Assembly (NCBI GenBank): GCA_002269645.1
Contig: NIVC01004204.1
Coordinates: 1-55,416 of the forward strand
DNA from: Macrostomum lignano
Taxonomy: Eukaryota
DNA length: 55,416 nucleotides
Reading direction: 5' to 3'
The position numbers and the translations under genes are program-made. How positions within the stretch are numbered: the first letter of the stretch is position 1; each line of letters opens with the position of its first letter. Below the pieces are notes generated by a model, which searched no databases, had not been told where the DNA came from, and worked only from the letters and a program-made list of their open reading frames with translations. Of the stretch, positions 1 through 55,416 are shown piece after piece.

Positions 1-1230
1 ATAGCAATCCGACAGGCTCAAGGTCTGTGTCTCTCAGTCTCTCTCTATTGTGTTGAGCTTTTTGGATAGCTCCCGAGGCTTCTTAAGCGTACGGTACAGA
101 TAAAACTTAACATCTTTGCTTGGCTTATAGCCACAAAATCTTTATTTAATTTTTTCTTACGTGTAAAAAAATATTGAAAAAATATCTTACGTGTATTAAA
201 AATCAAAATTGTTAACTTGGTTGCCAGTTTATCCAATTTGGCCTTGTCGATCTATAGGCAACACCAATGGTAGATTGTGTTTATAGTCTTTGAAAAAAAC
301 ATATGCACAAGCACATTGTCTCATGAATGTACTTTTAGTAGCCTTAAATAATGATTTTGATACGCTAATTTTGAATTATGAGTGTACAGCGTGGGGCAAT
401 GTTAAAAAACTGCTTTAAATAGGCTTTCCCAAAGAGAAAAGAGGTCGCCTACTTATTGGGGTCCAAGGGTTTTTTAATATACCCACCCTCCACCTCCAAT
501 AACGACGCTGATTGATTTGTCTCTGGCAAAAGTAAGTAATTGAAGCAAAGTGAATGAGAAAAATTAATTAGCTAATATAGATGGGAAAATAGCATGTATG
601 CTTACAGATACCGTAAGACATTTTCTTACTGTGTACCCATATGTACTGCATTGTGCAAGAAGGAGGTTGATCAGAATCCGTGCGGGTGAGCCCGGCCGGA
701 AAAGCAAAAAAGCAAAAGTAATAAACAGGCAGTAGTGAAAGGGGAGGCATTGGACTTGCTTCTGGGTCTTTGATGCAGTTCCCGCTGGTAGAGACTGGCA
801 AAGTAATGGAGGAATGTCGCTGTCGTTTGCCAAAACCCGATGAGGCATTGTTGAATAGTGATGTAGGCTACAGCGAGCTCTAATGCCACCAAAGAAGTGC
901 TCCTAATGGATATTGACTCCTCACACTACAATATTGACTCCTAATGGAACTTTTATGTCAAAATTCAGCGAATATAGAAGAATAGGTTTGAAATATTGAG
1001 TTGTTTTGAACAGTTTGGTAATGCAACAAGTCTAATAAGCATTGGCATTCGTCACATATCCAAGTACCCACGTGTTGCCCTCAGAGGTGCACTGGCTTCA
1101 ACTTTTCGTCTTTATTGGCACCAATAACCAGGCGACCTCAATACTCTTTGGGCTTTCTTTTATTCAGTTCGAGCATTAGAGCGACTCAGTTAATCTTTAC
1201 TACTCCTCTTAAACTGCTTTCAAAGTCGTC

Positions 1231-2425
1231 TCAGTCCTTATAGCAGTAGCTGTCCAGTCGGTGAAAATCCTCCAAACGCAAAAGGCCGCTGCTGAAACCG
1301 AAGCACCTGATGCTGCCTTCAACTCCATCGCCCTCCAGACTGGTGCTTAGGCGCATATAGCTGAACTGGTCCAAGCTCATCGAGCTCATGGTAGTAACAA
1401 AAGCGCTCCCGAGTTCCAGCACGGATCCGTTAAAATAAAAGGCAGCAACTGACGTTCGGTTGAAGGACACCCCGACTGACATCTCGACAGGGTGGTGGCT
1501 GGTAGCAGCGGTCGTTGTTTTTGACACCCATCCCGTGAATGTCCGGCTGGCCACGGAGCTGGTGGCGAGACAGACAGCCTGCTTTTGACAGTTGACCAAA
1601 ATCCCGCCATATCCACCAAGGGTCTTGTTGGTGAATGAGCAATAGGTCCGGGACCTTAGATAAGAATTTGGTAGAGCGTGAATTTGATCTTTATGTAAGA
1701 ATAAAACTTTTTAGTTTGTCTCCATACAAGATTTTTGCTTACATAGAGTTGAAAGGTGCTCGGAGCACGGCATACAGAGAGAAGACGCCTCCATAGTTTA
1801 AGTACTGCTCAAAGCCGGGAGTCTTCACGCTCAAGTATGAACTCTGAGTGCCTTTGAATTTAGCGCCGTCGATACCCATGGTTACATTATGAGATTTCAG
1901 ACAATTGAGCCTTGGATTGGCTTCATTCACCAGGCCGCTCTTCTTGAATTTGTAAAACAGCTGCATCCTCAGTTCGGCGAACAGTGCAGATGAGCCATCT
2001 GAAGCGTGAGGCAGATGAGTGCATTCAGTCAGAAATAAGTCGCCACCAAAAAACTTATTCCAGAACTTTTACACATCGAGCTTACACTGGTTTCCTGGGT
2101 CAGCTGTGCTCTTAAACGAGAAGGTTTTGCAGTGGCCGGTTGTCCACTGAGCTGCGCCTCCGTCAGTGGCGCAGGCGTCACCCAGGTAACACAAAGGGTC
2201 ACCTTTGACTGGCCTAGCGAAGTGAAAGGCGTTGCAGCTCCTGGCCATGACGCACAGCATTGCGCAGCCAAACTCAGAGCCAAGCTTCTCGGCCCTCGGT
2301 CCGCCGATGGCAGCTGGACAGAGAGACTGCAGCTCGAATCGCAGGTTATGGAACGCTTGCTCGGTGGACTTGCTGTTCACTTTGACAAGCAGCAGCCAGT
2401 TGATAACGTGCCATAGCAGGTGCAT
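1231..2425 (-). CDS. Secreted PAN/Apple + LamG/ConA-like domain protein, paralog A (3 exons, ~339 aa)
   Basis: Exons 2425-2086, 1998-1743, 1654-1231 with GT-AG introns and consistent phases (1, 2). Hydrophobic N-terminus MHLLWHVINWLLLV. PAN-type Cys motif SEFGCAMLCVMARSCNAFHF...LCYL. C-terminal motifs AKFKG..SYL, FSLYAVLR, VGVSFNR..AFYFNG and GSIRCFGFS..L..ED..L match the LamG-3/pentraxin pattern (fold call is inference). Confidence 0.8.
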
Positions 2426-3207
2426 TATTTTAGCTTATTTAAAAATATCGTTTACACGAAAGTTTTTGGATTAGCCGCTGACTTGCGGTGCTGAGGCACA
2501 TTTATAGGAATATTACTCTACTGAGATGTCCAGTCACGGACAGCTGCAGCTGCTATTGGTCCATGCCAGAGCAGACTGAGATTGACGAGACCAGAAAACC
2601 TTCAAACTCGTTATAGAAATATGAGATAAAAGTGAGCACTGGGAGTCGTTTTTACTTTTAAAAAATGAATATTCTTTTATCATTGGAATGGGCCACTATT
2701 ACTGTATAACCAGCAGAAAGTTTTCACAATTAATTATTAATGTCGGTTCCTGCAACTGGCTTGTGCCCGAATCACGTGACAGGCTAGCTGCAGTTGTCGC
2801 TGACAGGGTGTCGATCATATCCCTCCCAGGAAAGCGGCGGGCGCTGAACGCCGCGCGGAGCAGAGACGCTTTGAACTACTGACTCTTGCCTCAGATGGAT
2901 GGACTGGCGGCACCTCAGGAGCATTTCCGCCTTTCCGCAGCTGTCAGCATCGTTGGGCACGTTTTCTTACGTTCTAAAAGTTTTTAACGTTAGATTTACG
3001 AACATAAAAATCCGCTGGATTTCAATTTGTCTCAAAATTTTATATCATATTTTTGTTTCCTTGAGGCGATTCAAGTTTGGCTTGGCATTTACCTTGCATC
3101 AATTATTCTTTGTCATACACGGTTGCATTTCAGGTATTTAGCGCAGGAATTTCAGCAGGAATCAAGGAAGTAATACGGAAGGCAGGCTATGATATACATA
3201 TTGCATA

Positions 3208-3357
3208 TCTATAACATGTCTATAGCACAGTTTTTATGTTACACCATAGGAATCAGAAATTGATATATCTGTAACTATATTCCAGTGTAGCATAAAAACT
3301 ATGTGCTATAGACATGTTATAGAAGTGCCATAGATGTGCCATAGATGTGCCATAGAT
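3208..3357. repeat. Imperfect inverted repeat (MITE/foldback-like) followed by an 11-bp tandem repeat
   Basis: Arm 3208-3244 (tctataacatgtctatagcaca-gtttttatgttacac) pairs with 3285-3323; gtgccatagat x3 at ~3325-3357. Confidence 0.6.
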
Positions 3358-4345
3358 ATGCCATTAATAACGTATAAAACATGAGGATGCCATAAAATTT
3401 CAATGTATTTTTCGATAGTCGAAACATTTTAAACGCCGATTCAAAAAAGGAATTGTCTGGAATCGAGCTAACCTGCATAAATGGAATATGTTCTCGGGCC
3501 TAATGGAATATTGGAATATCTAGATATTTTCTGTTCTGACTTGTTTGAGTGAGACTGAGCTCCAACTCTCAGGCCCGATACCTGCAGCCTCTTGCAGAAT
3601 TATTTATTCCTGAAACTCAAACAGCGATCCCTGCTAAAATCTCTGCTTGATCTCTGCTTGATCAGGGCTGGGAGAGGTTCTAGAATTATCCTCCAGTATA
3701 TGGCAATTGCTATCTAGCATGCAATTTATTCAATTAAATCAAGGATTTTATTTAAACAATACAGATGAGAGCAGAAGAGAAAACGGCAGCGCTTTTTCGC
3801 AGATGATGAAGCCGCTTAGAGAAGCTGGTGGCGACTCACTTTTCCATTTATTTTGCTTTGTTGTCGTTTCTATCTTCTCCGACTGTTCATCGTTTCCATG
3901 GGAACGTAATTTTCCATCAGTAATTTTATCTATTATAGAATTTCTGTTTAAATTTAACTGTTTAATTTTCAAGCGGATGCTTATTCCAAAGTACCTGAAG
4001 CTGTGTGAGTTCCCGGAATCGAATTAAATTGCATTTAGCAGTATTCTGCCATCGAGTTTCGTATAAAATACACTTAATCCCGTATTCTTGTGATATATGC
4101 TAGTATTCAGAGACTTTCGTAGGCAAGTTATTGTGCAATATAATATAACGACTCGTTTATTGCTTATGATAGCAATTGAAAACTCCAAGGCAGATCGAGA
4201 GTGACATTATAAAATTTCAGGGGTCACGAGAACTGTCTACGAGACTTCAACATTTTTATCAATTCTGCAATAAATTTTTTCATTACTTCTGTACACGTCA
4301 CTCTTGGCACGAGCAGCTCCAGGCCCTGTCGAGAACTCAATGTTG

Positions 4346-5944
4346 CTAGTCTTCATTGCAGTAGCTGTCCAGCTGCTGGATATCCTCTAGGAGCAGCAAA
4401 GCCAAACTGAAGCCGAAGCATCGAATGCTGCCGCCGGTGTCGCCGAAAACATCACTCGAGGAGAAACGCAAGTGCCGATAGCCCTGGTCAGGACGGATGA
4501 GAAGACTGCTTCCAAGTGAGTAGTTTGACACAGCCAACGCTGATCCATTGAAATAAAATGTTGAAATGGCGCTTTGGTTGAACGACACTCCGATGGACAC
4601 CGGGAACGGCTGGTCGCCAATCGCAGAACCCACTTCCTGCGACTTCAGAGTGATGGCATACAAGTTGTCGGGCTCTATCAGCCAGCCGAAGAATAGGCAA
4701 ATGCGCCGGCTTTGGCAGCTATAAAAAATCACTTGCGCGGCGGAGTCTTCAAACCTTGATGAAAAGTATACGGTTTAAAATAGATTACTCAATTGTTTGT
4801 TTAAGGTTTTTTGATATTTGTGACAGTCGACCCTCAGCCAGCTGTGAGTTAAACAGGTTAAAAACCATTTTCCCGACAGCTGAGCACTCACACTCACAAA
4901 GACTCACTGGCACACTCAATGGCCTTGAAGTTAATCAACGTCAGGCTTGTACACATTCTGGATCGGCTCACATAATCGTGAGTTACGAGCGTACATGGAA
5001 CAAGCCCCTGCTACGTGGACTAGACACGTTTTGATTTCATCTAAATGGCCTCACTAAATTTTCGCAGACCTAAACTCCTTCCAGTTTGCAGTCTCACGCA
5101 TTTACCCCGTCATGTCGAAGCTAAATTCAAATCAGTTGTATGAGAAAATGGTGACTGCAGTACGTGACAGCGAGTTACCTTCAAAAAGAGGCTTAATGTG
5201 ATCAACGCTGGTCTTACTCGAAATTTTATAGATTTTATCTAAGAAACACGGTGAAAGGTTAAACGCTCACTGGCAACGGATTGGCTTCCGAAGCACTGCA
5301 TACAGTGTATAGATGCCGCCGTAGTTCAAGTACTGCCCAAAATCGGGAATCTCGGTTTTCAGGAAAGAATCTTGATTGCCTTCAAACTGAGCTCCGTCCG
5401 AGCCTATGGTGACATTCTGAGCGGTCAGACAGTGCAGCCTCGGATTAGCCTCATTCACCGGGCCGCTTTTCTTGAATCTGTAGAAAAGTTTCATCTTTTG
5501 TTCAGCGAGTAGGCCAGGGGTGTCGCCTGAAACGAGTAGCAATGACTAAAATTTTACTAAGATTTAAGTTGAAAACAAAGCATGACTCATAGACCTCACC
5601 GGGATTCACATTGCTGGTGTCCTGGTACGAGAACGTTTTGCAGTGGCCGGCGTCCATTGTGCTGCACCTCCGCCAGGAGCGCAAGCGTCACCCAGGTAGC
5701 ACAAAGGGTCGCCTTTGACTGGCCGAGCGAAGTGAAACGCGTTGCAGCTCCGGGCCAAAGTGCACAGCATTGCGCAGCCAAACTCAGAGCCAAGCTTCTC
5801 GGCCCTCGGTCCGCCGCTGGCAGCTGGACAGAGAGACACCAGCTTGAATCTCATTCGTTGCTTTGCCGGTTGCTCGTTTGAGCAGCTGCTCGCGAGTGAA
5901 CCCAGCAGGAACAGGGAGCTAATGACGTACAACAATACTTGCAT
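4346..5944 (-). CDS. Secreted PAN/Apple + LamG-like protein, paralog B (3 exons; 1-nt frameshift, so pseudogene or consensus error)
   Basis: Exons 5944-5600, 5526-5271 (256 nt, as in paralog A), 4754-4346, with the same intron phases as A. The PAN domain is nearly identical to A. At ~5650 TGG ACG CC GGC CAC lacks one base versus TGG ACA ACC GGC CAC in A. Confidence 0.75.
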
Positions 5945-7291
5945 CTTCGTACCTCACTTTACTCTTCCAATTTTTTTAAACTATCGAATCGGTATCGGAT
6001 CCGTCATCCGCCTTTCTGCTCAGGAATTTATACTCGAGCGAACCGCCCAATGACAGATGGAGCTGACTTACAATTGGCTCATCGTTTTCACCTGACCTAT
6101 TGTTGGCTTTGGGGCTCTCAGATATTCATCTCAGAGACTGATTTTTTCCTCGCTACATGTACGCTCGTAATGGAACAGTCGGAATGAAAGTGCAGTTCAC
6201 TTGACTATTGAGTGTGTAGCGGGCTCCTACTGGCTTATTCGTCAATGCGAAGCTAGTTGGAGGAAAATTCGTGAAGAAATTCAAGAGAAAAAGCCTGAGA
6301 TAACGTTTCTATAAGGTCAAACACTAACCTGCAGCATGCAGTTTCTCACGGATTTATCGTTATGTCGGCGATATATAATGATAAATTTCGGGTATAACGC
6401 ACAATTTACCATATACAAAAGCTAATATAATCGTAGACTGCTGGGTTAAGGATTAATCCGACACCTTTTTTAGCTGGAGAAAAGAACTTCTGCAACTGGG
6501 ATCCCTGGAGCGGGCTTTGCAATTGGATGCACACAAATCATGTACATGTACAATATTAATATATAAACGTTACAATTGCAGTCAGAAAACAGCAATAAAT
6601 AACAGCAATAAAAATTGTCGAAAATTTGTGTCGAAAAATTTGAGAGGAAATCATTTAGTTCAATGATAATAACTGTGCGTTACTGACACCCGTGCCGCAA
6701 ATCGGGGCAAACAAATTAATAACAAATCAGAGGAGAGTCATTATAATCCGTTAAAACAAAAATAAATAAATCATGTCAAAAAATCGGTCAATTCAATCTC
6801 TGCTGCTCAGTCAAGTAAGTTTTCAGAATTACAGCAACAAAATCGAATTATTATCGAGATTTTTTGGGAATTTTTTTCACAAACTTCTAAATTTACCGAC
6901 AGGTCAAGAAAACTGTCTAAAGATTTATGGATGAAAATTGCTCCGTGAAAACAGAGTCGCATAATATCATTAAAAAAACAAAAACACCGCCAAGTTCTTC
7001 GCAATAACGCCCTAAAGAAACCTCTAAGATAGAAGAGGTAGCTACATTACATAGTTCGACGAAAAAATCTCAGAGAATGTTGAAGAACCAGTATAGAATA
7101 GAAAAGGTTGACTTGCCTAAACATAGTTGGAAGTTTAAAGGACAGTTCCAACCGTAATTTATCACATTTTAATAGAGAAAATATATCGCTGAGTTTTATA
7201 AATAGAATTGCTAAATATTTGCCATCATATAAGTTACATTTTTATTTTATAGATCTTCTTAGCAATGTCAGAGTTTGTATTTTTTGTTGTT

Positions 7292-10200
7292 TTAATTGAC
7301 TGCGGAAACAAGCCGGCGAGAGTTGAGGTTCGCGGCGGAGGCACTGCGGCCGTTCCTGGCCTGGTAGAACTTGTGCCCGGTGTCGTCTGTTTCCTTGTAG
7401 AGATAGCGCGAAGTCTCAGTGTCCAACAGCGCGGCTGGGCACGGCTCGATGTGCTTGGGCACGTACTCCATGCTGCGGGAAAGGTGGACAATCAGTGAAT
7501 ATAATGTGTTTACTATGCGCCTTGAAACGGTTGACGTCACGTTGGTTGCCTGTGATTTATTTGGATCTTATTAGCTCTTAATTCGAGCGCTAACTTTGGT
7601 GTCGACTTTCACTGTCAAATCTGGTTACCTGAGTTATCTAGGAGCTATTCTAGGGTTTAGTTTAGATACGGAGAGCTTAATTGGGCTTCGGAGTTGCGTG
7701 TAAAATGCCTTGTAGTTTAGATAATACGGCAGTCAATGACGTACGCATCGGAGGCGGTACGAGGCTGCGGAACCCCAATCACCCCACCCCACTAAAATGT
7801 ACTTTTCCAAATATTAAATAAAAGAGGTAATCAAACTGTACGAATGGCCCAAAATTTATCAACTTAAAAGACAGGGGTCGGGTTTCCACCTAAGAGATAG
7901 GGACGCAAATATATCAGGGTTTTTATCCTCCTACTGCGTGTAGATCACCGACATCAGTACTGGCTATCGTAAAAATTTCCGTAATATTGTTTGAGTTTTG
8001 AAATTTTGATCGAAATCTGATATTAGTAGCAGATCAGGCTAATCAAGAACTCACCGATAGAGTGTGGTTCCATCAAACGGCCCTTCGGTTCTGGCGGCGT
8101 CCTGCGACGGCTTAAAGCTGCGTCGGACGTCCATTGGGTGCGGCACGAAATGGCTGGCCGTGGTGCTCTGGCCCTCGAAGGGCGCTGAATTCGGCTGGTA
8201 GGTCTGGTTGGGCCCGACTTTCTCCCGGCCCGTGAGCGCCCACTTCTTGAAGTTGTCCCTGGATTCGGTGCGGCAGTTTCAGATTGCTTGTTAAAAATGT
8301 ACAATGTAGAAGTTTACCAATAGATCCTGGCCTATGGCGGATATAAATAACGCTTTTCGACACACATTTAACAGCTCAAAAGCAGGGGAAGATATTTTTT
8401 TGTTCATTTAGGATAATGCGATTACATTTAGTGTGCAATTTCTCCAACGTGCTGTTGCTGTGCCTGTACAGCATTTCGACGTTAGCGACGTCGTCCGACG
8501 TTAAAGACGCAGATGCTTTTACATTGCACTGTCATCCATTGGTGTAATATAAAAATACCAACTTGCGTCGGTGGATTTCGGAACGTTGCACGGAGTGCTA
8601 GAACGAAACTTTTTACTATTAATGCATTGAAGAGTTCCGATACGTTTATTATCAAAATGGACCCTTTAGGGTGTCAATATTTGGTTGCTATCAACACTAG
8701 CATTTCAATACTAGGGCCCCCAATTTTATGTCAGAGGGCTTAAAAAGCTTGTTGTCTGCCCTCAGGCGCACAATAGCTCGTAAAGACATCACGGGCACTC
8801 TACAGGCTATTCGTCCCCCTTATACTTCTTTCTATAAGTAGGCGAATTCAGAAATATAATAGTATATATTTACCCGTCTCCTGCAACACGGTATTCACTA
8901 AACAAAGCTAATTAAGTGGTATGCCAAAACTTTTCTAGACAATGTCGGAGCCACTTTCTACAGTTAGATATTCAGTATTCGTTTTTTTAAGTGGCGAGAC
9001 CATTAGCAAGATGGTTAGGCCAGAGTGGCGTGAGAGACTCGAATTGTTGGGTACTCATCGGCAACGCGTTAGACAACGAAAAGAGAACTGAGACGGTCTG
9101 CTGAGCAGTGAGCAGAGAGAGCACACGCGAGGTTTTGATCCGTCTTGATTGCCTCGCTTCTTTGAATAGAAAATGATTTTCTAAAGCCTCGGTGTGATAA
9201 GTAGCCAGGCACGGGTGGCCTCTCTTCTCTCTCTTGCATCTTTACTCTCCGTTCTCCCTTCTCTCTCCCCCACCCACTGGACCAGCTCAGTTCTGCCGGG
9301 CGACAGTCAACAATGAAAGCCATTCTTCTTTTTTGCCAGTTGCTCAGCTGCCTGCGGCTAAAGTTTGCTAGGATATACTGCGTATGGCTAAAGCTCTTGC
9401 AACCCATGGGTTCTGCTGTCTGCCTCTCCCCAAGTCTCACACCCGCCTTGCCAGATTGCAACCCCTGCTTGCACTACAAACAAGTAACAATATGGACATG
9501 CCTCTCAGTACAGTTGCAATGAATTGGTTGATTTTTTTTTGGTAACGACCAATAAAAGTACAGCTCCACTTCCCATGAAGCTGATTGGGTGAGAAGCAAG
9601 AAAAACAAACCTAAAAATTGCCCTAGCGACGTAATGGAGTTTTTGTATCCTTGGTTATAGGCTCGGAAAAATTACCGATACTAAGGCTTCTGTTTAAGTC
9701 GCAAGAAACGTCCAAGAGACCGAAAGACTTTAAAATGTGGGTTTATGCCGTAAGGGTTTACATCTGGTGTAAAAAAGGATTAAAGGTGAGGAAAGATGAG
9801 TCAAAGGTGAGGAAAACTCACTTGTAATCTGTGGCGTCATTGAATTCTCCGCTAGGTAGACCGCGCTCCGGCCTCCTAGTGTAGGTCTCCCTAACGACCT
9901 TGTGGGCTGGGTAGTCCTTGACGTAGGTCGTGGTGCCATCCACGTGACCCTCCGGGGGCACGTAGGGCTCGGCTTTATGCACGGCGTGACGCTGCAGCTC
10001 CCACGGCTTGAAGTCAAGTCGGTGCGTTGTGTCGTCTTTGAACGGCGCGTTGGAGGCAAACGCGGTAGCGTCCGGCTTCATCGAACTGCGGACCATCGCC
10101 GATTTTGGGGTGAAGTCGCGCGTGAATGTGCTCAGGCCATCGAATGGCGCCGATGGGCGCGCCCAGACCTGGCGCTCTTTCTCCTTGCGCCGCTCGAGCG

Positions 10201-12167
10201 GATGCGGCACAAAGCTCTGCCGGTAGTCGGTCTGGTTCTCCAGCGGGGCGGACGACATGCGAGCGACCTCGTTTGGCTTGCAGCTGGTGGACGGTCTGTG
10301 AGGAGCCAACGTTTGTTATCTGTGTGACAGGTCTCAATTTAGGGGATGTAAACTTAAGCTCCGGAATGAACCCCAAAAATAAGACACGAGACCAAACCGC
10401 CTGAAATCAATAACTTGCCCAAGGGTAAAGTTGAATAAAACGGGATTTCATGTCAACCTACAGTTCGTGTCTCACCTAGCCGTATCAGGAAGAAGTTGAC
10501 TGAGAAATAGTGTTGTAAACGAGCTCTAAAATATTCCTTCAAGTCTGCCTGATCGTGTGATCCTGTAGAATTCTTGGGTCCCATTCTACCGGTAACTGTT
10601 GAGTCGTCATACAATCCACGGTACTTCAGGCCCCAGTCCGGTGCTTAAGTTTATCCAGTACCATATTCGTGCTAATCATGTTTTAAAATCAAAATGAGTA
10701 AAAATTATAAGCCAGAAACGCTACTGAAGCAATGCATTTAAAGTGATTTCTGTTCACTGTTGAGTTTGGACTTGAATGTGATCGGCAGAAAGCCTATTTG
10801 AACCGTCAATCGATAAAATATTTAGTGATCGAGTGAGGCAGAAGCAACTTTCAATGCCAAGAAAAAACATTCTAAATATAAAAATAGTGTCCATATAGAA
10901 GGGATAATTTAAACCAACCTGAATTATGACCGCTGATAGTTCAGCATGTCATTAATAAGTCGATTATACTCTGGTTCAGGTAAAAGTGGATTTGTCTGTT
11001 CATTATCACATGATCGATTGCTGCAAGCTAAACTATTTTATTTAGAACCAACCTAATCGCCAATCAGCCCTTCTCACCTGCCCGGGTGGGCCACATAGTC
11101 GGTGGTGTAGGTAGGCAGGCCGCCGAACGGAGTCTTGGACGGCTCCCACTGCGGGTTGGTGCGGCTCCGCTCCAGCTTGGGCATGTCCCACTTCCGGTAG
11201 TCGTGCTTGTAGGTCGGCTCGCCGCGGAATTCGCCAGCAACGCCGCGTTTCACTTCGCGCTTAGCGGGCACGGCTCGGTCTGCCCGCTTCTCCGTGTACT
11301 CCTTGCTGTACATGGTGATGCCATCGAACTGGCCGGAGGGCGGCCGGTATTGTTCAGCCTGGTGCTGCTTCGGCCTGTCCAGCGGGTGCGGCACGAAGTC
11401 CACCCGGTGGGTGGTCTTATCGGACAGAGGGCCTTCGCTGCCGGCCGCTCGGACTGTCGGCTTGAAGCTGCCGACCGGCACGATGGCGTGTGGGATGAAC
11501 TTGTTGGTGTACTCGGACAGCTGGCAGGGGCCGTCGCGGATCGGGCGATTCGGGTGCAGCTTGCAGCGGTGCCGGCTGATAAAGTGACCAGAAAAAAATT
11601 GCTCATATCAAGTTTTAACCATTTAATTTTAATTTGTATTTGGCGTAGCTAATAAACTCAATTAAGGAATGCAAACAAAAAACAAATTAGGGGCTTATAA
11701 ATTCGTTTAATAATAAATAAAACCTTGTTTTTAAGTTTTAAATCAGACAGAAGTGAGAAATGATTAATTTAAGTGTATTTTTTCTGTCTATTATAAATTT
11801 AAATGCTAAAATTGAACCATTTTCACCAGTTTAATTTATATGGTTTTGTAAAATTTCAAATCATTAGTTCTGATAAATTTTGAAGAGTCGTGCCAGGCCA
11901 GGGAATGCATGTCTAACCATAAATTACTTAGAAAACAGCACAGAAATATAGAGGAAAATGGGGAGTCAAATAACCTATTTGGAATTAAATAATCTAAGGG
12001 ATAGTATAGGAATTTTGAAAATTCAGTAAAACGATATTTTACTTTTACTAAATTCTTTTTTCAGCAAAAATTTCTTGAAAGTCGAAAACATTAAGAAAAG
12101 AAAAATGACGTTTTGCATACCCGCAATTGCAGATTTGACAGATGCACTGTGTTGGTCTCGCAGACAT
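7292..12167 (-). CDS. SAXO: Stabilizer of axonemal microtubules (SAXO/FAM154 family), 5 exons, ~467 aa
   Basis: Exons 12167-12121, 11575-11078, 10295-9822, 8258-8055, 7472-7292; all four introns are GT-AG phase 2. N-terminus MSARPTQCICQICNCGRHRCKLHP is typical of FAM154. Repeated Mn-type motifs (PFDGLSTFTRDF, FDGITMYSKEY, PFKDDTTHRLDF). C-terminal CPAALL...YLYKETDDTGHKFY. Confidence 0.9.
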
Positions 12168-13835
12168 TATCGCAAGTAAAGAAAAAGAAAGCCTTGAAGC
12201 TTAAGAATTAAAAAACTTAAATAATTATGGTGGCGAAGATTGATTTTGTGCCGACCCGTATGTACTAGCTATTATACTTAATGATTTGCTTGCTTTCGTT
12301 TGAATAGCGATGTGATGTTTTACCTTGACAGCGAAAAAATACTTACTATTTAGGTGAAACTAATCCTAATATATTGATAACACTAAAAAATTACAAATTT
12401 ACACTGTAAATCTATTTTCTGGCGCAAATTTTTATAAAGATTAATAAATTTGTTATAATTATACCTTTTATTAAATCCGCTTGTTTTTACTTAATATATA
12501 CTTCAAGATTGCTTTCAATTTGAAAAAAAACTTTATCAATTTCGCATAAAATTCCTTCACTGATTTTTGCTTACAGTTCTCGAAATGATCATTTTTCATT
12601 ACAGCAATTGCTTTTAATCTACCAACAAAGTACTTAGGCACACAAGCTGCAGCTGTGCAGTGCTGTACTGGCACAGTAATCAAATCTATACAATTTTTGT
12701 ATTCTCATTCTCGAAATTTTTACATGTATAATGTGCCATAAAAGCCTAAGCAACAGCAGAGCTGCGTGCAGTCAGTTCCTGTGCTGATACTGTACAGTAC
12801 CCTTGACTCAGGGATTTACATATTCACAAATTTGAAAATTATTTTTATTTTTTTTAAAAACTAGCTCGTTTAAAAAATGCCTTAAGCAGAGCCCTTATTC
12901 CTTATTCATGAAAAAGGAAAAATGTTTACTTTAAAAAGGGGCCACTGCTGTGCTTAATTTTCGAAATACAAACACAAATCGTCTGGAGCTGCTTTGTCAA
13001 TCATGCAGTTTTCTGCATTGAAAGCGTTTTCGTTGTTTAAATATGCAATACATCTATTCTACAGGAGGTTGGTAACGTAGGCAACGTAGAAATGAAGCTC
13101 TACGTCAGCTACCTCTAAAGAGTTTTTTAACCTGGATAGTCTGTTCTTACAATAACCCTGTGTAGCTGAGCTTTCTCAATTTGCAGAGCTACACGGATGC
13201 TGCAGTCTGAATGTAAATGCAGTGGGATTTTCGAGACAATTGCCTGTTTCTGAGCCTCCAGGGCGCTTTAAAGACCATCAATTTGGAAACTACAATTACT
13301 TTATCTCATCGGTACTGTCATAATTTAAGCTATATGGCCGGCTACTAATACGAGTATACTCTCTCACTAATCTTGCTGTCAAGTTCTACCAGGGATTAAG
13401 AAATAATATAGTGTAGCGCGAATTTGTATTTATGCTACTGGTAGTAGTCTTAGTTTCAGAAAATGTCAGTAATATATTTAAAGCTTTCATACGAGTATAA
13501 TGTTTAAAGAGGCGTAGCGCTCGTGGGAAAGGATAAGTTTGTTTAGTTTCCTTTCCTTAATTCAAGATCGGGATCGTCAAAGTTTAACTTTCAGGTAAAT
13601 GAGAAGATGATATGATAATTTTTTAGCTTGTTGATGAACAGTCTTGGGCCAGTATCAAAGGGAGTCATTCATAAATTGTACTACGAAATTGTACTTCATA
13701 AGGAATAGCAGGGGAATCCGGGTGTTAAACTATCTTTTTTTGGAACAGCTTACTTTTCTTGGATTCCCGCCCTCGTTCTTTTATCTCCTAATTACTAGGC
13801 TTAGTGAATCCCAGGAAACGTGTTGGCAGCGAGCT

Positions 13836-14400
13836 ATCAAATCAAATCAGTTATCCACTAAAAGTAAGCAAGAACAGGCGCTAAACGTTGCTGCCCATTT
13901 CGCTGACCCCTGGCGACAACAGGCAGCTGGTGCTGCGGTGTTGCGCAAAGAGTTCCGGTGGTGCCGGTGTCCGCAGCGCGGTCCCCCTCCAGGAGGTGGA
14001 TTGTCGCTCGCCCGATAGCCCTTAGGTAGCGGACGAGCTGGCAGAGATTCTCGGGCCTGAAAACGTCGGAGAGGTCCGGGTTTGGGCCGAGCAGGGACAA
14101 CTAAAGCACTCTAGTGTCATAGTGTCCTAAACGAGTGTTTAGTTGTCCCTGGGGCCGTGATAGGTGAGCCTGACCTGAGTAAAGGCAGGGCATTCACAGA
14201 TGAAGTGCTCCGCATTCTCGACACCGGAGAGGCAGAAAGGGCATTCCTCACTGCGGATTTTTCCCTGCAGGTGGCGATGCCTGGCAAAACAGCCATTATC
14301 CGAGAGAGTCCCTGATGTCCCTGCGGTTGAGTCCAATCAGGGCCCCGCCCTGCGATGGAACTGCGAGCCGGAATCCAGGCACGGTGCCGGTGGGTCGGGG
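13836..14400 (-). mobile_element. Degenerate 3' fragment of a non-LTR retrotransposon related to the element at 26.9-31.6 kb
   Basis: Reads ALIGLNRRDIR...GCFARHRHLQG...[53 protein letters not shown], collinear with the CCHC-containing ORF2 C-terminus near 31200-31450. Short (TGATT)n tail at ~13836-13850. Interrupted by a 60-bp hairpin insertion. Confidence 0.8.
14092..14151. mobile_element. 60-bp hAT-like mini inverted-repeat element
   Basis: TIRs CAGGGACAACTAAA / TTTAGTTGTCCCTG. Flanks gggccgag (14084-14091) and gggccgtg (14152-14159) form a 7/8 TSD. Removal restores the LINE frame TYLGPNPD. Confidence 0.8.
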
Positions 14401-15674
14401 TCACGACGCTAAGCCATAAGAAACGATCCGGTTTGCAAATGCAGAATTTTTACTAATAATGGACCAAATAATAACACATTCGTAGTTAGCGGACAATGTA
14501 ATCAAGAATCCGCAAACGCATGCCTGCAGCATCAAGTCTGTAGTCACCGCCGTCGTATAAAATCTCTTGGTCAGTAGTTAAAGTCTCAGGAAATAAGAAA
14601 ATGGATAGCCAGGGAGCAGACTCATTTGAGTCCTGCAGTTTGCGCTCTGTCACGGGAAACCCGAGGCTCGCTCGAGTCAATTAGCTAATGCTTTTCTGAC
14701 GCCCAGTTCGCCCGGAGACAGCTGTGCAAAAAGAGTCCGCAGTCTGGTCTATTTGGTCGCGAATTTTCCAGGCCACAGACAGCCTCAATATCTGATTTGT
14801 TGGTTTTGAGAGGCCATTTAAGCGTGCTTAATTAGGAGCACTCTTTATCTGGCCTCTCTTTCAGTAGTTTGATTTTATTGCACTTTGCTTGATTGCTTGG
14901 TATTCGCAAGGCAGGCAAGCGTCTTTTCAATGACTTACTAGCGCATAAAAATTTAAGAAGTTGCGAGTGAAGTTAAGCTAAAATTGGACCAATTGCTTCA
15001 TCTTGATCTTTTCCGCTCAATTGAGTAGTTACGTCTAAGCCTTATAGGAGGTCACAATAAGCCAAATGGACAAACAGTGGTCAGTAAGTTATTCAATCAA
15101 GCAACTATTTGAAAATGGAAACGATGTTGCCGTGTATATGGCACTGTGGCGAACTTACAACATAGTAGCTGGTATGGTAATTAGTCTTAATAAATCTGCA
15201 TAATAGCCTATGGGCCCTTTCGAGACCAATTTAAGGCCAGAACCTCGCTGTAATTACTACTTTTATTAGTATTTTCACCTTGCTGGACATAGCCTTGATT
15301 GATCTTTAATGACCTCAGACTTGCAAGAACCCCTAAGAGGAAGAGTAGGTAACGTTGGGAGTACCACGTGCTGCGATACAGCAAGTAAAGTTACAAAATG
15401 GACCCCAAAAAAGTTGTCGGACAACTCGAAATTATATGTGTTTAATAGCTGCAGTCAGTAACTCGGTACTCAATAAAGAGATCGACCGGAAGTGCATGCG
15501 AGCGACGCGAGAGGTGACAGAAGAGGCGCTCTTTCACACCTTGTCCGACACGATTTTTGCCAAAGTAGCAAACGTATTTAACAGTAGGTATCAGATTTTA
15601 GTTTTACTGGAACGCTTTCATTGTATCCTTGAATCCCTAGTCTATTTACTAAGATAGTTTGTACGGGGTGCAAT

Positions 15675-15704
15675 CAGGGACTACTAAATACTTAGTAGTC
15701 CCTG
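15675..15704. mobile_element. 30-bp hAT-like mini inverted-repeat element
   Basis: CAGGGACTACTAA-atac-TTAGTAGTCCCTG flanked by the perfect 8-bp direct repeat ggtgcaat (15667-15674, 15705-15712). Confidence 0.8.
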
Positions 15705-16664
15705 GGTGCAATACTCAAGTAAGCTGGTTCTTACTGGCCGGCGCACGCGTGTGAGTGCCCACAATGTTTCAGAGTCTAAGGCGTCAGGATATTTCAGGAC
15801 AAAAAATATCAATCAGATGCTGTAAGTCATGACAGAAAGCTGCGCGCTTAATGAGCTCTGAGACTGGCAGGCCTCCTTCATTTGAGTCTTCACTCGGGCT
15901 GGTTAGCGCTGCAGACCCGTATTACTTCTAGGCTTATTCGCGAGCACCAAAACGTTCGCAGCAAGAGACGACCTATTGACTAGTTGGTCCATCAAAAACA
16001 CCAGAGAGGGCGACGCGGGGTGCCAGATTTTCGTAGATCTCTCAGTGCTTCGGGATGTCATATGTTTCTTTTCTATCCTATGGGGAGAAGAATGCCGGTT
16101 AATGTACCTAGTTGTATAGATAATGATCTGAGTAACTCCGTGCGTAGAGACGAGACTGTGTGAGATCCATACCTGGAAGGAAGAGCTTTTCCTAATCGAA
16201 CTCAGCAACGAAATGCTAATTTTTCTCTGTTCGCCCTAGTGTTTCTTTTTGCACCTGATGTATTGCTTTTGAAGTTAAGTACATATAAAATTGTAACTCT
16301 TTGGGAAGTTGAAAATTTGGACCATAACCATAAATTTTGCGTGCATCACATAAAAATGCAGTGCAATATTTGGGAACCAAGGGTGCAATATGAAAATATT
16401 CGTACGCTCGTATGTCTGAGAAGACTTCAACTGCAGCAGATGTTGCTACACTTGAGTAGAACTCAGAATAAATTTGACGGAAGTTTATTGAGCATGTTAA
16501 GCTCGAGCAGCTTGTCTTATAAACAGGCTGCTTAAGTAAATAAGTAACAAGTTCCAAAGCATCTGTAAAACTGTATTTTTCATTAAAGCAGGTTTCCAAC
16601 TTTATGAAATGTTTCTCAGGCAAACTTTTTTGTACGATTTTGTCTCTGCTGGCTGTTGCCTTCA

Positions 16665-19600
16665 TCACTCCGGCTCCACTCGAAACTCGTCGCCCAAGAA
16701 GAGAGCCAGCCAGTACAGCACATTCACGGCCAGGAACGAGGCTGGAAATATGAATCGAGACGCCCGATCGATGCAGGACTCCGAGTTGGGACCGGATGTT
16801 CTACGGCTCTCCTTCAGCAGCATGTACTTCCTGTCTCCGCGCAGGCAGTGCAGGAACATGCTCGGGCAGGAGTCGCCGCCGCCAACGCCGGTTGGTCGGC
16901 CAGCGGCTTCTTCGACGTGTCCGTCGTTGGAGAAGTTCGGTCTCCATTGATTGCTGTCTCTTTGCGAGTGTGGCCGGCGATGCAGTCTGTTCCGTGTCTG
17001 CGAGTCGTCTTCCTCAATCAACTGAGCGCCCGCATTCTTCAGAGTGGTCGCTTCGGGCTCGGCGGAGTCGATAGAAGCCTGAGCAGCGTAGGAAATTTTG
17101 ACTTACAATAAATGTGAAATATTTGCTGCATTTTTAACAGACATTGTCTACTTGAGACAGGGTGGGGGCTGTGTGCGTCAATGGCGTCAGACCAAAGCAG
17201 ACCCAAGCGAACATTCCAATTTAGCAGTTAGCAAGATTTCAATCCATAATATTACAATTTGACTGCGCTTAGAATCGAGCCTGGGCCGCTGGAACATAAG
17301 AGCGCTGGCTAACGGCTACTACTAACAGGCATTAACATGTAGGTAAAACTTGTTGCTTCAGGTAGCACCTGCCAGTTTATTGTACTGATCTATAGACGTT
17401 AATACTCCAGCATCTAGCTTTGAGATTATGGTATTTGAAATCAATAATCATATATAATACGCTTGTACAAATAACAAATAAAAATTAACCTCCTTGGAGA
17501 TATACTTTCCCAAGCTACAACGGGAGCCGAAAGAATTGTGTATGAAGGAGAGATGTAAAGCTACTTATCAGCGCGCGGCTGATTATTTTGATTACACAGT
17601 TGAGCACCGCTAAGCCGCGCACCTGGGGTCTCTTGGGAATTTCCACATTGCCAGTCTTGGTGAAATAGTTCACTCCCGCGTACTCCAGCAGGGCGGAGAA
17701 CACGAAGAAGAAGCAGACCAGCAGGAAGACGTCCAGAGCGGTGGCGTAGGACACCTTCGGCAGGCCGATGCGGCCAGTCAGCGTGATGGTGACGCTTGTG
17801 AGCAGCGTTGTGATTGCTGCGGGGTTCCGATGAATTATAGGTGAACAATAAGCTTGTCAACCGGTTTTAGTCGGAGAAAGGGTTAGAGTTAAAAAATTGA
17901 GGGTTAAAACTTGAAAACATAAAGTTTCAATCTCCTGCAAATACATCTCTTTATTACTAATAACAAACCACTAAGCAACCATACATTCCTCATCATGTAC
18001 TCATGCTTAATCTATCACCGATTAACACTAACCCTAGCACCAACACCTCACCAAAATAGCCAACTCACAAGCACACCAATCCACAAGCACACCAATCCAC
18101 AAGCACACTAATCCACAAGCACACCAATCCACAAGCACACCAATCCACAAGCACACCAATCCACAAGCACACCAATCCACAAGCACACTAATCCACAAGC
18201 ACACCAATCCACAAGCACACCAATCCACAAGCACACCAATCCACAAGCACACCAATCCACAAGCACACCAATTCACAAGCACACCAATCCACAAGCACAC
18301 CAATCCACAAGCACACCAATCCACAAGCACACTAATCCACAAGCACACCAATCCCAAAGCACACCAATCCACAAGCACACCAATCCACAAGCACACCAAT
18401 CCACAAGCACACCAATCCACAAGCACACCAATCCACAAGCACACCAATCCACAAGCACACCAATCCACAAGCACACCAATCCACAAGCACACCAATCCAC
18501 AAGCACACCAATCCACAAGCACACCAATCCATAAGCACACCAATCCACAAGCACACCAATCCACAAGCACACAAATCCACAAGCACACAAATCCACAAGC
18601 ACATCAATCCAGAAGCACACCAATCCACAAGCACACCAATCCACAAGCACACCAATCCACAAGCACACCAATCTACAAGCACACCAATCCACAAGCACAC
18701 TAATCCACAAGCACACCAATCCACAAGCACACCAATCCACAAGCACACCAATCCACAAGCACACCAATCCACAAGCACACCAATCCACAAGCACACCAAT
18801 TCACAGGCACACAAATCCATAAGCACAGTAATTGAGATTTTCACTAATTCACAAACACACAAAAATCAATCAAAAATCAATTTGCAAGCAACTCAGCACA
18901 CTTCAAAAGCAAAGAATGCTAAAGCACACAATGAAGGCTGAGAAACGCACAGAGAGTCACACGGGCCGGGGTCGCCTCCCTGTTGATCCAGAAGCTGACC
19001 CAGGAGATCGCCACAGTCATGTAGGAGGGCAGGTAGATCTGCAGTACATAGAATCCGATCATCCTCTCCAGCGGAATGGTCATGCTGAGCAGGTTTCGAT
19101 ACTCTGAAAAGTATCGTTTCCTCTATCGTATCCAGCTTTTTGTTTAAGCAGTAAAATTAGTTCAACTAGCGCAAAGTTGGGAACGCCCCATCAGCTGAAC
19201 TTACACAGGTTGGGAAACACAGGATAAACGGATTAAACTTCTTGGTTTAAAAAATGGTCAACGATAATTCAATCTGGTTGATATTTTTTCAAGCTACCCT
19301 AGAAGACATGGCTGAGTGGACTATCAAACTCCAGAGGTGACTTATGTCATTCAGGATGCAGAGGGTTTTTGCCAGACTCACCTTTCCCTAACCGGGTATG
19401 CTGATGCGAGAACAGCACCCTCTCCTGACGGAACAGAAACTGCGCCATGGCGGTCACCTCTACGCCCAGATTTTTGTTAGTTGAATTGACCACCGTGTCG
19501 GGAATGTAATGCAGGTGCGGGCCGGCTCTGGCCTCCTCCCACCACAGGTACACCAAGTTGTGCGAGTCGTACGCGACTGGAATGCGTTTTTAGCTGAATC

Positions 19601-20589
19601 CAGCTAGACATTGGATAATCAGAGGTCTTTGTACCACATTCCGAACTGAGCTCTTGACTCACAGCTGCCAATGAACAGCGGACATGTCTGCCGGTCAACA
19701 GGGAATTTCCTGAAGTCCATGTAGCAAACCGCCTTTACCGTGAGCCTGCAAGCATTAGCGTTAAAATATATCTGCTGTTTGAAACTCGTTCCAAACGCCT
19801 TTAAGTCAGCCATCAAATCACACGACTGATGTACAAAACAACGGAGAGTTCCGTAATCTGATCCGGTCAAACAAAAAATTGGTATCCTAATTCCAATTTT
19901 TTTTCACATTCCAGAAATTTTCGAGTATTGAACTATCGAAATTTTTATTAAGGCTTTTCGACAATTTCAATTTCGAAATTACGATATTCTGTACGACGCG
20001 TCAACCACTGCCAAAAAGGACAGATCAGCTCAGCGGTAAACGCTTCTCTCTATCGCGCCACGAACCCTTCGTTTGATTCAGTGTGCGGTCACATTTGTTT
20101 GGGAGCTTGTGCAAGAAGATGCAGATCTACTTTGATAGTGGTTTGAAATAACTATTCGCAGGAGGGCCCCAACCTGACGCAACGGCTTCGGCGACATCGT
20201 CAAACACTCTCTGTACCCTTGGGGTTGGCCCTCATAGTGTGAATTGCACGACAACCGCAGGCCAATTTTATTTATACCGCATGGAGAAGAACACGGTGCC
20301 GTCCGCCTGAATGCGAAGCAGTTTGTTCGGCGTTGTCAGCTCGTGCAGCTGAGAGCCGCGTCCATTGAAAAAGTACGTGTCCGGCCGCCAGATGCGGCTC
20401 AGGATGCTGATGCTGACTTTGATCTCGTCCTGCTGCGCAAATTCCGGATCGAATTTGAGCCGGCTGTCCATCCAGCACTGCCGGAAGTAGATCTCCATGG
20501 CGTACATCTGGCCATTGGGAGCGGCGCTTCAATGACAACCTCCTGTATTTGTATCTCTTCTAGTCTGTCTGTCTGTCTGTCTATCAGAG

Positions 20590-20670
<81 letters not shown>

Positions 20671-23597
20671 GTCTGTCTGTCTGTCTGTCTGTCTGTATGT
20701 CTGTCTGCCTGTCTGTCTGTCTCTCTCGTATCACTCTGGATCTATTTTCCAGCTTTAGAATCTTACACTAAGAGTGTTGGATAACACACAGTATTAGGAG
20801 CGATAATTATTTGAATACCATTTTCTCCTCGTCAATCGGTCCGAGGTTTTTGATGAGCATGTTCACTGACACCGCCACCGGGTCGTCATCTGGAGGGAAG
20901 AGAAAGTGGATTAATAGTATTGCTTTAACCTCTGTGTTATTAAAAGTTTGTGCGAAGACACCTTATGTGATCTGTAATATAAAAGTAGTTACTCATGTTA
21001 CGTCCTTTATGTACTTTAGTAACTCCACTTGCCAAGAAAGGCTGACAAAATGAATTCAAGCATGGAGTGGCCTGTTAATCACAATTAAACTGTGACTCAT
21101 TTTGAGTCTGTTGTCCCGCTAAGCCCCAGCCAGATTATTCCCACGCACACTCGCCCATGTCTCAGCCAACAAGACTTCACCGCTAAAATTTCCATAAGTT
21201 ATTTCCGAGCCGACCCCGGGCTCGCTTCACAAATTTTTCGGGGATCAGAGCGAAAGCTCGTAGCTCGCAGCCTGAGCAGTAAAGTTTACATTCAAGAACG
21301 AAGCTCCAGTCTTACTTTCTGACTCTTCGCTCTGCTGTGCCTCTACTTGAGCAGCGGAGCGGCATCTCAGCGCCAACTTCGCCCGCCATACTGTCGGGCC
21401 CGCGATCCCAATCTCTGGGATTTTGACACCGAGTTGAAAATGATGAACGACACGGGTCGGTCTTAGTTGAGGTGGTTTTCCAAACTCACTGTGAGCAGCC
21501 AGTCCCCATCTGAGTCTCCTGGGCCTGGGGATAAACAACTCCCGGTTTGCCAATGGGATTTGCTAATCCGCTTTCGGCTCACCTCAACCCGGCAATCCGG
21601 CTTCATGCCCTGCGATGCGAGCCGCACCGCAAATAACCGCTTCAAAACTTATCCAGCATTTTTACATTTCACTTCTATTCGAATTTCTCATTGTTGAAGA
21701 GCCATTTATTTCCTTTAAACATGCAGAGCTGCTGAAGCGGTTGCTTGAGAAATTTTCTTGGATTAAGCAAAAGTACACTCGGACTGGAGAAAGAGCAGTT
21801 TAACCAGAAAATATCTATGATAATATCTATGCAGAAGCTATCTTCGCAGTCAACGCAGAGAGCAGGAATGGCTTGAATTTTTTAATCCTGCTTAAGTCAG
21901 CCTAGACTTGGCAGGGTCAACACCAGAAACTCTCCAGCAGTGCAGGCACTTTTCCTTTGTGTCTGCTAAATGCTCGTTCAATGCATTGCAGGCCCTGCGG
22001 CTTTATGCCTGATAGCTTGGAATGCATTTTGCTGCCAAATTTGTGTGTGGGCCTGCATGCTTGCTTCTGTGCTGCATCAGCTGTTTCCTTTGCTCACCAT
22101 GTCTCTCCCTCTCTCCCTCTCTTCTCCTTTCCCTCTCCCCTCTCTCCCTCTCTTATCCTTTCCCTCTCCCCTCTCTCCCTGTCTTCTCCTTGCCCTCTCC
22201 CCTCTCTCCCTGTCTTCTCCTTGCCCTCTCCCCTCTCCCTGTCTTCTCCTTGCCCTCTCCCCTCTCTCCCTGTCTTCTCCTTTCCCTCTCCCTCTCTTCC
22301 TGTCTTCTCCTTTCCCTCTCCCCTCTCTCCCTGTCTTCTCCTTGCCCTCTCCCTGTCTTCTCCTTGCCCTCTCCCTCTCTCCCTGTCTTCTCCTTGCCTC
22401 TCCCTGTCTTCTCCTTGCCCTCTCCCCTCTCTCCCTGTCTTCTCCTTTCCCTCTCCCCTCTCTCCCTGTCTTCTCCTTTCCCTCTCCCCTCTCTCCCTGT
22501 CTTCTCCTTGCCCTCTCCCCTCTCTCCCTGTCTTCTCCTTGCCCTCTCCCCTCTCTCCCTGTCTTCTCCTTGCCCTCTCCCCTCTCTCCCTGTCTTCTCC
22601 TTGCCCTCTCCCCTCTCTCCCTGTCTTCTCCTTGCCCTCTCCCCTCTCTCCCTGTCTTCTCCTTTCCCTCTCCCCTCTCTCCCTGTCTTCTCCTTGCCCT
22701 CTCCCCTCTCTCCCTGTCTTCTCCTTGCCCTCTCCCCTCTCTCCCTGTCTTCTCCTTGCCCTCTCCCCTCTCTCCCTGTCTTCTCCTTTCCCTCTCCCCT
22801 CTCTTCCTGTCTTCTCCTTTCCCTCTCCCCTCTCTCCCTGTCTTCTCCTTGCCCTCTCCCTGTCTTCTCCTTGCCCTCTCCCCTCTCTCCCTGTCTTCTC
22901 CTTGCCCTCTCCCTGTCTTCTCCTTGCCCTCTCCCCTCTCTCCCTGTCTTCTCCTTGCCCTCTCCCCTCTCTCCCTGTCTTCTCCTTTCCCTCTCCCCTC
23001 TCTCCCTGTCTTCTCCTTTCCCTCTCCCCTCTCTCCCTGTCTTCTCCTTGCCCTCTCCCCTCTCTCCCTGTCTTCTCCTTGCCCTCTCCCCTCTCTCCCT
23101 GTCTTCTCCTTGCCCTCTCCCCTCATCCTCTCTCCCTCTCTTCTCTCTCCTTTTTCCTCCTCTCCCTCTCCCCTCTCTATCTCTCACTCCCTCTCCTCTC
23201 CCTTTCTCCCTCTCCCCCTCTCTGCAAGTTTAATAAAATAATACATCAAGGCAGGCATTGACACCCAGTCTGTGTGCTGCTGATCACACTACCATTAGTG
23301 CTTGGCCAGTAACTGAACGAGTGCTAGGCGTTGATCCAGAGGAGCAGCTCACCGATAACCTCTCTTTCCCCAGTCAGGTTGTTAAGCTTGAACTCCAGCC
23401 CAGGCCGCAGGTTGCTGTCGTACCGGCTGCTGTTGAGCATCTGGTCGAGCACCCGGGAGATGCGAACCAGCTGGGAGGCGTTGGCGGAGACCGCGGCTGC
23501 GTCGAGACGGCTGCGCGGGGGTGGCCGCGGCTCCCCTGAGCTGCGGTGCGAATCGGGGTTGAAGGTCTCAAAGCCAGACCATGCGCATTTCGGATAA
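16665..23597 (-). CDS. Cys-loop ligand-gated chloride channel subunit (GABA-A alpha/gamma or GRD-like); 5' end unresolved
   Basis: Exons 23597(or 25310)-23353, 20889-20819, 20507-20278, 19745-19663 (83 nt), 19576-19382, 19103-18951 (153 nt), 17816-17623, 17078-16665, all phase-consistent GT-AG. Motifs [26 protein letters not shown], Cys loop [16 protein letters not shown]1 [24 protein letters not shown]2 [27 protein letters not shown]4 [11 protein letters not shown]...N..YW. Confidence 0.92.
18060..18825. repeat. 16-bp minisatellite (caccaatccacaagca)n, intronic
   Basis: Roughly 48 visible tandem copies inside the intron that splits M2. Confidence 0.95.
20563..20722. repeat. (TCTG)n microsatellite, intronic
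   Basis: Direct reading. Confidence 0.95.
22100..23222. repeat. Polypyrimidine complex minisatellite (ccctgtcttctccttgccctctcccctctct-like units)
   Basis: Direct reading; explains the spurious long ORFs at 21957-23261. Confidence 0.95.
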
Positions 23598-25250
23598 CTA
23601 GAGTGGGAGTGGAGAGGGGTAGAGTGGGAGTGGAGAGGGGTAGAGTGGGAGTGGAGAGAGGTAGAGTGGGAGTGGAGAGGGGTAGAGTGGGAGTGGAGAG
23701 GGGTAGAGTGGGAGTGGAGAGAGGTAGAGTGGGAGTGGAGAGAGGTAGAGTGGGAGTGGAGAGGGGTAGAGTGGGAGTGGAAAGGGGTAGAGTGGGAGTG
23801 GAGAGAGATAGAGTGGGAGTGGAGAGAGGTAGAGTGGGAGTAGAGAGGGGTAGAGTGGGAGTGGGAGTGGAGAGGGGTAGAGTGGGAGTGGAGAGAGGTA
23901 GAGTGGGAGTGGAGAGAGGTAGAGTGGGAGTGGAGAGGAGTAGAGTGGGACTGGCGAGAGGTAGAGTGGGACTGGCGAGAGGTAGAGTGGGAGTGGAGAG
24001 GGGTAGAGTGGGACTGGTGAGAGGTAGAGTGGGACTGGCGAGAGGTAGAGTGGGAGTGGAGAGGAGTAGAGTGGGACTGGCGAGAGGTAGAGTGGGACTG
24101 GCGAGAGGTAGAGTGGGAGTGGAGAGGGGTAGAGTGGGAGTGGAGAGGGGTAGAGTGGGAGTGGAGAGGGGTAGAGTGGGAGTGGAGAGAGGTAGAGTGG
24201 GAGTGGAGAGGAGTAGAGTGGGACTGGCGAGAGGTAGAGTGGGACTGGCGAGAGGTAGAGTGGGAGTGGAGAGGGGTAGAGTGGGACTGGCGAGAGGTAG
24301 AGTGGGACTGGCGAGAGGTAGAGTGGGAGTGGAGAGGAGTAGAGTGGGACTGGCGAGAGGTAGAGTGGGAGTGGAGAGGAGTAGAGTGGGACTGGCGAGA
24401 GGTAGAGTGGGAGTGGAGAGGGGTAGAGTGGGAGTGGAGAGGGGTAGAGTGGGAGTGGAGAGGGGTAGAGTGGGAGTGGAGAGGGGTAGAGTGGGAGTGG
24501 AGAGAGGTAGAGTGGGAGTGGAGAGAGGTAGAGTGGGAGTGGAGAGGGGTAGAGTGGGAGTGGAGAGGAGTAGAGTGGGACTGGCGAGAGGTAGAGTGGG
24601 ACTGGCGAGAGGTAGAGTGGGAGTGGAGAGGGGTAGAGTGGGACTGGCGAGAGGTAGAGTGGGACTGGCGAGAGGTAGAGTGGGAGTGGAGAGGGGTAGA
24701 GTGGGACTGGCGAGAGGTAGAGTGGGAGTGGAGAGGAGTAGAGTGGGACTGGCGAGAGGTAGAGTGGGACTGGCGAGAGGTAGAGTGGGAGTGGAGAGGG
24801 GTAGAGTGGGGGTGGAGAGGGGAAGAGTGGGAGTGGAGAGAGGTAGAGTGGGAGTGGAGAGGGGTAGAGTGGGAGTGGAGAGGGGTAGAGTGGGAGTGGA
24901 GAGAGGTAGAGTGGGAGTGGAGAGGAGTAGAGTGGGACTGGCGAGAGGTAGAGTGGGACTGGCGAGAGGTAGAGTGGGACTGGAGAGGGGTAGAGTGGGA
25001 GTGGAGAGGGGTAGAGTGGGATTGGAGAGGGGTAGAGTGGGAGTGGAGAGAGGTAGAGTGGGAGTGGAGAGGAGTAGAGTGGGACTGGCGAGAGGTAGAG
25101 TGGGACTGGCGAGAGGTAGAGTGGGAGTGGATAGGAGTAGAGTGGGACTGGCGAGAGGTAGAGTGGGACTGGCGAGAGGTAGAGTGGGACTGGCGAGAGG
25201 TAGAGTGGGACTGGCGAGAGGGAGAGTGGGACTGGCGAGAGGGAGAGGGG
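23598..25250. repeat. 15-bp minisatellite (gtagagtgggagtggagagg-type and gtagagtgggactggcgagag-type variants)
   Basis: About 110 tandem units with two main variants; period is a multiple of 3 and minus-strand frames stay open. Confidence 0.95.
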
Positions 25251-25611
25251 AGATATAGGAGAAATAAAGTAGGAAAAAGGAAATAGTGAAGACTACAAAG
25301 TCCCAAAAGTCTGAAATGTTAGCAGTGAGGAGTGAGTAAAGGATTTCTCCGCTCACCTCACCGACATCCAGCAAAGTACAGGAATCAGCCACTTGCTCAA
25401 CATCGGGAAGTCAGTCGAAACTCAAATTATTAGATTAAAAACACATAGCAGCTCCGGATGCCTTCATATCCGGATGCTTGGCCCTGAGTAGGGTCAACTA
25501 CAACCTTGAGCAAAGTGGATCTTCTGCAAGCTAACAGAGAGTTTTAGCCACTCAGCGACTGTCTGGGAAAAGTGAGCAGCCAATGAGGAATGAGTAGAAC
25601 GGATTGTGAGA

Positions 25612-25846
<235 letters not shown>

Positions 25847-26922
25847 GTCGGCAAGTCATGAAAAGAGTTTTGCCCCAGGCCTGGAGCCCCTCAAAGCCAG
25901 TGAGGCCCAAGGCACGTGCACCGGGACTCAACTGTCTAATTATTCATGCTGGCAGGGAACTGAAGCCAGCACGGAAGCCTGTCGCAAAAAAACAAGCATT
26001 AATACACAGATATAACTTGAGAGGCAGCTAAGGAGTTTCCCGTCAGCTGCGTTCCTGACCCAGCCCCGGGCAGGCCAACCAAATGGTCTAATGGCGTCAC
26101 CCCCACTGAGATGTCAGGCGGTGCTTATTCGGGGCTAAAAGCTGTGATTAACTCCAAGACCCCCAGTGCCATAGAAACAGACTGGAGTTGATGCCGCTTC
26201 CAGCTGCATCTGAACTGCTCAGCTCTTCCGTGCAGGCTTGACACGACTTGTCAGTTTATTATTTATTAGGGCGGGCTGGGGGCAGGCCGAAGACAGTCTC
26301 ACTGTCTGAGCTGAAGGTACATAGAATACACTTCTTAATGCCCTTCTCCAATACACTGAATGGGATCGGCACGGATCTATAGGCAGGCTATAATGCAATG
26401 TATTCTCAAGCTGAAGTCAGGCTGTATTAGCTGTAGCCACGACAGTACAAGCTGTGCGGACCTCTTGGATTTTCACCTTCAGCTTCACAAGCCTCACAAA
26501 TCGCTCAGATGATGATTATTCTCGTGTTCAGATGTCGAAGCTTATTGTCAGGTGTCTATTCAGCAAACTTGATGATTAAAAACACTGCATAGCTTCTTCT
26601 TTTGCAGCGTGTCCTGTTGTTTAATAATGAAATCTCAGCACATGATTGAAAACTCTTGACACCTGCTGATGCAGTCTTCACTTCGCATTCACACAACGGT
26701 CTACAAAGGGTGGCTCGGGAGCCAGACTCGTTTACCCCTGAGCTGCTCTACCTCAAATAAGAGAAGAAGAAGAAGAACGTTACTTTCTACTGACTAGCAG
26801 TAGCGCCTGGCAGGAAAAAACTTAACTTCACCGAAAGAAATTGTCGTCTTTTCTCTTCTGTTGTCTTCTGTTTTGTCAGCGTTCCTTCCAACGTTTCTGC
26901 AGAGACACTCCACAATGCAGAA

Positions 26923-27754
26923 TTGAAACATGAACATAACAAACACTTTGACACTTCCAACAAAAGCGAAACGGAAAGCAATCTGGATGATTTTAATGAA
27001 ATATTGGGATCTGCAGAAATAGGCAAGATCTCCTTGGATGCTGACCTCGGCGGAGCTCTTTTTCTTCGCGAGGGCCAGCGTCCAAAGACGATACCCTATG
27101 TGGTTTTCGTCCCTGCTAAGAGCACCGCAGCTGGACCAGACGTTATCCGCCGGGTCCTACTGCGTCTGAACCCCGACCTCCCTGCTAGTGGACTGGTGTA
27201 TCACCGCCGAGTCCGCAGGGGGGAGATGGGCAACTCAATTGTCCTCGGCCTTTCCAGCACTTGGGTGAGTCGGTACCCTAATGGATCCTCTTTCCAGCTG
27301 GGTGCCCTCAAGCTCAAGATGCGCCGAGGAAAGTCTGCCAAAGGGAAGGCTACTGCCAACCCCGGCATCTCCGGCAAGAGCGGGGCGCAGTCTAAGGCCC
27401 AAGGAAAGGCGCAAGCCGATCCCAAAGCCAAAGCTGTGTCTCGCCCCTCTGCTAGCAGCAGTTCGGCGACCGCGGTAACGGCTCCGGCCAAGCCCCGGGA
27501 ACCAAATCTGCCAGTCGGAGAAGGAGTTGAGGACGAGGCCGGGTCTTCGGAATCCGAGCTCTCCTCGGCCACCCTTGTGGGGTCTGAAGGTAAAGATGCA
27601 GATGAGGAAGCTTCCTCCATCCTGTCGTCGGAGCCTGAGGACTCTGCTGGGGGGCCGGTGGGGTGAGGAGGCCATGGACGTCGACCAACTCCCATCTCCC
27701 AGTCAAGCCCCAGCGGCCTGGGACGAGGACGATCTGTTCTCCAAGTCTCCTTGA
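26923..27754 (+). CDS. LINE ORF1 (gag-like), probably frameshifted in a G-run near 27655
   Basis: 247-aa ORF 26923-27666 directly upstream of ORF2, with a basic/acidic low-complexity tail. The overlapping frame ending at 27754 is the likely original end. Confidence 0.65.
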
Positions 27755-27793
27755 TGGCCCGGGGCTCTAGCCAGACATTGCATTTAATACAGT

Positions 27794-30700
27794 ATGACTA
27801 AGCTCCACGCTGCCAAAGGAGCGACATTCTGTCTGCAAATAAATTTACAGCATTGCGTATCTGCGTCAGTAAATCTGATGAAGATTGCTGAGCTGTACAG
27901 GCCAGGCCTCATCCTGATCCAGGAACCCTGGATGCGCAACGGTAAGTTGCCCAACATTCCCTCTGGCTACTCTGATTTTTATGTGTGTGGCCCGGGGAAC
28001 AGCCGCCCTAGAGCGGCTATCCTCGCTGCTAGCCATCTTCAGGCTTAGCTGAGGACTGATCTCTCTGATGGAGACCTTTGCGTCATCCAATCTAATCATT
28101 TCTCTCCGCGTACGTGTCTTGTTGCCTCGGTTTATATCCCAGGCGACAGAGACCCTGCTCCCGAGAGTTTACTGCGCCTTGCGCAGTACTGCGAGTCCCA
28201 GAACGCTGAGCTGTGCTTAGGGGCGACCTCAACGCGCACCACAAGCACTGGGGCAGCAAAGATACCAACACTAGAGGAGAGGAGCTTCTGGCCCTCATCT
28301 CTAACACAAACCTCATGCTCTGCAACCGCGGCAGCACTCCTACCTTTAATAATGGCAGATGGACCGAGGTCCTCGACGCCACACTCGTTACCCCAAGACT
28401 CTTTGACAGAGTTGAGGAGTGGAGAGTCTGGTCTGAGGAGCCCTCCCTGTCTGACCACTGCTTTATCGCCTTTAACATCGCGGACACTAAAACCCAGTCT
28501 CCGATCACTTGGAGGCGCAATATCCGCAACACTGATTGGGCGGCCTACAAGGCTGCCCTTGATCTGCACCTGCAGGAACTCACGGACTTACGTCCGATTG
28601 AGACCTGCGAGGATGTGGATCATATGGCTGAGACGCTGACAGGTTGCATTATTGCAGCCTACGAGCGGCTTGTCCTGCTCGCGCCTACAAAGGCAAGACT
28701 TCGTCGCCGTGGTGGAACCCGGAGCTGGGGAAACTCAGGCGGAAGGCCAAAAGCCTTCATCGCCATGCCATGAAGACCGGAAACCCGGAGGACATGGAGC
28801 TTTTCCGGCAAGCCTCCCGCAATTTCAAATCTGAAGTGCGCAAGGCCAAGGAATGTAAGTGGCGCCAATTCTGCAATGAATTGGATCAAGACAGACCTAC
28901 TTCTAGGCTTGTCAAGGCCCTTACAATGGACAAAATGTCCAAATTAGCCATGATCAAAAAAGATGATGGCTCTCTTACTAAAGACCCTGAAGAAGTGCTT
29001 CAGCATATGCTCAGCACATTCTTCCCGAGGGTACCTACTGCTAGACCGGAGCCCAACCATTCGATGGATGGAGCCACCCTAGCGGCGGGCATTGTCACTG
29101 AAGACCTAATCGCTCGTGCGGTCAGAACCTTCAAACCCTTCAAATCTCCTGGACCTGATGGTATCTACCCTGTTCTCCTTCGTGAAGCAGCCAAGATACC
29201 CTCGTTCCTGAGACTCACCCGCAATCTTATGCGGGCCTCTATCCAGCTGGGATACGTTCCCAAATGCTGGACTGAAGCTCGGGTAGTCTTTATTCCCAAA
29301 CCTGGGAAGGGTGACTACCAAAGCGTCAAGGCCTTCCGGCCTATTAGCTTAACGTCAGCAATGCTTAAGCTCACTGAGAGGCTTATTCTCTGGCGGCTGC
29401 TATCCTGCGAGCTGACAGTGATGCCCCTCAGCAATAATCAGCACGCCTTCCGTACTGGGAGGTCGACTGACAGCGCCCTGCATGCGATTGTCGAGAAGAT
29501 TGAACGGGCGGTACTGGGTGACGGTAACGCCCTGGCTCTTTTTCTCGACATTGTTGGCGCCTTCGACAACGTTATCTTTGAAGCGTTTTAGAGGGCCCTT
29601 CAAAATCGCAAAGCTCACGCTACCCTCATACGGTGGATCATGTACATGATCTCTAACCGTACGGTCACTGCCCAACTTCTTGGGCAAACTGCCTCCGCCA
29701 GAGTCTGTAAGGGTGGACCCCAAGGCGGAGTCCTCACCCCGACGCTCTGGAACCTGGTCATGGACGCTCTTTTGAGTGACTCCCGACCCGACCCCGTCTT
29801 CAAAGTCGGGTATGCTGATGACGTCACGGCCATTGTGGCAGGACCGTCTCCCAGCACGCTCAGGGATCTGATGCAGAGCTTTATCCGCAAAGCAGAATCC
29901 TGGGCCAATGACAATGGTCTGGAACTCTCTGAGCCCAAAACCGTTGCCATTATGTTTACCAGCAGACTACGCTGGAACATACGTCCTCTGCAGCTCTACG
30001 GCAGAGATATTGCCTTCGCGCACCAGACCAGATGTCTCGGGGTCACACTTGACCACCGGCTCAACTGGTCCTTCCACGTGAAAGCAAAAGCCAAGCGTGC
30101 CTCAGCCATCCTGGCCCAGCTCCGACGAGCACTTGGCACTTCTTGGGGTCTATCCCCAAAGCGGCTTTGGTGGATCTATACTTCCGTTGTTAGACCTGCC
30201 ATTACGTACGCCTCGGTTGTCTGGGTTAGCGCTACCCAGGTCAAAAGCCATGCAGACCTGCTCAACACGATCCAAGGCAGAGCGTGTAGGCTCATCTGCA
30301 ACGCCACCAGGTCCACGCCCTTTGCTGGCATGGGGGCCTTCCTTAATCTTCCGCCTCTTGACCTCTTCGTCAGGGGTGAGGCAGCTAGAATGACGCGGCG
30401 TCTAATTGATGCCGGCGTCAAATTCATTTACATGAGAGCACCTGCTAAGCGGAACCTTGTCCCGCATAGCGACCTGTGCCTCAACTTTCTCAACGAGTGT
30501 CAGGCCAATCGCGTCTTCACCGATGGCATTGCCTCAACGCTCAACCTGAGACAGCGCTACTCCGTAGCTATCGACTCGCGCGATAACATCAATGACCAAT
30601 GGAACCTTGGTGAGCTTCATTGCTACACCGACGGTTCTAAGCAGTCAGCCAACACCGGCTTTGGTGTTGGAATCTTTCTGAACGGGAGGGTCATCGCTAC

Positions 30701-31532
30701 CCACGCTCAATACACTGGGGTCAACTCCAGTGTTTTCCAAAATGAAGTTCTGGCCATCAGCTCCTGCACTGCAGAGCTTCTCGCCACTGGCGTTACTGGT
30801 AAGAACATCATTTTCCATTCGGACAGCCAAGCTGCCTTGCACGCCATCAGTGGCTGCAGCACCAACTCTGCTACAGTCCTCGACTGTATCAAACTCCTCA
30901 ACGTGTTGGGTTCCACCAACAAAATTACCCTTAAGTGGGTTCCGGGGCATGTGGGGATCCGAGGAAATGAGTTGGCTGACACCCTTGCAAAAGTTGGTGC
31001 CTCCGGCTCCTCTCTCGGCCCCGAACCTCTTGTCCCGATTCCTGGCTGTGTCATCGACTCGCGCATCAAAGCGTGGATCAGGACCCAGCATCACTCGACT
31101 TGGGCGAACTGCACTACCTGCAGGCAATCCAGAGGCGCTGTCCCTCAGCCCTCTCACCAGCTCCGGAAGCTCCTCTTGCGCCTCTCGCGCAGAGACATCC
31201 GGGCTGCCACCATGACCCTCTCTGGTCACGGCTGCTTCTCCAGGCACCAGTACCTGCAGGGCAACGCCACCAACGCCACCTGTAGTTTCTGCAACTCAGG
31301 TGACGAAACCGCTGAGCATTTCGTCAGCATCTGTCCCGCCTTCACGCGGGCCAGACTCACTTACCTCGGGCCACACACATCTATTACTGAAGCGTGCAAA
31401 CCCGAAAACTTTAATCAGCTCATGCGCTACCTTCGGGCCACCCGCAGGGCTGAACTCTCCTTTCCAGAGAGCACTATAGCTGCTGGCGACACTGGGGGAC
31501 CTCCCTGGGCGGCGCCAACCCTCCGTCCATAG
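27794..31532 (+). pseudogene. LINE ORF2 (AP endonuclease, reverse transcriptase, RNase H, CCHC), disrupted
   Basis: LQINLQH, LIQEPW, GDLNAHH.HWGS, SDHC (APE); KSPGPDG, FRPISLTS, QHAFR.GRST, FLDIVGAFDN, GPQGGVLTP.LWN, YADD (RT); YTDGSK, SDSQAAL, WVPGHVGIRGNELAD (RNase H); C..C.......HF...C. In-frame TAG at 28046 and 29589; 1-nt shifts near 28220 and 28668. Confidence 0.92.
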
Positions 31533-31960
31533 CGACGCGTCGGCCGTTCAGGGACTAGCGGAATGGGCGCCCGCGCCTTCCCGCTGTGTCCCCTCCGGGA
31601 CAGCCCTGCAGCTAAGTCAAGTAAGTCAAGTCAACAGGCAAGAGTTAACAATAGCTCAGACTGCTCAGAATACAAGGTGTAAGCGATGCTCAGACTATGA
31701 CCGGCAGATGACTGTGCAATGACTCAAATATCAGCTTTGCAGATCGTAATAATGCCTTTAATCGAGAGATTTAAGGTAGGTGACAAACAACGGCTTTACC
31801 TACAGCAGCAGTGACTCCAAAGCCGGCAGTGGATGCAGCTGATGGATTTCATCCAGGGCAATCCAGCTGTGACGGCCCGCTGCCAATCTGCTAGCGAGTG
31901 AGTCTCAGCTCGAGCTGGCTCACACAGGCAGCGAAGCGAAGCAGCTCTGCCAGAGTGAAT

Positions 31961-31997
31961 CATGGACAACTAGAGTACTCTACTCTAGTTGTCCATG
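31961..31997. mobile_element. 37-bp hAT-like mini inverted-repeat element
   Basis: CATGGACAACTAGAGTA-ctc-TACTCTAGTTGTCCATG flanked by the perfect 8-bp direct repeat gagtgaat (31953-31960, 31998-32005). Confidence 0.8.
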
Positions 31998-32899
31998 GAG
32001 TGAATCTAATCGGATTATTCCCGTGCCAGATTCTGCTTCACCTGAGCTTCAGCCTGCAGCCTTCTGGGCTCGAAAAATCGATAAATTGTAAATAATAAAG
32101 TTAGGATAAATTATAAAAAAACGGTTCATGCTTTATGTCGATTGCTAATTGACTTCGTCTCAAAGTCATCTCAAAGTCGTCTGTCTGTACATTACACTCG
32201 GCGTTTTCCTTCAGTAGCAACTCAAAAAGTTTCCGATGCAGATTGCCAAGACCTCGGTGTGCTGCCGAGCTGCATCAGATCAATTTCATTTCAGTGAGTA
32301 CTTGTTCTGCATCCTGACTGCAAAACAGCTTCTCAAACAACATTAGCATTGAGGGATCAAGAAGATATAACTGATCAGAGCACTCGTGGCGAGTTCGCGC
32401 CCGCATTTGAAATGAATTTATTTAAAATTCAACTTACTATTATCAGTTTAGACAAAGCCAGCTCAATTCGAATAATCAAGTAAAATACAGCAACAACAAA
32501 AGCAAAGTAAAAAACGCAACCCAAACAAATCAACTCATGCGATCAAGGTCCGTCAGATGACGCTTCCCACCTGTAGAAGTCACCGTTGGCGCAGGATAGT
32601 GAAACAGGACCTCGGTTTTAGATATATAGTACACTACTAAATGGTTTATAATCGAACTAATCTACGCAAAATTGAAGTTACCCCATTACAGAAACGACAG
32701 TGTACTAAAAAACACAAACTCAGTTTATTCACTACAGTAGGTTGAAGAGTAAAAGGGAAAAATCACGGCTTTCGTTAAATCTCGATAATTATTCATTTCA
32801 CTCAAAAAAACAAAAAATGAATCCCAGCGTAAAAAATTCTGCGATAATTTTTTATTAAATTTACATGAGTAAGCCGCATCTTATCTAAATGTATAACTC

Positions 32900-32956
32900 G
32901 GCTTCATTCGCACTCAGCTGCGGACAAAGAAGTCACCGCTGCCGGCGCTGCTGAAC
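32900..32956 (-). pseudogene. 3' remnant of a fourth WSC-PAN paralog
   Basis: Reads FSSAGSGDFFVRS-stop followed by gtgcgaatgaagc, matching the ends of the genes at 34202, 38161 and 53793; the rest of the CDS is absent. Confidence 0.6.
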
Positions 32957-33245
32957 CAGTTTCCATTGTCAGAGAACAGGATTATTAGATAAAAAATCCA
33001 AAATTCAAAGAGAGAACTGTGTGGTTTGCCAAAACTTCAACTTGCGCAGCATAAGGCAAGCCGCTTTAATCTGGACAGCATGAAATTTGAGTCCCGGACA
33101 AATCATATAGCTGCTGTTTGGGGAGGAAAAAAAGAAGGGAATAAATAATTATGACGCATCGTGATGACTTCCGCTTAATATAGAGATTATGAAAACATCC
33201 GATCGCACTCAAAACAGTTACTCTTTTCTTCTCAACGGCAATTAA

Positions 33246-33972
33246 CAGCAGAAAGACCAGGGGGGGGGCTGTATTTCAAATACACACATTTTCCTTTGTC
33301 TGGATCTCCAAAAATATTCAACCAATTGCCATGAAAATTTTCCGCTCTATTCGATGGAGCAACTTCGAGAATCAGGAAAAATCGGCATCGTCGAGATATT
33401 CAACGATTATCCTCGGGGTGCCTTGTGGCAAAAATCACCAACATTGGCAAAAAATTTTCCACGTCGGCTCAACAAACTAGTCGTGAGGCCTTTGTTCTCA
33501 GCATCTAAGGCACCAGGGTCCCCTTCAGCACCGTCTGGAGCATCGGCGGCGACCGTCGGCACCTTCAACAAAAGCACCCGTCGGTATCTCAGAGACGGCT
33601 GCGTTCCCAAAACTGAAGTGGATGAATCCTCTTCTGCATGCAGCATTCAGTCAGTAGACACAATCGGTGAATAAAATGGACGATGGTGACCCTCTAGGCT
33701 GACCTGTAGACATAAAGGCGACCTTCGGGACCTTCAACAGAGTGCCACCACGCGGCCACCCCGAGGAGAATCGTTGAATATCTCGACGATGTTGACGTAG
33801 GATGACTTTGAAAGTCAGTTCGTCGGAAAGGGCAGAAAAGTTTGATCCATATGGTGGACTTTTAGGAAAATCGGTAATTCGGTTTGCGAGAAATCGTGAA
33901 ATGGGTTGTGTGCATTTGCAATATACCCCCGTGGTCTTTCCCCATGGGAAAAATAGCGTGGTCTTTCTATTG
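33246..33972. mobile_element. 727-bp non-autonomous foldback/MITE element with TTAA target-site duplication
   Basis: TTAA at 33242-33245 and 33973-33976. Termini CAGCAGAAAGACCA / TGGTCTTTCTATTG (12/14 match). Inner 35-bp inverted repeat 33386-33420 vs 33757-33791 (1 mismatch). The paralogous empty site caattaacagaacaaaagcag is near 37819. Confidence 0.8.
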
Positions 33973-34201
33973 TTAACGGAACAAAAGCAGAAACCGAATG
34001 TCTTGCACACAGAAGCGCATTCGCAAAGACTATCAAGGAAAGCAAATTGAAGCGTTGTGATAAAAATACAACGTTGTTAAATTTCGGGACAAAAAATGAA
34101 GCAAAAAAAGTTGAAATTATGTGACATGATCTACCTCTAAGTTGCGCTTCGTAAAGTTCGTCTGCTCTGCACAGTCGCAGCAGCACCTGTCGCATTCGCA
34201 C

Positions 34202-34980
34202 TCAGCGGCGGACAAAGAAGTCGCCGCTGCTGGCGCTGCTGAGCGCGGCCGGGACCGCAGCAAACTCCAGCAGGTGGCACAGGCGCTGCTGCTGGCTGAA
34301 GATCACCGCCTGGCAACCGGAGCGGCACCGGTACAAGCACTCGGGCAGCCCGGCACACTGCAGTGTTCTGAAGGCGGGCGCATCCGGGACGCTCAGCTCA
34401 ACGAAGGTCCGGTTACCGGGAACGAACACGTTCCGGTCTGCAGTTTAAAATGAGCGCCAGTTGCATTAATACCAAGCCTTTCTACATAGAAAGAGATTTG
34501 TACTTTTAACCAACTCATGCAAGCGTCTTCCGAACTGCCCGTGTAGCTCAGCCGGAGCACCCGGTTTCGGTAGTCGCCTCCGCAGTTCTGGCCCGAGTTT
34601 CCACTGCAAGCGAGATTGCATTCCGAGTCAGAAGCAGCGCCCAGCGACCCGTAGGAGTTGCCGCAGAAGCACCAGTATATGGCCTGCAGAGCCGCGAACT
34701 GGAAGCCGCCCAGAGCGCAGACGCTGCTGCACAGCTCGTGAGTCATTATCGAGTAGCTGCCGACAAAAGCGCCACTGGCATCGTTTATCGGAGATACCTC
34801 GGAGCTTCCGATCCGTATGAGGCCAATGTGCTTCATGTCATTGACGTCTCTCACGCCATTCGCGTCGTCAACGAAGCAGCCGAGGTCCGAGATCTGGAAC
34901 TGGCGGCAGAGAGCGGCGCAGATCAGGCAGCTCAGGATCGGCATGCCGGTCCTGTACAGAGCCGGCATGGTAGGCTGCAT
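34202..34980 (-). CDS. Secreted WSC + PAN/Apple domain protein, copy 1 (2 exons)
   Basis: Exons 34980(or ATG 34968)-34536 and 34437-34202. Signal-like PILSCLICAALC. WSC motif LGCFVD...MTHELCSSVC..GGFQFAALQ..WCFCGNS...ECN.ACSGNSGQNCGG..RNRV. PAN motif C...C.SGCQAVIFSQQQRLCHLL. The donor position is inferred from copies 2 and 3. Confidence 0.82.
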
Positions 34981-36654
34981 TTTCAGAGAAATTGGCGGAG
35001 TTCGGACTCAGAGTAGAGAGAGAGAGAGAGCGGATTCGCAGCGAGAGGCCTTATCACAGCTGTGTGAAGCGCATTATATTTGCTAACACAGAGACAATGG
35101 GCCTTCAATACAGAACCCTTGACGGGTTTGCACAGTTGCATGATTCCTGATTGGAATCCGTTGGCTGCCGCCATTGCGTCAAAGCCAACAGGCCCCCGTC
35201 TGTTTGTGTAAATGTAAATTACACATCACGCCGCAGAAGTGAAGAGCGGCTCACCGTCTTGACCACCTGGAGGACGCGGCATTCACTTGCACGAAGTGCA
35301 AATAATTTAAATCTGCCAATAATAAGTTATTAATGTCAAATTCATTGCACGGCCGTCCCCAGACAGGGAGCAAGGAAATACAAGCCAGTTACTCTAAGGC
35401 CGACTTCACTTCGCAACTTAAGAAATCCTTCTCTACTCGGAAAGTTGTACAATTGTCCTCTTTAGAACAACTCATAAATTGAAACTTCTCGACTATTCTA
35501 AATCCAATTAATTGTAAATTCACTCCACATTCCCGAAAAGCGGGCTTGTCTTTGCCATCTATTTTAAATTGCTGCTAAACCTGCTGATCGAACATGCCGG
35601 CTTAAAATGCCCCTTAGAAGTAGAATTAAGGGCTCCTCACTGGGTGAAACTACGAGCAGCGTCTGCAATGCTTGACTTCATGCTGTTGGCCAGAAATCCA
35701 TAATAAATGATCTGAAAAATGCTGCAGCAGCTGTTACAGCTTTGAGTAGTGCCCACTAAAATCGCAGATTTTTTATTCCTGGATGCCGTTGCGCAGCTTG
35801 GATATTTCTCTGCAGGCAAAACTAACTATTGCTTAACTGATAAACAGCTGGAATTTAAACCCACAGAATTTGGAACCCTGTATCTCTTTTGCTTCTTTGA
35901 TTTAAAATCTAACAAAATTTTTTTAAATAGCTAGTGCAACAGAAGTTAGGAAAAACCAAACAAGGTCTACCAGTTCGATTCCGTCGGTTTATTTCAGCAG
36001 GATTCTACTGTCTCTTTTTCTCTCCATCTGTCCTCTCTCCACCCTATTGCCCACAGTCCCTTCTATCTGTCTACTCTCCCTCTCTCCCTTTGTTCACACT
36101 GATCTCCCTCCCCCCTTCGATCTGTCTATACTCTCACTCTGTTATCCCTGTCTTCTCTTCCGCTGTACCCTTTTTTCATCCTCCCTCTCTTGCATCTGCC
36201 CTGCATCCCTTTCATCTGTCCTCTCTGCTGCTCTATCTGTCTTCTTGTCTACTGCTTTTTCATCTCTCCTCTCTCCCTGTTTTCTATAGCTTTCTCTGTT
36301 TCCCTGTTTTCTCTAACTGCTCTACTGCTCCACAAGCGAAAGAATAGATAAAAATCAGGCAAACTTCACATGCTCATAGTTTCTGTCCTGTCCTGATTGA
36401 GTTATGAAGCTGAGACTCCATGTTAGGACAGAAAACATATCAAGGCGCAATCGACTCAAGTTTGAAATAAATATATTTATTTGGGGCAAAGTTATGGCAG
36501 TCTAAATTAGCCAGGGAAGTAAGAGCCAGGGAATCCGACCTATTGGCTCGCTGTGCTGCGCTGCGAGAAGCAAAGCTGACTTAAAGCTTTAACCCAGAGG
36601 CTGGCAAACTTTTTTCCTCAAGGGCCAGATGAAAAATCCAGCGCAAGCTCATGA

Positions 36655-36850
36655 AACATGAGAGACAGCGAGAGATGAGATAAGAAAGAAGACAAGAGGA
36701 GAAAAGAGGGAAGAGACGAGAGAAGGAAGAGAAAAAGGAAGTAGGTAGAGAGGATAGAGGGTAGAGAGGATACAGGGTAGAGAGAATACAGGGTAGAGAG
36801 GATAGAGGGTAGAGAGGATAGAGGGTATAGAGGATGGTAGAGAGGACAGA
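36655..36850. repeat. GA-rich low-complexity tract with 16-bp units (agagaggatagagggt); a CT-rich tract also lies at ~36010-36330
   Basis: Direct reading. Confidence 0.7.
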
Positions 36851-38160
36851 GGAACTTCACATTGCCGAGCACGCTCTTCCATAAGGTTCGGCGTAGTGAA
36901 AGATGCTGCTAAAATGTTTTTTGGCAATGTGAAGTTTTGGCCTAGTGAAAGAGAGTGCTTTTCAGGAAAGTGAAATTTTTGCCTAATGAAAGCGCCCCGT
37001 GAATTTGTTGCGGTTGTAAACTTTTATTGAGTTTGTAATATTTGTACGTTTGTAACTCGCGCTAAAACTATCAACTCTTTCGTTTCAGACGACACACAAA
37101 TCTCGAAGTACAGTTAGTTACAAGCAGATACAGTTGTTCATTGTAGTAAATGAACAGGACAAGTATGCAAAACAGATTAAGCGTTGTTGTTGAAAGGCTA
37201 AACTTTGTAATTAAAACGTAAAAAAAAATAGTTACTGTAACATTCACATGGGTATTAACGGCTTAATAAGCCTTAAAAGAGTTAGTAACCAGTTAATGAA
37301 ACAGCGCTTGCAAAGCTTGCAGGAGTAGAATTAGTTTAGTGATTGCTGATTATCGATTATGTTAAAATATCAACTCTCAGTGTCAGAAAAACAATAGGAG
37401 GAAGTCCGCAAATGACTAAAAACTTTCATTGCAATGAACTGAGGAATTATATTGATACAAAAGTACTTCAAATAATAAGTTCGCAATTCTGTCTTGACTA
37501 AATAAATTTCACCAGTACGAACCACTAAATTAAATTGAATCAAAAAGTGCATTGAAAGGTGAGTACTCGTAAGTTTCGGGCTTCAAAAAAGAAATGTAAA
37601 ATCCTGTGTCCTTTGCAAAAAACTGAAAGTGTGCAGAATTCGGCGGCCAGCCGCTTGTATCCGAGTAGCAGGACAGTTGAGTCTTCAAAAGATTACAAAG
37701 CTTCTGTTTGAGAGGGAACCAAAGGCAATAAATAACTATAACACGCCAATCAATTTCTCTGGTTTTGAATCCTGACAAAAATATCCGATTGCACGTAAAA
37801 CTACTCTGTTCTAATCAACAATTAACAGAACAAAAGCAGAAATCGAATGCCTAACACACAGAAGTGCATTCGCAAAGATTATAAAGGAAAGTACATAAAA
37901 ACATTTTGGTAAAAGTAAAAAAGGTTTAGCATTTTCGGATGAGAAGCAAAAATAGGTTCGCGTTCAATTTCGGCCAGTTGATTTCAGACGCAGACGTCTA
38001 CAGTTGTTAGTACTTTGAGTACTTTTGAGTACTTTAAAGTCTTTAAGTAGGCTTAGGTATGCTTGCTAGTTGACACTGTTTGTTTTGATTTGCCTCTAAA
38101 TTTCGGTTCTTACAGCTCGTCCGCTCTGCTCAGCTGCACCAGCGCCTGCTTCATTCGCAC

Positions 38161-38988
38161 TCAGCCACGGACGAAGAAGTCGCCGCTGCTTTCGCTGCTG
38201 AAGGCGGCCGAGACCGCAGCATACTCCAGCAGGTGGCACAGGCGCTGCTGCTGGCTGAAGATCACCGCCTGGCAACCGGAACTTTTACTGGAGCACAGAG
38301 ACACGCACTGGATCCGACTCGGAGCGCTCACAGTCGTAAAGTTCGGCGCATCAGGGATGTTGAGTTCGACGAAATTCCGGTTGCCGCGAACAAAGAAGTC
38401 ATTACCTTCGATTTGCAATGAAATAATTTGAAGTTGAGTTGAGTTGAGCCACACTGAAAGGCATCTGATTGTCTGCTTAAAAGTTTGTTTGTCTGTCGCC
38501 AAAATCCAATGCAGCAACATACGAAGAACAAAAATTAAACAAGTGGCCACCAGCAGCAGCAACTCACCGTTGGTGTAGCTCAGCCGGAGCACCCGGTTTC
38601 GCCACATACCTCCGCAGTTCTGGCCCCAGTTTCCACTGCAGGTATCGCTGCACTCCCAGTAAGGAGCAGCGCCCTGCGACCCGTAGGAGTTGCCGCAGTG
38701 GCACCAGTACGCGGCCTGCAGAGCCGCGAACTGGAAGCCGCCCAGAGCGCAGGCGCTGCTGCACACCTCGCGAGTCATCTGACCGCAGTTGATAGAATCG
38801 TATATCTGAGATACCTCGGAGCTGCCGATCCGTGTGAGGCCGATGTTCTTCATGCCACCGACGTCTCTCACGCCATTCGTGCCGTCAACGAAGCAGCCGA
38901 GGTCCGAGATCTGGAACTCCCGGCAGAGAGCGGCGCAGATCAGGCAGCTCAGGATCGGAGCAGCGCAGAGGATCCGGCAGAGAGGCAT
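38161..38988 (-). CDS. Secreted WSC + PAN/Apple domain protein, copy 2 (2 exons, ~221 aa)
   Basis: Exons 38988-38568 and 38405-38161; donor G|GTGAGT, acceptor cgaag|GT shared with copy 3. Same WSC and PAN Cys patterns. The 162-nt intron is stop-free and in frame. Confidence 0.87.
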   Translation of the reverse strand: MPLCRILCAAPILSCLICAALCREFQISDLGCFVDGTNGVRDVGGMKNIGLTRIGSSEVSQIYDSINCGQMTREVCSSACALGGFQFAALQAAYWCHCGNSYGSQGAAPYWECSDTCSGNWGQNCGGMWRNRVLRLSYTNGELLLLVATCLIFVLRMLLHWILATDKQTFKQTIRCLSVWLNSTQLQIISLQIEGNDFFVRGNRNFVELNIPDAPNFTTVSAPSRIQCVSLCSSKSSGCQAVIFSQQQRLCHLLEYAAVSAAFSSESSGDFFVRG

Positions 38989-39073
38989 GGCCAGGCTGGG
39001 TTTGTCAGTTTGGCAGAAGATTGCCGAATCTCTGTGCGAGAGAGAGGCTAAATAACAGCAGCCTTATTGATGC

Positions 39074-39121
39074 GTTGCCATGGAGACTCTCAGCAGGCAG
39101 CGGCTTGCATATCGGTAAACA
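39074..39121 (-). promoter_or_regulatory. RFX X-box (GTTGCCATGGAGAC, 39074-39087) and forkhead site (GTAAACA, 39115-39121) upstream of WSC-PAN copy 2
   Basis: Perfect fit to the X-box consensus GTHNYY-AT-RRNRAC, 86 bp upstream of the ATG, and conserved in copy 3. Confidence 0.6.
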
Positions 39122-41039
39122 GAGCTCTGTCGGATGATGCATGAGTCGGATTGAAATCCATCAGCTCCATACATTAACTCTGTGATTATTCAGAATCAGT
39201 GAGCTGTGAGATCATTCGGAGCCTCAAATTGCTTTTTCACTGCAACATCAAGCTTGCAGCAGCTGCTCACAGATGCATGAGCTTTAGTCGAGATCTATTA
39301 TCGGTTGCGCAGGTGTTGTCGAAGCCACAAGGCCCACCGTCAGTTTGCATCAATAAATGAATTTAATTCTACTGCAGCGCTCAGTTCGTGAGTTAGAGAT
39401 GATAGAGCAGAGTGGCGATGCATGAATAGGACAGACTGAAGCTCTGAAGATTTTAAAATTTTTCGGAAGAAATAAATGAGAAAATTTTTTTTATCAGCTA
39501 AAAAGCTTGGGACTCAGTTAGTCAAATGTTAGCAGCATTCGCCCGCTGCGCAATGGTGTTGCTTAACGGAATGTAGAACAAAGCAATTTTTTTTAATGAA
39601 ACGTCCCGAAGAGTCAGGTGCATGCAACACTGGGAGTCGAGGGATGCCCAGTTGCACGAAGGAAACACAGGCCTTACTGATCAATTTTGTTCAATAAAAT
39701 ATTCCAAACCCTGCTGTGCCGCATCAAAAGGCCCAGAGGCATCAAATACGCTTGTTACCGCCTGAGCGGAGAGCGGAGCCCGAGAGTGATCCTGGCGGCT
39801 CATCAGGCTGATGACAATTCTTCTCCAGCGTGTGTAACATGACTTGAAGTTTTCTGTGATTTTTTAACCGAAATAAATTGAGGACTTTTTACAGGGCTTC
39901 CAGCTCTGCATCTTCCGGACCGAGTTTTGCTGCCCACCAGCAGAGCAGAGCAGGAGCTGCTGCAGCCATCGGGCGTGTCAGGCTCTCACACCACGAGCCC
40001 TGCTTCCATTCCGTGCGCGGTCACATAAAGTAGGGGCTCCTGCAAGAAAAGCTCACTGACAGTTGTCGTGCGATCCACAGCCATGAAGGCCAAAGGAAGG
40101 AAAGGAAATGAAGGAAAAGCACTGAGGTAGAGGTATTTAAGATTTTTCAAGTCGCTGTAAGAAAAGCAACTAAAAGAATGGTGCAAAAATTCAAGAGATT
40201 TAAGAAATCGCAAGTTTTAATTGTCGAAAACATTATTTTGGTGGTGCATAGACTTGAGCCGCAATGGTCTTGGTGCTGCTGTTATGGGATAGCGGGGCAA
40301 CATAACATGCTGTGCTAGTGTTGCAGAGAATTTAATTTTTCAAATTTAAGGACAGACAGTTCCTCTGGAGGCAATCCCGATTGTTGGCAATGGTGTCATT
40401 CCACCATGCACTGTCAGTTGCGCTCTCTGCAAACTTGTCTTTGCTACGATACTACGATACTAGTCACCCTTACGCCATTGGCGTCCAACGACGCAACTCG
40501 CCCAATTGTTGTCGTGCGATTCGCCGAGTGTACAAGCCTGACGATCAGAAAGTCAGGGCCGCAGTACATCCTGTGTGTGCTTGCGTACAGTATTGGTGTG
40601 ACCAAGGAGTCCGCGAAATGGGCAGGATTGACTCAAGAGAGCCTGAGGCATCAATCCAAGTCAACTGCTGGCAAACTGATTAAAACGAAGCAAATGCATT
40701 CACAAGTTTTCATCATTCATTGACTAAAGAGCTACAAAATTCACATATTGATATTCGCCTGCACCAGCTGATAGGCATTGTGTATAATTTATTGTGCATA
40801 ATTTAAGCTGACTGGATGCTCAGGCTTAAGTGGAAGAATGCAGGACATCGATTTGTAAACAGCGTGTAGAATAAGAGATTATTAAGCGAAATTAAATCAG
40901 CAATTCAGAATTCACTGCGCTATGGTAAATATGGATGATTGGAATTGCACATTAGAGCTCGAACACTGCGATTCATAAGGCAATCAATGGTGACAGACAA
41001 CAGGCACTCGCTTGTCTTTGCAAAGCTGGCTGTGTTTCT

Positions 41040-43335
41040 GTTTGTGTCTGCCTGTCCCAGGGTCTGTCTGTCCCAGTGTTTGCCTGTCCCAGTGTTTGCC
41101 TGTCCCAGTGTCTGCCTGTCCCAGTGTCTGCCTGTCCCAGTGTCTGTCTGTCCCAGTGTCTGTCTGTCCCAGTGTCTGTCTGTCCCAGTGTCTGTCTGTC
41201 CCAGTGTCTGTCTGTCCCAGTGTTTGCCTGTCCCAGTGTCTGCCTGTCCCAGTGTTTGCCTGTCCCAGTGTCTGCCTGTCCCAGTGTTTGCCTGTCCCAG
41301 TGTCTGCCTGTCCCAGTGTCCTCTTGTCTTCAGTTTCTGCCTGTCCCAGTGTCTGTCTCAGCGTCCTCCTGTCCCAGTGTCTGTCTGTCCCAGTGTCTGT
41401 CTCAGTGTCCTCCTGTCCCAGTGTCTGTCTGTCCCAGTGTCTGTCTCAGTGTCCTCCTGTCCCAGTGTCTGTCTGTCCCAGTGTCTTCTTGTCTCAGTGT
41501 CTGCCTGTCCCAGTGCCTGTCCCAGTGCCTGTCCCAGTGCCTGTTCCAGTGCCTGTCCCAGTGCCTGTCCCAGTGCCTGTCCCAGTGCCTGTCCCAGTGC
41601 CTGTCCTAGTGCCTGTCCCAGTGCCTGTCCCAGTGCCTGTCCCAGTGCCTGTCCCAGTGTCTTCTTGTCTTAGTGTCTGCCTGTCTCAGTGTCCTCCTGT
41701 CCCAGTGTCTGCCTGTCCCAGTGTCTGCCTGTCCCAGTGTCTGTCTGTCCCAGTGTCTGTCTGTCCCAGTGTCTGTCTGTCCCAGTGTCTGTCTGTCCCA
41801 GTGTCTGTCTGTCCCAGTGTTTGCCTGTCCCAGTGTCTGCCTGTCCCAGTGTTTGCCTGTCCCAGTGTCTGCCTGTCCCAGTGTTTGCCTGTCCCAGTGT
41901 CTGCCTGTCCCAGTGTCCTCTTGTCTTCAGTTTCTGCCTGTCCCAGTGTCTGTCTCAGCGTCCTCCTGTCCCAGTGTCTGTCTGTCCCAGTGTCTGTCTC
42001 AGTGTCCTCCTGTCCCAGTGTCTGTCTGTCCCAGTGTCTGTCTCAGTGTCCTCCTGTCCCAGTGTCTGTCTGTCCCAGTGTCTTCTTGTCTCAGTGTCTG
42101 CCTGTCCCAGTGCCTGTCCCAGTGCCTGTCCCAGTGCCTGTTCCAGTGCCTGTCCCAGTGCCTGTCCCAGTGCCTGTCCCAGTGCCTGTCCCAGTGCCTG
42201 TCCTAGTGCCTGTCCCAGTGCCTGTCCCAGTGCCTGTCCCAGTGCCTGTCCCAGTGTCTTCTTGTCTTAGTGTCTGCCTGTCTCAGTGTCCTCCTGTCCC
42301 AGTGTCTGCCTGTCTCAGTGTCTGTCTCAGCGTCCTCCTGTCCCAGTGTCTGTCTGTCCCAGTGTCTGTCTCAGTGTCCTCCTGTCCCAGTGTCTGTCTG
42401 TCCCAGTGTCTGTCTCAGTGTCCTCCTGTCCCAGTGTCTGTCTGTCCCAGTGTCTTCTTGTCTCAGTGTCTGCCTGTCCCAGTGCCTGTCCCAGTGCCTG
42501 TCCCAGTGCCTGTTCCAGTGCCTGTCCCAGTGCCTGTCCCAGTGCCTGTCCCAGTGCCTGTCCCAGTGCCTGTCCTAGTGCCTGTCCCAGTGCCTGTCCC
42601 AGTGCCTGTCCCAGTGCCTGTCCCAGTGTCTTCTTGTCTTAGTGTCTGCCTGTCTCAGTGTCCTCCTGTCCCAGTGTCTGCCTGTCTCAGTGTCTGCCTG
42701 TCCCAGTGTCTGTCTGTCCCAGTGTCTGTCTGTCCCAGTGTCTGTCTGTCCCAGTGTCTGTCTGTCCCAGTGTCTGTCTGTCCCAGTGTTTGCCTGTCCC
42801 AGTGTCTGCCTGTCCCAGTGTTTGCCTGTCCCAGTGTCTGCCTGTCCCAGTGTTTGCCTGTCCCAGTGTCTGCCTGTCCCAGTGTCCTCTTGTCTTCAGT
42901 TTCTGCCTGTCCCAGTGTCTGTCTCAGCGTCCTCCTGTCCCAGTGTCTGTCTGTCCCAGTGTCTGTCTCAGTGTCCTCCTGTCCCAGTGTCTGTCTGTCC
43001 CAGTGTCTGTCTCAGTGTCCTCCTGTCCCAGTGTCTGTCTGTCCCAGTGTCTTCTTGTCTCAGTGTCTGCCTGTCCCAGTGCCTGTCCCAGTGCCTGTCC
43101 CAGTGCCTGTTCCAGTGCCTGTCCCAGTGCCTGTCCCAGTGCCTGTCCCAGTGCCTGTCCCAGTGCCTGTCCTAGTGCCTGTCCCAGTGCCTGTCCCAGT
43201 GCCTGTCCCAGTGCCTGTCCCAGTGTCTTCTTGTCTTAGTGTCTGCCTGTCTCAGTGTCCTCCTGTCCCAGTGTCTGCCTGTCTCAGTGTCTTCCGGTCC
43301 CAGTGTCTGCCTGTCCCAGTGTCTGCCTGTCTGTC
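41040..43335. repeat. Complex minisatellite (ctgtcccagtg[c/t] 10-16 bp units) with higher-order repeats
   Basis: Marker cttcttgtcttag ends at 41673, 42270, 42642, 43239, giving spacings of 597, 372 and 597 bp. Confidence 0.95.
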
Positions 43336-43737
43336 TTTCGGTCTGTCAGTCAGTGAGGCGATTCATCCATATCTTATGTTTTTACTCTTAAAATCTCTTC
43401 TCGTCTCAATGAAGATAAAGGTTAGGAGATGTAAATCAGGTGAAAAATTAAGGTCATATAACCATTCGAAATCAGCAATAAGAATCACACACCATAAAAA
43501 GTGATTAGAAAATTTCAGCAGAAAATGGTTGAACCTAAGAATCAAGCAGAATTCCGCATACCAGTTGGCCTGAAGATTCGCATTTATCATGCCAGTGAAT
43601 CGTGATGAACTGCATGCAATTCTACGAGTATTAGTACTCATAGAGCTAGCAGAAACGCGATGATACCTGCAGTGATTTGCCTAATTCAGCTAAATATTGC
43701 AGTTGTCAGAAAGTTTATGTTTCAATCATCTCGTTCG

Positions 43738-46700
43738 TCACTTCTGCTCGTCCCCCAGCCACCGCCTGAAGGCAGCCACCTGCTGGCGAACGGACTCCAG
43801 GGCGGTGCCGCCGAAGGCGCCGTACTGCTCAACGCTTGTCTCAAAGTCCCACAGCTGGGTGACTTCTTCGCCGAATGTGTCGCTGCGGGACGATTGGGGA
43901 CAGTCAGTCAGTCAGTCAGTCAGTCAGTCAGTCAGTCAGTCAGTCAGTCAGTCAGTCAGTCAGTCAGTCAGTCAGTCAGTCAGTCAGTCTGTTTGGGAGG
44001 TAGATTAGTAGCATTGATTTTCTTTCCAATTCCACTGCGTGTTTTAATGTACGTACGTGTTTATTATTCAATTTTCTATGTACGCTGATTTAGCCCAGGC
44101 CCATCTCACCCACCCCCCTCCACGCTGGCTGATTCTGACTGACTGCAATATATATATCATCGAGAGGGCTTATTAGCCCTGTGTACGGTTTACGCTTTTC
44201 GTTTTGTTAGCGTCTCGCTTGAGCCTCAGCTCCAAAATAGTTTGGCGGACCATCGGTCTTTTCATTTCTACAGTACATTTTGGTAGCAGAGCGTGGTTGG
44301 ACAAGCCTAACTTACCACTGACGTGGCAAGCAATAGAATCCTACTGTGAAACGAAGGACCAAGATGGACAGTGACGACGCCAATGAACAACAACAGGAAG
44401 CCCAAGACGATGCCGGCGCGCTGCGTTTAGAGAAGCTGCGCTTCGAGAAATCCCGAAAAAAAGCAGCGTTCACTCGTTGCAAAAACAAACTGTCTTGGCT
44501 GCTAAAGACGGGCGCCTCTGATGAGGAAGTGCAAGCTACCTGCGATGCTCTATCCGACCTGCAGGACCTGGTCAGCGCCATCCAGGAAGAACTGCATCAA
44601 GGCTACGCCGACGCCAAGGACAACGAGAGGCGACAACGCCTACTAGAAGAGATGGAGGAGACTGAGCGCGACTACCAAGCTGCCATTCAGCGCGTCGAAA
44701 GTTCCAGAAACCGGGGATTGCAGCGCGCCCAAGAAGCCCCTCCTGCCGCGAGTTCAAGCGGTGAGAACGCTGCGGGTGACCAAGAAGAAGCAGCTGGTGA
44801 GTTAGACAAACTTTCTGGCAGTGCTGCGTCCAGCAAAGGATCCAACCCGAAGGAGCTTTCAAAGGATTTGTGGAAGATGCTGAAGCGTGTTGAAATCCCA
44901 ACGTTTAGTGGAGAAAAGCAGAAGTATGAAAACTGGAAGGCAGCCTTTGTTGCGTGCATCGACAGCCCCTGCAACACCAGAATTCAAGTTGCTGCAGCTT
45001 AGGCAGTACCTCAGCGGTGAAGCTTTGAAGGTTATAGAACATCTAGGACACTCCGCTGCTGCATATGAAGCTGCAAAAGAGAGATTAGAGAGAGAATTTG
45101 GTGGACAGCGTAGGCAACTTGCTCTGCACTTGGAAGAGCTGGACAGCTTTCCGATCGTGCGAAATGGAAACGCCAAGGATCTGAAAAGCTTTGCTAATCT
45201 ACTGGATGTGGCTGTCGTTAACCTTGAGGATGCGGGTAAAGAGGCAGAGCTTCAAGATGGGATGTTGTATGTGAGGCTGCAGAAAAAGTTGCCTGAGCAG
45301 ATGGTTGCCAGCTACCGGAGGTGGATCTTTGAGCAGCGGAAGCCGGAGACTGTTAGAAATCTGAGAATTTGGGTGCTGCAAGAAGCAGAGTTTCAGACTG
45401 AAGCGTCAGAGATTGTGCAGGGCGTTGCCACCATGCAGCAGGAGCGTCAAAAGCGAGAGCAGCGACCAAAGACTTTCGTTACTACGGACAGTGACAAGAA
45501 GGTACAGCGAAAGATTTGCATTGTTTGTCAAGGTGATCACGAGCTGTGGTCCTGCAGTGAGTTCAAGGAGCTTCCGGTGGAAAAACGCTGGGACGCGGCG
45601 CAGAGCTCGAAGTGTTGTTTCCGGTGCTTGGGCCAAGGACATCTTGGCAGCCAATGTCGGCGCGGTCGTCGGTGCGGCATCAACAGCTGCACAAAGTTCC
45701 ATCATCGCCTGCTTCATGCAGAAAAAGTGTTGGCCAAGTCTGGTGAAGCGAAGCAGACTGCATCCAAGGACGCTAAATCCGCTTCCAGTTCAGGAAAGAC
45801 TGGACCGGTGACGCTTCTGTCGGCTGGTGAAACGGCAATCTCGCTACGAACGGTACCTGTAGTCCTACGGAACGGGTCCCGGAAGCTGAAGGTGAATGCC
45901 TTGCTCGACGATGCCAGTACCAGGAGCTACATCAACATCGGGATAGCAGAAGCGCTTGGAGCGCATGGAGTGCTCGAAAAGGTGAAAGTCGGAGTCATCA
46001 ATGGCCAAACAGAGACCTTCATGACAGCCCCAGTCTGCTTTAGCTTGGAAAGTCTGGATGGTCAGACCAGCTCAATGATCGTCGCCTTCACCGCTGATCA
46101 CGTGACCGGGTCCCTCAAAGGCGTCGACTGGCACGAAGAAGCGCAGCAGTGGCCTCATCTGAGAAATGTGCCGTTTCCGAAGCTGTGTGAGCCTGCAGTA
46201 GTGGACTTGCTGATTGGTGCTGATCACCCGGATCTTCACGTGTCCCTCAAGGAAATCGCCGGACAGCCGCTGGAGCCAAAGGCGCGCCTGACTCCCCTGG
46301 GTTGGACGTGCATCGGTCGCACAGAGCAGGACAATTCTGAGATGCAGAACGCCCATTTTGCTGCCACTTTCTTCAGCTGCGATTCCGAATCTGGTCAGGT
46401 GGCTAAGATCCTGCGGCAGTTTTGGGAGATCGAGAACGTCTCAGAAGGTGCCAATCGAAGTCCGCTGAAGGCCGATGAGGAGAGAGCCGTCCAGCAAGCC
46501 AAGTCGTCGCTAAAGTACACGAAGGGCCGTTACCAGATCGGGATTCCATGGAAAAAGGATCGGCTGGCTCCAGCAGGCACTTTCTCAATGGCCTTGAAGC
46601 GACTAAAGAACACCGAACAGCGGCTGATTAAGGAAATGAACGTCTGCAAGCAGTATCAGGAGATCCTTGAAAAGTATGAACAGCAAGGTTATATCCGAAA

Positions 46701-47739
46701 AGTGTCGCAAGCTGAGACTGAAGGCCGCTGTTTCCTGCCGCACTTCCCAGTGCTGCGGCCAGACAAGACTACAACAAAAGTGCGGATAGTCTTTGATGCA
46801 TCGGCTGCCAGATTGAACGACCAGATCCTCCAGGGCCCCAAACTGCAGAGGGATTTGGTTGACGTGCTGCTTCGGTTCCGCCGACACCCGATTGCGATCG
46901 CATGCGACGTAGCGGAAATGTATCTCCAGATCGAAATGGACCCGAAGGACAGGCCGCTGCACAGTTTCCTTTGGCGGGACGCCGATCCTTCAAAGCAACC
47001 GGATGTCTACGAGTTCAACAGAGTGGTGTTCGGCGTCACCAGCTCTCCTTTCTTGGCACAGTTCGTTACCCGCTGCCATGCTGAAAAGTTAAAAGGTGAG
47101 CTTCCAGAGGCGGCCGAGACAGTACTCCACTCTACCTATATGGATGACAGCCTGGACTCTGCGCCCACCGAGGCAGCCGCCTGCAGGCTGTACGATCAAC
47201 TCAGTGAGCTCTGGAGGCGCGCCGGCATGCACGCGCGCAAGTGGGTCTCGAACTCGAGAGCTGTGCTCGATAGAATCCCACCTGAAGACCGTGCAGCAGT
47301 CAGTCAGTCAGTCAGTCAGTCAGTCAGTCAGTCAGTCAGTCAGTCAGTCAGTCAGTCAGTCAGTCAGCTGCTCACCTGACAGTCCGGAAGTCCTCAAAGG
47401 TCAGCTGGTGCAGCTGACACGCCTTGGCTTCGGCCAGCGCCACGCAACGCCCGGAGGCGGCGTGGGCCTCCCTGAACGGCACCCCGCGGCGCACCAAATA
47501 GTAGGCCAGGTCGGTGGCCAGCATGTCGCAGCTGAGGGCGCCGGCGCAGGCCTCCGGGTGCACCGTCGGCGATTCGAACCACGGCTGACACGGTGTCAGC
47601 TGAGTCGAACAAGCCCTCCTTGTCCTCCTGCAGGTCCTTGTTGAAGGCGCTGGGCAGGGACTTCTGCACCATGAGCAGGGACACCAGGTGGCCGCACAGC
47701 CGTCCGGTTTTGCCGCGGATGAGCTCCAGACTGTCCGCG

Positions 47740-47771
<32 letters not shown>

Positions 47772-49406
47772 GCTGTACGCGTCCGACAGCGTGACGAAGC
47801 CGAACTCCTTGCTGCAGAAGAGGATCAGGTCCTCGGCGAGGCGGCTCAGGTGGTTGCCAATCATGGCGGCCGCGAACTGGAACTCCGAGGCGAAGTCGCG
47901 GTCCGCCACGGCGTCCAGACTGTTCCAGGTGACCCCAGAGGTGAAGCCGAGGGCGTCTGGGATTTTTGATGGGGCTGGTTAATACCTGTTAAGGATTCTA
48001 AGAATACCTGTTGACGATTCTGAGAATACCTGCTCACGATTCTAAGAATACCTGCTCACGATTCTAAGAATACCTGTTGACGATTCTAAGAATACCTGTA
48101 GACCATTCTGAGAATACCTGTTAACGATTCTAAGAATACCTGTAGACCATTCTAAGAATACCTGTTGACGATTCTGAGAATACCTGTTCACGATTCTAAG
48201 AATACCTGTTCACGATTCTAAGAATAACTGTTCACGATTCTAAGAATACCTGTTGACGATTTTGAGAATACCTGTTGACGATTCTGAGAATACCTGCTCA
48301 CGATTCTAAGAATACTGTTCTCGATTCTTAGAATACCTGTTCACGATTCTGAGAATACCTGTTCTCGATTCTTTGAATACCTGTTCACGATTCTGAGAAT
48401 ACCTGTTAACGATGCTGAGAATACCTGTTGACGATTCTGAGAACACCTGTTCTCGATTCTTAGAATACCGGTTCACGATTTCAGGAATATCTGCTCACGA
48501 TTCCAGGAATGCCTGTTCACGATTCTAAGAATACCTGTTCACGATTTTACGAATACCCGCTCACGATTGCTTGAATATCTGTTTACGATTTAAGAATGCC
48601 TGGTAACGATTCTAAAAAATACCTGTTCGCGAATCTAAGAATGAAAGACAATACTTCCTATTCCCAATTCCGCACGCCTTAATTCCCCACACCCGAATTC
48701 CCCAAACCCCGATTCCACAGCTCCGATTCCCTCGCCCTACCGGCCAACGCCTGCCTGTCCACCTCGAAGGGGTTGCCGGCCAGGGCGCCGCTGCCCAGCG
48801 GGCACATGGCGGTGCGGGCCCGGCAGTCGGCCAGTCTCTGGCAGTCCCTGCGCAGCATGGAGGCGTAGCTGAGCAGCCAATGGGACCAGCGCACCGGCTG
48901 GGTCCGCTGCAGGTGGGTGTAGCCCGGCATGAGCACGCCGGTCTCCGACTCCGCCCGGCTGACCAGGGTGTTGATGAGGTGGCGCAGCTGGGGCAGCAGC
49001 TCATCCGATAAGTAGTCCATGAGCCACAGGCGGATATCCGTGGCTACCTGAGCTCTGAGGGTTTTGGTAGAGACTGGTTGTGACATGTGCAGTGACTAGC
49101 GGCCCTCGCACCCCTTTTAACACCCCGAGTAGCCAGGACAATGATGGGGTCCGTCCCCCTACAAATCACCTGGATAATGAGGGGTCAGTCCACCTAAGCT
49201 ACCTGGATAATGAAGGGCCAGTCACCCTAAGCTGCCTGAATAATGAGGGGTCAGTCACCCTAAGCTACCTGGATAATGGGGGGTCAGTCCCTCCTAAGCT
49301 ACCTGGATTATGAGGGGTCAGTCCCAAAGCTACCTGCACATCAACGAGGCCAGCTCAGGCTGAGGGTGCCGCACCCTTCTCCCCAGCCCCACCTGGTCAT
49401 TCCTGC
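43738..49406 (-). CDS. ASL: Argininosuccinate lyase, partial and frameshifted (possible pseudogene)
   Basis: Exon remnant 49406-49393 (SRNDQ), exons 49047-48741, 47956-47376, 43882-43738. Motifs [28 protein letters not shown], signature [59 protein letters not shown]. Frameshift at ~47567 where about 7 codons (TGVISTL in human ASL) are missing. The N-terminal ~110 aa were not found in the window. Confidence 0.9.
43901..43989. repeat. (CAGT)n microsatellite, left flank of the BEL element
   Basis: Direct reading. Confidence 0.97.
43990..44277 (+). repeat. 5' LTR of the BEL/Pao element (~288 bp)
   Basis: TG...CA termini, directly followed by ttt and the PBS. Confidence 0.75.
44281..44298 (+). 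promoter_or_regulatory. Primer binding site TGGTAGCAGAGCGTGGTT (complementary to the initiator tRNA-Met 3' end)
   Basis: Begins with TGG, resembles known tRNAi-Met PBS sequences (TGGTAGCAGAG..TGGTT), and lies 3 nt after the LTR. Confidence 0.75.
44364..47296 (+). pseudogene. BEL/Pao gag-pol ORF, 1-nt frameshift at ~44965, truncated after RT
   Basis: ORFs 44346-45002 and 44887-47379 join as CID-[shift][16 protein letters not shown]. Confidence 0.88.
47297..47367. repeat. (CAGT)n microsatellite, right flank of the BEL element
   Basis: Direct reading. Confidence 0.97.
47983..48640. repeat. 22-bp minisatellite (agaatacctgttcacgattcta)n in an ASL intron
   Basis: About 30 degenerate tandem units with no unique spacers. 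Confidence 0.9.
49165..49335. repeat. ~33-bp minisatellite (ctacctggataatgaggggtcagtccacctaag) in an ASL intron
   Basis: About 5 degenerate units. Confidence 0.8.
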
Positions 49407-52364
49407 CTTCCACGCCGTCCGTGGGAAAAGCAATCAGCGCGGCTATGACGGAACTAAGCAACCGCCCTTCGACCTCAGTGGGGCGTCACCAGCTACTTCA
49501 GTGGGACAATGGCTCCTCCCGTTGCTCAGGCCGCTGCCCGTGGACCCAGGCCTTGACCTGGGAACGACAAATGGTCCGCACCAGCACAGACCTTCCGGAG
49601 ACACGCCGCCCGCCGAGCCAGACAGCCTCCATCGTGTCCTGCGCCTCCGCGGGGGTGGGTTAGACAACGACACCACAGGACGCAGACGCGGCAAACGCAG
49701 ACTAAAACTGCGTCGCTCACTTACCTGGGGCTCCAGAAAACGGCAACGCTCAGGGGATTTCTTTGTCCAGAGTGGCGATTGCCCCAAAAAAGGTGCCGCC
49801 TTTATGCCGGTTGCCCTGTGGAATATCACTAAAACTCAATCCTATCCTATCGCTAGGATTGAAACCAACAGCTTCATAGCAACTTAATACTACTCAGTAG
49901 TAGCTTTAGAATGCTCCATTTATAGTATCTATTGCGGTCAATAAATAGATAGTGTACAAACTTTTCTTGATCACCTTATCGATGTCACTTGGCAAACTTT
50001 ATGCTAGCTGCAATGACAATGCCCCATGGCTACGAAAAGAGAAGGCGGAAAGGAAAGGCGGAAGTGAAAGAAGACAAACGGAGAATGGAAGAAGAACAAG
50101 ACAAAAGAGTAGACTAAAAACTGATCAAGATGGTCTTTGAGACACCTGGCTCTTGAAAATGGATGGCTGGATGCCAGGATAGCTAATGATGCAGGTTAGA
50201 GCATTCCATAATTTACAGTAAGTGGGAATGAAGCACCGCTTCCATTGCCAGTTCTAGACAAAGGAATCTGAAGGGAGAAGCCGTGCTGTTTGCTGCTACA
50301 GCGGAGACCAAAGTGTGACTGTGGAGCAAAAGGGGGCAGGTGCTGCTGAAGTTCGCTGGAGCCTCGACCCCGCAGAAGTCAATGAACAAAAGCAAATCCA
50401 CCAACAGTTCAGCGAGCCCTAAGGCTATATAGAACCTCGAAGGAGTCACCAATGATCTTGGCAGCCTTCAGCTCGACACGGTCCAATAAAGTAAGATGGG
50501 GACTCGCTAGCAGATCAAACCGACCCGGGTGACAAAAAGTGGTCTAATTTTACCTTTATACTCGTAGGGTAGCCAAATGAGTTTAAGGAATAGGATGTTT
50601 AGCTCTAGTAGTCCAACCGAGTATAGAAGCTGCTTTTCTTTTTGGGTTAAAAGGTACTCATACAATGTAAGTCTATTATTGTTAATTATTGTCAACCAAG
50701 AAGTGTGACTTTATTAGAAATATTGAAGACTGAGTTTTCAAAAAGCAGGTGGAAAATCACAGAAATCCTTCCTGCTGCTAATGATTATTTACTCAAATTT
50801 ATTAGAATCAAACTTGACATTCAAGTCAGAACCCCGTTTGAGAAATCTTTTGAAGGTCTGTGCTCAAATAAGATGCAACATCAGTTCTACAAATTTGTAA
50901 GGCCTAATTAGGTGGGTGGCAAAATTTAAAAGAGGCATGTAGAGTGGTATCATCTGAAGACTTTCTGAGCTTCAAGAAGGTGATTTATTAAAAGTAAGAA
51001 TTTGAGGACCTAAGACAGATTCCTAAGAAACACCGGCATTAATATCTCAATTTGGGAACAATTTTATCAAATTGAAACACATAATTTCCTGTTTGGTAAA
51101 TAGTAAGAAAATCAAGAAATAAGGTGGCCAATTCTATCCCATAAGATGGTAATTTGTCGATAAGGCCCCAATGCTACACCCGATCAATAGATAGAGGATG
51201 TCAAGACAAACTACATTAAGTTCATCCCGTACACACGTGTGTGAAGACAATGCAATCTGCCGCTGAAACTGCACAGCTGATTGGTGGCTCTTTATAACTC
51301 AGATAATATGTGCTCAGTGCTGCTGGTAATGTGGAATCATTGCCTGATCTCACCAAGAGTAACATTTCTGTCCAAAATCGTCTTCTAAAATCTTCTCCCA
51401 AGCCTGGACGCTAAAGTTGGTCAGGATCGCCGCCGTAGGGGGTGAGGAATACAAACGGAAAGGCAGCTCCAAGGCCAGCAATTGTCTGTTAGACAAATGG
51501 AGGACGAAGAAATTTAAATAAAGCCCTGGCTGTTCATCTCTTCATCGATCAGTTAAATGAGTGATTGATAGATAAAAATATGGCTGTTAGCTGACGGCCT
51601 AAAACCGAGTGACTCGCAGTAAACAGTTCGGCTCACTGCGAATGAATTATATTAAAATGAAATATGCCATTTTTGATGCAGCTAATGGCTTCTACCCGTG
51701 CCCAACCAAGCTGTAATGGCCCTGCTGCGTTCCGGTTAGTAAGGGACTCTCAGCTTAATCTGACTCACTGCATCGTATTGAATTATTCACAGCCAAACCC
51801 ATTAGAAATTTGTGCAAAACGAGAGCTGCATCTGAGCTTAGGCTGGCACTCAAAAGGCTGCACTTGGCTGCACACCTCAACAGGCTGGATTGCCGCGAGC
51901 TGTTGGGCATTAAATTTTGACAGCGTCGCTCTGTCAGCGCTTTAGTGTCTTTGGTTAGTGAGTCGCAGTTAAAACCGAACCCGTGCTCAAAGCTGAAAAT
52001 TAAAGAAGAATGAAACCATTGGCAATGCTTTCAGAGAAGAGATAATGTCTTATCATTGACATGTTCATTATTGGGAGGCAGGAGGAAGAGACAGAGCGGG
52101 ATGGAGTGTACGTAAGCGATATCCCCTGGAAGGCAAATGTCTGCATGCCCATGAACGATCTGATCCTTGACTATTTGATACTGAATCAGATCTATCTATA
52201 ATGAAATGGAGACAGGCATGGAAGCATTGCGGTAAATGAGCAGATCGGCCAAATCCAAGTCTTGAAGATGCCCTGAGTCACTGATGCCAAGCAATAGCGG
52301 CTGTTGAGAAATATCACCAACGATAATTGTCTTCACGCAAGTGAATTCTGCTAATGATACACTG

Positions 52365-52398
52365 ATAGATAGATAGATAGATAGATAAATAAATAGAC

Positions 52399-52466
<68 letters not shown>
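52365..52466. repeat. (GATA)n microsatellite
   Basis: Direct reading. Confidence 0.95.
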
Positions 52467-52468
<2 letters not shown>

Positions 52469-52810
52469 CTAATGGGCCTAAAGAGGTGGCTTCAGTCTGT
52501 CTTATTCATTACGGCGGCCAGTTGCTCCTCATCTTTTTAGTCATGGAGGGCTGTGGGTTAAAACTGAAATTCATTTATTGACGCAGACACACGGTAGGCT
52601 AATGGCTTCGTCGCCACCTGTGCAGCTGAAAACAGATATCTATGGGTGCTCATGCAGCTGTGATCAGCTGCCGCAGTCTCGATGCGACAACGACAGAAAG
52701 CAAATCGAAACTCTCAACGGTCTCCAAGCTCACTGATTCTGGCTAAGGGCACAGCGAGTTAATGCATGGAGCTAATGGATTTCAATCCGGCTCACGCCGC
52801 ACTGACAGCC

Positions 52811-52862
52811 TGTTTACCGATAGGCAAGCGGCTGCCTGCTGATCGAGAGTCTCCATGGCAAC
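52811..52862 (+). promoter_or_regulatory. Forkhead site TGTTTAC (52811-52817) and RFX X-box GTCTCCATGGCAAC (52849-52862) upstream of WSC-PAN copy 3
   Basis: Perfect X-box ~93 bp upstream of the ATG; both motifs are intact in both arms although surrounding 5' sequence has diverged. Confidence 0.6.
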
Positions 52863-52954
52863 GCATCAATAAGGCTGCTGTTATTTAGCCTCTCTCTCGC
52901 ACAGAGATTCGGCAATATTCTGCTTAATGCCGCATTGACAAACCCAGCCTAGCC

Positions 52955-53793
52955 ATGCCTCTCTACAGGATTCTCTGTACTGCTCCGATCCTGAGCTGCC
53001 TGACCTGCGCCGCTCTCTGCCGCCAGTTCCAGACCTCGGACCTCGGCTGCTTCGTTGACGGCGCGAATGGCGTGAGAGACGTCGGTGACATGAAGAACAT
53101 TGGCCTCACACGGATCGGCAGCTCGGAGGTATCACAGATAGACTATGCTATCAATTGCGTCCAGATGACTCGCGAGGTGTGCAGCAGCGTCTGCGCTCTT
53201 GGCGGCTTCCAGTTCGCGGCTCTGCAGGCCTCATACTGGTGCTTCTGCGGCAACTCCTACGGGTCGCAGGGCGCTGCTCCTTACTGGGAGTGCAACTATG
53301 CCTGCAGTGGAAACGGGGGCCAGAACTGCGGAGGCAGCTGGCGAAACCGGGTGCTCCAGCTGAGCTACACCAACGGTGAGTTGCTGCTGCTGGTGGCCAC
53401 TTGTTTAACATCTGTTCGCCATATGTTGCTGCATTGGATTTGGGCCACTAAACTAAGTTTGAACTGAGTTTGAAGCAGTAACTCAAACATTATTAAGTGG
53501 CGAACTGTTTCATGTCAAATTATTCATTTCGAATCGAAGGTAACAACTTCTTCGTCAGCGGCAACCGGACCTTCGTCGAACTCAACATCCCTGATGCGCC
53601 GAACTTTACGACTGTGAGCGCTTTAAGTCAGCTCCATTGCGCGTATCTGTGCTCCAGTAAAGGTTCCGGTTGCCAGGCGGTGATCTTCAGCCAGCAGCAG
53701 CGCCTGTGCCACCTGCTGGAGTATGCTGCGGTCCCGGCCGCCTTCAGCAGCGAAAGCAGCGGCGACTTCTTTGTCCGTGCTGAGTGCGAATGA
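52955..53793 (+). CDS. Secreted WSC + PAN/Apple domain protein, copy 3 (2 exons, ~224 aa)
   Basis: Exons 52955-53375 and 53540-53793; same donor and acceptor as copy 2; WSC and PAN cysteine patterns intact. Confidence 0.87.
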
Positions 53794-54629
53794 AGCAGGT
53801 GCTGGTGCGGTTGAGCAGAGCAGACGAGCTGTAAGAACCGAAATTTAGAGGCAAATCAAAACAAACAGTGTCAACTAGCAAGCATACCTAAGCCTACTCA
53901 AAGACTTTAAAGTACTTAAAAGTACTCAAAGTACTAACAGCTGTAGACGTCTGCGTCTGAAATCAACTGGCCGAAATTGAACGCGAACCTATTTTTGCTT
54001 CTCATCCGAAAATGCTAACCTTTTTTACTTTTACCAAAATGTTTTAATGTACTTTCCTTTATAATCTTTGCGAATGCACTTCTGTGTGTTAGCATTCGAT
54101 TTCTGCTTTTGTTCTGTTAATTGTTGATTAGAAAGAGAAGTTTTGCGCGCAATCGGATACTTTTTGTCAGGATTCAAAACCAGAGAAATTGATTGGCGTG
54201 TTATAGTTATTTATTGCCTTTGTTCCCTCTCAAACAGCATTGTATCTTTTGAAGACTCAACTTTCCTGCTACTCGGATACAAGCGGCTGGCCGCTGAATT
54301 CTGCACACCTTCAGTTTTTTGCCAAAGGACACAGGTTTTACATTTCTTTTTTGAAGCCCGACACTTACAAGTACTCAGTGTTTTTCTGACACTGAGAGTT
54401 GATATTTTAACATAATCGCTAATCATCAATCACTAAACTAATTCTACTCCTGCCAAGCTTTGCAAGCGCTACTAACTATTAGTATAGGTACCTTCACACA
54501 GTTATTAGAAGCAAAATTCTGTAAATCGATTGAGACAGCGAGGACAAAGAAGCTGAGACTGGGGTGCCACACGCAACATGGCGATAAAGGTAACAGAAAT
54601 ACTCGACAGTGAGTCATGTAGTGGAGCAG

Positions 54630-55416
54630 CCGTTCGCTGGAGTAGCGTTCTCTAGAGCAGCGTTCGCTAGAGCAGCCCGTTTGCTAGAGTGGCCGTTCGC
54701 TAGAGTGGCCGTTCGCTAGAGTGGCCGTTCGCTAGAGTAGCCGTTCGCTAGAGTGGCCGTTCGCTAGAGTGGCCGTTCACTGGAGTAGCCGTTCGCTAGA
54801 GTGGCGTTCGCTAGAGTGGCCGTTCGCTAGAGTGGCCGTTCACTGGAGTAGCCGTTCACTGGAGTAGCCGTTCGCTAGAGTGGCCGTTCTCTAGAGTGGC
54901 CGTTCGCTAGAGTGGCCGTTCGCTAGAGTGGCCGTTCGCTAGAGTAGCCGTTCGCTAGAGTAGCCGTTCACTGGAGTAGCCGTTCGCTAGAGTGGCCGTT
55001 TGCTAGAGTGGCCGTTCGCTAGAGTGGCCGTTCGCTAGAGTGGCCGTTCGCTAGAGTAGCCATTCACTGGAGTAGCCGTTCGCTAGAGTGGCCGTTCGCT
55101 AGAGTGGCCGTTTCGCTAGAGTAGCCGTTCGCTAGAGTAGCCATTCACTGGAGTAGCCGTTCGCTAGAGTGGCCGTTCGCCTAGAGTGGCCGTTTGCTAG
55201 AGTGGCCGTTCGCTGGAGTAGCCGTTCACTGGAGTAGCCGTTCGCTAGAGTGGCCGTTCGCTAGAGTGGCCCGTTCGCTAGAGTGGCCGTTCGCTAGAGT
55301 AGCCGTTCACTGGAGTAGCCGTTCGCTTAGAGTGGCCGTTCGCGCTAGAGTGGCCGTTCGCTAGAGTGGCCGTTCGCTTAGAGTAGCCGTTCATGGAGTA
55401 GCCGTTTGCTAGAGTG
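54630..55416. repeat. 16-bp minisatellite (ccgttcgctagagtgg)n running off the window end
   Basis: Direct reading; variant units ccgttcactggagtag are interspersed. Confidence 0.95.

Follow-up and report, generated by a model that had tools for sequence, protein, structure and literature searches.

Short palindromic elements with 8-bp flanking duplications in Macrostomum lignano and their possible origin as transposon excision scars

We analyzed a 55,416-nucleotide stretch of the Macrostomum lignano genome (contig NIVC01004204.1; here, the window) and found three very short elements, E1, E2, and E3, that share terminal sequences and lie between 8-bp direct repeats. A fourth, E4, was found in a metagenome contig. 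The evidence supports the view that they are what remains of a family of cut-and-paste DNA transposons with 8-bp target duplications and that they are nearly all terminal-repeat sequence. They are probably repair scars of some kind. Our best reading is narrower, namely that a longer transposon was excised by a P-type cut and that E1, E3, E4, and probably also E2 mark its donor sites as immobile scars; we put it at about even odds. A new class of mobile element is not established.

Structure and variation of the elements

The first-pass annotation of this DNA had described a 30-bp hairpin with a perfect 8-bp duplication, and we confirmed it at 15667-15712. This element, E1, has the layout ggtgcaat-CAGGGACTACTAA-atac-TTAGTAGTCCCTG-ggtgcaat and is a 30-bp palindrome with a single mismatch at its center (DNA hairpin of -12.2 kcal/mol, z=-7.7); it can also be parsed as two 16/17-nt ends that overlap on TA. 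Two relatives, at 14092 and 31961, had been credited with the same end consensus and with an 8-bp duplication each. The consensus held, since E1, E2, and E3 have the termini CA(G/T)GGAC(A/T)ACTA in common, and the duplication at 31961 (E3) is exact (8/8), as in E1 (8/8), but that at 14092 (E2) matches at 7/8 positions. The arms of E2 are perfect over 14 nt, or reach 19 to 20 nt if a 1-nt bulge is allowed, and its interior holds an imperfect tandem (TAGTGTCA/TAGTGTCC) similar to the arm segment TAGTTGTCC; the resemblance of the interior to the element's own arms has a p value of about 0.01 to 0.02. The center of E3 is a tandem TACTC-TACTC, so its filler is a templated copy of the neighboring arm. 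The filler duplication of E3 and the arm-like interior of E2 are alt-EJ signatures.

Table 1. Coordinates of the elements and related features in the window
Feature	Position	Strand	Sequence	Remark
E1 left target-site duplication	15667..15674	.	GGTGCAAT	Identical to 15705-15712
E1, putative 30-bp scar	15675..15704	.	CAGGGACTACTAAATAC + TTAGTAGTCCCTG	17+13 reading
E1 right target-site duplication	15705..15712	.	GGTGCAAT	
E2 left target-site duplication	14084..14091	.	GGGCCGAG	
E2, putative 60-bp scar or mini-element	14092..14151	.		17 + 26-nt interior + 17
E2 right target-site duplication	14152..14159	.	GGGCCGTG	One post-insertion substitution
E3 left target-site duplication	31953..31960	.	GAGTGAAT	
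E3, putative 37-bp scar	31961..31997	.	CATGGACAACTAGAGTA + CTC + TACTCTAGTTGTCCATG	17+3+17, 17-nt perfect arms
E3 right target-site duplication	31998..32005	.	GAGTGAAT	
5'-truncated non-LTR ORF2 C-terminal fragment, E2 host sequence	13963..14309	-		Protein-level empty-site control
Non-LTR retrotransposon ORF2 (endonuclease, RT, RNase H; frame broken)	28213..31532	+		Paralogue for E2 empty-site test

E4 was found with a pattern of both arms that did not include the duplication; this gave one match, E4, among 241 million metagenome records, none in 596 Gb of prokaryote genomes, and none in IMG/VR. E4 lies at 1759-1790 of contig Ga0075481_10013197 (L001), an unrelated eukaryotic contig, and reads gtaatggc-CAGGGACAACTAGAATATTCTAGTTGTCCCTG-gtaatggc, a perfect 32-bp palindrome with a perfect 8-bp duplication. 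A single-end pattern matched three phage contigs in IMG/VR, which we assumed to be chance matches; the one inspected (L002) had no inverted partner.

A common scheme describes all four elements: duplication, at most 17 nt of left end, 0 to 26 nt of filler, at most 17 nt of right end, duplication. Each has its own length (E1, 30 bp; E4, 32 bp; E3, 37 bp; E2, 60 bp), center, and terminal haplotype (G3T, A8T, A/G13), and the terminal variants are always mirrored, being present in both arms of the same element. Mirrored variants are expected from separate derivation from a symmetric-ended parent and not from mutation of one 30-bp founder. The arms of E1, E3, and E4 all end at the same TA, positions 16 and 17, and positions 18 to 20 (CTC) are identical in E2 and E3. 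These comparisons rest on four elements, from the 55-kb window and one metagenome match, with detection biased toward short palindromes.

When we scanned the window for an exact 8-bp direct repeat around a 20- to 400-bp segment with perfect terminal inverted repeats of at least 10 bp, E1 and E3 alone were returned. The same strict scan of 200 second-order Markov nulls gave no such structure. There are 19 instances of the 7-nt core CA[GT]GGAC or of its complement in the window, and only the pairs in E1, E2, and E3 reach the 12-nt consensus without mismatch. Relaxed scans of the window (5- to 10-bp duplications, elements to 8 kb) returned no new member and no longer relative.

E2 sits within a non-LTR ORF2 copy that lies on the minus strand and is truncated at its 5' end, and the window holds a paralogue of it (Table 1). 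With E2 and one duplicate removed, two out-of-frame HSPs became one 94-aa HSP (54% identity, E=2e-26) running colinearly through the E2 junction in a single frame. Because the frame is restored in this way, E2 is a genuine insertion. The protein comparison also identifies GGGCCGAG, which on the minus strand codes for an LGP conserved in the paralogue, as the original target, with the right copy mutated later; judged from the paralogue, the E2 duplication was originally 8/8. The insertion step is thus shown for E2, and it is evident for E1, E3, and E4. No paralogous empty site was found at the DNA level within the window, and the protein-level comparison worked for E2 only.

A possible origin by P-type excision

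In the mechanism that we propose, a longer transposon with terminal inverted repeats of roughly 20 bp (candidate consensus CAGGGACAACTA(A/G)AG(C/T)ACTC) would have inserted and produced the 8-bp target duplication. Its transposase would then have excised it by a long staggered cut, so that each flank kept a 3' overhang with about 17 nt of its terminal repeat, and host end joining would have sealed the two identical overhangs. Joining may have used 2- to 4-nt microhomology in E4 (15+TA+15, 32 bp) and in E1 (17+13, 30 bp), a short templated insertion in E3 (17+CTC+17), and a long insertion of the "T-nucleotide" type in E2 (17+26+17). The transposases of the P-element/THAP9 superfamily are the only ones known to cut in this manner and to make 8-bp duplications, so the putative parent was most likely a P-type element, in several subfamilies. 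Since the scars would lack internal transposase-binding sites, they would be unable to move again. They would be an absorbing end state and may outnumber surviving parents.

Sequenced excision junctions of the Drosophila P{wa} element have the same architecture (Chan et al. 2010, PMC2895639). They include acccagac-CATGATGAAATAACA(TA)TGTTATTTCATCATG-acccagac, a 32-bp palindrome from 5 isolates; ...AAC(AT)GTT..., a 30-bp junction from 14 isolates; a 17+TGT+17 junction; and 17+42+17 and 16+49+13 junctions with imperfect templated repeats (PMC2895639). P transposition combines a 17-nt stagger with an 8-bp duplication (PMC7776569), and end-joined 17-nt 3' overhangs after P excision are attributed to Beall and Rio 1997 in that paper (PMC7776569). 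Like the P scars, our elements keep the 8-bp duplication on both sides and at most 17 nt of each terminal repeat, and all four fit published junction classes, with 30- and 32-bp palindromes arising by microhomology (AT or TA), a 17+3+17 class, and long inserts that are imperfect copies of adjoining sequence. The terminal repeat by itself does not suffice for P elements, which also require internal binding sites (PMC7776569), so units made of repeat alone should be inert, as P scars are.

The likeness has its limits. The host is a flatworm, the elements are fixed genomic features and not laboratory revertants, and their ends have been linked to no P-type transposase. Their terminal sequence, CAKGGACWACTA... 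versus CATGATGAAATA... in P, matches at 9-10/17 positions, which is not significant, and we judged this similarity, like that to Hermes (about 8/17), to be uninformative. The canonical P start, 5'-CATG, is not universal, and the zebrafish Pdre2 terminal repeat begins CATACC; here, E3 alone starts with CATGG, and E1, E2, and E4 start with CAGGG, which is more typical of hAT and counts against a P-type parent. E2 and E3 also differ from P scars in keeping 18 to 20 nt of repeat-like sequence. The CTC that they share at positions 18 to 20 points to possible retention of repeat sequence past 17 nt, which counts against the P-type reading and needs templated fill-in or a longer stagger. The repeat core GAGTACTC is palindromic, so fill-in would yield the same bases. 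A 55-kb window with three scars but no parent would also imply very many scars genome-wide, a density more like that of MITEs.

If the scar reading is true, these elements are a fossil record of excision by an undescribed, multi-subfamily DNA transposon of Macrostomum, a regeneration model in which DNA transposons make up 3% of the assembly and are essentially uncharacterized. The cleavage stagger could then be read straight from genome sequence through scar geometry, and the unusual 17-nt P-type cut would be conserved beyond arthropods and vertebrates. The motif of duplication, at most 17 nt, filler, at most 17 nt, and duplication would serve as an in silico assay for past P-type activity in any genome, and the same assay would also read the host end-joining signature. 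Repeat maskers would pass over thousands of such 30- to 60-bp hairpins, which may have effects on assembly, primer design, and local DNA structure.

We searched for the putative parent and its transposase with several probes. Neither a P-type transposase nor a parent bearing these ends turned up in the window or the E4 contig, and a local HMM/phmmer scan of six-frame translations of both returned no P-type or hAT-like remnants. The Drosophila P transposase sequence, validated against PDB 6p5a, was the query for two word-seeded protein-collection searches that returned more than 120 P-superfamily proteins, none of them from Macrostomum. With word-seeded protein searches and Macrostomum DNA limited to the window, these negatives are weak. 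None of ten sampled environmental P-superfamily loci (L005-L014) had CAKGGAC ends; their ends were unrelated, and a clean terminal repeat with a duplication was absent at most of these loci. We found no literature on Macrostomum hAT, P, or MITE families.

Alternative readings

The first-pass annotation had called the elements hAT-like on the strength of their ends and duplications. The Ac terminal repeat is the hAT comparison for CAGGG ends, and hAT termini follow the rule 5'-YARNG. The 8-bp duplication and the CAGGG termini of E1, E2, and E4 fit this pattern; the CATGG of E3 departs from it at position 3. The label was nonetheless not borne out. An 8-bp duplication and a CA start are common to the P superfamily too, and the hAT target preference, nTnnnnAn, is not evident in the four duplications (GGTGCAAT, GGGCCGAG, GAGTGAAT, and GTAATGGC), which have T at position 2 in 1/4 and A at position 7 in 3/4, too small a sample to weigh either way. 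In hAT, MULE, and Transib excision, hairpins form on the flanking DNA. Footprints of hAT elements are accordingly duplications that carry small deletions or P-nucleotides derived from the flank and, as in Ac/Ds, contain no terminal repeat, whereas all four of our elements consist of it. Unlike our elements, hAT MITEs are usually at least 100 bp long, with subterminal binding motifs, and form families of near-identical copies.

Internally deleted, nonautonomous derivatives do arise in hAT families from faulty gap repair, and this rarer SDSA route is the only way to square our structures with hAT. We regard it as unlikely that the elements are such near-total internal deletions, the second alternative of the first-pass annotation, formed after excision by abortive gap repair (synthesis-dependent strand annealing, SDSA) of a hAT or another transposon with 8-bp duplications, in which synthesis on the sister copy would give out about 13 to 20 nt from either side before the nascent ends were joined. 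The ends and the duplication suit hAT, and the 18 to 20 matching nt in E2 and E3 exceed what a 17-nt overhang alone gives. In flies, gap repair most commonly proceeds by SDSA and then end joining (PMC2895639), and independent repair events predict what we see, that all copies are unique. Random abortion, however, predicts that the retained lengths spread widely, between tens and thousands of base pairs, and the arms of E1, E3, and E4 stop at the same point, 15 to 17 nt, with no longer derivative in the window. KP-type and Ds internal deletions from abortive SDSA similarly keep both ends and the duplication, lose the interior, and are each unique, but they retain hundreds of base pairs per end and are mobile, whereas here about 13 to 20 nt per end remain, with a common end point. 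Because no terminal repeat survives standard hAT end joining, every scar would have to come from the rarer pathway. No hAT transposase or remnant was matched in the window or the E4 contig with hAT-like ORFs from L007 as probes, which are limited and weak ones.

Somewhat less likely again is the reading that the 30- to 60-bp units are mobile ultra-short MITEs, made of two terminal repeats, moved by a transposase in trans, and amplified to high copy. Like classical MITEs, the elements have terminal inverted repeats and a target duplication, are noncoding and hairpin forming, and lie near genes or inside other repeats. Three copies per 55 kb is a MITE-like density, the perfect duplications and arms of E1, E3, and E4 suggest recent events, and a member is present in a second organism. 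As the first-pass annotation had predicted, repeat finders would miss such elements, because the published Macrostomum annotation filtered out repeats of <200 bp, and a family could stay hidden there. There are precedents in repeat-only mariner MITEs of about 80 bp. The usual size range of MITEs, however, is 50 to 800 bp, into which E2 alone (60 bp) falls, the other three elements being 30 to 37 bp. No sequence-homogeneous copies were found, and the centers look like repair junctions (TA microhomology, templated duplication) and not like conserved interiors.

The first-pass annotation had cast E1 as the founding member of a mobile ultra-short family and had set beforehand, as the observation that speaks against mobility, that every copy be unique. 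This is what the sample of only four shows: length, center, and terminal haplotype are unique to each, and we found no near-identical copies at different loci with their own duplications in the 55-kb window and the one metagenome match. Of its two alternatives, the repair product stands close to the view that we favor, and the minimal mobile unit does not, since no two copies are alike. Descent from a small founder also does not predict differences mirrored in both arms, the truncation of the arms varies slightly (13 to 17 nt) as if unconstrained, and only one match was found among the metagenome records. For hAT transposases, as for those of P elements, the terminal repeat is not enough, and further sites in subterminal or internal positions are required.

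A shade less probable than the MITE reading as a whole is that the 30- to 37-bp palindromes are themselves transposition competent, so that two abutted truncated repeats could be synapsed, cut, and pasted by a trans-acting transposase; one version of it has the arms kept identical by correction against each other in a hairpin intermediate. In that case no smaller eukaryotic MITEs would be known, and the family would be numerous in Macrostomum and go unnoticed by standard repeat finders.

Short palindromes and 8-mer repeats can arise by chance and hairpin artifacts are possible in long-read assemblies, but chance hairpins, assembly or library artifacts, and palindromic filler from transposon-independent break repair are already effectively refuted by the empty null scans, by four loci that have the same 12-nt termini in different flanks with a duplication of their own, by the same structure in an independent metagenome assembly, and by the site-to-site variation that flank-derived P-nucleotide palindromes would show. 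The termini are not known to resemble SMRTbell, Nextera/Tn5, or Mu ends.

Other features of the window were set aside. Neither Rfam (gathering thresholds) nor tRNA scans matched anything in the window, which leaves an RNA-gene reading without support. Solo ends at 8255 and 49015 are chance matches, both in coding exons (SAXO-like and lyase), and a 20-bp apparent "scar" at 53904 is a simple repeat inside a duplicated segment. E3 lies about 430 bp 3' of the stop codon of the ORF2 at 28213..31532.

Palindromic insertions in the window

The first-pass annotation reported a hairpin within a perfect 8-bp target-site duplication at 15667-15712 (ggtgcaat-CAGGGACTACTAA-atac-TTAGTAGTCCCTG-ggtgcaat), and we confirmed this 30-bp element, E1, as real. 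The two relatives claimed for it were also present: E2, 60 bp at 14092-14151 with flanks GGGCCGAG and GGGCCGTG, and E3, 37 bp at 31961-31997 with GAGTGAAT on both sides. The 7-nt core CA[GT]GGAC occurs 19 times in the window, and the 12-nt consensus is found without mismatch in the E1, E2, and E3 pairs only. A window scan for exact 8-bp direct repeats around 20 to 400 bp with perfect terminal inverted repeats of at least 10 bp returned only E1 and E3, with no structures in 200 Markov-2 nulls. Looser window scans (duplications of 5 to 10 bp, mismatches, size up to 8 kb) recovered neither a further member nor a longer relative. Folded as single-stranded DNA, the elements make hairpins of very high stability (z = -6.9 to -9.5), another expression of their palindromy.

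E2 is demonstrably an insertion. Its flank is a minus-strand, 5'-truncated copy of a non-LTR ORF2 from the same family as the element at 28.2-31.5 kb, and tblastn of the unedited sequence gave two HSPs in differing frames, broken at E2. When E2 and one duplicate were deleted in silico, a single 94-aa HSP (54% identity, E=2e-26) crossed the junction uninterrupted, with a 14-residue stretch at the restored junction aligned with RLTYLGPHTSITEA. This alignment indicates that the original target was GGGCCGAG and therefore that the 7/8 duplication of E2 was formerly 8/8 and mutated later.

A fourth element and common anatomy

Scanning 241 million metagenome records with the both-arm pattern CAGGGACWACTA-N(2-32)-TAGTWGTCCCTG recovered one locus only, gtaatggc-CAGGGACAACTAGAATATTCTAGTTGTCCCTG-gtaatggc on contig L001 (Ga0075481_10013197), which we named E4; neither 596 Gb of prokaryote genome sequence nor IMG/VR contained the pattern. 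E4 has 16-nt perfect arms, and it is not a chance match, since the search pattern did not include the 8-bp duplication, whose random probability is 4^-8. L001 is eukaryote-like (40% GC) and has nothing beyond E4 in common with the window. Just upstream of E4, a frame-shifted ORF fragment containing LMDGTFKLVQKPF (L001 1555-1714) is reminiscent of MULE/FLYWCH-type transposases of animals, and E4 may thus lie inside a second, decayed transposon.

The elements all differ in length (30, 32, 37, and 60 bp for E1, E4, E3, and E2). Their termini vary at positions 3 (G/T), 8 (A/T), and 13 (A/G), with the same variant in both arms of each element, which gives four distinct haplotypes. E4, CAGGGACAACTAGAA-TA-TTCTAGTTGTCCCTG, consists of two ends of 17 nt each that overlap on TA, and E1 is either 17+13 or two ends sharing the same TA overlap, with one A/G difference between them. 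E3 has CTC between 17-nt perfect arms (17+CTC+17), and its centre, GAG-TACTC-TACTC-TAG, shows CTC to be copied from the adjacent arm as template. E2 is 17+26+17. Within its interior is an imperfect tandem (TAGTGTCA/TAGTGTCC) like arm segment TAGTTGTCC, and the interior matches the arms of E2 better than shuffled interiors do (p about 0.01-0.02). The arms of E1, E3, and E4 share an end-point, TA at positions 16-17.

Origin of the elements

E1 to E4 are insertions with 8-bp duplications, contain terminal repeat only, share an arm end-point in E1, E3, and E4, and have repair-type centres. The cut of P-element transposase has an "unusually long 17 nt" stagger, and P insertions carry 8-bp duplications (PMC7776569), so 17 nt of terminal repeat remains on each donor flank as a 3' overhang. 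In the Drosophila P junctions of Chan et al. 2010, the duplication stands on both sides, and inside it up to 17 nt of either end are joined through microhomology or an insert of 0-49 nt. Two palindromes, one of 32 bp on TA (5 isolates) and one of 30 bp on AT (14 isolates), are among these junctions, as are a 17+TGT+17 junction and long inserts that are imperfect copies of nearby sequence (PMC2895639). E4, E1, E3, and E2 each have one counterpart among these classes, and from this one-to-one match we read them as end-joined scars of a transposon with P-like cutting. It is likely that they are repair scars of some kind; that they are specifically P-type excision scars is our best explanation, which we judge evenly balanced.

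We infer that a longer parent transposon formerly occupied each site and that its transposase was P-type. A transposase with a P-like stagger would have cut out the parent, leaving 17 nt of terminal repeat per donor flank as a 3' overhang, and the flanks would then have been end-joined. Each scar would derive independently: the mirrored arm variants and four haplotypes argue for several parent subfamilies rather than a single amplified founder. P transposase requires internal binding sites (PMC7776569), which the scars lack, so they would be a terminal state able to accumulate. The agreement of E2 and E3 in CTC at positions 18-20 implies either a short templated fill-in or a stagger of >17 nt. 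Positions 13-20 of the parental terminal repeat (31973-31980 in E3) would themselves form an 8-bp palindrome, GAGTACTC. Because copying the opposite overhang at a palindrome gives identical bases, filling in either 17-nt overhang from its partner restores the "next" repeat bases and could explain scars that seemingly retain >17 nt. The structures behave as P-element footprints do; assignment to the P superfamily would take a transposase linked to these ends.

An HMM or phmmer scan of the six-frame translations of the window and L001, with hAT-like ORFs as the hAT probe, found no P-type or hAT-type remnants. A validated P-transposase probe found only arthropod and environmental proteins in a large protein collection, and no parent; the ends of ten environmental P-superfamily loci were unrelated to those of E1 to E4. 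Three scars in 55 kb, with no parent among them, is a high density. These observations, the CAGGG ends, and the agreement at positions 18-20 leave two main rivals. One is deletion derivatives of a hAT-like element left by abortive SDSA, a reading we consider unlikely; CAGGG is an end type more characteristic of hAT elements. Transposases of the hAT, MULE, and Transib groups leave hairpins on flanking DNA (PMC5499845), and Ac/Ds footprints are therefore duplications that show small deletions or P-nucleotides from the flanks, with no transposon sequence (PMC5873905). E1 to E4, in contrast, are made of terminal repeat, and hAT membership failed on footprint type, one tested feature. Somewhat less likely still are truly mobile micro-MITEs; the copies lack the homogeneity of a MITE family, albeit in a small sample of four. 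Chance or artefact is effectively excluded by the empty nulls and by four loci that share termini while each has its own flanks and duplication. The first-pass interpretation is thus supported in part, for transposon derivation and repeat-only content; the hAT assignment and the mobile founder are not supported. The finding adds an instance to a known phenomenon and is no new kind of mobile element.

The M. lignano repeat annotation dropped repeats of <200 bp (PMC5730564), and the published version gives only "DNA transposons 3.05%"; our literature search found no account of such elements in Macrostomum. An environmental P-superfamily element, L014 (Ga0540608_018825), has ORFs with TNP-like RNaseH_N, GBD, and RNaseH_C and is flanked by inverted repeats (about 184-420 and about 6690-6988) that exceed 200 bp and contain tandem units, a layout similar to that of Galileo or Foldback.

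Surrounding sequence

The window comes from the nuclear genome of a Macrostomum flatworm; its RT ORF (29640-31532) has UniRef counterparts in M. lignano with 75-95% identity. Rfam and tRNA scans of the window gave no matches.

Features of the window around E1 to E3
Feature	Position	Strand	Basis
SAXO1-2 exons	9.8-11.5 kb	-	Pfam
Non-LTR retrotransposon, short copy, 5'-truncated, hosts E2	13963-14309	-	about 54% protein identity to long copy
Minisatellite, 16-bp x48	18066-18827
Minisatellite, 31-bp x32	22102-23124
Minisatellite, 21-bp x78	23599-25252
Non-LTR retrotransposon, long copy (Exo_endo_phos_2, RVT_1, RNase_H)	26923-31532	+	Pfam (domains 28.2-31.5 kb)
WSC(+PAN) paralogue 1	34393-34980	-	Pfam
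WSC(+PAN) paralogue 2	38161-38988	-	Pfam
Minisatellite, 16/24-bp, higher-order unit approximately 970 bp	41044-43331
BEL/Pao-like gag-pol fragment (DUF1759 + RVT_1)	44346-47379	+	Pfam
Lyase_1 (argininosuccinate-lyase-like) exons	47394-49086	-	Pfam
WSC(+PAN) paralogue 3	52955-53467	+	Pfam
Minisatellite, 16-bp x49, continues past window end	54629-55416

The long non-LTR copy has its ORF2 spread over at least three frames, and its stop codon lies about 430 bp upstream of E3. Minisatellites fill 18-26 kb and 41-43 kb; together the five arrays, which show strong strand compositional skew, take up >10% of the window, a share that agrees with the published 13% tandem repeats of the M. lignano assembly. 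The BEL/Pao-like fragment, with its pol part at 44.9-47.4 kb, terminates in a (CAGT)n-type microsatellite and adjoins the last Lyase_1 exon on the opposite strand, and the intron between the two lyase exons is filled by a 22-bp x30 minisatellite (47981-48642). The WSC(+PAN) paralogues represent a gene family that has expanded locally, which fits the duplicated genome of M. lignano; the third copy is inverted, and its flank is an inverted duplicate of that of the second (37930-38100 versus 53840-54010).
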